Shown here: positions 1 through 64,000 of the stretch, piece after piece
How positions within the stretch are numbered: the stretch's first letter is position 1
How the letters are laid out: each line of letters begins with the position of its first letter
DNA from: Macrostomum lignano
Taxonomy: Eukaryota
DNA: 64,000 nt
Assembly (NCBI GenBank): GCA_002269645.1
Contig: NIVC01001237.1
Span: 124,001-188,000, forward strand
Direction: 5' to 3'
Translations under genes and position numbers: made by a program
The notes under the pieces: model-generated
Told to the model about the DNA's origin: nothing
The model's input: the letters and a program-made list of their open reading frames with translations, nothing else
Databases searched by the model: none

Positions 1-277
1 GTTTTGTGAAGAAGGCTTTTCCTGGCTATGGCCTATAGAAAGGCCTGATTACGCAATCGTTAGGCGGCCTTCTGCTCTCTCTCTCTCTCTCTCCCTCCGT
101 CTGTCTCGTTCCAATTCGGCTTATTCATTCATTTCAAACGCGGCCCTTTGGAGGAGTATAGGAGTATATAGGCGGGGGTCCTCGTTCGCCGTTGGCTCGA
201 CCAATATAATTTCATCTCTTGGCCCTGTATATACCCCTTCCCCTATAGCACACACCAGTGTCCGAGTCGCGTAATTC

Positions 278-352
278 GTAAGAGCAGAAAAGGCGACAGT
301 GTTCGGAGAAAGAGAGAGAATTTCAGTCTGACTGACTCAGCTTACTTACCAG
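278..352 (+). other. Possible 75-nt 5'UTR intron of the RAR gene
   Basis: GTAAGA donor-like site at 278, branch-like ACTGAC, and CTTACTTACCAG acceptor ending at 352, 82 nt before the ATG. Size matches other short introns here (72-76 nt). Confidence 0.3.
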
Positions 353-433
353 ATTTATAAACTTTGTAATACATATAGAAAACCGCTAGATGTCGAATAC
401 TTAGCGGCATTCGAATAATGAATCCCGTTGCCA

Positions 434-3400
434 ATGGACCACGCTGAAACGCTGGACCTGATCTGCAGTTTAGAGCGAGAAATTTTCTGTTCGGCAACCG
501 ACACCACAGATTCTGAGGACAGATGGAGGTCTGCGACATCTGCGGCTGCTGAAACTTCCGTGTCGGCTGGTGCTGTTGTGTCGCCCGAGTCGTCTGAAGG
601 CGACCCGGATCTCATTGTTCAGCAACAGCAGGAGCAGCAGACTAAAGCAGCCGCCACCATAACACTGGTTAAGTTGGAGCCGTCACAAAACCGGCAAAAA
701 GTTGAACAGGAGGAAGTCGGTAGTCATGCCAACAACAACAACACCAACAATAATAACAACAATGAGGATGCAGCCACTGCTGCTGCTGCTGATAACGATT
801 TGACACCGCCTCGAGTGTACAAACCTTGCGTTGTGTGCGGCGACAAGAGCTCCGGTTATCACTACGGTGTCAGCTCGTGCGAAGGCTGCAAGGTGAGGCA
901 CCAGTTTTAAGATTTGTGAAGTTTAAAATGTGATCTGTTGCTTAGTGTTAGTCTTGGCCTGTAGTGTAACATGTGATCTGTAGCTTAGGGTTAGTCTTGG
1001 CCTGTAGTTTAACATGTGATCTGTAGCTTAGTGTTAGTCTTGGCCTGTAGTTTAACATGTGATCTGTAGCTTAGTGTTAGTCTTGGCCTGTAGTTTAACA
1101 TGTGATCTGTAGCTTAGTGTTAGTCTTGGCCTGTAGTTTAACATGTGATCTGTAGCTTAGGGTTAGTCTTGGCCTGTAGTTTAACATGTGATCTGTAGCT
1201 TAGGGTTAGTCTTGGCCTGTAGTTTAACATGTGATCTGTAGCTTAGGGTTAGTCTTGGCCTGTAGTGTAACATGTGATCTGTAGCTTAGGGTTAGTCTTG
1301 GTCTGTAGTGTAACATGTGATCTGTAGCTTAGGGTTAGTCTTGGCCTGTAGTTTAACATGTGATCTGTAGCTTAGGGTTAGTCTTGGCCTGTAGTGTAAC
1401 ATGTGATCTGTAGCTTAGGGTTAGTCTTGGCCTGTAGTGTAACACCAGGGTTGATCTAGGCCCCTGGAGTGCAGCCTACAAAGAACATGTACTTACTTTG
1501 ATAATCGTACACGTAAAACGTTCCAACCAAACGTTCTTACAGGGCTTCTTCCGTCGCAGCATTCAGAAGAGTCTCGTGTACAGCTGTCAGAAATCCGATC
1601 AATGCGAGGTGACCAGACAGACCAGGAACAGGTGTCAGTCTTGCCGGCTGAGAAAGTGCATCGCTGGCGGCATGTCTAGGGAGGCTGTTCGAACCGATGC
1701 GACATCATCGGGAACAGTGAGAACAGCTCAAGCCTGCCAGCAGCAGCAGCAGCAGCAGTTGCTGTCAGAGTCAGACACTCAATTGTTGGAATCACTGAGC
1801 CGAGCCTACGCAGAGCTGATTGACAGACGAGTTGACAAGAATTCCGTCGAAGAAGAATCTGTTGCAGATTCTGAGGCGCAGATAAGCGGAGACAATGAAA
1901 CTGATGCGGGGGCGGAGAGAGTCTGGCAGCTCACTGACCTGCTGTCGGTGAGTTCACAGTCGCATTGTACTGGCTGTTTATTGAATAATAATGTGGCATG
2001 TGTAGGATACTACTATAAGTAAACAGAACGGATATGTCACCGTATTTGTTTATCTAAATGTGCTCAAGTTGCTAAATCAGTGCTCAACCAGTATACGTGT
2101 TTGAGTCAGTGTACCGATGGGGCCTCATAGTCTGTCAGTGACTCAATTACATCATAATACACTTAATTAGACCATAAAGAACTCGATTAGACAATCAGTG
2201 ACTCAATTAGACCACGAATTACTCAATTAGACCACCAATGACTCAATTAGACCATCAATGACTCAATTAGACCATGAATGACTCAATTAGACCATCAGTG
2301 ACTCAACTGGTGCCCTAGTGACTCAGTCAGAATGTCACTGATGACTCAACTACTGTTGCCAGACTCAATCAGTGCATCCCAGTGACTCAAGCCTCATCGC
2401 CAACTCCCCCAGGTGTCGTCAGTGCAGCGCGTGATCTCATTCGCCCGAGCGCTGCCCGAGTTCAGCAGCCTCCTGCCCGAAGATCAGAGCACCCTATTGA
2501 AGTGCGCGATGCACGAAATCCTCGTGCTGCAGCTGGCCAGCAGCTACGACAGCCAGACTGACCGATTCCAGTTCTCGTCAACCAGCATCAGCTCCGCCGG
2601 GCTTGAGGCTCTGGGATTTCGGCATATTCTGCACAATCTGGCCCAGATTGGCAGCAGCTTGGCGCGCCACCGACTTGTCAGCGAGGAGCTGGCGCTGCTG
2701 GCAGCCGTGGCCATCTTTGCCGACGGTGAGTCCGGCCAGCTCAGCGCTGTGTACCGTCTGACACAGCTTCAGTGCCCGCAGCTGCCTGCATCTACTATGA
2801 GTAGCTCTTGTCTCATTCTGTTCCGTTCTTTCTTCCATAACTCGCTGTCTTCCTACTCTCACTCTCTATCGGAATCTGCATCTCACTCTCTCTCTTACCC
2901 TCCCTCTTACTGCCCTCTCACTCTCCCTCTCGCTCTCCTCTCACTCTCCTCTCACTCTCTCACTCTCTATCGGAATCTGCATCTCACTCTCTCTCTTACC
3001 CTCCCTCTTACTGCCCTCTCAATCTCCCTCTCGCTCTCCTTCTCACTCTCCTCTCTCACTCTCCCCTCTCACTCTTCCCTCTCACTCTCCCCTCTCACTC
3101 TCCCCTCTCACTCTCCCCTCTCACTCTCCCCTCTCACTCTCCCCTCTCAATCTCTTCTCTCACTCTCCCCTCTCACTCTCCCTCTCACTCTCCCCTCTCA
3201 CTCTCCCCTCTCACTCTCCCCTCTCACTCTCCCCTCTCACTCTCCCCTCTCACTCTCCCCTCTCACTCTCCCCTCTCACTCTCCCCTCTCACTCTCCCCT
3301 CTCACTCTCCCCTCTCACTCTCCCCTCTCAATCTCTTCTCTCACTCTCCCCTCTCACTCTCCCCTCTCACTCTCCCCTCTCACTCTCCCCTCTCACTCTC

Positions 3401-5496
3401 CCCTCTCACTCTCCCCTCTCACTCTCCCCTCTCACTCTCCCCTCTCAATCTCTTCTCTCACTCTCCCCTCTCACTCTCCCCTCTCACTCTCCCCTCTCAC
3501 TCTCCCCTCTCACTCACTCATTTTCTCCCAGTTTTCCTTTCCTCTTCCTATCCCTACTCAATGGTCCTCAGTCACACTGTCTGCACCAGTTTCCGCTTTC
3601 ACTATTCTCCCATGCTCCCATCCTAATGCCCCGTCTCCAGATTCGCAAATTAATCATTTAAATGCATTTCTATTATAATGATGCGAGCCCAATTCTACCA
3701 GGGGGATCTCTGAATTGACTTGAATTGAAAACAAAACTGCAGATCACATGGAGCTGAAGGACCCAGATCGCGTGTCCCAGTGCCAGCAGAAAATCCTCGG
3801 CTTGCTGCTGCGCTACCTCAGAGCTGCCCATCCGAACGATCGGGTCCGATTGGCCAGGATCGTCTCCACTGTTGTGCAGCTCAGGGAGGTGTCAGTCAAA
3901 GGTATGCAGTTTGATTGCGCAACATCGTCTCACCAACATGCAGCGCTGACGGCAGCTCTGCCCATTCCACTGACTCCTGAGCAGATGCAAGCGCGCCAAT
4001 ACCGTACTCATTCACACGCTCACCTCAGTCTCACTTCCAGTCTCATCCCCCAGTCTCACCTCAGTCTCATCTCCAGTCTCATCCCGTCTCATCCCAGTCT
4101 CATCCCCCAGTCTCATCCCCCAGTCTCACCTCAGTCTCATCCCCAGTCTCATCCTGAGTCTCACTCCCAGTCTCATCCTGAGTCTCATCCTGAGTCTCAC
4201 TCCCAGTCTCATCCTGAGTCTCATCCTGAGTCTCACTCCCAGTCTCACCCCCAGTCTCATCCTGAGTCTCACTCCCAGTCTCACTCCCAGTCTCACCCCC
4301 AGTCTCACCACCAGTCTCATCCCACAGTCTCACCCCCAGTCTCATCCCCCAGTCTCACTCCCAGTCTCATCCCCCAGTCTCACCTCAGTCTCATCCCCAG
4401 TCTCACCTTAGTCTTATCCCAAGTCTCATCCTCAGTCTCACCCACAGTCTCATCCCCCAGTTTTATCTCCAGTCTCACACCCAGTCTCACCTCAGTCTCA
4501 CCCCCAGTCTCATCCTGAGTCTCACTCCCAGTCTCACTCCCAGTCTCATCCCCAGTCTCACCCCCAGTCTCACCCCCAGTCTCATCCCACAGTCTCACCC
4601 CCGTTCTCATCCCCCAGTCTCACTCCCAGTCTCATCCCCCAGTCCCACCTCAGTCTCATCCCCCAGTCTCACCTCAGTCTCATCCCCAGTCTCACCTTAG
4701 TCTTATCCCAAGTCTCATCCTCAGTCTCACCCACAGTCTCATCCCCCAGTTTTATCTCCAGTCTCACACCCAGTCTCACCTCAGTCTCACCCCCAGTCTC
4801 ATCCTGAGTCTCACTCCCAGTCTCACTCCCAGTCTCATCCCCCAGTCTCACCCCCAGTCTCACCCCCAGTCTCATCCCACAGTCTCACCCCCGTTCTCAT
4901 CCCCCAGTCTCACTCCCAGTCTCATCCCCCAGTCTCACCTCAGTCTCATCCCCCAGTCTCACCTCAGTCTCATCCCCAGTCTCACCTTAGTCTTATCCCA
5001 AGTCTCATCCTCAGTCTCACCCACAGTCTCATCCCCCAGTTTTATCCCCAGTCTAACCCCCAGTCTCGCCCCAGTCTCACCCCCAGTCTCATCCTGAGTC
5101 TCACTCCCAGTCTCATCCCCCAGTCTCACCCCCAGTCTCACCCCCAGTCTCATCCCACAGTCTCACCCCAGTCTCATCCCCCAGTCTCACTCCCAGTCTC
5201 ATCCCACAGTCTCACCCCCAGTCTCATCCCCCAGTCTCACTCTCAGTCTCATCCCCCAGTCTCACCTCAGTCTCATCCCCAGTCTCATCTCCAGTCTTAT
5301 CCCAAGTCTCATCCTCAGTCTCACCCACAGTCTCACCCCAGTCTTTCCAGTCTCATCCCAATCTATTCTGCATTCTGTCTCGCGCTCCGCAGGTTCTGGC
5401 AACGTGCTGCAGCTGAAGATGCAGCACGCAGGCGGCGAGGTCCCCCCTCTGGTGGCGGAGATCATGGACCGCGAAGACATCATCTCGTATCCGTGA
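434..5496 (+). CDS. RAR: Retinoic acid receptor (NR1B) orthologue, 5 coding exons, about 479 aa
   Basis: Exons 434-892, 1543-1947, 2413-2725, 3743-3901, 5393-5496; all GT-AG, phases 0/0/1/1, total 1440 nt. The DBD reads [29 protein letters not shown]|[15 protein letters not shown]...[26 protein letters not shown], nearly identical to the RAR DBD and T-box. LBD signature [17 protein letters not shown]. The C-terminal LKM...PPLVAEIM matches RAR helix 11/AF-2 (LKMEIPGSMPPLIQEML). Confidence 0.93.
929..1444. repeat. 43-bp minisatellite, about 12 copies (RAR intron 1)
   Basis: Unit TGTGATCTGTAGCTTAGGGTTAGTCTTGGCCTGTAGTTTAACA. Confidence 0.95.
2137..2390. repeat. Degenerate 20-bp tandem repeat containing TGACTCA (RAR intron 2)
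   Basis: Unit approximately TGACTCAATTAGACCATCAA. Confidence 0.85.
2910..3515. repeat. CT-rich tandem array (RAR intron 3)
   Basis: Repeats of CTCTCACTCTCCC. Confidence 0.95.
4015..5360. repeat. C-rich tandem array with higher-order duplications (RAR intron 4)
   Basis: Repeats of CCCAGTCTCA(T/C); larger blocks recur at about 4390, 4680 and 4970. Confidence 0.95.
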
Positions 5497-6044
5497 TTCA
5501 ATCGGTTAGAAGTCCTTGAATTGCTTCGATAATATCCCAGAGTTCAGATATATAAAATGTTTAATAATTAAACGCAGTATTAAACGCTGGAGTCTAACAG
5601 TTTCTTAAGCTCGTATTTTTTGCTTGATTTTTTTTCATCACTCTGCATCATAGGATGCGCAGTTGCTATGGGAAACTGACCATAATTCCCTTTTGTTAGC
5701 CAACGACATTGCATCCTTGTACATAGCCAACAAAGCAAAGGTTCGTATTCAGGGATATTGTGAATAAATTTGCATTATATAACATTAGTGTTGTGTGCAC
5801 TATTTATTTGTCACAATATTTTTCAACAAAAATTATCGATCCTTATATTTTTTCCAAGCCGCTTCTACTTCAGACCAGCTTCAGATGTTTGTTATACAAT
5901 TTCTCCACTGCGGTGTACATACTGTGCGTACTCTTCATTTATTGCTTTTCATACTGGTGACTATTGCTGTACTTTTACACGCATTTGGACTGTTTTGTGA
6001 TTTCACTATCAGCAATGATGACTAATTACTCTGCAGCTACCTGA

Positions 6045-6575
6045 CTCCTTGTGTCACTCCCATCCCTCCGTGTGTCACTCCCATCCCCGTGTGTCACTCC
6101 CATCCCGTGTCAGTTCCATCACCGTGTGTCACTCCCACCCCTCCGTGTGTCACTCCCATCCCTCAGTGTGTCACTCCCATCCCCGTGTGTCACTCCCATC
6201 CCTCCGTGTATCACTCCTATCCCTCCGTGTGTCACTCCCATCCCCGTGTATCACTCCCATCCCTCCGTGTGTCACTCCAATCCCTCCGTGTGTCACTCCC
6301 ACTCCTCCGTGTGTCACTCCCATCCCCGTGTGTCACTCCCATCCCTCCATGTGTCACTCCCATCCCCCCGTGTATCACTCCCATCCCTCAGTGTGTCACT
6401 CCCATCCGCGTGTATCACTCCCATCCGCGTGTATCACTCCCATCCGCGTGTATCACTCCCATCCGCGTGTATCGCTCCCATCCGCGTGTATCACTCCCAT
6501 CCCCGTGTCACTCCCATCCGCGTGTGTCACTCTCATCCCCATGTGTCACCCCCATCCGCGTGTGTCACACCACTA
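6045..6575. repeat. About 21-bp minisatellite downstream of RAR
   Basis: Unit GTGTCACTCCCATCCCTCCGT and variants. Confidence 0.93.
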
Positions 6576-7249
6576 TCAATACCCCAAGATAAAAATTGGC
6601 ATCAACTCTATTTCAAATCATTCATTTAAAAAATTTTTCTGTGGCTATTAATATAGCGAAAATGTTAAATTGATTTACAACCCTTCAAGAAGCTCAAATC
6701 TAAAATGTATATTTATCCTGCTCTTGCTGTAAACTATCGCTGTAGTTTGATATTTTCGTCATTTTTATTTGTAACATTTTTCCATTTTTATTCCAAATAT
6801 TTTTATGGCTAACTATTAATTCACTTGTTCGCATTGTGCGAGCCTTATTTTCTGAGCGAAACTATGAGTGCTTCACTAACTCGTACCGAAACAATCAGTA
6901 TGCGCGTATTTTTGTTTTACTTATTGTACGTCGTACAAATTTAAATTAATACTATTTTGCGCATTATAACAAATACGAAACCGGTCAAATCTGTTAATTT
7001 TTGTTTAAAAGCATTTTTCGCAAGCTTCAACCGCTAAAAACCAATCATATTTTTCTTATGAGCAAACAATTTACTATTAATGTACTTTATGCGTAAACCA
7101 CTTTCTTGTCTCAAAAGACATTAATGCTAAATTAATGCATATTTTTATCTATTTCAATAAACGACTGAGTTTTACGAGCTTCGTGTCGGATTATTGTTTT
7201 AAATTTGAAGTTTGCCTTCGTCTTGATATTCTATGTTGTTAATACTCTC

Positions 7250-7887
7250 TGTATGGCTGTCTGTCTGTCTGGCTGTCTGTTTGTCTGTTTGTGTCTGTTT
7301 GTCTGTCTGTCTGTCTGCCTTAGTGTCTGTCTTAGTGTCTGTTTTAGTGTCTGTCTTAGTGTCTGTCTTAGTGTCTGTCTTAGTGTCTTTCTTAGTGTCT
7401 GTCTTAGTGTCTGTCTGTCTTAATGTCTGGCTTAGTGTCTGTCTTAGTGGCTGTCTTAGTGTCTGTCTTAGTGGCTGTCTTAGTGTCTGTCTTAGTGGCT
7501 GTCTGTCTGTCTTAGTGTCTTTCTTAGTGTCTGTCTGTCTGTCTTAGTGTCTGTCTGTCTGTCTTAGTGTCTGTCTTAGTGTCTGTCTGTCTGTCTTAGT
7601 GTCTTTCTTAGTGTCTGTCTGTCTGTCTTAGTGTCTGTCTTAGTGTCTGTCTGTCTGTCTTAGTGTCTGTCTTAGTGTCTGTCTGTCTGTCTTAGTGTCT
7701 GTCTGTCTGTCTTAGTGTCTGTCTTAGTGTCTGTCTGTCTTAATGTCTGGCTTAGTGTCTGTCTTAGTGGCTGTCTTAGTGTCTGTCTGTCTTAATGTCT
7801 GGCTTAGTGTCTGTCTTAGTGGCTGTCTTAGTGTCTGTCTTAGTGGCTGTCTTAGTGTCTGTCTTAGTGGCTGTCTGTCTGTCTTAG

Positions 7888-7924
<37 letters not shown>

Positions 7925-7925
7925 G
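7250..7925. repeat. TCTG / TCTTAGTGTCTG tandem array
   Basis: Directly visible 4-bp and 12-bp units. Confidence 0.93.
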
Positions 7926-8178
7926 GCTGAGCAACAGTTTCAAAAGGAATTAACAGTTTCAAGCGGAATTAACACAAAGACGCGACCCGAAGATTTTCAG
8001 GCCTTTCGGTTTGCAAAGTGATTTCAAAGATCTGTCATTGTATTTTTTTAGCGTTTTTGAAATTGTTGCTTCAAATGTTGGATTGCAGAGTCCTCGGGAT
8101 GGCGTGCTCAATCTGCAGACAGGAATTCCTTCTGCTTGATGAAGCTGCAGTCACAGGTGCTTGGCTGCTCCCCAGCTC

Positions 8179-9285
8179 TCAGCTGCCATAAAAGTGTCGG
8201 CTCGTCAGTCGCTTGCCAAACCTGCAATGGGCACGCGTAGAAAAATCGCTTGAAACATTTTTGTCAGTTTGAGAGTTCAAGACTGACAGTTGCTGGGTTG
8301 CATGGGGGGGATTTTCACCTCGATTTTTTCCCTAGCAGGAGCAGAGGGCGCGTGGGAGGCGCCTGGCAACAATAGCAGGATTGCAGCGGACGCCGTGGCC
8401 CGAGTCCTCTTCGCTCGGGTTGAGCTCAAACTGTTGTACAAGGAATTCTTTTGTTTTTTATCTATGAATATGATTAGGATCCTTACCTACAGCTGACTTT
8501 CTCTCCCAGCATGTTTTTTTTCACAGCGCTGGCGTGTGTTCACAGCTAGCAGTTGCTGGCTTCACTCAACTCTCTTCTTCATTCTTCTCATGCTACTTGG
8601 AAGCCACTTGAACTGTCTGCCACCTGGCTCTCTTTTCGCACTTTCACGTTGTCACATTGACATTCGAAATCTCATGCATGTAGCTTTTTTTAGCGATGTA
8701 TATTTTTTTTAGGCGCTAGATTAGATAATTAATCTCTTAATAAAGACAACTAATTAATAACCAGATAAGATGTTTAGGGCCCCCGATTAAATAGTTAAAC
8801 GCCATATTAGATAATTAGGCGACAGTGCTAAGACGATTAGGCACTGGATTAGATAATTAGGTGCTAAATAAATTTGTTAGGCACCAAATAAACAGGTTAA
8901 GCGCTAGTTTAGATAATTAGATGAGACAATTAGGTAAAATATTAGATAATTAGGCAGCAGCTTAGATAATTAGGCGGTAGATTGGATATTTAGGCAGCAG
9001 GTTAGATAATTAAGCAGCAGATTAAATAATTAGGCGGCCTCACCTCTGCCTGCCCAGCAGTTTCAGGTAAGTCTCCAGCCGGTCCATGTACGCTTCGAAT
9101 TGCTCAGCCGATTCAAATTTTGGCGGCGCCACCGAGAATTGACGGCGTCTGGCCAGCCGGTGGGGGACAGTCCAACCAAAGTCCGCGTCGTTTTCTCCTG
9201 GCTGAGTTGCCATGGCAACCGTTGAAGTGACGGCCAACAGAACTAGCGGCAGGGATATTAGAAGCACGCGAGCAGCGATTCCCAT
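8179..9285 (-). CDS. NPF: Neuropeptide F / NPY-family precursor, 2 coding exons, 94 aa
   Basis: Exons 9285-9044 and 8221-8179. Signal peptide MGIAARVLLISLPLVLLAVTSTVAMA, then an RRR cleavage site. Mature QFSVAPPKFESAEQFEAYMDRLETYLKLLGRQRF is followed by GKR (amidation). Tyr at positions 10 and 17 from the C-terminus. A phase-2 intron splits the penultimate Arg codon (AG|G), as in NPY/NPF genes. Confidence 0.93.
8740..9035. repeat. Degenerate TTAGATAATTAGGC repeat in the NPF intron
   Basis: About a dozen imperfect copies next to the donor site. Confidence 0.75.
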
Positions 9286-9499
9286 ATCGGCAGAGGTCAG
9301 TTTCTTCTCAGAAAAAAAGTTCTCAACTCTAGCTCGCACAGTTTATCGGCAGAGGTCGGCTCTGGTGGATCAGCTTTGGGATTTTTGTACCGCTTTTTAG
9401 TCGCTGCTTATTGGACTTGGGACTGTTGAGAAACCCCCGTGTGCGTACCTGATTGGGTGCGTTGCTGTGAGGATTTGAGCCAAACTTTTGTCCTGGCCT

Positions 9500-9900
9500 G
9501 AGAGAAGAGAGGGAAAATTGAGAAAAAGTAACAGAGGAGAGAGGAGAGGGGAGAGATGAGAGAAAAGAGGGGAGAGGAGACCAGAAGAGATGTGAGAGGA
9601 GAATAGAGAGATGAGAGAGGAGAGGGGAGAGATGAGATAAGGGGAGGGAAAGATGAGATAGGAGAGGGAGAGATAAGACCGGAGAAGAGGAGAATTGAGA
9701 GAGGAGAATTGAGAGATGAGAGAGAAGAGGGGAGAGATGGGAGAGGAGAGGGGAGAGATGGGAGAGGAGAGGGGAGAGATAGAGAGAAGGATGGAGAGAT
9801 GAGATAGGAAAGGGGTTGAGATACTCGTAAGAGGGGAGAGAGGCTGGAAGAGATGAGAGGGGAGAGAGGGGAGCGGGGAGAACCGGTGAGAGAGGGAAGA
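9500..9900. repeat. GA-rich polypurine tract
   Basis: GAGAGGAGAGGG-type low complexity. Confidence 0.9.
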
Positions 9901-10729
9901 TGAGCGGGTTGAGGGAATAGTTCTACAAACAAACTAGATTAATTGAGAAACTACACTCAATTTCTCACAAGCTGTTTTTTTGCTTATTTGGGCTCAACGA
10001 AATTACAAAGCTGATATTCTGCTCACGTTTGACGCTCATACATATATTTAGATTCTTAATTCTGTAAAAGTTAAATTCGAGTCATGATTGGCTTTTTAAT
10101 TTAAATTAGAATTTCGAAAAAAGCACATTACGGGTGCATGTTACAATATTGAATGCATATCCTTGTCCTTAATTAAAGGACTTCAATTACTCACTTTTCC
10201 CAACTCCGAGTAAAGCTAGATTATAAGGCCGACCATGATACCGGCATATTGAACTCTATTATGCAGCAATTTAAAAACTAACTAAGGCCCAAAATAAATT
10301 AACAAGAATGTTTGGGCACCACTGCACCAGCTCAGAATAATTGATAAGCAACGTGGATGATATTGTTAAGCACCCCTGTACATGTTAGGCTTCACAGATT
10401 AATACTGATAAGTGGATCGATAAGCGCCATAGATTAAGCCTCCTGTACACGATCGATAAGGGCCAGAGAAATATTGTTAAGCGCCACAGGCATACTGATA
10501 AGCGCAATGAAGAGCGATAAGAGAGATATGATAAGCGGAATGCAAAGGTTTAATACGAGCCACAGTACATGTACATATTTATCTCTACAGAGAATGACTG
10601 ATAAGCATCATAGAAAAGTTTATTACGCGCGATGGAAAGGATTGTTAAGCGCTATTGATAAGTCGATTTTTAAGCGTCATATAATTGTTAAGCGTCATTA
10701 GAGATAAGATTTTTAAACACCAAGGATAA

Positions 10730-12250
10730 GATAAATGTAAATAAGCGCCATGGATAGTATTGATTTGGATGAGATTATTAAAATCATGGATAAGATTGAT
10801 AAGCGCCATGGTTAAGACTGATAAGCGCCATGGATAAGATTGATAAGCGCCATGGTTAAGACTGATAAGCACCATGGATAAGATTGATAAGCGCCATGGA
10901 TAAGATTGATAAGCGCCATGGTTAAGACTGATAAGCGCCATGGAGAGTATTGATAAGCGCCATGGATAAGAATGATAAGCGCCATGGATAAGATTAATAA
11001 GCGCCATGGATAAGACTGATAAGCGCCATGGATAAAATTAATATGCGCCATAGATAAGATTGATAAGCGACATGGATAAGATTAATAAGCGCCATAAATA
11101 AGATTAATAAGCGCCATGGATAAGATTGATAAGCGCCATAGATAAGATTGATAAGCGCCATGGATAAGATTGATAAGCGCCATGGATAAGATTGATAAGC
11201 GCCATGGATAAGATTGATAAGCGCCATGGATAAGATTGATAAGCGCCATAGATAAGATTGATAAGCGCCATGGATAAGACTGATAAGCGCCATGGATAAG
11301 ATTAATATGCGCCATGGATAAGATTGATAAGCGCCATGGATAAGATTAATAAGCGCCATAGATAAGATTAATAAGCGCCATGGATAAGATTGATAAGCGC
11401 CATGGATAAGACTGATAAGCGCCATGGATAAGATTGATAAGCGCCATGGATAAGATTGATAAGCGCCATGGATAAGATTGATAAGCGCCATGGATAAGAT
11501 TAATAAGCGCCATGGATAAGACTGATAAGCGCCATGGATAAAATTGATAAGCGCCATAGATAAGATTAATAAGCGCCATGGATAAGACTGACAAGCGCCA
11601 TGGATAAGATTGATAAGCGCCATGGATAAGATTGATAAGCGCCATGGATAAGATTAATAAGCGCCATAGATAAGATTAATAAGCGCCATGGATAAGATTG
11701 ATAAGCGCCATGGATAAGATTGATAAGCGCCATGGAGAGTATTGATAAGCGCCATGGATAAGACTGATAAGCGCCATGGATAAGATTGATAAGCGCCATG
11801 GATAAGATTGATAAGCGCCATGGATAAGATTGATAAGCGCCATGGATAAGATTGATAAGCGCCATGGATAAGACTGATAAGCGCCATGGATAAGATTGAT
11901 AAGCGCCATAGATAAGATTAATAAGCGCCATGGATAAGACTGATAAGCGCCATGGATAAGATTGATAAGCGCCATGGATAAGATTGATAAGCGCCATGGA
12001 TAAGATTAATAAGCGCCATAGATAAGATTAATAAGCGCCATGGATAAGATTGATAAGCGCCATGGATAAGATTGATAAGCGCCATGGAGAGTATTGATAA
12101 GCGCCATGGATAAGACTGATAAGCGCCATGGATAAAATTGATAAGCGCCATGGATAAGATTGATAAGCGCCATGGATAAGATTGATAAGCGCCATGGATA
12201 AGATTGATAAGCGCCATGGATAAGATTGATAAGCGCCATGGATAAGATTG
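10730..12250. repeat. 22-bp minisatellite, about 65-70 copies
   Basis: Unit GATAAGCGCCATGGATAAGATT; degenerate copies extend left to about 10330. Confidence 0.97.
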
Positions 12251-12354
12251 ATGGTCAAAATTATAAACTCAGAGAACAACAGAAATGGATTTAACGCAAA
12301 AACAAAAATAGCAATTGTAGAAGCTGTAGTTTATTTTTAAGCTAAAAAGCATAT

Positions 12355-12387
<33 letters not shown>

Positions 12388-12929
12388 GTCGTACAAATTT
12401 GGCTTACAACTGATTAAACGTGAATTTATCGCAGTACGGTTTTATAGTCTAATTAACTGTGTGCAATATGCAAGACGTTTATAATTAAGAAAATTATGTG
12501 CTGAAACACTTTCGCTGTATACTACTGTCAGCTCTGTTAGTAGAGTAAAATTAGACACACAAAAAACGGCACGATGAAAGCCGGAAAACACAAAATGCGA
12601 GAAATACTAGCACAGACACTTAAAACAGGAAGAGGACGAACGATCTTATTGTTAAACAAAATATAATGTGTTTATTCAATCAGACTGGGTAAAAATGATA
12701 GTCAGACGATTGCGCAGCGATATTTGGAAGAAACAAAAAACAAATTGTTAAAAAAGCGCAAATGTTTCGAACTGCAAAAACACCAGGACAATTAAAAATG
12801 GGGGTGAAGGGGATTAGCAAAGCAGAAGGTCGAAAACAATGAAAATAAATCATGTGATAGGGCAAGTACATTAATGGGAAAGCAGAGGGGAAATGACAGG
12901 AGAGGGGAGAATTTACATAAATGAGAGTA

Positions 12930-13790
12930 AAGAGAAGGGAGAGATGAGAGTGGGAGAAAAGAAGAAAATGTAGAGGTAAGGGAGAAATGAGAAGGGAGAT
13001 GAGAAAGAGAGAAGAAAGGGGAGAGGAGATGAGAGAGAGGTGAGAGAGGAGAGAGGGAGAGATGGATGAGACGGAGAGATGAGAGGTGAAAGGGAGAGAT
13101 GAGAGAGAAGAGGGGTAGGAGAGGAGATGAGAGAGAGGTGAGAGAGTAGAGAGGGAGAGATGGATGAGACGGAGAGATGAGAGGTGAAAGGGAGAGATGA
13201 GAGAGAAGAGGGGTAGGAGAGGAGAGATGAGAGAAGAGAGGGACATATGAGAGATACGAGAAGAGAGGGGAGAGAGGAGAGAGGAGGGGTGAGAGGTGAG
13301 AGGGAGAGAGGAGAGGTGAGAGGAAGAGATGAGAGGTGAGAGGGATAGATGAGAGGCGAGAGGAAGAGATGAGAGGTGAGAGGGAGAGATGAGAGGTGAG
13401 ACGAAGAGATGAGAGGTGAGACGAAGAGATGAGAGGTGAGAGGAAGAGAGGAGAGGTGAGAGGGGAGAGATGAGAGGTGAGAGGGAGAGAGGAGAGGTGA
13501 CAGGGAGAGAGGAGAGGTGAGACGAAGAGATGAGAGGTGAGAGGAAGAGATGAAAGGTGAGAGGGGAGAGATGAGAGGTGAGAGGGGAGAGATGAGAGGT
13601 GAGACGAAGAGATGAGAGGTGAGAGGGAGAGAGGAGAGGTGAGAGGGAGAGAGGAGAGGTGAGACGAAGAGATGAGAGGTGAGAGGAAGAGATGAGAGGT
13701 GAGAGGGGAGAGATGAGAGGTGAGAGGAAGAGATGAGAGGTGAGAGGGGAGAGATGAGAGGAGAGGGAAAGAAGACATGAGAGAGGTGCG
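12930..13790. repeat. GA-rich polypurine tandem array
   Basis: GAGAGATGAGAGGTGAGAGG-type units. Confidence 0.93.
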
Positions 13791-14199
13791 AGGGTATCAA
13801 GCTGTCAAGTTTAGACAGTACCAATCAGAGCGGATTACAAAATACAGAGACTCGCTGACCATTTATCAACAACAAAAAACACCTAATTAATGCGATTGAC
13901 AAACAGAACCAGTGCATGGGAGCAGCTAAGGTTAAAGGTGACGTATAAAAATTAGCCATGCAAGACTAACGAACCCTGACCCTGGCCTTCAGCTTAATGT
14001 ACTTTAGTATGTGGCTAAAAAACTAAATTCAAATAGCAACAGGCAGTTTATAAAGCGATTTAAAACAACAGTATGCGGGGTACTGGTTCTCTGACTGTCT
14101 GGATTCGAAGATCCCAAACTGGAAATATTGAAATCCAGGAATTAGGATTAACGCTTCTTAGGTATAGATTACCTAAGAAGGTATAGGTATACTTTCGGC

Positions 14200-14700
14200 G
14201 ATTTCTGGCATTTGGGATTCGGGATCTATGGGATTTGGGATTCGAGATCTAGGGGATTCGGGATTCGGGATCTGGGGGATTTTGGATTCGGGATCTATGG
14301 GATTTGGGATTCGGGATCTATAGGATTTGGGATTCGGGATCTATGGGATTTGGGATTCGGGATCTATAGGATTTGGGATTCGGGATCTGTGGGATTTGGG
14401 ATTCGGGATCTATGGGATTTGGGATTCGGGATCTATGGGATTTGGGATTCGGGATCTATGGGATTTGGGATTCGAGATCTATAGGATTTGGGATTCGGGA
14501 TCTATAGGATTTGGGATTCGGGATCTGTGGGATTTGGGATTCGGGATCTATGGGATTTGGGATTCGGGATCTGTGGGATTTGGGATTCGGGATCTATGGG
14601 ATTTGGGATTCGGGATCTGTGGGATTTGGGATTCGGGATCTATAGGATTTGGGATTCGGGATCTGTGGGATTTGGAATTCGGTATCTTTGGGATTTGGGA
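14200..14700. repeat. 22-bp G-tract minisatellite, about 22 copies
   Basis: Unit GGATTTGGGATTCGGGATCTAT. Confidence 0.95.
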
Positions 14701-14826
14701 TGAGTCGAGAAGAATCCAGGATTAATTATGTGGGTTCAGCATTAGTTCCGTCAATCCAATGAGCTGATTTAGAAGCTAAAAAAGGATTTAAACTGTCAAA
14801 TTGCCAAGCATCGAAGCCCTGGCAGA

Positions 14827-17800
14827 TCAGACCAGAGGCTCAGACGCGGCCCTGCCATCCCCAGACAGAAGAGGCAGACTCTCAGCCCTGGCAATGCCCT
14901 GCTCTTGCTGGTCAGACCGGCGCTGCTGGTCCCGATGGTTGTCGGCATCGACTTCTAGCACCAGGATGTTGCTGTCATCATCGCCCAGAGACATGTTCAC
15001 CGAGGAGGTGTCAGGCCCCATCATGGAAGCGGATCTGGGGTGCTGCAGCGTCGCGGGCCTCAAGCTGACCAGGCCCTGCTTTTGTTGTTGTTTCTGCTGC
15101 TTCTGGTGAAATTTGTGCTGCTGCTGCTGCGGCTTGGTGAGCGATTTCAAAGCTTCCTTGCGTTCGGCGTTGGCTTTGGCTTTGGCCTTGGCGCCGCTGG
15201 ACAGCTGGAACACGTCCAGGTGGTGCACAAGATCCTTGCCCTGACGTTGCAGCCGCTTCAACAGGGCTCTGGTCAGGTGGGCCTCCGTCTCCTCGGCTGT
15301 GCCGAACGAGTCGTTAGAGTGCACCTCGTTGAAGTCGAAGGTGCGGAACAGGTCGACGAGTTGCTGCTCCTCTGGCTCGCCGTTGTCGGTGAGGCCTGGG
15401 GGGAACAGCGAGTCCTCGGCGCCGCCCAGCTTCACCGACACCTTCAGATTGGAGTTGAGGATCTCCGACAGAGGCAGGTCGGCCTTGTCCTTGCCGAGCG
15501 GGTTCATCAGGCACATGCCGATCTTGAACCAGCCTGGGGCAGGTTGGGATTCGCGAATCTTAGGATTTGTCATTTAGGATCTTTCAGTTGGTCTGGTTGG
15601 GGATTTGGAATCTTTTAGTTTGGTCTGGTTGGGATTTGGGGAATTTTAGTTTGATCTGGTTGGGATTTGGGATCTTTGAGTTTGGTCTGGTTGTGGATTT
15701 GGGATCTTCTAGTTTGGTCTGATTGGGATTTGGGATCTTTGAGTTTGGTCTGGTTGGGATTCGGGATCTTTTAGTTTGGTCTGGTTGATGATTTGGGATC
15801 TTTGAGTTTGGTCTGATTGGGATTTGGGATCTTTGAGGTTGGTCTGATTGGGATTTGGAATCTTTAGTTTGGTCTGGTTGGGATTTGGGATCTTTGAGTT
15901 TGGTCTGATTGGGATTTGGGATCTTTTAGTTTGGTCTGATTGGGATGTGGAATCTTTTAGTTTGATCTGATTGGGATTTGGGATCTTTGAGTTTGGTCTG
16001 GTTGGGATTTGGGATTTTTGAGTTTGGTCTGGTTGAGGATTTGGGATTTTTTTTTGCTTGGTCCACAGATACTAAAATTTAGATGGGCCACCCAGGCATA
16101 TATACTTAGTAAAACAGCTTTCTACTTTCATTTCAGTAGCAAAGAAGAAAACATAAGCTATTTATAAAAATCAAGCCAGCTGAAATTACTTTGGTAACTT
16201 TAGAAGCCCAAGCTCGCAGGCGTAAACAATTTGCTAATTGGTTCAGCCATAATGTACATTGGCCAGTGCACTGAAATGTACATGGCAGCTTTAGGCTGGA
16301 ATTCCGAGAAATGCAATAAAAATTGGGGCGACGCCCGGGGGTGTGAAAAGGCGCGATTTGAGGGTTTAAGCTGGGGGTAAGAGCCAATAAATGCCTTGGC
16401 TTTAAAAATACACGAAAATGCTTCTCTTGAACATACTACTGAACTGAAAGTGGCTTACACGCAAATGTGCTGAGTGTCCTATCTAGTTAGTCTAGTTAGT
16501 CTAGTATCTGTGGTGTGGTCTGGACTCGTTTTACACGCCCCCCCCCCCTATTAACAACTCACCCAGATAAAAGATAAACTCCAACGAGCCCAAAATGGGG
16601 ATATGGGACAGGACTTCCACGCCGGTGGTGCTCCCCGGCTCGTCGACTCTGGAGCCGTTGACAAGGGAGTGCCGATCCAATCCCACCTCCGACTCGATCA
16701 GCTGAGTTGACAGCAGCGTGGAGAACAGGAAGATGTACACGGCCGTGACGGCGACCTGGGTGTACACCAGCGGGATGTTAAACTCGCTGTAGGTCCACAC
16801 AATGCCGAGATCGTTGCGAAAGTTCTGCGCGATCGTCACCATCCACAGGAACTGGCGCTCGTCCGCGATGCAGCCTGCGACGGTGTGCGTTTGGGATTTG
16901 GGATTTGTCTCAACTGAGATCCCCAATTTCAACATAATACTCACGTCAGCCTTTCATCTCACTCTGAAAGATTACCCTGCATCTCATTATTAGTTTCCCT
17001 CCATCTCACTATTAGATTCCCTTCACCTCACTACTAGATTTCCTTCATCTCACTATTATTTTCCCTCCATCTCACTAATATGTTCCCTTCATCTCACTAT
17101 TAGATTCTCTTCATCTCACTATTAGGTTCCCTTCATCTCACTATTAGTTTCCCTTCATCTCACTATTAGTTTCCCTTCATCTCACTATTATATTCTCTTC
17201 ATCTCACTATATTTTTCCCTTCATCTCACTACTAGTTTCCCTTAGTCTCACTATTAGATTCCCTTCATCTCATTACCGGATTCCCTTCATCATATTATTG
17301 AATTCCCTTCATCTCATTATCGGATTCCCTTCATCCCATTATTAGGTTCCCTTTATTTCACTATTAGATTCCCTTCATCTCGACATCTCACTGTTATATT
17401 CCCTTCATCTCACTATTAGTTTTCCTTCATCCCTTGATCATTTTCAAGCGAAACTGCAAAATTGTGTGCTAGCTAGTGCAGCTCAGGCTAGTAGTTGCAT
17501 ACTGAATTAAATTGGCAGTGGTCTGCCTCTACGCCTCGAGGGATGGCAGGATGTAAAATACTAGCCAGATCCCCGTTTATCTTAGTATATATATATATTA
17601 GTAGTATTATTATCTATACATATAACGCTGCACGAGTGATGAGGACGAACCAGTTAACCAGCTGAAGCTGACTGCAAATCCCAAATTTATGCCAACACGC
17701 GATAGTAGTTCAAGCATGCTATACAACACATACATGCTAATATAGTTAACCCTCTGTAAAGATAAGGAACTGGATCCTTCTTTCCCCCACTCCCTTGACT

Positions 17801-20800
17801 AAGATCGATGTAAGAGTAAGATGAACAGCGCAAAGACTGAGAGGGAATTCCAGATAGATACAAAGAATCTGAGACAACCCTAGACAAAGACTCAGAGACA
17901 TCCCAGACGGACAAAGACTTAGAGACGTCCCAGACGGACAAATACTCAGAGACACCCAGAGCCGACAAAGACTCAGAGACACCCCTAGACAAATACTCAG
18001 AGACACCCAGAGCCGACAAAGACTCAGAGACACCCCTAGACAAAGACTCAGACAACCCAGACCGACAAAGACTCAGACACCCCCATACCGACAGACTCAG
18101 CTCTAGACAACCCTAGATAAAGATTCAGATACAACCTTAGACAGATTCAGATATAACCCTAGACAAAGACTCAGAGGCAACCCAGACACAAAGACTCAGA
18201 AACACCCCCAGAATGCTGACTCAAAATTGAAGGATTAAATCAATGAAACTAAAAAAACATGAAACTCACCAATATTCTTAGCCCGCCTCATAATTCTGTT
18301 AGCCCAGCCAAGAGGCAGCCAGTACTCAGGCGTATAAGTCCAATCGGTGTCTTTAGACAGCTCAGCAGACCTAGCGAACACTTGCATCTCTTCCTCAGTG
18401 ATCAGTTTGCCAAAATATTTCTGCACCTTAGCATCGGAATTGATCAGTTCGAGTCTCTGTCGCCAGGTAAGCTTAAACTCTCGAGTATTCTTCGGTCGCA
18501 TAAAACCGAACCGATGCTTGATGTGCAGCGAAATAGTGGCCATCATTAGTATCCAGGCCAGGTTGAAATATCGCAGCACAGTGATTCGAACTTTTCTAGC
18601 AATATCGGATTTCGATTTGTGACAGCTCTCGATTAGGCCTTGCGCGTAGAAGGCTGGCGCGTGCATCCATGGGATCGCCATGCACATGCTCCACCAGCTG
18701 GGCAGAATAGGATGCGTGCGGGGTGATAGGCAGTGCAGCCCCTTAATCACTTGAATTCAGGATGTAAAATCATATAGACTAAGACTAATACTTCTCTTTG
18801 AATCATTTTACAGATCTTGATAGCAAAAATTATCATATATTTTATTTACCATCACTGCTCTCTGCTATTTTCCTTCTCTTGCAATCTACTGTCTCCACCT
18901 CTCACCAACCACTCTCAGTATCCACTCACTTCCTCCACCTTTCACTTTTCATCTTCCTCTCAGTCTCCTTCTCCCTCTTAGTCTCTATCTGCCTCACTGC
19001 CTGCCACTCTCCCTCTCCCTCTTCCTGCAACTCTCCCTCTTCCTGCAACTCTCCCTCTCCCTCTTCCTGCAACTCTCCCCCTCTCCCTCTTACTGCCACT
19101 CTCCCTCTCCCTCTTCCTGCCACTCTCTCTCCCTCTTCCTGCCACTCTCCCTCTGTTTTCCTGCCACTCTCCCTCTCTTTTCCTGCCACTCTCCCTCTCT
19201 TTTCCTGCCACTCTCCCTCTCTTTTCCTGCCACTCTCCCTCTCCCTCTTCCTGCCACTCTCCCTCTCCCTCTTCCTGCCACTCTCCCTCTCCCTCTTCCT
19301 GCCACTCTCCCTCTCCCTCTTCCTGCCACTCTCCCTCTCCCTCTTCCTGCCACTCTCCCTCTCCCTCTTCCTGCCACTCTCCTCTTCCTGCCACTCTCCC
19401 TCTTCCTGCCACTCTCCCTCTCTTTTCCTGCCACTCTCCCTCTCTTTTCCTGCCACTCTCCCTCTTCCTGCCACTCTCCCTCTCTTCCTGCCACTCTCCC
19501 TCTCCCTGTTCCTGCCACTCTCCCTCTTCATCTTATCCCTCTTATTCATTTTTCCCACTCTCTCTCTCCAATTCGTGGAGATGCCTCCCCCTCTCGTCTC
19601 CAGTCTCCCTCCCACGCTCCTATTCTAATCCCGATTCCTAATATAATAATAATAACCTCTGAATGCGACTGAACCAGTGGCTACTGACTGTTGCGCCTCA
19701 CGAGGGCGATAGCCGGCCTCAATTTTAGGCTGCGTTAACAGACAATTCAAGTCCCTGGGAGTTAGACACACATCTTCCACCAGTCGCTTAATAAAAGTGG
19801 AGTCGTAAATTGCAGTTGTCGTTTTCTAAAAATCGAACTCATGTCGAACAACCAAGAGACCAAGCCTTTTTTATTGCCTGCTATCTATCCACTGTCTTAT
19901 GGATGCGATTTTAATGGAATAACGATGTTACAATATGATTTAGATGATTACAGTAAAAAGTTATTAACTCAAGTAGGTAATGACTCTAACTCCACACTGC
20001 ACTTGGTTTTCTTAGAAATGATCTGAAAGCCGGTAAACCAACGTATATCTGTCGTACCGCCAGTGCTGAATGGGGGTTTCGCTATTTCACTTGGCTTGAT
20101 GCTTGTTAGGATAGAAAAAAACTTGAAGTTATCCGTGCATGTGGAAATTTCCAAGTGGAATTTTCCACGAATTCCAAGCAATGATTTATCGTGCGCTTGG
20201 TTTGGATAGCCTTCGCTTCAGATAATATTTACTAAAGTACGCGCTCTGTGGGCTCTAATTTTTCATCAGTCAGTCAGTCAGACAGGACGTTCGTGTGTTA
20301 AGGCTAACAAGGGTGAAGGAAGTTGAGGCCGAGGGTAAACCACCTTATCTCTTACCTAAAGGCTAAAAACGCTAAAATTAGAAACCAAGCCAGAGAGCCA
20401 AATCTTTCTAGGAAAAAATAATTTTAAAAAGTCAGTACGCTCGTACAACGTGCCTACTTTCCTAATATGGAAATTGCGTTTTTTCGCCTTCGCCCTGTTA
20501 AAAAACTAAAAGTAAGTTTAAGTAAGCCTCGTTGGTTTGGTTCGGGCGAACGAAATCATAATGCCGCACTGCGTCAGTCGAGATGGAAAGGGAGATAGAC
20601 AGAGAAATTCGACACGAGGGTTAAAATTACTGGCTCTAGCTAGCTAGATAGATTTCCACAAGTCTGACTTCACCTAGAAAGGGCACGAGGACCGTACAGA
20701 CTACAGACCGTCTGCGAAAGCCCACAGGGACCCAGGAGAAAAATTCCATTCTTAGTTATTTTTAGACATTTTTGACTTTCCCTCCAAGTAAAAGTACAGA

Positions 20801-22098
20801 TTTTCAAAAGTTTAAGTTTTTTATTCTGATCCGTAAACAATAATATTACTAATAGTACACGACGAACTATAAAACACAACTTAAAATCTAACCTTAACCT
20901 AACCTAAACAGAGTGCAGTCATGTCTATAGAGTCAAAAAGAAACACGAGAAACGCATTGCGAGATTCAGTTAAAACAAATATAAAAGTTGGCTCCATAAG
21001 TCTAGATTGGAACTAGAACAAACGTTTTATGACGTATGAAACATTCGCCGACGGCGACACTTATTCAGACACTTCTACAGACACTTTAGTTTCTATCGTA
21101 CGAATCGTAGGAACAAGCATTAAATTTAAAATTTGTTTATTCCTAACAAACTATCAGTAAACAGCTTTATTTTTAGCTTTCTTGCTTTATTTTATTAAAT
21201 ATGAATCATGAAATTTGTTATTCTGCATAGATTCTCTTCACGTGAAGAAGAATGTTAAATTTGTCCAGGACACTTCCTAATTCATATTTAATAAAATAAA
21301 GCAAAAAAAGCTTAAAATAAAGCAGTTTACTGGTAGTTTGTAAGGAATAAACAAATTTAATGCTTGTTCCTACGATTCGTACGACAGAAACTAAAGTGTC
21401 TGTAGAAGTGTCTGAATAAGTGTCGGCGAATGTTTCATACGTGTTTTATGGGGTTGCTTTTTACAAGATCAAAACTTCTCATTGTGAAAATAGGTAACAA
21501 TTTTTAAGACCTCTGGTCCTGGAAATAAAAAACTACCTAGTGTGTTAATAGTTAAGAAAGCAAACTTTTGGATTTGTTTAAATTTCTGTACATTGTGAAT
21601 CGTGATTTTGTGAACTCCGTTTAAAAATATATTAGCATGGATTAACAAAAAACAAAAAGCCGAATGTAGGCTAGGTCTTCGAATTTCCATTGATTTTATC
21701 AGCAATTTGCTCATTTAATACCCCGTGCAATTTAATGTAATTTAATTATTTAATTTAACCTTCACTTTTACAATATGCAATTATCAATTATCGATTTTTA
21801 TCGATTGATCAAAAAACACTCACCGACTAAGAACCGAAGAGACAAAGAAGCCGAGCATAAAGGACAACGGCACTGAAGTTCGAATTGATCCAGTACTGCG
21901 AATAACAGCTTCAAATGTAATTCGCCTTGTAGGAGATAATAATTGATGATACATGACAGCTAAGCCGACGTAGGCCAATGCAAAGAAAAAAAAATCAACC
22001 CAGAGCAATTGCCAAACACTGCCGCTCCAGCGAAAGAGCAGTTTTAAAAAGAACAGCTTCTCTTTAGTGTAGATGTTGCTGGCGTAGCTCACCGCCAT
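14827..22098 (-). CDS. Bestrophin-family anion channel, divergent, 4 coding exons, about 573 aa
   Basis: Exons 22098-21824, 18697-18270, 16874-16563, 15533-14827; GT-AG, phases 2/1/1, total 1722 nt. Motifs: MAVSY...LLFRWSGS, VPLSFMLGFFV...R|WW, RY..LA, EYWLP..W, IPLVYTQV, G|WFKIGMCLMNPLG. Confidence 0.92.
15575..16050. repeat. About 31-bp minisatellite (bestrophin intron 3)
   Basis: Unit GGGATTTGGGATCTTTTAGTTTGGTCTGGTT. Confidence 0.93.
16063..16513. mobile_element. MITE-like element with imperfect terminal inverted repeats
   Basis: Ends CCACAGATACTA (16063-16074) and TAGTATCTGTGG (16502-16513). Further subterminal inverted similarity (TAGATGGGCCAC..CTACTTTCA.TTCAGTAG). A homologous partial copy lies at 55933-56105. 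No clear TSD. Confidence 0.7.
16955..17430. repeat. 22-bp minisatellite (bestrophin intron 2)
   Basis: Unit CATCTCACTATTAGATTCCCTT. Confidence 0.9.
17830..18210. repeat. Degenerate about 22-bp repeat (bestrophin intron 2)
   Basis: AGACAAAGACTCAGAGACACCC-type units. Confidence 0.85.
18985..19530. repeat. CT-rich tandem array (bestrophin intron 1)
   Basis: CTTCCTGCCACTCTCCCTCTCCCT units. Confidence 0.93.
21032..21442. mobile_element. 411-bp foldback MITE with 8-bp target-site duplication
   Basis: Arms 21032-21206 and 21280-21442 are reverse complements. Termini ACGTATGAAACATTCGCCGAC / GTCGGCGAATGTTTCATACGT. Identical GTTTTATG flanks at 21024-21031 and 21443-21450. Confidence 0.9.
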
Positions 22099-23119
22099 TT
22101 TTGTGTGAATTCGGTCCGGACAGGATCGGTGGGAAAACTTTCTAACCAGCAACTTGCAAACTTAACTTGCAAACCGATAGTCGTAGCCTAGATACTTATA
22201 CTATTGTCCTGCTGTTCCTGACTCTTATAAAAGTAACTTTCCTTCATACAGCAAAACAAGTCAATACTGACGAAGGCCTGGGTGAGAACTGGAGTGCCCT
22301 ATTGCAGAGGAAAGGAATTATAAACAGGATAGGATTCCCTTCCTCCAATGCTTTGTCCCTTCTCCCTCATTCCTTCCCCTCCCCCGATGGAGGAGGGCCG
22401 AGGGGGAAGGAGAGAGAAGGAAAAGGCGTTGTAGGCTGGAAAATTACTGGGGCTTTCCCCCGATGTCCAAGGTCAAACAGATCTCGCCCAGTCTGTTCCT
22501 CCTTGGGCCAACACTGTACACACAAGAGGGTATGTACATTTAGCTCCCCCCAATTCGTCCCTCTCTCCCCCAAATCGCGGGGCCAAATGGCTTTATTACT
22601 TCATTTTGTGCGGCAGAAACTGTACTGTGAACTTTGTCTCGACACGCACGAGTCCTCGTCTGCGACAGATTTTTATCCAAGACCAACACTTGTTTTTCTC
22701 CGTCGCAGACTCGCAATTCGCTAACTTATTCCCGTTTAATAACACAAGTTCACCATAATGAGGCACAGCACAGGCAGGAATGATGTAGCTGGACGACCTT
22801 AGTGACAGCCTGACAGGGATTCTACTGCTTCTACCTGTATGTAGCGCATTAAAAGGTTGAAACTGATTTCAAATGTTGTGGATTTCTATCTAATGTTGTA
22901 GAATTCAAATGTTCATTATTTTTTGTCTCAGGGCGGCCCTCAACTTCATTTGTTTCTAATGCCGTGAATTCCTAATGCCAATTTCTAAGGCGATTCGCTC
23001 ACTTATTAGACAAATTTTCAACTCTAAAATCACTCACAATAGGTACAGTTTTAGATGAGATTGTACAATTTTACTCTTGATTCTTGAGGATGATCTAGTG
23101 AGATTCTATGGATGATTCA

Positions 23120-23960
23120 GCATTCAGGGGAGATTCTCAGACTGGTTTAGGGGCGATTATTTTATTAGTTAAGCGGCGATTTTTTCATTAGGCCAGCTAG
23201 GGTTAGGGGCGATTCTGATTAGTTCAGAACGATTCTTTGATTACTTCAGGGGTGATTCTTTAATTACTTCAGGGGCGATTCTTTAATTAGTTCAAGCGAT
23301 TCTTTGATTAGTTCAGGCGATTCTGATTAGTTATGGGGCGATTCTTTGATTAGTTCTGGGGCGATTCTTTGATTAGTTCTGGGGCGATTCTTTGATTAGT
23401 TCAGGCGATTCTGATTAGTTCTGGGGCGATTTTTTGATTAGTTCAGGGGTGATTCTGATTAGTTCTGGGGCGATTCTTTGATTAGTTCAGGGGTGATTCT
23501 GATTAGTTCTGGGGCGATTCTTTGATTAGTTCAGGGATGATTCTGATTAGTTCTGGGGCGATTTTTTGATTAGTTCAGGCTTCAGGGGCGATTCTTTGAT
23601 TAGTTCAGGCTTCAGGGGTGATTCTTTAATTAGTTCAGGGGCGATTCTTTGATTAGTTCAGGCTTCAGGGGTGATTCTTTAATTAGTTCAGGGGCGATTC
23701 TTTGATTAGTTCAGGCTTCAGGGGTGATTCTTTAATTAGTTCAGGGGCGATTCTTTGATTAGTTCAGGCTTCAGGGGTGATTCTTTAATTAGTTCAGGGG
23801 CGATTCTTTGATTAGTTCAGGCTTCAGGGGTGATTCTTTAATTAGTTCAGGGGCGATTCTTTGATTAGTTCAGGGCGATTCTGATTAGTTCAGGGCGATT
23901 CTGATTAGTTCAGGGCGATTCTGATTAGTTCAGGGGCGAATTGCGGGGGCGATTAGTTCA
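23120..23960. repeat. 22-23-bp minisatellite
   Basis: Unit GGGGCGATTCTTTGATTAGTTCA, with higher-order variants. Confidence 0.93.
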
Positions 23961-24489
23961 GGTGCAGCTGTCCCACAAAGAACTCACAAAGTCAAAGCAT
24001 GCCCTGAAATGTATGAGAAAATATCAGTTGATACACATTAAGCAACATACTTGATAATGTATTTCATTCTTGAATTAACACGTCCATCACGGTAAGTTGA
24101 AGTGAGTGAGAATCTTGCGCATTTATAGGTAAATATACACTGAACCATTTAAACCAATTCAATTTACATACGGCCCTAATCCTTTTCTAATGCTTATAAT
24201 AACAATAATAATAATAATAATAGAAACATTGTATATATCACGGAAAGGTGTGAACTTCACAGCGCTTCTAGTGGCAATTTTATTTTACCTATACAATAAA
24301 CACACCACTAACCGAAAGGCATTACGCATAAAATAAAATATAGATTTGTGTAGAATGAAACGCGCAAAGACAACCAGAACTCGTTGGCCGACTGACGTAA
24401 AACTATATAGCAACTTGGCAACCTCAGCCTCTGGGTGCTGACTTGGGCGCAGAATATTTATTGGTGATTGGAGAGAAGAGGAGAAATAT

Positions 24490-25130
24490 TTAGGAGAGAG
24501 AGGGAGGGAGAGAGAGGGAGAAGGGAAGAGAGGGAGAGAGGGAGAGAGAGGGAGAGAGGGAGAGAGGGAGAGAGAGGTAGAGAGGGAGAGAGAGGGAGAG
24601 AGGGAAGAGAGGGAGAGAGGGAGAGAGAGGGAGAGAGGGAGAGAGGGAGGAGGGGAGACAGGGAGAGAGGGGGGGAGAGAGGGAGAGAGAGGGAGAGAGG
24701 TAGGAGGGGAGAGAGGGAGAGAGAGGGAGAAGGGGAGAGAGGGAGAGAGAGGGAGAGAGGGAGGATGGGAGAGAGGGAGGAGGGGAGAGAGGGAGAGAGG
24801 GAGAGAGAGGGAGAGAGGGAGAGAGAGGGAGAGAGGGAGAGAGGGAGGAGGGGAGAGAGGGGGAGAGAGGGAGAGAGAGGGAGAGAGGTAGGAGGGGAGA
24901 GAGGGAGAGAGAGGGAGAGAGAGGGAGAGAGGGAGAGAGGGAGAGAGGGAGAGAGAGGGAGAGAGGGAGGAGGGGAGAGAGAGGGAGAGAGGGAGGAGGG
25001 GAGAGAGGGAGAGGGAGGGAGAGAGGGAGGAGGGGAGAGAGGGAGAGAGGGAGAGAGAGGGAGAGAGGGAGAGAGTTAGACAGGGGTAGAGAGGGGGGGG
25101 GAGGGAGAGGAAGTGGAGAGGAGGAGAGAG
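24490..25130. repeat. GGGAGAGA polypurine array
   Basis: Directly visible. Confidence 0.95.
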
Positions 25131-25874
25131 GAATGGAGGCAATGAGAATGCAGGTGAGAGAGCACAGGAGTGGATAGCAGGTGACAGACAGGAAGGCAAA
25201 AGCAGAGATACACCAAGTCACCCCAATAAGCAGGGCACAAAAAAGACAATTAATAAATTTGCAAATGAATAAATTGAGCGATTTGAAATTTGATTAAGAA
25301 AAAATTAAAGTTCACAGCACAATGATATTAGCAAGTATTAGTTAGATAGAACAAGACACACTATTAAAATCTATTAAAGTTTAAAATTAAAACAAACAGA
25401 AACGAATGCACAGAAGTTTACTAAATATATGATAGAAAAATACGAAATGTTTTACAGCTTTTGTTTGTTTGTTTACTGTAATGACAGTGCGGGAGGAAAG
25501 TAGTGAAGCAAATTTACAATAAAGAGTTACAGTGATTAGAGTTGGAATTAAAAAACAAAATTTATAGCAGTGTCAAACAGACAACTTCGATGAGGCTGTG
25601 GAGCTGATAAACAAACTATTACTAATCATATCAGTAGCATATGTATCTCATAATTTGGCATTTTAAAACAAGTGAACACGCCATGATCAAACTCTCTACT
25701 CAGTGGTTAGTAGTAACGCAATGCTTTCGTGCATTTATTAATATTAATAATGCTATTTTTTAGCAAATACGATCGAAGAAATGGAATGATATTTTTATAG
25801 AAATGAAAGGGGAAAAATCTGCGAAAAATATGAGCATGTACGATCTATAATAAGAATGTTATAAGATTCATAAA

Positions 25875-26460
25875 AACGTTTTAGGGCGATTTTTATTTTA
25901 GTTTTAGGGTGATTTTTCTGTTGATTTCAAGGCGATTTTTCTGTTGATTTCAGGGCGATTTTTGTGTTGATTTTAGGCCGATTTTTTGTTGGTTTTAGGG
26001 CGATTTTTTGTTGGCTTTAGGGCGATTTTTGTGTTGATTTCAGGGCGATTTTTCTGTTGATTTCAGGGCGATTTTTGTGTTGATTTTAGGGCGATTTTTC
26101 TGTTGATTTCAGGGCGATTTTTGTGTTGATTTTAGGGCGATTTTTTGTTGGTTTTAGGGCGATTTTTTGTTGGTTTTAGGGCTATTTTCTTGTTGATTTT
26201 AGGGCGATTTTTGTGCTGATTTTAGGGCGATTTTTGTGTTGATTTTAGGGCGATTTTTTGTTGGTTTTAGGGCGATTTTTTGTTGGTTTTAGGGCTATTT
26301 TCTTGTTGGTTTTAGGGCTATTTTCTTGTTGATTTTAGGGCGATTTTTTGTTGGTTTTAGGGCGATTTTCTTGTTGACTTTAGGGCGATTTTTTGTTGGT
26401 TTTAGGGCGATTTTTGTTGGTTTTAGGGCGATTTTTTGTTGGTTTTAGGGCGATTTTTCT
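25875..26460. repeat. 22-bp minisatellite
   Basis: Unit TTTTAGGGCGATTTTTTGTTGG. Confidence 0.93.
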
Positions 26461-26599
26461 AGTGACTTTGGGAAAAAAATTTTCATGGCTTTTCTCAGGA
26501 GACTACTTAGCTTAATTATAGGCGCTTATGAAAATGACAGTGTCTTAAACTGCAAACAGTTTTGAAGCGCAGCACAAAAGATTCTTGGCATGGCACAAT

Positions 26600-29500
26600 T
26601 TAAACATCGGTAGCGTACAGATCCTCATTAGCGTCATCTTCTCTATGATTATAATTTCTATAGTTATAACTTGTAGGAGCGGCAGTGGCAGCGCTACTAA
26701 TACTACTACTACTGTTATTAGTAGTAGTTGCGGTTGGCCGATATCCGAATTCTTGAACACGGGCTGGCGGCAGAACTGCAGACTGCTGATGCTGTTGAAA
26801 CTCCTCAGCCAGAGGCAGCACCCCAGCGGGGGGCCGGTACCAGTGCGAGGCGCCAGTCTGGCTGGGCTGCTGGTCCCGCTCGTACTCCAGCACTGGCCGA
26901 GGCTGGTAGCGAAATGACTGCTGATGCTGTTGCTGGGCGGTTGGAGACGGATCTAACAGATTGCTGGCTGACTGAGTCCTTCGACTAGCGGCTATCAGCA
27001 GATGGTGCTGATGCTGCTGCTGCTGCTGCTGCAACAGGTGCTGCTGCTGGTAGCTGTGCTGGTATTGCTGCTGCTGCTGCTGTTGCTGCTGTTGCAGAAT
27101 CCTGTAATCCGGCGCTGCTGCCGAAGCGGAAGATGACGAAGTGACCGACAGTCGAGCAGATGCAGCTACAAGGTGATGCGAACTACCAACAACGGGTAGA
27201 TGGAAGCTGGAGTCTTGGAAACCCGAGTCCAAGCTCGATTGGGTGACTCTGTGCTGCTGCTGCTGTTGCGCCGGAGGCTGGGCAGAGTATTGATGGAGCG
27301 GCTGCTGCGGCTGCTGATGGTACTGCGACTGGGAGCTGTGTCTGAATGTTGGGATGGGAGAAATTGGATAAATTGTTTCTTAGAAATAATAAAACATGAT
27401 AATTACTTCTAAATGATTTCAGGTAGATAATTGATTCTCAGGTAGATAATTGATTCTCAGGTAGATAATTGATTCTCAGGTAGATAATTGATTCTCAGGT
27501 AGATAATTGATTCTCAGGTAGATAATTGATTCTCAGGTAGATAATTGATTCTCAAGTAGATAAGCGGGTAGATTCTCAGGTAGACAATTGATTCTCAGGT
27601 AGATAAGCGGGTAGATTCTCAGGTAGACAATTGATTCTCAGGTAGATAAGCGGGTAGATTCTGAAGTAGATAATTGATTCTCAGGTAGATAAGCGGGTAA
27701 ATTCTCAGCTAGATAATTGATTCTCAAGTAGACAATTGATTCTCAGGTAGATAAGCGGGTAGATTCTCAGGTAGATAAGCAAGTAGATTCTGAAGTAGAT
27801 AATTGATTTTCAGGTAGATAAGCGGGTAAATTCTCAGCTAGATAATTGATTCTCAAGTAGACAATTGATTCTCAGGTAGATAAGCGGGTAGATTCTGAAG
27901 TAGATAATTGATTCTCAGGTAGATAAGCGGGTAAATTCTCAGCTAGATAATTGATTCTCAAGTAGACAATTGATTCTCAGGTAGATAAGCGGGTAGATTC
28001 TGAAGTAGATAATTGATTCTCAGGTAGATAAGCGGGTAAATTCTCAGCTAGATAATTGATTCTCAGGTAGATAATTGATTCTCAGGTAGATAAGCGGGTA
28101 GATTCTCAGGTAGACAATTGATTCTCAGGTAGATAAGCGGGTAGATTCTCAGGTAGACAATTGATTCTCAGGTAGATAAGCGGGTAGATTCTGAAGTAGA
28201 TAATTGATTCTCAGGTAGATAAGCGGGTAAATTCTCAGCTAGATAATTGATTCTCAAGTAGACAATTGATTCTCAGGTAGATAAGCGGGTAGATTCTCAG
28301 GTAGATAAGCAAGTAGATTCTGAAGTAGATAATTGATTTTCAGGTAGATAAGCGGGTAGATTCTGAAGTAGACAATTGATTCTCAGGTAGATAAGCGGGT
28401 AGATTCTGAAGTAGATAATTGATTCTCAGGTAGATAAGCGGGTAAATTCTCAGCTAGATAATTGATTCTCAAGTAGACAATTGATTCTCAGGTAGATAAG
28501 CGGGTAGATTCTCAGGTAGATAAGCAAGTAGATTCTGAAGTAGATAATTGATTTTCAGGTAGATAAGCGGGTAGATTCTGAAGTAGACAATTGATTCTCA
28601 GGTAGATAAGCGGGTAGATTCTGAAGTAGATAATTGATTCTCAGGTAGATAAGCGGGTAAATTCTCAGCTAGATAATTGATTCTCAAGTAGACAATTGAT
28701 TCTCAGGTAGATAAGCGGGTAGATTCTGAAGTAGATAATTGATTCTCAGGTAGATAAGCGGGTAAATTCTCAGCTAGATAATTGATTCTCAAGTAGACAA
28801 TTGATTCTCAGGTAGATAAGCGGGTAGATTCTGAAGTAGATGATTGATTCTCAGGTAGATAAGCGGGTAGATTCTGAAGTAGATAATTGATTCTCAGGTA
28901 GATAAGCGGGTAGATTCTCAGGTAGATAATTGATACCGGTAGGTACTCAGTTGGTCGATAACTGCAGGATGCAGACACTCACTTGGCGCTTCCAGAAGCA
29001 ATAGACCTTGACGAGGAGCCCCTGCTCGAATCCCCGGAACCTGCGCCATTGTGGTCCACAGCCTGGCCAGACAGAAGCTGTGGGTTGATTTTGAAAATCA
29101 AATATTTTATTAACATTTACTACTTATCATAAGTAGTAGTTTAATATATATAACTAATACAAAAATTTGTTGGGATAAAAACAAAACACAAAACCTGGAT
29201 GTAAAATTTGTCGTTGTTTTTATAACCCCCCCCCCCAACAAGCTGCGAAGATGTGACAAGAACTTAACAATGTCTAAAAAGAAATAAATAAACCCTATAA
29301 TATGTACATGTATACACAACTATACCACCTGTACTGCGCTCCTGCCAATGGAATAAAACGACGACTTTCTCAGTACAGAAGAGAATGACGCCTTTTTTCG
29401 AGTTGATTGTACAACTCGATCAACCGACATCGACTGCTTGGCATTGGAACTTTTTGTCTAGATATTCGGTACGGAAAATACACGGTTACTATGACTTAAT

Positions 29501-32500
29501 ATAGGCAGTTAAGAACGTGAAGTTAATATACTAACTAATCTACTTACTAAGTAGAAATATTGGGACAATGTTATTCTGAAAACAAGAAACTACATGTAAC
29601 TGGAAAATACACTGAAATCTTAATAAAAAATAATTAACCATCAATTTCCCTCTTCAAGCCATAGACAATTGCAATCATTTTCCACTTCAAGCCATAGACA
29701 ATTGCAATCATTTTCCACTTCAAGCCATAGACAATTGCAATCATTTTCCACTTCAAGCCATAGACAATTGCAATAATTTTCCGCTTCAAAACTTAGACAA
29801 TTACAATCAATTCCCACTTCAAGCAATTGGACAATTGCAACTAATTCCCACTTCAAGCCATAGACAACTGCAATAAATTCCCACTTCAAGCCATAGACAA
29901 CTGCAATAATTCCCACTTTAAGCCATAGACAACTGTAATCAATTCCCATTTCAAGCCATAGACAACTGTTAATCAATTGCCACTTCAAGCCATAGACAAT
30001 TGTAATCAATTACTACTTCGAGCCATAGACAATTGTAATCAATTACCACTTCGAGCCATAGAAAACTGCAATTATTTCCCACTTCAGGCCATAGACAATT
30101 ACAATCTTTTCCCACTTTAAGCTATAGCCCTTGTAAAGTTTCAATGAAAAATATTACAATAAAAAAGACAAGCGTGTTTTGAAAGGTGTAGCGAATCGCA
30201 GAAGTATACTTCGAACTACTCTACTTACAAAAGTAGAAATATAAGGAAAATAAGCTTGAAAAGGTAGTTACTACAATACGCTAACTACACTACTGAAAAA
30301 ACAAACTAAGTAGTCAAATCGAAACTCACTGTTCTAGGCGTTGGCGCCACAATGGTGAAATTCTCGGAGGACGAGCCTATACAATTAGTAGTCATCGGGC
30401 TGCTGCTATTGTACATTAGCGACGAACTGTATTGCGAATCGTTTGCCGAATCAGCCGCCGCAGTTGCCATAGCAACTGAATTAGCGGCCTCCTGTTCGGA
30501 GAGTTTACCTCTGAGCTGTTGCATCTTGGCGTTCAAGTTAGATAGCTGGAGAGTAAAGTGTAAACACAATTTACATTAGGAATATATTATATGCACCTAC
30601 TATAACAAATAAAAGGCTTACCTTATCAAGAGCCTGCTGGTACTCCATATGCCGCTGCTTGCGCAACTGTTTTGACTGACGAGACGCCTTCGATTCTCGA
30701 TAGAGCCTGGTTTGAGCCTCGACTACCGCTTTTTGCACCGCTATTTCCTGTTGAAGCTCTTCCAGCTGAAGAGAATGGCTGCTATTGAGTAAAAAGGCAA
30801 ATGGTTGCTAAGGGGATGATGCTTAGGTTGCTGGTTGCTAAGGGGATGATCCTTAGGTGGCCAGTTGCTAAGGGGATGATCCTTAGGTGACCAGTTGTTA
30901 AGGGGATGAGTCTTAGGTGGCCGGTTGCTAAGGGGATGATTCTTAGGTGGCCGGTTGCTAAGGGGATGATTCTTAGGTAACAAGTTGCTAAGGGGATGAT
31001 TCTTAAATGACCAGTTGCTAAGGAGATGATTCTCAGGTGGCCAGTTGCTAAGGGGATGGTCCTTAGGTGACCAGTTGCTAAGGGAAAGAATTTAAGAGAC
31101 CGGTTGCTAGGGAAATGATTCTTAGATGACCGGTTGCCAGGGAAATGATTGCTAGATAGTCGGTTGCTAAGGGGATAACCACCTACGCTACTGGTTGCTA
31201 AGACAAAAATGGCATATTATTCGATAAAAATCAAACCTCGAGAGTAAGATCGGAGCCGCAAGATGACATTGTGTCCGCTGCAGACTTTTGCGAGTCCACA
31301 GCCAACAAGAACTGAGTTGAGACGCACTTCTCAATAGATTTACTGGCGGCCGCCGCCAGAGAAGACTGAGAATTCGATTTACCAGCTGACGAGAGACCAG
31401 AGTCCTGGCTGCGGGAGGCCGCGGCGGGCACTGCGGACACGCCTTGAGTCAGCGCCTGGAATTCGGGGGGGGGTTTGGCCGATTTTTACAGACTGGCACG
31501 GACAGACTCGAGGATGGACACAGGCAGACAGGCAGACACTACAGCAGACACTACAGCAGACACTACAGCAGACAGGCAGACACAAAAGCAGACAGGCAGA
31601 CACTACAGCAGACAGGCAGACACAAAAGCAGACAGGCAGACACTACAGCAGACAGGCAGACACTACAGCAGACAGGCAGACACTACAGCAGACAGGCAGA
31701 CACAACAGCAGACAGGCAGACACTACAGCAGACAGGCAGACACTACAGCAGACAGACAGAAACCAGACAGGCAGACACAACAGCAGAATGGCAGACACTA
31801 CACCAGACAGGCAGACACTACAGCAGAATGGCAGACACTACAGCAGACAGGCAGACAGCAGACACCAGACAGGCAGACACAACAGCAGACAGACAGACAC
31901 AACAGCAGACAGGCAGACAGCAGACACCAGACAGGCAGACAGGCAGACACCAGACAGGCAGACATAACAGCAGACAGGCAGACACAACAGCAGACAGGCA
32001 GACACCAGACACCAGACAGGCAGACACAACAGCAGACAGGCAGACAGCAGACAGGCAGACAGCAGACACCAGACAGGCAGACACAACAGCAGACAGGCAG
32101 ACAGCAGACAGGCAGACAGCAGACACCAGACAGGCAGACACAACACCAGACAGGCAGACAGGCAGACAGCAGACACCAGACAGGCAGACACAACAGCAGA
32201 CAGGCAGACAGCAGACACCAGACACCAGACACTACACCAGACGCAGGCAGCCGCTCTCACCCTCTCCTGAGCGGTGAGCCGCCGCAGCTCCAGCTGTTTA
32301 GCGTCGCGCTGAGCCTTCAAATCGGCCAGCAGGCTGCGCAACTCGTGATAGCGCAGCAGCCGGCGCTGATGCTCGGCCTGAGGCTCCAATCCGGACAGTC
32401 CGGCGGAACCGCCAGCAGCGGAAGCCGCAGCCGCCGCTGTCCGGCCAACCCGCCGCAAGGTGAAGCAGGCGGCCGGATCCAAGCGTGTGGCCCGATCGGC

Positions 32501-35500
32501 CGAGATCGCCGACATGGACGCCGCAGCCGATGCCGCCGCCGACGTAGCCAGCATCAGATCGGAGCTGGAGCTGCGCTGTGAACCCGGCAGAGAATGATGG
32601 CTGTCTTCCACTGGCCCAGCAGATGCTGCTGCGGCGGCAGCGGAGCCATCAAAGGCAGCGGAATTATGGTGCTGCTGATGGTGCTGGGCGGTGGCCAATA
32701 GGCGCAGATCGCTAGTAGAATTGGCTTGCATAATTTTCTGATCGCGATTCACAGACTGAGAGCTGCGAACTGGGTGGGGTTTGGAAGGTAAGAAGGTTAA
32801 GTTATATACCAATTGGTGGCTAAACACGATCCATAAGGATGTATATCACAGCTAAATTAACTATTGAAAGTACTTAAATGTAATGATACCAATGTTAAAT
32901 GTACTTTCTAAAGTTCCTAATAAACTTTAGAAAGATGAAAAATAGCGGACTGTCTGTGTCTGTGTACAGCGACAGCAGTGCATGCATGTACATGACCATA
33001 ATGAGCAAAATGCTGAGGCAGAAGAACCAGAGGTTTAGGAGGAGCGGAGAAATGTAGAGGAGTTGGAGAAGTGGATGGGGAGATAAAGGGATGGAGAAGG
33101 GGAGGCAGAGAAAGAAGGGATGGAGAAGTGGAGGGGAGAGATAAAGGGATGGAGAAGGGGAGGCAGAGAGAGAAGGGATGGAGAAGGGGGGGGGAGGGAG
33201 AGGGAGAGAGCAAGAGGGAGAGGAGAGCGAGAGAGGCCTACGCTCGTAAGTCTCCATCAAAGTGACTCTTCAATATCCTGAGTGACCATCTGAGTGGCTC
33301 TTCACTGACCATCAGAGGAAGACCGACAGAGGGAGAAGGACAGGGAGAGGCAGAGGGAGAGGCAGAGGCAGAGGCGGAGGCAGAGGGAGAGGCAGAGGCA
33401 GAGGCGGAGGCAGAGGGAGAGGCAGAGGGAGAGGCAGAGGCAGAGGCAGAGGGAGAGGCAGAGGGAGAGGCAGAGGCAGAGGCAGAGGGAGAAGGAGAGG
33501 CAGAGGGAGAGGCAGAGGCAGAGACAGAGGGAGACGCAGAGGGAGAGGGAGAGGCAGAGGGAGAGGGAGAGGCAGAGGCAGAGGGGGCAGGGCCAGAGGG
33601 GGCAGGGCCAGAGGGGGCAGGGCCAGAGGGGCAGGGCCAGAGGGGCAGGGCCAGAGGGGCAGGGCCAGAGGGGGCAGGGCCAGAGGGGGCAGGGCCAGAG
33701 GGGCAGGGCCAGAGGGGGCAGGGCCAGAGGGGGCAGGGCCAGAGGGGGCAGGGCCAGAGGGGGCAGGGCCAGAGGGGCAGGGCCAGAGGGGCAGGGCCAG
33801 AGGGGGCAGGGCCAGAGGGGCAGGGCCAGAGGGGCAGGGCCAGAGGGGGCAGGGCCAGAGGGGCAGGGCCAGAGGGGGCAGGGCCAGAGGGGGCAGGGCC
33901 AGAGGGGGCAGGGCCAGAGGGCCAGAGACAGGCAGCTTACACATGGCCAGCCTGCCAGACCGCTTGAGCTCGCGCAGATGACTAGCCGGGCCCCTGCCGC
34001 TGCTCCTCTGCCGCAGTTGCTCAGGCCAGTCCGCAGCCGCAGCGCCAGACGCGGCATCGTCGGCGCGGGTGAACATCGGCGGCGGCCGCCGATCGCACGG
34101 CGAATCATCGTCTTCGGGAATGTCCTCCTCCGCGGCTTCCGCGTAGCTGCCGCTGCTGAACCGATTGACGCCAGAGGCGAAAGAGGCTGCGGTGCCGGCC
34201 TAGTGTGGTAGTGGGTATAAACAATATAAACTCTCAAATAAACCATTTGATTGCTAATAAGATGACAATGAGTAGCCTGAGTGACCATTGGAGTGACACT
34301 AAGTAGCCTGAGTGACCATTGGAGTGACTCTAAGTAGCCTGAGTGACCATTGGAGTGACTCTAAGTAGCCTGAGTGACCATTGGAGTGACATTAAGTATC
34401 CTGAGTGACCATCAGAGTGACTCTTTAGTGACCTAAGTCAGTGACTCTTCAGTGACCATCAGAGTGACTCTTCAGTGACCTAAGTCAGTGACTCTTCAGT
34501 GACCATCACAGTGACTCTTCAGTGACCTAAGTCAGTGACTATCACAGTGACTCTTCAGTGACCTAAGTCAGTGACTATCACAGTGACTCTTCAGTGACCT
34601 AAGTCAGTGACTCTTCACTCTTCAGTGACCTAAGTCAGTGACTCTTCACTCTTCAGTGACCTAAGTCAGTGACTCTTCACTCTTCAGTTATCCAAGTCAC
34701 TGACCATCACAGTGACTCTTCAGTGACCTAAGTCAGTGACTCTTCACTCTTCAGTGACCTAAGTCAGTGACTCTTCACTCTTCAGTGACCTAAGTCAGTG
34801 ACTCTTCACTCTTCAGTGACCTAAGTCAGTGACTCTTCACTCTTCAGTGACCTAAGTCAGTGACTCTTCACTCTTCAGTGACCTAAGTCAGTGACTCTTC
34901 ACTCTTCAGTGACCTAAGTCAGTGACTCTTCACTCTTCAGTGACCTAAGTCAGTGACTCTTCACTCTTCAGTGACCTAAGTCAGTGACTCTTCACTCTTC
35001 AGTGACCTAAGTCAGTGACTCTTCACTCTTCAGTGACCTAAGTCAGTGACTCTTCACTCTTCAGTGACCTAAGTCAGTGACTCTTCACTCTTCAGTGACC
35101 TAAGTCAGTGACTCTTCACTCTTCAGTGACCTAAGTCAGTGACTCTTCACTCTTCAGTTATCCAAGTCACTGACCATCACAGTGACTCTTCAGTGACCTA
35201 AGTCAGTGACTCTTCACTCTTCAGTGACCTAAGTCAGTGACTCTTCACTCTTCAGTGACCTAAGTCAGTGACTCTTCACTCTTCAGTGACCTAAGTCAGT
35301 GACTCTTCACTCTTCAGTGACCTAAGTCAGTGACTCTTCACTCTTCAGTTATCCAAGTCAGTGACCATCACAGTGACTCTTCAGTGACCTAAGTCAGTGA
35401 CCATCACAGTGACTCTTCAGTGACCTAAGTCAGTGACCATCACAGTGACTCTTCAGTGACCTAAGTCAGTGACCATTACAGTGACTCTTCAGTGACCTAA

Positions 35501-38500
35501 GTCAGTGACCATCACAGTGACTCTTCAGCGACCTAAGTCAGTGACTCTTCACTCTTCAGTTATCCAAGTCACTGACCATCACAGTGACTCTTCAGTGATC
35601 TAAGTCAGTGACCTAAGTCAGTGACCATTACAGTGACTCTTCACTCTTCAGTGACCTAAGTCAGTGACCATCACAGTGACTCTTCAGTGGCCTAATTGAC
35701 AATTCAGAGTGGCTCTTCACTCTGCTAAATAACTATAGGGTGCAATAGTGCGCAAATACGATTGTAAACCAATGTGCATAATTAAACTGCAGAGTTCCAA
35801 TAATTAATAATTGATGCATATTAAAAAGCGAAGCTTAGATCAGATTAAGATAAAGCAATAAAAATGTGTAATACTATGACATGTTGGATAAATGCGTTTA
35901 ATTATCTTACCAAATTTTCAACAGAAGAGAATAGCTTGCGCCTCTGCGGTAATCAATCAGCAAGCAAATTGGCACGACTTATTTTATGGGCCAGCATAAA
36001 TTAATCAAACCATTGTGAACGCTAATTTCAACACTGCTTAACACTCTGCCGCACTCAGTAGTATTTGTAGGAAAAACCACGAATCAAGCCAGAAATGTAT
36101 TGTTATATTACTGTTAGTAGAAATGATTGTCAATAGGAAAACATTTCAAGATAATAATAGACAAAAAATTCAATAAAATCCAAGGACTAAAAATCTGCCT
36201 GTCTCAATGAATGACTAAAAATTGTGAAATTCAATTTTTCTCCTCTCCTTACCAAAGAATAACGCCTGGACGAACTGCGAAGCAGTCTCACAGCCTTTGA
36301 TAGCTGGAGATTTCGTGTTGCAGAGATATTGTTTGTTGTTAAAAAAAAGAATCACAACTCTGTCAGTAAACATGCTAGTAGTGTTTGCTATATTATTAAT
36401 GGATAATCGAAGGATTTTAGTAGGAGGCTTCTGTGTGGCACTGTTTAGTTTCAGTATTGTAACATGCGATTGGCGCTATATAGGAGGTTTTCACCTTTTA
36501 TATAGAATAAACATTTACCGAGAATCCTAACTTTCTGAACAAAAAAGCTTTATGAATATCAATAGAGCTATAACAAAGGCACAACATATCAAAAGATAAA
36601 CACTGGGTCTGCCTCCTATCGAAAGCAGTAACAATATTTTGTGCTGAAAAAATGAAAACCTCCTATCTCCCTCCGTAGTGTATTTCTTCGGAAAAACCTG
36701 TCTCCTAAAATTCTAAAATGTCTAATCGTCAAACCGAGTAACATCTAACAAACACACGTTAATTAAGACAACACAAAAAGCAACATCTGAAAACCAAGGT
36801 GAAAAATTTACCTGCTCAATGCTGCTTCTTCTACTACCAGCGCCACCTACGCCGCCGCCCCCTCCAGACACGGCTGCAAATGCGGCAGCAGCGGCCGCTG
36901 TTGCCACGGAAACTGCAGCAGCGGCTGTGGACATTTCGACTGGATGTTCGGCGCCAATGTCTAAGGCGAATTTGTGCTGCGAGACGGCAAAGTTGAACAG
37001 ATTTCTGGCCATTGCTGGCGACTCTGTGTTCAGGGTGAGGGTGGCCGGCGCCTGACCGCTGCGGCAGGGAGTGAGCCAGCGACTCATGGACTGCCTGCGT
37101 GGCCAGAGGGTTTTGGGGGAGGGGGGGATTATTACACTGTTGGTTCATCGAATTCATGAATAATTGATATTGTTTAAATTATTCATCCGGTGAGGGACTG
37201 AGTTCAGAAGTTCATGACTTTATGAGTTATTAATTAGATGAGTGAGTGAGTGAGTGATGAGTGAGTGAGTGATGAGTGAGTAAGTGAGTGATGAGTGAGT
37301 AAGTGAGTGACGAGTGAGTGATGAGTGAGTGAGTGATGAGGGAGTGAGTGACGAGTGAGTGATGAGTGAGTGAGTGATGAGTGAGTATGAGTGAGTGAGT
37401 GATAAGTGAGTGAGTGAGTGATGAGTGAGTGAGTGATGAGTGAGTGAGTATGAGTGAGTGAGTGATGAGTGAGTGAGTGATGAGGGAGTGAGTGACGAGT
37501 GAGTGATGAGTGAGTGAGTGATGAGTGAGTATGAGTGAGTGAGTGATAAGTGAGTGAGTGATAAGTGAGTGAGTGAATGCGTGTGAATGAATGAGTGAGT
37601 GACGAGTGATTTATGAGTGAGCGAGTGAGTGAGTGAGTGAGTGATGAGTGAGTGATGAGTGAGTGAGTGATGAGTGAGTGAGTGATGAGTGAGTGATGAG
37701 TGAGTGAGTGATGAGTGAGTGAGTGATGAGTGAGTATGAGTGAGTGAGTGAGTGATGAGTGTGTGTGAGTGAGTGAGTGATAAGTGAGTGAGTGAATGCG
37801 TGTGAATGAATGAGTGTGTGAATAAGGGAGTGAATGAACGAGTGAATGAGTGAGTGAATGAATGAGTGAGTCAGTGAGTGAATGAGTAAGTGAGTGAATG
37901 AGTAAGTGAGTGAATGAATGCGCAAGTGATAAAATGCGTTTACCAGATGAGTGGTACGCTAAAGTAACTAATAAGACGATCCCTTGGTATTTATAAATTC
38001 GATAAAGTTACAAGTACAAACTAGATCAGTTCAAAACCGTATTAATGACAGAATTCATGCAAATGAAGCAAGAAAAATATTCGAGAATATTTATACACAC
38101 GTGTGAATTAACCTCAAGTGTAAAAGAAAGTGAACTTGCCGCTAAGAGAATTTATAAATAACACCTAAGCTAAGCCAGGCTTTAATAACCTTCTGTTGCT
38201 ATTTTTAGAAATACCACAGTCAGCACACAGGGAAGGAGGGTGGCTAAGCCTGCCTCCCTTCCTACCGGTAGACCCAACCGCAACTGTTCTCACGGCCCTA
38301 GAAAACTTCCATATACATTTGACCTAGTGGGTAAACACCGAAGTTTCAATTCCATTTTTTTATAACTTGTTATAATTTCAACCTAGCTAAAAAGCAAACT
38401 CATTATTAAAGCAGATTCAAGACTTTGTGCGTATTAATGTGAAGCAATCGATAAGTAAGCGTGAGAACTGTTTACTGATACAGTTCAGCCATCTGCTGGC

Positions 38501-38843
38501 TGCTGTTGCATAGTAGGGGCACTGGCTGCAGGGCCACTGTGATGTACAGGCGGACTGACACAGACAAACAGACTCACAGATAGACAGACAGACAGGCAGG
38601 CAGACAGACACAAGGGCAGACAAACAGACACTAAGACAGACAGACAGACAGACAGACAGACTGACAGACTGAAAGACAGACAGACAGACTGAAAGACAGA
38701 CAGACAGACACACAGACAGACATACAGACAGACAGACAGACGGACAGTCAGACAGACAGACTGACAGACAGACAGACAGACTGAAAGACAGACAGACAGA
38801 CACACAGACAGACAGACACACAGACAGACACACAGACAGACAT

Positions 38844-38938
<95 letters not shown>

Positions 38939-38967
38939 CACAGACACACACAGACATACAGACTGAA

Positions 38968-39036
<69 letters not shown>

Positions 39037-42000
39037 TACAGACAAAGACAGACAGAGCGCACCCACCTCCGCGGGTCGCAGTGCACATCGAAGCACACCC
39101 GCCGGTCCCTATGAAAGACATTTTCCAGAGCGGGCCAGTCCAGAGTCTGCCTTGGATTCTGCCTGTCGCCGTGGTCGAACAGAGCCAGGCCGCGGAGTCC
39201 GACGCCAAGCCACCAGGGCAGACCGGCTGAGTCTTGCACCGCGAACAGAGTCTGGCCGTAGTTTGACTGCTCGCTCGCCAAGCGCAAATAAGAGTACAGG
39301 GCGTCCGTTCTAGACATACCCGAGAAGACTTTATAGTAGGCGACCGTCTGCTTCTCGCTGCAGAGTGAATAGGTGGGATTAGACTTGGATTAATACAGCT
39401 TGTTAATCAAAGAAGTGGCTAAGTGGCTTTAGAAAATTTTATAAGCTTCTTGTAAATCTTTATAGATCCCTATTGGGTTCTTAGAAATATTATTAGTTTA
39501 TCAATGCATTGTGGCTTCTTAGAAATCCTATTAGATAATTGGGAAGTGCAGTTTTTTATCTCAATAGGTTTCGGTGCAGCATGGTTTCTTTGAAATACCG
39601 ATTAGAGTTCGGTTTCTTAAAAATACCAAGGATTTGGTTTCTTAGAAATACACTCGACCAACAGAGCGCGGTTTCTTAGAAATCCAAATAGGTTTCGGGG
39701 CATTGTGGTTTCTTAGAAATAAAAAATATCGAGTATGGCGTCTTAAAAATCTTAATTGATTCTCGGGGCAGTGTGGTTTCTTAGAAATCCCAATAGTGTG
39801 TTTTCTTAGAAATCCCAATATTGTGTTTTCTTAGAAATCCCAATATTGTGGTTTCTTAGAAATCCCAATAGTGAGGTTTCTTAGAAATGCCAGTAGTGTA
39901 GTTTCTTAGAAATCCCTATAGTGTGATTTCTTAGAAATCCCAATAGTGTGTTTCGTACAAATCCCAATAGTGTAGTTTCTTAGAAATCACAATAGACTAT
40001 CAGGGCAGTTTGGTTTCTTAGAAATACTAATAGATTATCGGGACAGTGTGGTTACTCAGAACTCCCAATAGATAAACGGGGCAGTGATTTCTTAGAAAAC
40101 ACAATAGATAATCTGGGAAGTGTCCTAGAAAAAAAGAGGCTTAGACATTTTTATTCTAATAAAAACAAACGAAAAGCATCGAATCAGTTTAAACAAACTC
40201 ACCAATACTCCAACGAAGGATGCCTCATCAGCAGACTCAAAGGGAACACGGGAAGCTGTTTGAGTTCCCTCATAGCGGTCTCTTCGCTGTAAACATAGAA
40301 TTTGCAACATTTGTTTAGCAAACGATTATAAGCATTGAATTACACAGGGAGAAGCCCTTTAATAACTATAAATATAAATACATGCAGATATGATCATAAA
40401 ACATAATAGGCTTCACATTCCCTATGCAAATTATTTAACAATCGATGACTGTAAAGAGATGTCCAATGAATATTATTATTGTACGAATAATAATGAAATA
40501 AGGAGGGCTAGATGAATACTAGCAATAATTAATGAATATGACTTAATTGGATTTTTTAGCCAAGCCATGGAGCAGGAGCATGCAATGCAAGGCTTCATAT
40601 TATATGCATTTTCTATTATTGTAAATCGTTGATGAATCAATACAGAAGTTGTTGGCCTGCATCAATAATAATATGTACTCAGGAATAGTGCTGTTATTGT
40701 AATCCTCTTCAGGTTACAATAGTTTGTTTCAAAATCTACGGCCACAGGTACTCTCTGTTAGACCTTAGCTTCAGTAGGCCACAGATACCCCCTCAGTTAG
40801 ACCTTAGCTTCAGTAGGCCACAGATACCCCCTCAGTTAGACCTTAGCTTCAGTAGGCCACAGATACCCCCTCAGTTAGACCTTAGCTTCAGTAGGCCACA
40901 GATACCCCCTCAGTTAGACCTGCAGTAGGCCACAGATACCCACTCAGTTAGACCTGCAGTAGGCCACAGATATCCAATCAGTTAGACCTGCAGTAGGCCA
41001 CAGATATCCAATCAGTTAGACCTGCAGTAGGCCACAGATATCCAATCAGTTAGACCTGCAGTAGGCCACAGATATCCAATCAGTTAGACCTGCAGTAGGC
41101 CACAGATATCCAATCAGTTAGACCTGCAGTAGGCCACAGATACCCCCTCAGTTAGACCTGCAGTAGGCCACAGATATCCACTCAGTTAGACCTGCAGTAG
41201 GCCACAGATACCCACTCAGTTAGACCTGCAGTAGGCCACAGATACCCACTCAGTTAGACCTGCAGTAGGCCACAGATATCCACTCAGTTAGACCTCCAGT
41301 AGGCCACAGATACCCACTCAGTTAGACCTGCAGTAGGCCACAGATACCCCCTCAGTTAGACCTTCAGTAGGCCACAGATACCCCCTCAGTTAGACCTGCA
41401 GTAGGCCACAGATATCCACTCAGTTAGACCTGCAGTAGGCCACAGATACCCACTCAGTTAGACCTGCAGTAGGCCACAGATATCCACTCAGTTAGACCTG
41501 CAGTAGGCCACAGATATCCACTCAGTTAGACCTGCAGTAGGCCACAGATATCCAATCAGTTAGACCTGCAGTAGGCCACAGATATCCAATCAGTTAGACC
41601 TGCAGTAGGCCACAGATACCCACTCAGTTAGACCTGCAGTAGGCCACAGATACCCACTCAGTTAGACCTGCAGTAGGCCACAGATACCCCCTCAGTTAGA
41701 CCTGCAGTAGGCCACAGATACCCACTCAGTTAGACCTGCAGTAGGCCACAGATATCCAATCAGTTAGACCTGCAGTAGGCCACAGATACCCCCTCAGTTA
41801 GACCTGCAGTAGGCCACAGATACCCACTCAGTTAGACCTCAGTGGGCAGCCAATACCTCCGCATCGAGTCCGTCATTTATTCCAGTATATTTTTAATTTT
41901 ATTTAACGCAGTATATTCTTTAATGCGCATTTTTAGTATTGTAGCAAAACGTTTTCTCCAGACTTACCAGTTTGCGTTGTTAAATTTTAGCTATAATATT

Positions 42001-45000
42001 GCGCACAAAAAATAAACGAAAAATGAAGTGAAAGCTTTTAATTGGCTAAGCTGGGCGAGTGTAAATAATTGTTTGGAATAAAAAACTTCTCATCTCTTCT
42101 AGACACAATCTAAAATCTCTGAATCCTGCTTCCTGAATCGTTAAGTCTCAATCGATAATCATAAAAGTCCTGATCGATAATTATAAAGTGTCGATCGAGC
42201 ATCAATTAAGTCCCTGATCGATAATTATAAAGAAACGATCGATAATTATAAAAGTCCCGATCGATAATTATAAAGAAACGATCGATAATTATAAAAGTCC
42301 CGATCGACAATTATAAAGAAACGATCGATAATTATAAAAGTCCCGATCGATAATTATAAAGTATCGATCGATAATTATAAAAGTCCCGATCGATAATTAT
42401 AAAGAAACGATCGATAATTATAAAAGTCCCTGATCGATAATTATAAAGAAACGATCGATAATTATAAAAGTCCCGATCGAAAATTATAAAGAAACGATCG
42501 ATAATTATAAAAGTCCCGATCGACAATTATAAAGAAACGATCGATAATTATAAAAGTCCCGATCGATAATTATAAAGAAACGATCGATAATTATAAAAGT
42601 CCCTGATCGATAATTATAAAGAAACGATCGATAATTATAAAAGTCCCGATCGAAAATTATAAAGAAACGATCGATAATTATAAAAGTCCCGATCGACAAT
42701 TATAAAGAAACGATCGATAATTATAAAAGTCCCTGATCGATAATTTTAAAGAAACGATCGATAATCATAAAAGTCCCTAACGATTATCACAATAAAAGCA
42801 CAATATCAAAGATCAGAGCGCACAAATAAAAAATTCTTACCTGTCAAAATCGCCCAGCTCGATCTGCAGAGCCAGCGCTGCCAGATTAAACAGATCCAGA
42901 TCGCATCCGCAGTGCAGTCTGCCCCGCAGTAACAGCTCCCGGCACTGCAGGTAGAACAATTGCAAAGCCGACCGGTTCTCGATTCTGGAGTAGCTCAATG
43001 GATAGAATTTAACGCGAAACATAAGCTGAGGCTGGCTTTGCTGACGGCACAACTCGTGGTCGAGTACTCGAGCTCCGCCTGGCAACCAAAATTCCGTCCC
43101 CAAATCAACTAGCGATGAGTTTATAACACCGTTAGTTGTTGTGGCTGCCGCCGCTGAGAAGCCAGAGCCAGTTTGGTTGCCATAGTAACAGCAGAAACCA
43201 AAGTAGCAACGGTCAGCGCCAAGATCGTAATGTGAGGCGACTAAATCCAGCAGCTCGCTGACGAGTAGACGGGGCTGGGCAATTGATTGACGAATTGGTC
43301 ATGTTTATTATAATTCACAGAATGTACATCTATTAGTTGGGACTCCTCCAGGGACTCTGGGACTTGAGAACTGGGACTCCACAGAGAGTCTGAAGGGACT
43401 CCTGACTTGAGAACTGGGACTCCACAGAGAGTCTGAAGGGACTCTTGACCTGAGAACTGGGACTCCACAGAGAGTCTGAAGGGACTCTTGACCTGAGAAC
43501 TGGGACTCCACAGAGAGTCTGAAGGGACTCCTGACTTGAGAACTGGGACTCCACAGAGAGTCTGAAGGGACACCTGACTTGAGAACTGGGACTCCACAGA
43601 GAGTCTGAAGGGACTCTTGACTTGAGAACTGGGACTCCACAGAGAGTCTGAAGGGACTCTTGACTTGAGAACTGGGACTCCACAGAGATTCTGAAGGGAC
43701 TCCTGACCTGAGAACTGGGACTCCACAGAGAGTCTGAAGGGACTCCTGACTTGAGAACTGGGACTCCACAGAGAGTCTGAAGGGACACCTGACTTGAGAA
43801 CTGGGACTCCACAGAGAGTCTGAAGGGACTCTTGACCTGAGAACTGGGACTCCACAGAGAGTCTGAAGGGACTCCTGACTTGAGAACTGGGACTCCACAG
43901 AGAGTCTGAAGGGACACCTGACTTGAGAACTGGGACTCCACAGAGAGTCTGAAGGGACTCTTGACTTGAGAACTGGGACTCCACAGAGAGTCTGAAGGGA
44001 CTCTTGACTTGAGAACTGGGACTCCACAGAGAGTCTGAAGGGACACCTGACTTGAGAACTGGGACTCCACAAAGATTCTGAAGGGACTCCTGACCTGAGA
44101 ACTGGGACTCCACAGAGAGTCTGAAGGGACTCCTGACTTGAGAACTGGGACTCCACAGAGAGTCTGAAGGGACTCTTGACCTGAGAACTGGGACTCCACA
44201 GAGAGTCTGAAGGGACTCCTGACTTGAGAACTGGGACTCCACAGAGAGTCTGAAGGGACACCTGACTTGAGAACTGGGACTCCACAGAGAGTCTGAAGGG
44301 ACTCTTGACTTGAGAACTGGGACTCCACAGAGAGTCTGAAGGGACTCTTGACTTGAGAACTGGGACTCCACAGAGAGTCTGAAGGGACTCTTGACTTGAG
44401 AACTGGGACTCCACAGAGAGTCTGAAGGGACACCTGACTTGAGAACTGGGACTCCACAGAGAGTCTGAAGGGACTCTTGACTTGAGAACTGGGACTCCAC
44501 AGAGAGTCTGAAGGGACTCTTGACTTGAGAACTGGGACTCCACAGAGAGTCTGAAGGGACACCTGACTTGATAACTGGGACTCCACAGAGAGTCTGAAGG
44601 GACTCCTGACTTGAGAACTGGGACTCCACAGAGAGTCTGAAGGGACTCCTGACTTGAGAACTGGGACTCCACAGAGATTCTGAAGGGACTCCTGACCTGA
44701 GAACTGGGACTCCACAGAGAGTCTGAAGGGACTCCTGACTTGAGAACTGGGACTCCACAGAGAGTCTGAAGGGACACCTGACTTGAGAACTGGGACTCCA
44801 CAGAGAGTCTGAAGGGACTCTTGACCTGAGAACTGGGACTCCACAGAGAGTCTGAAGGGACTCTTGACCTGAGAACTGGGACTCCACAGAGAGTCTGAAG
44901 GGACTCCTGACTTGAGAACTGGGACTCCACAGAGAGTCTGAAGGGACTCCTGACCTGAGAACTGGGACTCCACAGAGAGTCTGAAGGGACTCCTGACTTG

Positions 45001-45466
45001 AGAACTGGGACTCCACAGAGAGTCTGAAGGGACTCCTGACTTGAGAACTGGGACTCCACAGAGAATCTGAAGGGACACCTGACTTGAGAACTGGGACTCC
45101 ACAGAGAGTCTGAAGGGACACCTGACTTGAGAACTGGGACTCCACAGAGAGTCTGAAGGGACTCTTGACCTGAGAACTGGGACTCCACAGAGAGTCTGAA
45201 GGGACTCCTGACTTGAGAACTGGGACTCCACAGAGAGTCTGAAGGGACTCCTGACTTGAGAACTGGGACTCCATAGGCTCTGGGATATAAGAGAAATAGA
45301 ATTACAGAACTTATATTTCAAGAAAGCAATCTTTGCAGACAAATACAAATAAGTCAAATAAGTCAAATAATTTGTCAAGCCCACTTACCCGCACAAAAAT
45401 TGACATTGTATTGCCATCCAATAGGTGAATAGAAAAATTCTTTCCTTCTTGATGACTAAGAATCAT
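26600..45466 (-). CDS. FRMD4: FRMD4A/B-like FERM and coiled-coil (CUPID-like) scaffold protein, 12 coding exons, about 1117 aa
   Basis: Exons 45466-45389 (start uncertain), 43274-42841, 40286-40203, 39357-39067, 37094-36812, 34199-33941, 32769-32261, 31455-31237, 30765-30622, 30545-30330, 29077-28983, 27341-26600. All GT-AG with consistent phase, total 3354 nt. Matches to FRMD4: EGKNFSIHLLDG, PRLLVSELLDLVASHYDL, ELKQLPVFP...HPSLEYC, PWWLGV, LENVFHRD, AVSQHKFALD, LEELQQEIAVQ...KQLRKQR..YQQALDK. Confidence 0.88.
27405..28935. repeat. 19-bp-based minisatellite with higher-order structure (FRMD4 last intron)
   Basis: TCTCAGGTAGATAATTGAT alternating with TCTCAGGTAGATAAGCGGGTAGAT variants. Confidence 0.95.
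29645..30125. repeat. 33-bp minisatellite, about 14 copies
   Basis: Unit AAGCCATAGACAATTGCAATCATTTTCCACTTC. Confidence 0.92.
30790..31200. repeat. 30-bp minisatellite, about 13 copies
   Basis: Unit GGTTGCTAAGGGGATGATTCTTAGGTGGCC. Confidence 0.92.
31520..32240. repeat. CAGACAGGCAGACACTACAG-type array
   Basis: Directly visible; fills the FRMD4 intron 32260-31456. Confidence 0.93.
33040..33925. repeat. Composite GA-rich arrays (GGAGAAGGG, GGCAGA, AGGGCCAGAGGGGGC)
   Basis: Three adjacent purine-rich sub-arrays in one FRMD4 intron. Confidence 0.92.
34270..35720. repeat. 31-bp minisatellite
   Basis: Unit AGTGACCTAAGTCAGTGACTCTTCACTCTTC; degenerate at both edges. Confidence 0.95.
37235..37920. 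repeat. (GAGT)n / GAGTGAT microsatellite
   Basis: Directly visible. Confidence 0.95.
38555..39050. repeat. (CAGA)n microsatellite
   Basis: Directly visible; begins about 10 nt from a donor site. Confidence 0.95.
39470..40120. repeat. 25-bp minisatellite with TTCTTAGAA core
   Basis: Unit TAGTGTGGTTTCTTAGAAATCCCAA; degenerate edges. Confidence 0.9.
40740..41840. repeat. 34-bp minisatellite (39-bp variant in the first copies), about 30 copies
   Basis: Unit GGCCACAGATACCCACTCAGTTAGACCTGCAGTA. Confidence 0.95.
42150..42785. repeat. 43-bp (21+22) CGATCG-containing minisatellite
   Basis: Unit GATCGATAATTATAAAGAAACGATCGATAATTATAAAAGTCCC. Confidence 0.93.
43340..45272. repeat. 43-bp minisatellite, about 45 copies (FRMD4 first coding intron)
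   Basis: Unit GAGAACTGGGACTCCACAGAGAGTCTGAAGGGACTCTTGACTT. Confidence 0.97.
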
Positions 45467-48311
45467 TTTTCCATTTAAGGTAGAAACAAAGATAGTGTAA
45501 ATCAATTCAATGAGCTTTGGTCTATTAATTTTTATATGGAAGCTCTAAAAGTTCACACCAGTTGTTTATGGGCATATGCATAACATAGTTGCCCATAAAT
45601 AATTTTGAATGCAAATTAAATAGAAACTTCTTAGCATGCCCAATGCATTATTGTCTATCATAAATTGTAAATAAATAAATAAATAAACATTTTACCACAT
45701 TTGTTTATCATAATATATGTATATAATATTATAGCTAGGTTTTGTTTTAATTATTGAATTTAAGGAAAAACAATTCAATAAATTTAGAATAAGTTTAGGT
45801 ATTTTGAAACTAGAGCCTACACCTATGATCTAGACTTTTTAACAAAAAAGAGATCTATATTGCACATAGCATAGACTAACTAATAAACTAAATTTCTTTT
45901 AATAAAATGGATATAAATATAAAATATGCTATAGCATTTAAAAAATAACTTGAAAAAAATAATGCTAAAATATTTATACTTTTATATAAAAGGCTTAATT
46001 ATCAATATCATTAACAAAGAAAGAAAGGACTTTTTAGTTTTTATGACATATTTTTGCTTTTTGTCTGGCATATTTGAATATTTTAGGTTGCAATAAAGAT
46101 TATAAATGCACATGTACAATTGACTGCTAGCCTATTTAATCTTGCATATATAAATTAAGATAGACTAAAGGCAAGTTGCAAAATTGACAAGTTTTTTAAA
46201 TCAATTTTGCTTTATTTCTAAGTAACTTACAAAGTTGCAAAGTAGGTATAACTTTATAGGTTTTATATGCATGATCATAAAATTGAATTATGTTTCTTGA
46301 TAATATACTTATTATAGAGTTTTTACTATATTCAATGTTATATTGTTTGAAGCTCACTTTTTGCTAAACCTATTTACTATTTACCAAATCAAAACAATAA
46401 TGTATAATGTAATCCTTATTTCATACCTACCTAATAAAGGTTTTAATACAAATTTAGATGCAAAAGTTTAAAAAAACATTGCTATATTTTACTAAAGTAT
46501 CTACATTGGACATGTTTTTTATCTACCATTACATAGGGCCCATATTTAATTGATTTAATTTGATAACAAGTTTATTTTAGGCTAGAATATGCAAAATAAT
46601 ATATATATAAAATACTCAATCAAGCTAGTTAACTGGACCAACTAGTAAAGGGCCTAGCCAAAGTAAGTTACAAAAAAACTCACTTAAAAATGTAGAGATA
46701 AAACTAATTAGATGATAAAACATTTAGCCTTTGTAATATAGCTATAGTTACTCTTGCCATTTACTCATAATTATATTACATTCATTTTTGCATAAGTTTT
46801 TCATATATAAGTTGCATTTTTGGTTAAAAAGTAAGTCACACAACTGGTATAAATCAAGGGGTTATGCATTCATTTATAATAAATATATTAAATAATGCTA
46901 AACAATATATAAAACTTGATTATTATAAATAGATATATTGCAAAGCTAACTTAAGAAAAATATTAGTATAACTAAACTATGTGCAAGTCTTTATAAAATG
47001 GCACAAAAGGCAATGTATATTCTTAATTTATATTCATAGATTAGCTTGCCTAAGAGTCAAGATAGTTCAATCAATTTTTTGTACATATCTTAGCTTTTAA
47101 ATGAAATGAAGATATATTCATTTGAATTAAAACATTTTTCTTAAAATTAGCTCATATAAATTTAAATACTAATAATAAGTCAAGAATATATTTAGGACAT
47201 TAATTTAATTTACTTTACTAATACAAATATCAAAACTATTTTGTTTTCATTTTTAAAACTTAGCTTAAGTTTATACATTAGTTTAAGATCATTAATAATA
47301 AATAAAAATTTGATCTATTAAATATCAAAGCCAAAAGCCATTTTAACAATTAGAACTATTAAGTACATGTACAAGTAGGGCCTAGCGCCATAGGTGTGGG
47401 TTAGTGGGTACTATATTATAATAATACTTACTAAGCTGTAGGCATTAATGAATGCTAAAGCATTTGAATTTGACTATCCTAACATATTGTTATTAGACTC
47501 TAAAAGGGTGATATTTTTGTTGTTTTTATTATTGTTCTATCACTCTATTATTGTAAAAGAGTGATAAAAGAGTGGTATCGTTTTGTTTCCTTTCCTTGTC
47601 CTTTTTAACTTAGACAAGCTTGAAGAAGTCTGAATTAGCCTTAATTAGCAATAAGCAATTATAAGTCATTGACCTAATACATTAAAACTATCAAATTTAG
47701 AAACCCTGACTTTGTCTGCATTTATCTAAGAGGACAAAAACTATATGGTTTCGTTTTCTGATTATAATCTTGACCTTGACATGGAATTTTGATTGAACTT
47801 AATCGAACCGTTTTTCTGTGAAAGTAGACAGTTTAAATTATTTCTGTAGCAAAATGTGTCATTATATTGATAAAAACAAAACAACGCTTTACGTCCAGAA
47901 GATAAAGCAAGTGTCTAAATATCTAAATTAATTAAATAATTTAAGTTTAAAACATTTTGTGATAATATAAGTTATTTTTGTCAAGCTTAGGAGCAGTGAA
48001 TATTTTTAACTTCAATTTAGTGCAAGTAAATATTGCAATTGCATGACAACGCTTTTGTAACCTTAAATTATTTGCGAATTCTTGCTGCGTCAGCTTCTCT
48101 GGGTTTTCCAACGCAGTGTTTCCTAATTGTCAATATTAGTTTCGGCTGTTTATCTGGCATATCTTTAGAAATTTTGTGTTGTCATGGATGCACTAATGGA
48201 TTTCGCGTTGGTAGATGTTACGTCGGAAACAACCGGCGAAACGCGCCTCTCGCCCCTAACAGCCAGCAGAATCAATCGACTGCAACTGCACCATTGAATA
48301 ATCAGGACGAA

Positions 48312-51300
48312 ATGGCTGCTAATCATGCAAAGCTTGTTGAAGATTTAACTCTAGTTGTGGAGCAGAGTTTGGGAAAATTCGAGAACCGAATTGCTACTCG
48401 CGTCGCGAATGAAGTTACTCAGCATCAACAGCAGCAGCAGAGCCAGAGTTCAACTCCTAGAAATGCTGGCAATGGTGCCCAGAGTCAGTTCGGACAGTCT
48501 CCGTTGCCTCTGCCAGTACATCAAAATGTTTACTGCGACAATTGCAACACAGTTATTGTCGGAGTGCGCTATAAGTGCGGGTAAGACAAACTAAAAATAC
48601 AATTAAATTAGCTATGACTTATGTCTATGACACAACATTAAAATATTAATGTAGGAGCTTTGAAGATCATATGAAGAGAAATAATCTTTTTTGGCGCCCT
48701 CTTGCCAGTAGATTTTTAGCGCCCCCTTGAAAGTAGCTTTGGCGCCCCCTTTTATCAGTAGCTTTGGCGCCCCTTGACAGTAGCTTTGGCGCCCCCTTGA
48801 CAGTAGCTTTGGCGCCCCCTTTTACCAGTAGCTTTGGCGCCACCTTGCCAGTAGCTTTGGCGCCACCTTGCCAGTAGCTTTAGCGTCCCCTTGCCAGTAG
48901 CTTTGGCGCCACCTCTTGCCAGTAGCTTTGGCGCCACCTTGCCAGTAGCTTTGGCGCCACCTTGCCAGTAGCTTTGGCGCCCCCTTGCCAGTAGCTTTGG
49001 CGCCCCCTCTTGCCAGTAGCTTTGGCGCCCCCTTGCCAGTAGCTTTGGCGCCCCCTTGCCAGTAGCTTTGGCGCCACCTTTCCAGTAGCTTTGGCGCCCC
49101 CTTGCCAGTAGCTTTGGCGCCCCCTTGCCAGTAGCTTTGGCGCCCCCTTCTTGCCAGTAGCTTTGGCGCCCCCATGCCAGTAGCTTTGGCACCCCCTTCT
49201 TGCCAGTAGCTTTGGCGCCCCCTTGCCAGTAGCTTTGGCGCCACCTTGCCAGTAATTCTGGCGCTATCAAAGACGCCAGAAAGAAATCCTAGCCACTAGT
49301 GGGTAAAGCCTTACATAGCACTGCATAACATCCTGTACCCATTATCCAGCATGTGCAAGGACTTCGATCTGTGCGAGAGATGCGAATCGAGCCGGCCGCA
49401 CCAACAGCGCAATCATTTGTTTATCAAAATTTACGAACCAATATCGGCTTCGTTGAATGCTCGTCCGTTGATATCGAATCCCGAACTAGCTCGCGGCGGT
49501 GACGGTGGGAATGGCATTAGCGCTCATAATCCATTTGCTGGTTTTCTGAGCTCTCTGGGAGTGCCGGCTGGCGTTCAAGCCACGCTGGAGGTCGTCCACG
49601 AGGAGGACTTCGAAATTGAGGTAACAAATACTAGTATGTGCAAATCCTGCAATGATGCTTTTTTGTGGAACTTTTATTTCTTAATGAGTGACGTGTTCTA
49701 TCAACTTTTATTTTGATAGGGGGTGCTGATTCCGCGTTGATTGTTGATTCAATGTCTGATTGAGTGTGCGCCAAGATGAGCGAGGGACTGAGAAACTGAG
49801 TGACTGAGTGACTGACCAGCTGAGTGACTGTGACTGAGTAATGAGTGACTGCGTAACTGAGTGACCGAGTAACTGTGTGACTTAGTAGCTGAGTGACTGA
49901 GTAACTGTGTGACTTAGTAGCTGAGTAACTGAGTAACTGTGTGACTAAGTAACTGAGTGACTGTGTGACTGAGTAACTGAGTGACTGAGTAGCTGAGTGA
50001 CTGTGTGACTGAGTAACTGAGTGACTGTGTGACTGAGTAACTGAGTGACTGAGTAACTGAGTGACTGTGTGAGTAATGAGTGACTGAGTAAAGTAACTGA
50101 GTGACCGAGTAGCTGAGTGACTGAGTAACTGTGTGACTGAGTAACTGAGTGACTGTGTGACTGAGTAACTGAGTGACTGAGTAGCTGAGTGACTGTGTGA
50201 CTGAGTAACTGAGTGACTGTGTGACTGAGTAACTGAGTGACTGAGTAACTGAGTGACTGTGTGAGTAATGAGTGACTGAGTAAAGTAACTGAGTGACTGA
50301 GTAACTGAGTAACTGAATGGAGTACTAAGCGAATAACTCAATCCGTTGAGCATAGCAAAATGCACCGCCCTATTAAACTGTTTGATTCTCCAATCAGATT
50401 CGCGAACTGGCTCAGGCCAACGGTTGCCAATTCTACCTGAGCGACAATGGTCAGCGGCTGTGCAAAGACTATCAACTAATTAACCGAAGCAGTCGCAACA
50501 TTCAATCGGGTGATTATTACCTCGAGCACGTGTTCAGCTGCGGCCTGATGCCTTTGGAAATTCACCTGGCAGTGCCGCCAATACCCGAGGGCGATATTCG
50601 AATCATTTGCCTGAGCTGGCGAGCACCTCAATCGGCTGTTGAACAGTCCGCACTTCTCCTTGGCTCCGATTCGGTGGCTGAGCAAGATTCAAGCAACAAT
50701 GCTAACGATACTACTAACAGGCCTCCACTGCGTCAGGTTTATTCGGTTTATCGATTGAAAGATCGTCGGGGCAGGCATATTGGCGAGCCGATTAATGCTT
50801 CGTTGACTTTGATGCAGTTGGCCCAGACAGCTGGCAGCTGGAGTTCGGGTGTCACCTCGGCTGCACAGACCGAAGCAGATTATCATCATCGGCAACATCG
50901 CCGCGTCGGCTCCAATGTCGATGACTCAGACGAGAACTCGTTTGAGCTCATTAGCGACGATGAGCTGCCAAGCTGTTTCGTATTGGATTCTCGGGCGCCG
51001 TTGACACCGCCGCCTGTAGCACCGACCTTGGTGCCCGCAGACAGCGCCCCTGGTCAGCAAAATAACGGATTTGATAACAACTTCGAGGATTGCCTGGTGG
51101 ATTTGACGAGTTCGTTTAGTCTTGATGATGATGATAATAGGGCTCAGAATTTGTTGCCGCCTCCGCTGCCCCCTCGAATTTCTTCTGCTGCGGTGTCTCA
51201 GCAGCAGCCACAGCAGCAGCAACATCAGCATCAGCAGCAGCAGAGGGAGCAACCACAGCAGCAACAGCAGCAGCAGCAGAGGGAGCAACCACAGCAGCAA

Positions 51301-51419
51301 CAGCAGCAGCAGCAGCAGAGGGAGCAACCACAGCGAAAACAGCATCAGCAGCAGCAGAGGGAGCAACCACAGCAACAACAGCAGCAGCAGCAGAGGGAGC
51401 AACCACAGCAGCAGCAACA

Positions 51420-51460
<41 letters not shown>

Positions 51461-52044
51461 CATCAGTCGCATCTTCAGCCTCTATTAAAAGTACAAGTGC
51501 CACTTTTGACGCTTCTAACCAGTCGGTTGCCGCTCGGTAAGTTGATTGAGGGCATTGTTGTAGTTAGGCCTAGTCGGGCCTAGTGAGTAGCTCAAATATC
51601 AGAAGAATTGTTTAATTGTCAGTAGAACCTCTCAAATGTCAGTAGAATCACTTATCACTTATTCTACTGACATTGCACAGGCTGCTCTCACAGTCGCTAT
51701 CCGATCGAGTTCACCCCTCGATGCTTCTGGCGGCCGCCTACGTGCCCAAGACTTCGAACTGGGTGCCACCGCCTCAGCAGCAGCAGCAGCAGCCGCCACA
51801 GCCACAGCAGAAGCCGCTTCCGCCGCCGCCGCCTGGTCCAAGACTTCTTCAACAGCAAGGATCTAACCTGACCAGCAGCGACATTTGGGGTCCCCGCGGC
51901 GAGCAAAGTGAACGTCTTCAACTGCAGAAACTTCTAGAAATGGGATTTTACCGGAAGGAGATCAATGCTAAAGTGCTGCGGGAAGCCAATGGCGATTTTG
52001 AAGAGGCTCTGAACCGGCTGAGTCGCATGTACGAGGATTTTTAA
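48312..52044 (+). CDS. NBR1: NBR1-like selective autophagy receptor (ZZ finger, FW/NBR1-like domain, LIR, UBA), 4 exons, about 680 aa
   Basis: Exons 48312(?)-48580, 49350-49620, 50398-51536, 51681-52044; phases 2/0/2. ZZ finger CDNCNTVIVGVRYKCG|MCKDFDLCERCE...H..NHLFIKI. LIR DENSFELI followed by LPSCFVLDSRAPL, resembling NBR1 LPECFDTSRPL. C-terminal UBA LQKLLEMGFYRKEINAKVLREANGDFEEALNRL. The 5' end is uncertain. Confidence 0.82.
48700..49262. repeat. 21-24-bp minisatellite (NBR1 intron 1)
   Basis: Unit GCCAGTAGCTTTGGCGCCCCCTT. Confidence 0.95.
49780..50320. repeat. 8-bp-based GAGTGACT/GAGTAACT array (NBR1 intron 2)
   Basis: Directly visible. Confidence 0.93.
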
Positions 52045-53075
52045 CTGTGTTCCTCGCGCAACAATTCAAAAAACGGACACAAGTTTTTATCTCGTTGAAC
52101 ATTTCCCCTGAATTTTACTACTGCATTAATTCAGACTTTTGTTTTAAAAATTCATCAGTTTGGGATCTTTTTAAGTAAAAAATCATCAAAAAGTTTTTTG
52201 TTATAATTGCACCTACTGAAGTCCGAGTTTTATTAATTTAATAGTTATATATATTCGCGTTATTACTCTATGTTAAACTAAAACTACTTGCACTAGTGAG
52301 TAGTGTAAAACGATATGTTATACTTTTTAAACAGTTTACACTAAATCGTTGCGTCATCTAAAATTCGCTTATTTCAAGCCACTTCAAAAAAAATTTTTGT
52401 TTGTTTGTTTGGATGGCAAAAAATTCTACTGTTCATAGATTCCAAGTCATTTTTAATAAAGTCAAGGATATCTTCGATTTCTATAATTAATTTTTCATTA
52501 TATTTAGAACTCGAAATAAATTTTCTTTGTACAGAACAAAAAAGCAGTACATGTACATGTACTTGGCAAAAAAGTAAATATTTTTCTTATCACTTTCAAT
52601 TTTCGATTTTTTCTTTTGTAATAACTTCTGAAAACAAAAGTTTTTTTTCAAATTGGAACACATTTTTAATGCAAGCCTTTGTATTTTATTATTATTTTAT
52701 CTGACATAAATATATACTGAAAAACGCGTTAAAAACTCGAAATTTGTTATTTTAAAACCATTAAAACCTGTTCTCTGTTGTCTATCAGTTATTTATCATT
52801 TTGTCACCTGTTAGCTATTGATTGTCAGTTATTCAGTTACGATAGCTTTCTAAATATAGTTTTGATTTATGACAAAAATAGAAAACAATGCAATTTGTTT
52901 TAATCTGTAAATTCGGAGGCATATTTAAAGGCGCGTTACGGCTAAGCTTATTTTCAAAGTGTTTTCAATATTGAAACAATCTAAAGAAGGTAAGACACAC
53001 TATGGCATACAGTATGTTCCTTTCAGTTGATGTTTTTCTCTCACGATTTCGTTGGAACCATGCTTCTTTCTGAGG

Positions 53076-53440
53076 GGGGCGTAGCCCAGCGGTAGCGCAG
53101 CTGCTCTGGTGTGCCAGCGACCCAGGCTCGATTCCAAGTGCAGTCACATTAATTTGGGGCTGAATTGGAATCTCGGCTTGGCTCTGCTCGTGCAATTAAC
53201 GGCCTTGAGAGCCAACCCCCCAAGGCGCAGTGAAGTGTACATGCCTAACGATAAATAAAGTTAGGGCCGCTGTACACTCCTGTGTGAGTGTGTGCCTGCG
53301 TACGTATCCGCGCGCTTGTGTGCCTGCTCAGGGAGTCGGCGGAATGGGCCCCGCAGTAATGCCTCTCGCCGGTTGTGTGCCTATGTCGCTTAAAGTGCGC
53401 CAGGGTGCACACAACCCCCCTGCCTCTAATAAAAATAATA
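53076..53440 (+). mobile_element. Putative tRNA-derived SINE
   Basis: A-box-like TAGCCCAGCGGTAG and B-box-like GGCTCGATTCC in a 70-nt head, then a GC-rich body and an AT-rich tail (AATAAAAATAATAAT). No foldable cloverleaf. Confidence 0.55.
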
Positions 53441-53990
53441 ATGCTTCTCTCTGTTTAAGCTTTAACAAAAATTGCCTTCAGAGAAGCCTTTTTCATTACA
53501 GTTCCGTCTACGGAGATTGCTACGGTTTTATTAATAAGTAATGATTCTGTTAAAACAATACACAATTGTTGCGTGTAATAGGAATGGAAGTTTCCACTCA
53601 AACAAAAACCCAAGAAGCAGCGCTTCTTTGCAAATTTGCAATTTGGCAAAAAATGCATTTTGTGAGTTGGAAACCAAATATAGCAAGGAATCCTGCACCA
53701 CGCGGCCCACGCACGCAGTGTGGTTTAATTAGCTTTCTTCTCCCAGCAAACTGGGTTGTGAGTTGCCAGCTGGGCTCCGCTAAGTCTTCCCCATGATTGC
53801 CAACAGGCATCCAAGCGGTTACAGACTTAGCAAAAAAACTTTCTTAGCAACGCAAAAGCTTCTTTGTGGATGGAGGGTAAATGCAGATAAAGTGTCAATT
53901 CTTCCAAAAGCCCTCTTGCAGCACAGGTAGCAGCTAACCATCGCCTAAATTTTTCCGGCAACTCAGTTTCCCATTCGCAAACTATAGGCT

Positions 53991-54959
53991 ATGCTCTACT
54001 CACTGCTCGTGTTCGCCATTTTTTGCTGCGGCGCCAGTTTCTGCAGCCAGCACCAATGGCTTGTGCAGAGAGACGACCTGAGCGAGTACAAGCTTAGCAG
54101 CTCCGTGGCTGATGTCCGGAGCGACTTGGAGTGTGCGGCTCTCGCTGGACCGCAGCACCAAGCGGTCGAGTTCACTGATCTCGGCGGCATCTGTCGATTG
54201 TACAGCTGCCAGCTGGGATCGAGCGGATGCAGGAAGTGTCGCAATGCGAGAAACTCGACTCTGCCTCTGCTGCTGGTAGGTGCTCACTTTTTATTCTATT
54301 ATGCCTGTTGCTATCGTGATGTATTATGGCTAACCGTGATATTACAGGTGAGACAGCTTGATGAGCTCGGAAGAACCTGCTGGCGCACCTTCCAGCACCG
54401 AGTGGACGGCTCGGTGGACTTCTACCGGAACTGGACAGAGTACTTGACCGAATTCGGCCAGGGCGAGGACAGAAACTACTGGATGGGTCTAGAAGCGATT
54501 CACCAGCTCACTCGAGCCGGAGACAGGCGCGTGAGGTGGGAGATGAGCGACTGGAACGACACTCGCTACTACGTCGAGGACGAGCACTTCGCCGTGCAGA
54601 ACGCCAGTCAGGGTTACCGAGTCAGCGTTGGAGAGCAAGATTTGAGCAGATCGAATGTGGTAGCTCGCAGCCATACCAGCGCAAACTATCTCAGTGGAAA
54701 TATGTTCAGTACTATGGACAGAGATCAAGATGCTGCAGGGACTCAGAACTGCGCTTATCAATTTAAAGGAGGCTGGTGGTACTCCTTCTGCCACTTGTTC
54801 AATCCGAACGGAAAGTACTTCGAACCTCCGTTTGCTTTCAACCAGACGCAGCCTATTGCTGGAGTTGGCATATCATTTACGTCGCAAGATTTGGTTTACC
54901 CGTTCGTGCACTCCTATTCAATGAAGACGTTTGAGTGCCTGGTGTCGGGATCGTTCTGA
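53991..54959 (+). CDS. Secreted fibrinogen-related protein (FReP) with an N-terminal degenerate PAN/apple-like module, about 298 aa
   Basis: Signal peptide MLYSLLVFAIFCCGASFCS. FReD motifs FQHRVDGSVDFYRNWTEY..EFG, YWMGLEAIHQLT, FSTMDRDQD, CAYQFKGGWWYSFC..FNPNG. Probable intron 54276-54347 (GTAGGT...CTAAC...TTACAG). Confidence 0.88.
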   Translation: MLYSLLVFAIFCCGASFCSQHQWLVQRDDLSEYKLSSSVADVRSDLECAALAGPQHQAVEFTDLGGICRLYSCQLGSSGCRKCRNARNSTLPLLLVGAHFLFYYACCYRDVLWLTVILQVRQLDELGRTCWRTFQHRVDGSVDFYRNWTEYLTEFGQGEDRNYWMGLEAIHQLTRAGDRRVRWEMSDWNDTRYYVEDEHFAVQNASQGYRVSVGEQDLSRSNVVARSHTSANYLSGNMFSTMDRDQDAAGTQNCAYQFKGGWWYSFCHLFNPNGKYFEPPFAFNQTQPIAGVGISFTSQDLVYPFVHSYSMKTFECLVSGSF

Positions 54960-55108
54960 ATTATTATGTCAATTTGGTGTCAGTAGTTTTTCCCCATTAT
55001 TGACGAGGGGTATCGTTATAAAAATGCAAATTTAATAACATTCTTGACTAAATACAGAGTACAAATCTTTAGTGCAATGTGACTTGTTTAACTTACACAA
55101 ATTGTTCC

Positions 55109-55180
55109 GAGTGGGTCGAGAATCGAACCCCCGACCCTCTAGTCGTGAGTCCGATGCTTTAACCACTAGGCTACAATTCC
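55109..55180 (-). mobile_element. tRNA-like SINE head (Val-CAC-like, degenerate)
   Basis: Reverse strand reads GGAATTGTAGCCTAGTGGTTAAAGC...GGTTCGATTCTCG: A-box and B-box present, but acceptor and anticodon stems do not pair. Confidence 0.6.
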
Positions 55181-55204
55181 CCCTCCAAATCCTTGCTCAA
55201 GGAT

Positions 55205-55410
55205 TTGTGTCCTTGAGCAAGACAGTTGACTCTGCATTGCTTCAGATGGGTGCCAGCATTAGCTGGGGTAATTGAGGGTGTGTGTGGCGACCCCCCAGTC
55301 CTTGGACTGAACAGCCGTACGCAGCCTTCAGATGCACCACGCAATAGCTGTGGCTGAGCTGTCGGTTGCACATCTGCCTATTAGGGCGCATGTAATCAAT
55401 TATTATTTTT
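55205..55410 (+). mobile_element. 5'-truncated SINE body with CORE-like segment and TATT tail
   Basis: GTGTCCTTGAGCAAGACAGTTGACTCTGCATTGCTTCAG resembles the CORE-SINE central domain; ends in ATTATTATTTTTTT. Confidence 0.45.
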
Positions 55411-55932
55411 TTTTATTAACTTACGTATAACTGATAAATGTGTTCATTGTTCAATTTAATCTTTAGATCGATTCTGCTTCATATCCTGAATTCTAATCAA
55501 ATAAATATTCTTTATCAGCAGATTTTTAATTTCTTGTCAATGTGCTATGCCTCATTTTTATAGATGTGCAGCACTACTCTAGTACTCGTACCCTTAAAAT
55601 GAGTTTTTCTGCAAATTAGTACATGTAAAATTTATAGTTCTCAAAACTAATATTTATTTCACAATAAAATCTTGAATAGTTCGATCGCTCGTTTTCTATA
55701 TTTGTTGAGGAAGTTTTGACAGTATATATTTATTTACCCTGAGAAGTGCTCGACCCCTGCAAGATATCAGCAGTGTATCACCTGACGCAGCCCTCAAACA
55801 CACGCCACATGCACACCTGGCAACAGGTATTTAAATACAAACAATTTTTACTTGCAAGAATTCTTCGTGAGTATGGGAAAATTAATCGGGATTGGGAAAG
55901 AAAACGCGTGACTAACGCTTAACCTCTCTACC

Positions 55933-56105
55933 CCACAGATACTACGACTCGTAAAATAACTAGATGGGCCACTCAGCACATTCGCGTGTAAGCTACTTTC
56001 AGTTCAGTAGTAAGTTAAACAGAAGCATTTTAATGTATTTTTAAAGCTAAGGCTAGTTTTATTGGCTCTTACCCCTCAGCTTAAACCCTCCAGCCGCGCC
56101 TTTCG
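55933..56105. mobile_element. One-ended copy of the 16063-16513 MITE family
   Basis: CCACAGATACTA...ACTCAGCACATTCGCGTGTAAGCTACTTTCAGTTCAGTAG...TTTATTGGCTCTTACCCCTCAGCTTAAACCCTC matches the reverse complement of 16340-16513. Confidence 0.75.
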
Positions 56106-57619
56106 TAACTAGACTACAGTAACGAAGATTGGTTATCTATAAAAGTCTCGGTACTTTAAACCGGAAGGTTATATAGTTAGGCGGTCATATAAACAAAAAA
56201 GCAATCAAAACAGATTGCTTGGAATGCCGCAGCAGGGGTTCCTCTCTAGTCGGGGAGGAGTTTCCTGGTGTTAAATTTATGTTTGCATATAAAATTGCTT
56301 TGTACAGAAAAGATTTGTAGAATAATTTGGTCCAGCAGTGATAGAAACAGATGTTTTGTTCAACTTCAAAAAGCAATATTTACAAACAGCAATTCCGGAA
56401 AATGGTAATTTTAACAAATGTTAATAAAAATGTTAATTAACAACAAAACAAAGGACAACAATAATCACGCACTTCGCCTACTTGTGTGAGTAATATATAT
56501 AAGATATGGTCAAATCGAATAACAAGTTCTGGCTGCCTGAATCTGAATGTATCGATGAAACACAAACTATACAGTCTCAAAATTTCCCTAAAAATTGATT
56601 TTCAACAAACTCAAAATCTCAGATTGCACTGGCAGGGGCTCTGGGGTGAATCAATGGACAGAAAAAAATTGGTTTGGTCAATAGTTTGTGCGCAAACAAA
56701 AAGATTGTAAGAAAAAGATTTGTGCGACTGAAAACATCAAAATATTAATTTAATTTTTTTGCATCCGATGTTTACCTTGTCAGCGTTGCTAAAATTGTTA
56801 ATTCAAAATAAAAACATTAAACAAAATAATTCACAGCAACTTTATTTGCAGAACAGCTTTCAAAACAGCCTGTAGTTTTTTGGCATTTCAGTAAAGCCGC
56901 TAAATTGACAATAAACAGAGCTTACAGCCGAAAGTTAAAAATAAAATTGCAAACCGGAATTCAAAACACAGCATCGATATTTACGCCACAAGTTAAAACA
57001 AAAAAGACAGCAACCAACTATATTATGCAAAAATTCATCTTAATTTTCAAGATAACGAATTTTAACGAAAAATTTATACAGCCTAGCAAGAATTTTAGCG
57101 AAAAAGCGTTACTTTCTACTACCAGTAGGTTAAAGAGACGCTAGCAGTATTATAATTCTTTAAAAAGTTTTCTCATAAACGTGTTTTTTGCATTATCCAC
57201 CGAAAGAGTTGCGTTTGTGGCACATTTGTGCATAAATTATGATAATAACCCGGTTGGAGCAAAGATAACTGAAGAACAAAAACTCTATGTGCATATTATA
57301 CAATATACAGCAGGGGAAGTATATAAATAAAAATTCAATATGCGCGCAAGACTAAGAACTTCTAAATTAACTTATTGATCCAACTTTGCTACTAACAAAA
57401 CTTCTTTCAAACTTGACCGCAACTCTTGCCAAATTTATGGTCCGCTATAAAGACAATAATATTTTGAGCGCCACGAATACTAAGTTTTAGAACTTCTGTC
57501 ACTGCAGAGCTGACGCAATGCCAGGAGCTGGCTGGGTAAGTACTTTAGCTGAACTGCTTCTGAGAAGCCATAGTAACAGTGTTATTTAAGCCTAGACTAG
57601 CAAAATCCAAGATGTAGTT

Positions 57620-57880
57620 TTACTGAATAGATTAGCAATCCATTCTATTTCTCTATAATCCATTTATAGTGAATAGATTAGCAATCCATTCTATTCCTCT
57701 ATAATCCATTTATAGTTAATAGATTAGCAATCCATTCTATTTCTCTATAATCCATTTATAGTGAATCGATTAGCAATCCATTCTATTTCTCTATAATCCA
57801 TTTATAGTTAATAGATTAGCAATCCATTCTATTTCTCTATAATACATTTATAGTGAATAGATTAGCAATCCATTCTATTC
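57620..57880. repeat. 46-bp tandem repeat, about 5.5 copies
   Basis: Unit GAATAGATTAGCAATCCATTCTATTTCTCTATAATCCATTTATAGT. Confidence 0.9.
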
Positions 57881-58127
57881 CTGCAGCATATTAACTTTAG
57901 CTAGATGATCATGATAGAAAACAGAGCAAAATTCATAAATCATAATAATAAACAGCATTACATAAAAGTAGTAGAATATATAGAGATTTATGAGAATACA
58001 AAACACGATTAAAAATAAAAAATTAATTATAAATTATATTAATAATACTAGCTAAAGGTTAAATTCAACAGCAGAAGCCACGAACCGGAGTCTAGTAATG
58101 CGGGAGGCTGCGATGGTGATGAAGCGG

Positions 58128-60636
58128 TCAAGTTTGGCCTGGCGCAAATTTTGCTATATAAGCTTGGCAAGCCTCGCAGCATTGCAAAGAGTTGGACGAA
58201 TTCGCTAATATAGTATTACTGTTAGTAGTGTTATTCACTGGCTGACGCCGGCACATGTGGCACCAGACTATGCCGCCGGAAATTCGCTGTTCACCCCCCT
58301 GCCGCTGTTGCTGACCTTGTTCATCGAAGTCGTCATCCTCAGCTTCAGACAGGCAGCCAGTCGGCGTCACCTGAACTTCTGTCACTAATTCGCAGAAGGT
58401 GACCGATTTTTTGGCGGGATATTGCTGTTGCTGCTGTTGAAGGCAAGACTTCCTGACCACGCCAGGAGTTCTGGCAGCCCTCGGTGGCGGTGCAGCATCA
58501 GCTGCTGCTGCAGATTCAAAGAGATCCGGCTGCGATAAAGTCCTCTGCATGCTGGACACCCGCTGAGGCGGAGGTGGCGGCTTCTTCTTGATGCTGCTGA
58601 TGTATAGAGATGATGAAGGCGGACCCGGAGGCTGAGGCTGGGGCTGAGGCTGAGGCGAACGATCGTCACTGAGGGTGTCGCAGCCGGAGTCGTCGGGCAG
58701 ACTGCCGCCGCCGCCGTCGCCGCCACCGACATAGCCGAAGTTGTTGAATGTCGTCGCTGCTTCAGCTGCGGCCGCGGCAACGGCAGCTGCGGCCGCCTGG
58801 GTTTTCGAATTCGCCGACAAAGCTCGCTGCAGTTGGGCTCGACGCTCGCGACATCTGGCGGCCGAACGAGCCGCCGACTCTCTGGCCTCCGTGCCGACTG
58901 AGGGCACCCGGCTGGCCTGGTCGAAGGCCACCTCGGCCTGGGCGCACGAGTACAGCGCCGCGTGCAGGTCGCCTTGCTGCCCGGCGGACTGCGGGTTACA
59001 GTTGGTGGCGGAGGCGGATTAGCGGGGGCGGATGAGGGGCGGATACTGGGGGCGGATGATAGGGGCTGATGAGGGGGGTGGATGAGGCGCAGATAATGGG
59101 GCGGACGATAGGGCGGATGATGGGGGCTGATGAGGGGGGCGGATGAGGGGCATATATGGGGCGGATGATAGGGCGGATGATGGGGGCTGATGAGGGGGGC
59201 GGATGAGGGGCGGATACTGGGGGCGGATGATAGGGGCTGATGAGGGGGTGGATGAGGCGCAGATAATGGGGCGGACGATAGGGCGGATGATGGGGGCTGA
59301 TGAGGGGGGAGGATGAGGGGCATATATGGGGCGGATGATAGGGCGGATGATGGGGGCTGATGAGGGGGGCGGATGAGGGGCGGATACTGGGGGCGGATGA
59401 TAGGGGCTGATGAGGGGGGCGGATGAGGGGCATATATGGGGCGGATTATAGGGCGGATTATGGGGGCTGATGAGGGGGGCGGATGAGAGGCGGATACTGG
59501 GGGCGAATGATGGGGGCTGATGAGGGGGGCGGATGAGGGGCAGATAATGGGGCGGATGATAGGGAGGATGAGGGGCGGATGATAGGGCGGATGAGGGGGG
59601 CTGATGAGGGGGGCGGATGAGGGGCATATATGGGGCGGATTATAGGGCGGATTATGGGGGCTGATGAGGGGGGCGGATGAGAGGCGGATACTGGGGGCGA
59701 ATGATGGGGGCTGATGAGGGGGGCGGATGAGGGGCAGATAATGGGGCGGATGATAGGGAGGATGAGGGGCGGATGATAGGGCGGATGAGGGGGCGGATGA
59801 AAGGGACAGATAAGGGGTGGCTGGGGGCCGGATGGGAAGCGGATGGGGGCGGATAAGGGGCGGATGGGGGCGGATGGGAGTGCCAAGGATAAGCATGCAT
59901 AACAGAAACAGAGCCAGCAGCGCACCTGACATCGGTTCCAATGCCCGGCGGCCAGTTTAGTCAAGGTCTCGTGATACTCGGCCAGGCTGATTCGTTCGAT
60001 GCCAGTCAGCGGATCAGCCGACGGAGGCGGCGGCGGAGGCGGCTGAGAAGCTTCCAGCTGATCAGAGAATCCCGAATCTCGTTGCCTGCCACCGGTTGAA
60101 GAAAATGCTGCTTGTTGCTGTTGCTGCTGTTGTTGTTGTTGTTGTTGCTGGGCCTTCCGACTTTCAATCTGATGCACCCTCTGCAGCCTCAGGATGCTCT
60201 CCACCTGCCTAGTCGATATGTAGCTTGCCGCGCCTCCAAGCCTTGCCGATTGTTGCGACGAAGACGCTGCGCTTGACAACGGCATAGCAACCGACGATGC
60301 GGCCGATTGCGTGGAAGCTGCAGCCATGGGCTGAGATATTAGCTCCGTTCGTCTGGGAGCCGCTGTCAAATCTAGCGGAGTGCAGTGCTTGGGATCGCGG
60401 GCGTACAACAGCAGCAGAGGCTGGTAGCGGTTGGCAACGCAGCGATCAACCACCTGGGGACACCAGTTCGGGCCCAGCGGGGTCACCCGGGAGTCGTCCA
60501 GGCAGGACCAGGTGTTGGCGGATCGGTGTCGAAGGAATACGGCGTAGTGCCGGCTTGAGTAGCAGATGACGGCGGTGAGATGCAGAGCTGAGGCTGGATT
60601 GGCTGGGCCGCCCGAGTCTAAGGACCAGTCGAATAG
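58128..60636 (-). CDS. USP54: USP53/USP54 (echinus)-like deubiquitinase, last two exons (5'-partial)
   Basis: Exons 60636-59926 and 58988-58128, phase 0. [62 protein letters not shown] aligns with USP54 LYLVGMICYYGKHY...[36 protein letters not shown]. Upstream exons were not found in the window. Confidence 0.87.
59025..59880. repeat. G-rich GGGGCGGATGA array (USP54 last intron)
   Basis: Directly visible. Confidence 0.95.
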
Positions 60637-60729
60637 CTGGGGGAGGGAGAGAGAGAGGTGACCAAGATAGGTTACGTGATTTTCGATTTTTTTTCTAGTT
60701 TCTAGTCTGATGTTTCCAAGTTGTAGTTT

Positions 60730-61575
60730 GTGAACTGTCTATTTTGTGAATATAATAGTTTGTGAATAGTCTAGTTTGTAAATAGACTAGTTTGTGAATA
60801 GTCTAGTTTGTGAATAGTCTAGTTTGTGAATAGTCTAGTTTGTGAATAGTCCAGTTTGTGAATAGTCTAGTTTGTGAATATAATAGTTTGTGATCAGTCT
60901 AGTTTGTGAATAGTCTAGTTTGTGAATAGTCCAGTTTGCGAATAGTCTAATTTGTGAATAGTCCAGTTTGCGAATAGTCTAGTTTGTGAATAGTCTAGTT
61001 TGTGAGTAGTCTAGTTTGTGAATATAATAGTTTGTGAATAGTGTAGTTTGTGAACAGTCTAGTTTGTGAATAGAATAGTTTGTGAATAGACTAGTTTGTG
61101 AATAGTCTAGTTTGTGAATAGTCCAGTTTGTGAATATTCTAGTTTGTGGATAGTCTAGTTTGTGAATAGTCTAGTTTGTGAATAGTCTAGTTTGTGAATA
61201 TTCTAGTTTGTGAATAGTCTAGTTTATGGACAGTCCAGTTTGTAAATACTCCAGTTTGTGAATAGTCTAGTTTGTGAATAGTCTAGTTTGTGAATAGTCT
61301 AGTTTGTGAATATTCTAGTTTGTGAATAGTCTAGTTTATGGACAGTCCAGTTTGTAAATACTCCAGTTTGTGAATAGTCTAGTTTGTGAATAGTCTAGTT
61401 TGTGAATACTCCAGTTTGTGAATAGTCTAGTTTGTGAATAGTCTAGTTTATGGACAGTCCAGTTTGTAAATACTCCAGTTTGTGAATAGTCTAGTTTGTG
61501 AATAGTCTAGTTTGTGAATAGTTTCGTTTGTGAATAGTCTAGTTTGTGAATAGTCCAGTGTGTGAATCGTCTAGA
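60730..61575. repeat. 16-bp minisatellite, about 50 copies
   Basis: Unit TAGTTTGTGAATAGTC. Confidence 0.95.
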
Positions 61576-62089
61576 AAGTATCTATTAAGGCAAATAGCTT
61601 ACGTGTCAGGTACCAGGTAAACCCGCCTCGAAAACCGGGACTTAAAACTTCTTTTAAAAAAGGCTACCTACTCTCCATTTTAGCTTGGCTATAATATATA
61701 AATACATGCAAGGTGTATGTTCAGGTATTTGTTTACATATAGCCTGATCCAGATTATTCTGGTTGAAATTGTACTTAACTAATCAAATAATGATAACATT
61801 AATAATATTTCTAACTCGGTTTGATACTAGAAAAGGTCTGTCGGTTTATGTGTAGACTAATTTTTGAAAGTTTTAGGCCCTGTTAAATTGACTTTTTCAT
61901 TAAAAGGTGAAGGCAAAAAATTGAAGACATAGATCACAACTAGCTTTTACCCTATAGTTAGTGGAAATTGATTTTTTTGTTAAAGCACAAATCATTCATC
62001 GTTGCACCATCACTAAACTCATAAAGCAGTTACTCGTATAGAGCAATTTAACCGTTATCTAAAGCAGAGTTTGGCAAACTTGTTTACCT

Positions 62090-62960
<871 letters not shown>

Positions 62961-63489
62961 AAACCGTGAGCGGACGGGATTGCAAGTTTTAAAAAACAAG
63001 AGCGCCAGATAGACAGGGCAATCCAAGATTACAGGTCCAGCTGGCTAGGTAACTGTGCAAATTCGGATGCAGCAGGAGTCAGAAGAGCCAAAACAATCCC
63101 CAATTCCCGTGGCTTTATCTGTCGGTAAACCTCCAACTCAACTCATATTGTACCTACACAGTTAGTTGTACTAAAGTTTTTTTACTGTTCTGACGAGAAC
63201 AATAGAGCCATTCTTCGTCACGGCAGAATGGACTTGGGGGGTCGGGGGAGTGTGGGAGACAGCATATTTTTTCCCAAAATTCCCACCATACACAACACAG
63301 CCAGTATAATATTATAGCTAATATACTCGCACCCGTATCTGGTTGCTGGGGGCGACTCAAGAAAATCCTGACTTTTGTACTCACTTCTCCCAACAAAACT
63401 ATTATTTCTGTTCTATTATTTGTTTAAAAACTTCAGTACAGAGGTTTGAATTTTACGTCACCTAGAAGTCTTCTAAAATTGGATGCTTG

Positions 63490-63990
63490 AAACTTAGGTT
63501 CCAGTGATGAAACTTAGGTTCCAGTGATGAAACTTATGTCTAGTGATGAAATTTATGTCTAGTGATGAAATTTAGGTCTAGTGATGAAATTTAGGTCTAG
63601 TGATGAAATTTAGGTCTAGTGATGAAATTTAGGTCTAGTGATGAAATTTATGTCTAGTGATGAAATTTAGGTCTAGTGATGAAATTTAGGTCTAGTGATG
63701 AAATTTAGGTCTAGTGATGAAATTTATGTCTAGTGATGAAATTTAGGTCTAGTGATGAAATTTAGGTCTAGTGATGAAATTTAGGTCTAGTGATGAAATT
63801 TAGGTCTAGTGATGAAATTTATGTCTAGTGATGAAATTTAGGTCTAGTGATGAAATTTAGGTCTAGTGATGAAATTTAGGTCTAGTGATGAAATTTAGGT
63901 CTAGTGATGAAATTTAGGTCTAGTGATGAAATTTACGTCTAGTGATTCAGTCTTTTAGAATTTAGATATTTTGAAATTTAGGTCCAGTGT
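63490..63990. repeat. 19-bp minisatellite, about 24 copies
   Basis: Unit TCTAGTGATGAAATTTAGG. Confidence 0.95.
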
Positions 63991-64000
63991 TGAAATTCAG

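Follow-up and report, generated by a model that had tools for sequence, protein, structure and literature searches.

A divergent RAR-type nuclear receptor predicted to lack the vertebrate-type retinoic acid carboxylate clamp

Gene structure and surroundings

The window, by which we mean the whole 64,000-nucleotide stretch of DNA that was analysed, contains on its forward strand a five-exon nuclear-receptor gene that encodes 479 amino acids in an intact reading frame, with GT-AG boundaries throughout. Exon 1 (434-892) begins with a start codon at 434, which has in-frame stop codons just 5' of the ATG, and encodes an A/B domain rich in Q and N, followed by the first zinc finger as far as CEGCK (827-892), with a GT donor at 893. 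Exon 2 (1543-1947), which lies between an AG acceptor at 1541-1542 and a GT donor at 1948, encodes the second zinc finger (1543-1674), a hinge that carries a poly-Q run, helix 1, and the first part of helix 3, WQLTDLLS (1924-1947). The hinge/T-box segment in this exon (1678-1725) is 16 residues long and is without the basic RNDRNKKKK motif. Exon 3 occupies precisely 2413-2725, is translated in frame 1, and encodes the rest of helix 3, helices 4 and 5, the beta-turn and helices 6 to 8 in the ligand-binding domain (LBD). Exon 4 (3743-3901, AG acceptor 3741-3742, GT donor 3902) extends from helices 8/9 to helix 11, ending in REVSVK, and its phase-1 junctions yield D393 and G446. Exon 5 (5393-5496) supplies the end of helix 11, the AF-2 core PPLVAEIM (5443-5466), an adjoining C-terminal tail, DREDIISYP (5467-5493), and the stop codon TGA (5494-5496). 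All four exon junctions, including both of those that flank exon 2 and both of those that flank exon 4, fall within stretches that align without gaps to other retinoic acid receptors (RARs).

The product has the architecture of the nuclear receptor superfamily, a C4 double zinc-finger DNA-binding domain (DBD) followed by a helical LBD, with Pfam matches to zf-C4 over residues 131-199 (6.8e-31) and to Hormone_recep over residues 290-443 (7.2e-13). None of the eight zinc-binding cysteines is missing, and the P-box, LBD signature and AF-2 are likewise intact. The locus is set among minisatellites. A bestrophin gene is a neighbour, with two matches only, in Macrostomum lignano (52%) and in a Logan contig (run DRR639055, 50%, different locus), and a single-exon fibrinogen-like open reading frame is also present in the window. 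No RXR gene was found within the 64,000 nucleotides, and comparison of the window with Rfam gave no RNA gene that would be informative about the host lineage.

Relationship to the retinoic acid receptors

The top matches to the full-length protein are all RARs, at 34-39% identity. When 1.84 billion representatives were searched exhaustively with HMMER, the top matches were likewise RARs only, the best being that of Tubulanus (254 bits), and these representatives yielded neither a relative above 40% identity nor a flatworm nuclear receptor outranking the RARs. Partial matches at 40-44% identity were rejected as closer relatives, being truncated vertebrate or snail RAR models, and a sturgeon 'UNVERIFIED_CONTAM' top match was rejected as a parasite relative because it is a model of a vertebrate RAR in which the DBD is duplicated. 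A metagenome scan with exons 3-5 turned up no close relatives, a word-indexed search for homologues of the LBD by itself returned no matches, and neither an orthologue nor a transcript of the gene was found in the searches made.

The DBD is of RAR type, with the P-box EGCKG in the context CEGCKGFFRRS. Its best five matches in the PDB are RARalpha, beta and gamma (125-130 bits, against 105 for the next family), and it is 67-77% identical to RARs, at most 64% identical to other receptors, and 48-52% identical to those of the LXR/EcR group (NR1H). Profile scores followed the same order (RAR 128-135, next family 122, NR1H 105), and a neighbour-joining tree of the DBD alone placed the receptor in the RAR clade with 86.5% bootstrap support. 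For the LBD, the best PDB match is the RAR of Platynereis dumerilii (6EU9, 117 bits, 34% identity), with human RARs at 88-90 bits and LXRbeta at about 88. LBD profiles scored 141 for spiralian RARs, 126 for deuterostome RARs, 120.5 for TR and 119 for NR1H, and phmmer gave spiralian RARs 100-118 bits against 91 for TR. Neither the DBD profile score nor the LBD profile score is that of an NR1H receptor. LBD identity is 25-32% to any RAR, 29-32% to spiralian RARs and 27-29% to TR, EcR and LXR, and the LBD-only neighbour-joining tree, in which a RAR-only sister group appeared in just 42 of 200 bootstraps, leaves the family unresolved. The combined tree (DBD plus LBD, 335 columns, 200 bootstraps) places the receptor inside the RAR clade at 76.5%, on a long basal branch beside the rotifers; as for the other trees, only a distance method was used, and the placement may be subject to long-branch effects.

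At least 90% of 44 RARs carry the hinge motif VRNDRNKKKK, and the receptor described here retains only one of six conserved hinge columns. This does not exclude RAR membership, because the rotifer RAR P0150 is also without the motif. At the other end of the protein, the tail DREDIISYP resembles the spiralian RAR ending DRxENVCIP, and 20 spiralian RARs have an ending of this length at this position; the ending EMLDRxENVCIP after AF-2 is absent from deuterostome RARs. As judged from these comparisons, RAR-type membership is supported.

The ligand-binding pocket

The register of helix 5 was taken from three alignments, namely HMMER alignments to the Platynereis RAR 6EU9 and human RARalpha, a MAFFT L-INS-i alignment of 22-25 RARs, and a larger MAFFT alignment of 160 RAR-type sequences. 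A first-pass annotation of this DNA had reported that both helix 5 arginines of human RARalpha are absent, and all three alignments agree that they are: in the 11-residue helix 5 segment (2515-2547) Arg272 corresponds to Gln328 (CAG, 2530-2532) and Arg276 to Ser332 (AGC, 2542-2544). No Arg or Lys can be shifted into either position, because the block between DQxxLLK and F286/S287 is free of gaps, and the multiple alignment that the annotation had proposed as a check offered no placement of Arg or Lys at position 276. The helix 3 changes that it listed, F228 to Thr284 and C235 to Ser291, are also correct, and the alignments bear out the residues that it considered retained (W225, L231, S232, F286, S287, F302, V395 and PPLVAEIM), W225, F228, L231 and S232 being W281, T284, L287 and S288 in the numbering of the receptor. 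It had assigned all of these to 2413-2725, which holds for helix 5 but not for W225, F228, L231 and S232, which are encoded in exon 2 (1924-1947), or for V395 and AF-2, which are encoded in exon 5 (5404-5466).

The changes extend beyond helix 5. K234 is replaced by Ser290, which with Ser291 is encoded by TCG TCA (2416-2421), and R394 by Asn449 (AAC, 5401-5403), which immediately precedes Val450 at V395. L266, a leucine in 19 of 19 ordinary RARs, is His322 (CAC, 2512-2514). F286 and S287 are kept in the beta-turn FSS (2572-2580), after which a one-residue deletion removes G289, a glycine in 153 of 160 RAR-type sequences. The anchor set K234/R272/R276/S287/G289/R394 is accordingly Ser/Gln/Ser/Ser (kept)/deletion/Asn in this receptor, which is not that of a retinoic acid-binding type. 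As aligned, all of the basic residues at the vertebrate carboxylate end are replaced by neutral polar residues (K234S, R272Q, R276S and R394N). Position 272 is Arg in 155 of the 156 other RAR-type sequences that have a residue there, the sole exception being a broken gene model, such that the loss of Arg272 appears close to unique and exceeds what chance would give. Arg276 is replaced elsewhere by Cys in Reishia and Owenia, Ser in Dimorphilus, Gln in Pomacea, and Lys in Tubulanus and Lingula, and by this comparison it has been lost repeatedly among other spiralian RARs.

At about 15 of 26 pocket sites, in a list based on the RARgamma-ATRA structure whose anchor residues agree with published work, the residue is not that of human RAR. 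The LBD as a whole is highly divergent, and other parts of it are more degraded than the pocket. Of the conserved columns, the receptor retains 9 of 14 in the pocket and 33 of 76 in the rest of the LBD, a difference that is not significant (p = 0.24) but that hints that the cavity may still be under selection, with a possible ligand. Wholesale degeneration of the pocket was rejected, as its conserved columns are retained at least as well as those of the remaining LBD, and the hydrophobic pocket wall appears to be largely kept. An AlphaFold model (mean pLDDT 80.5, and 86-97 over helices 3-5) has the canonical 12-helix LBD fold with the AF-2 core Glu kept, with a TM-score of 0.81 to RARgamma-ATRA (2LBD) and of 0.78-0.84 to nuclear receptor LBD crystal structures. 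Foldseek comparison of the model with the PDB did not discriminate between RAR and LXR, LXRbeta ranking level with the RARs.

Discussion

The RAR is a standard case of hormone-receptor evolution, with a low-affinity annelid sensor, high-affinity chordate receptors, and repeated loss of the response to retinoic acid in molluscs and rotifers. The receptor described here would be an extreme data point in this series, with the cavity and AF-2 kept and positive charge gone from the acid-binding end, including the otherwise invariant Arg272. Similar losses of anchor or response are already known from snail, oyster and rotifer receptors, and it does not represent a system of a new kind. We consider it somewhat better than an even chance that the gene is a fast-evolving spiralian RAR (NR1B) orthologue, without the vertebrate-type carboxylate clamp, that acts as a mollusc-like regulator independent of retinoic acid. 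The animal that carries it is probably a flatworm or a near ally. This is a prediction from sequence, of relevance to specialists in nuclear-receptor evolution.

The literature agrees with the first-pass annotation that R276 and S287 of human RARalpha are carboxylate contacts (PMC5821490). L233, K236, R278 and S289 in RARgamma numbering hydrogen-bond ATRA, such that K234 (gamma K236) is among four residues that hydrogen-bond its carboxyl group (PMC6947571). With neutral polar replacements at these sites, the carboxylate of retinoic acid would probably not be clamped in the vertebrate RAR manner, and without a vertebrate-style clamp the receptor would therefore not be a nanomolar retinoic acid switch. 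ATRA-resistance mutations found in leukaemia patients at relapse include R272Q, R276W/Q, G289R/E and R394W (PMC8533805 Table 2). These resistant human PML-RARA proteins are altered at four of the same positions, with R272Q identical to the change seen here, but they carry single somatic changes in a high-affinity receptor, in contrast to germline changes combined in a globally divergent domain. Two further points strengthen the case for loss of the canonical binding mode: K234 and R394 have become neutral as well, and R272Q, R276, G289 and R394 are sites of ATRA resistance. Canonical nanomolar binding of retinoic acid by this receptor therefore seems, from its sequence, very unlikely.

In a fast-evolving but functional RAR of this kind, binding to AGGTCA-type repeats would most likely be kept, with RXR as a probable partner, as assumed from the family, and co-regulator exchange via AF-2 would most likely be kept also. 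Absence of the basic hinge motif could change RXR pairing and DNA-site preference. Activity would be set by expression level and partners and not by physiological retinoic acid, by analogy with mollusc RARs, which as the annotation had stated are unresponsive to retinoic acid (PMC6947571, PMC8363021, PMC5398557). The retained cavity may be empty, or may hold a structural lipid or a neutral ligand, all of which are compatible with the sequence, as are both options named in the annotation, a non-acidic ligand and activity independent of ligand. The mollusc RARs of Nucella lapillus, Reishia/Thais clavigera, Crassostrea gigas and Patella vulgata combine an altered, unresponsive pocket with continued DNA binding and RXR pairing, and the Reishia receptor, with Cys at Arg276, has loss of this anchor in common with ours. 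However, mollusc RAR LBDs are 55-60% identical to other RARs, compared with 25-32% here, and they retain Arg272 in all cases, Arg276 in most, and the basic hinge, whereas our receptor is without R272, R276, R394, K234 and the hinge motif.

Rotifer RARs offer a different comparison. That of Brachionus calyciflorus (P0193) has a long branch, a RAR-type DBD and a very divergent LBD, and adjoins our receptor at the base of the RAR clade, and the rotifer-type Logan sequence P0150 has F228T and L266H in common with it. Arg272 and Arg276 are still present in rotifer RARs, but most of the hydrophobic wall has gone (2-6 of the 14 conserved pocket columns kept), which is the opposite of the pattern in our receptor. 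A rotifer RAR has been reported to retain 3 of 25 pocket residues (PMC6947571). The suggestion in the annotation that this gene is an independent repurposing of RAR is plausible but does not make it special, given such a rotifer receptor and the replacement of R276 in several spiralian RARs.

A low-affinity retinoid or a neutral ligand could still be bound, because the Platynereis RAR binds ATRA without these residues and because the hydrophobic wall is kept here. One form of this idea, which we regard as unlikely, is that the pocket has been re-tuned to a non-acidic ligand, such that a neutral polar site made up of His322, Gln328, Ser332, Asn449, Ser290/291 and Thr284 bonds a hydroxyl, aldehyde or keto head group, as of retinol, retinal or a sterol-like lipid, with the tail in the conserved hydrophobic wall. 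It is consistent with this that all four basic residues have become polar rather than hydrophobic and that a His is new at an invariant Leu, but such polar changes would be equally explained if the site had become dispensable and its residues had drifted. Better retention of the pocket wall than of the average LBD, together with an intact AF-2, fits a liganded cavity, but the enrichment is within chance at the p value given above. In both sequence (about 88 bits each) and structure, the LBD resembles LXRbeta, a receptor for neutral sterols, as closely as it does the human RARs, but for an NR1 domain at 25-30% identity this likeness does not rise above noise. The more specific proposal, that this is the first true flatworm RAR orthologue and that its cationic clamp has become a neutral hydrogen-bonding site (His322, Gln328, Ser332 and Asn449) that senses a lipid without an acid group, for example retinol, retinal or a sterol, we consider decidedly unlikely.

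Low-affinity sensing of retinoids in the ancestral manner of Platynereis, with the ligand in a rotated pose independent of the helix 5 arginines and a micromolar response, is also rather unlikely for this receptor. In the Platynereis RAR, ATRA is rotated by about 90 degrees with its carboxylate without a hydrogen bond to the equivalents of R276 and S287, and binding occurs at 1-10 uM (PMC5821490). Loss of the arginines in a spiralian RAR is therefore not in itself a predictor of lost micromolar sensing, because this pose bypasses them. The same Platynereis receptor is the closest solved match to our LBD, and the two have in common a spiralian type, domain order, the type of C-terminal tail, and a small residue at F228 (Thr here, Val in spiralian RARs), where a bulky Phe impairs the annelid mode; the comparatively well retained hydrophobic wall would also suit such a pose. 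However, the Platynereis RAR keeps K234, R272, R276, S287 and G289, has all four hydrogen-bonding residues, and shows 5 of 25 pocket differences from human RAR. Our receptor is far more divergent, without all of the basic residues, and its many differences across the pocket sites include L266H and the G289 deletion. Mollusc RARs, moreover, are already unresponsive with far milder changes.

We consider it improbable that the gene is not a RAR orthologue but a lineage-specific NR1 orphan with a RAR-like DBD, comparable to the flatworm NR1a/SmNR1 and SmRAR, in which case the residues aligned with R272 and R276 would not be equivalent to them. LBD identity to spiralian RARs is hardly above that to TR, EcR and LXR, the LBD-only tree does not decide the family, and a flatworm survey lists divergent NR1 orphans and no RAR (PMC8363021). 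Against this, RAR profiles give the highest score for both domains taken independently, the DBD by 6-13 bits and the LBD by 20 bits, the combined tree favours RAR, and the exhaustive search gave only RARs at the top and no flatworm orphan. The tail also fits a RAR-specific spiralian ending, and the alignment of helices 3-5 is ungapped. SmRAR (Smp_144170), which is NR1-type, as are NR1a and SmNR1, has been described as RAR-like (PMC11879061), but on loose criteria, by which the same analysis rates C. elegans NHR-23 as RAR-like (PMC11879061). SmRAR, NR1a and SmNR1 are absent among the best relatives of our receptor in the exhaustive search.

That the gene is a pseudogene in decay, or an artefact of sequencing or assembly, is extremely unlikely, for although R272Q (CGG to CAG) and R276S (AGR to AGC) are each reachable by one base change, the surroundings are minisatellite and neither transcript nor orthologue was recovered, the gene has 479 open codons over five exons, four GT-AG introns and intact zinc cysteines, P-box, LBD signature and AF-2, its divergence spans the whole LBD and not two bases, and the AlphaFold model is confident.

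If the host is a flatworm, a fast-evolving RAR orthologue at this locus would require revision of the published view that RAR was lost in Platyhelminthes. Retinoic acid disturbs planarian regeneration, as is known from old observations, and for a flatworm host the gene would give a handle on them.

A further receptor for comparison is the RAR of Dimorphilus gyrociliatus (P0059), the only other sampled receptor with Ser at R276 (RLISSY, against QLASSY here), and the two have several rare states in common. Arg272, the hinge motif and 11 of the 14 conserved pocket columns are nevertheless still present in the Dimorphilus RAR, which stands apart from our receptor in the trees. A specific affinity between the two was rejected, as it has no tree support and counts of rare states track branch length.

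The carboxylate-binding end of the ligand pocket

The register of the query's ligand-binding domain (LBD) was checked in three independent ways: by HMMER against the chains of 6EU9 (Platynereis dumerilii RAR) and human RARalpha, by MAFFT L-INS-i with 22-25 diverse RARs, and by MAFFT with 160 RAR-type sequences. Numbering follows the human RARalpha embedded in the collected protein P0126, in which R272, R276, S287, S232, I270 and V395 were verified. The three alignments concur that both arginines reported lost in the first-pass annotation are indeed replaced, R272 by Gln328 (CAG, 2530-2532) and R276 by Ser332 (AGC, 2542-2544), within the helix 5 segment [11 protein letters not shown] (2515-2547). 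The block from DQxxLLK to F286/S287 is ungapped, so that no basic residue can slide to position 276, and no Arg or Lys can be aligned there. R276 and S287 of RARalpha, which the annotation had given as contacts of the retinoic-acid carboxylate, are confirmed as such in published papers. The same alignments place Ser290 at K234 and Asn449 at R394; with K234, R272, R276 and R394 all replaced, the acid-binding end of the pocket has lost its basic residues (4/4). The alignments also bear out the reading of F228 as Thr284 and C235 as Ser291, and place His322 at L266, which is Leu in 19/19 ordinary RARs; G289, a Gly in 153/160 RAR-type sequences, is deleted as a single residue. The residues listed as kept (W225, L231, S232, F286, S287, F302, V395 and PPLVAEIM) are all retained, but W225-S232 (exon 2) and V395 with AF-2 (exon 5) lie outside the interval 2413-2725 to which they had been assigned. 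G391 and L398 are likewise retained, the Glu of the AF-2 core is present, and the helix 3 charge clamp shows a conservative Lys-to-Arg change.

Of the 160 RAR-type sequences, 156 have a residue at position 272, and in 155 of these it is Arg; the lone exception is a gene model that is broken. Position 276 varies more: Lys occurs in Tubulanus, Lingula and a sea cucumber, Reishia and Owenia carry Cys, Dimorphilus has Ser and two Pomacea models have Gln. P0150, a rotifer-like RAR from a Logan transcript outside the window, has the same F228-to-Thr and L266-to-His changes as the query and keeps Arg272 and Arg276; the shared changes could have arisen convergently, or these long-branch RARs could be distant kin.

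Retention was scored over those columns whose conservation among 19 ordinary RARs reaches 80% or more. The query keeps 53/63 such columns within the DNA-binding domain (DBD), 1/6 in the hinge, 33/76 in the non-pocket LBD and 9/14 in the pocket, as against 57/63, 5/6, 26/76 and 2/14 in the Brachionus calyciflorus RAR (P0193) and 63/63, 6/6, 73/76 and 13/14 in that of Capitella. By these counts the query LBD is overall as divergent as that of the rotifer RAR, the pocket is not where it has degraded most (pocket and other LBD retention do not differ significantly; Fisher p = 0.24), and the loss is specific to the charged end of the pocket. The remaining pocket changes are mostly I/L/V/M swaps. 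The 26-residue pocket list is one which we take to be that of the RARgamma structure with all-trans retinoic acid (ATRA), papers confirming only L233, K236, R278 and S289 (gamma) and R276 and S287 (alpha). An AlphaFold model based on an alignment of 45 sequences has a mean pLDDT of 80.5 and a pTM of 0.79, with helices 3-5 at 86-97 and helices 11-12 down to 59-68.

The basic motif VRNDRNKKKK is present in at least 90% of 44 RARs; in the query's hinge/T-box (1678-1725) its place is taken by [10 protein letters not shown] and then a poly-Gln run. The motif belongs to the region that serves nuclear localisation and contacts the DNA minor groove, and the query may differ from other RARs in its choice of DNA sites or its nuclear import.

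Proposed function

The query has an RAR-type DBD (P-box EGCKG) and an LBD of predicted canonical fold, in which the hydrophobic cavity wall is kept and the acid-binding end neutralised. Such neutralisation would preclude high-affinity retinoic-acid binding, and the receptor would then be a DNA-bound regulator, probably with RXR, for which physiological retinoic acid is no switch, as in molluscs; taking the analysis as a whole, we lean towards this reading, with somewhat better than even confidence. Of the four RARgamma residues that hydrogen-bond ATRA (L233, K236, R278 and S289; PMC6947571), the query retains two. In promyelocytic leukaemia that relapsed under ATRA treatment, the RARA mutations include R272Q, R276W/Q, G289R/E and R394W (PMC8533805 Table 2), and at 272, 276, 289 and 394 the query has Q, S, a deletion and N, respectively; alteration of these sites is evidence, functional and independent, for abolition of the vertebrate binding mode. 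Mollusc RARs with pocket changes milder than the query's do not respond to retinoic acid, as the first-pass annotation had stated, and still bind DNA with RXR (PMC6947571, PMC8363021, PMC5398557), and a rotifer RAR retains 3/25 pocket residues (PMC6947571).

With its hydrophobic wall kept, the cavity might have been re-tuned to a neutral ligand through a new polar site formed by His322, Gln328, Ser332 and Asn449, a possibility, if an unlikely one. In Platynereis RAR, ATRA is bound only at 1-10 uM, with the ligand turned by about 90 degrees and its carboxylate lying between helix 3 and helix 6 without a hydrogen bond, and the authors of that work regard the carboxylate as of little importance there (PMC5821490). 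If this mode were ancestral for spiralians the arginine loss would not be decisive, and micromolar retinoid sensing of the annelid kind is an alternative that we consider unlikely.

Since degenerate-pocket RARs unresponsive to retinoic acid are already known from molluscs and rotifers, and R276 has been replaced several times in spiralians, a DNA-bound receptor without high-affinity retinoic-acid binding belongs to a known kind. What distinguishes the query is the near-unique loss of Arg272, the removal of all basic residues with the hydrophobic wall kept, and the loss of the basic hinge motif; the functional claim is a prediction from sequence. Flatworm origin is possibly a further distinguishing point, and were the host a flatworm, finding this gene there would itself be new. 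A flatworm genome survey that included M. lignano reported RAR missing from all Platyhelminthes (PMC8363021), and the schistosome 'SmRAR' is RAR-like only loosely (PMC11879061).

Family membership

The top matches in a full-length search are all RARs (34-39% identity), led by those of spiralians (chiton, Tubulanus, Pinctada, Capitella and Lingula). When 1.84 billion cluster representatives were searched exhaustively with HMMER, the best match was a Tubulanus RAR cluster (254 bits, 39% identity), no relative was above 40% identity, and no flatworm orphan receptor ranked above RARs. Partial matches of higher identity were rejected as closer relatives, being truncated vertebrate or snail RAR models. 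The DBD shares 67-77% identity with RARs and no more than 64% with other groups; its five best PDB matches are RARalpha/beta/gamma (125-130 bits; next family 105), and family profiles constructed without the query give it 128-135 (RAR), the next family reaching 122. In simple distance trees, which are prone to long-branch artefacts, the query falls within the RAR clade both on the DBD (86.5% bootstrap) and on 335 DBD+LBD columns (neighbour joining, 76.5%), in the latter on a long basal branch beside rotifer RARs; a neighbour-joining tree of the same kind on the LBD alone gave an RAR-only sister group in 42/200 bootstraps and did not recover the family split.

That the query is not an RAR orthologue is improbable. 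LBD identity to RARs (25-32%) is scarcely above that to TR, EcR or LXR (27-29%), and Foldseek with the query model puts LXRbeta structures level with those of RARs (TM-score 0.78-0.84). The LBD nevertheless scores best in PDB against Platynereis RAR (117 bits; human RARs 88-90, LXRbeta about 88), among all fetched proteins against spiralian RARs (100-118 bits; deuterostome RARs and invertebrate TRs about 91), and among profiles against spiralian RAR (141; deuterostome RAR 126, TR 120.5, LXR/EcR 119, Rev-erb/E75 and ROR 102). After AF-2 the query ends in DREDIISYP-stop, a tail equal in length and position to DRxENVCIP, with which spiralian RARs end; deuterostome RARs have no such ending. By sequence the query is thus placed in NR1B, the LBD evidence being positive but modest.

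Gene model and genomic surroundings

Sequence reading and frame tests place the receptor gene in the first 5.5 kb of the window, on the + strand, with exons at 434-892, 1543-1947, 2413-2725, 3743-3901 and 5393-5496 and all introns GT-AG. Exon 2 encodes W225 to S232 at its end (1924-1947), exon 3, as translated, coincides exactly with the interval of the finding, and exon 5 encodes V395 and AF-2. The open frame of 479 codons runs from the first ATG after in-frame stops to a TGA at 5494-5496, with AATAAA downstream at 5763-5768, and Pfam recognises zf-C4 (residues 131-199, 6.8e-31) and Hormone_recep (residues 290-443, 7.2e-13). The splice model is supported by the junctions CEGCK|GFFRR, LLS|VSS, FAD|DHM and SVK|GSG, all four of which fall in ungapped stretches of a MAFFT alignment with 25 RARs. 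The gene is intact, and a pseudogene or artefact is very improbable indeed.

Each of the four receptor introns contains its own unrelated minisatellite array (43-mer x12, 920-1444; 60-mer x3, 2135-2306; 13-mer x50, 2881-3515; and 12-mer x110 nested in a 290-bp higher-order unit, 4026-5344), and a fifth lies just 3' of the gene (19-mer x26, 6050-6568). Some 30 more arrays, mutually unrelated, of 0.4-1.9 kb each and many with strong strand-compositional skew, occupy 7000-64000 (for example 10785-12252, 27410-28934, 34514-35668, 40772-41847, 43361-45273 and 60724-61574). This tandem-repeat density is unusually high for gene-bearing DNA, and the arrays yield long spurious ORFs in all frames.

Bestrophin-like exons lie at 14827-22152 on the - strand (Pfam Bestrophin in ORF 14827-15573; more ORFs at 16531-16944, 18235-18750 and 21820-22152), with two matches, a Logan contig and the sole named one, a Macrostomum lignano bestrophin (52% identity). 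Taken with the spiralian-type RAR tail, the M. lignano match suggests a host that is a flatworm or an allied animal, a suggestion that hangs on one gene. A single 322-codon ORF on the + strand (53991-54959) encodes a fibrinogen C-terminal domain (Pfam 1.2e-38), and no identical product was found in the public gene collection. Exons on the + strand at 48033-52044, which encode a split ZZ zinc finger (48.5 and 49.35 kb) and a C-terminal NBR1-type UBA domain and include a long middle exon rich in poly-Gln/Pro, probably belong to a gene for an NBR1/p62-like autophagy receptor. An ORF fragment on the - strand (38748-39317) encodes a FERM C-terminal PH-like domain (Pfam 1.3e-05) and continues into an (ACAG)n/(TGAG)n array; it probably represents a single exon from a larger gene with a FERM domain.
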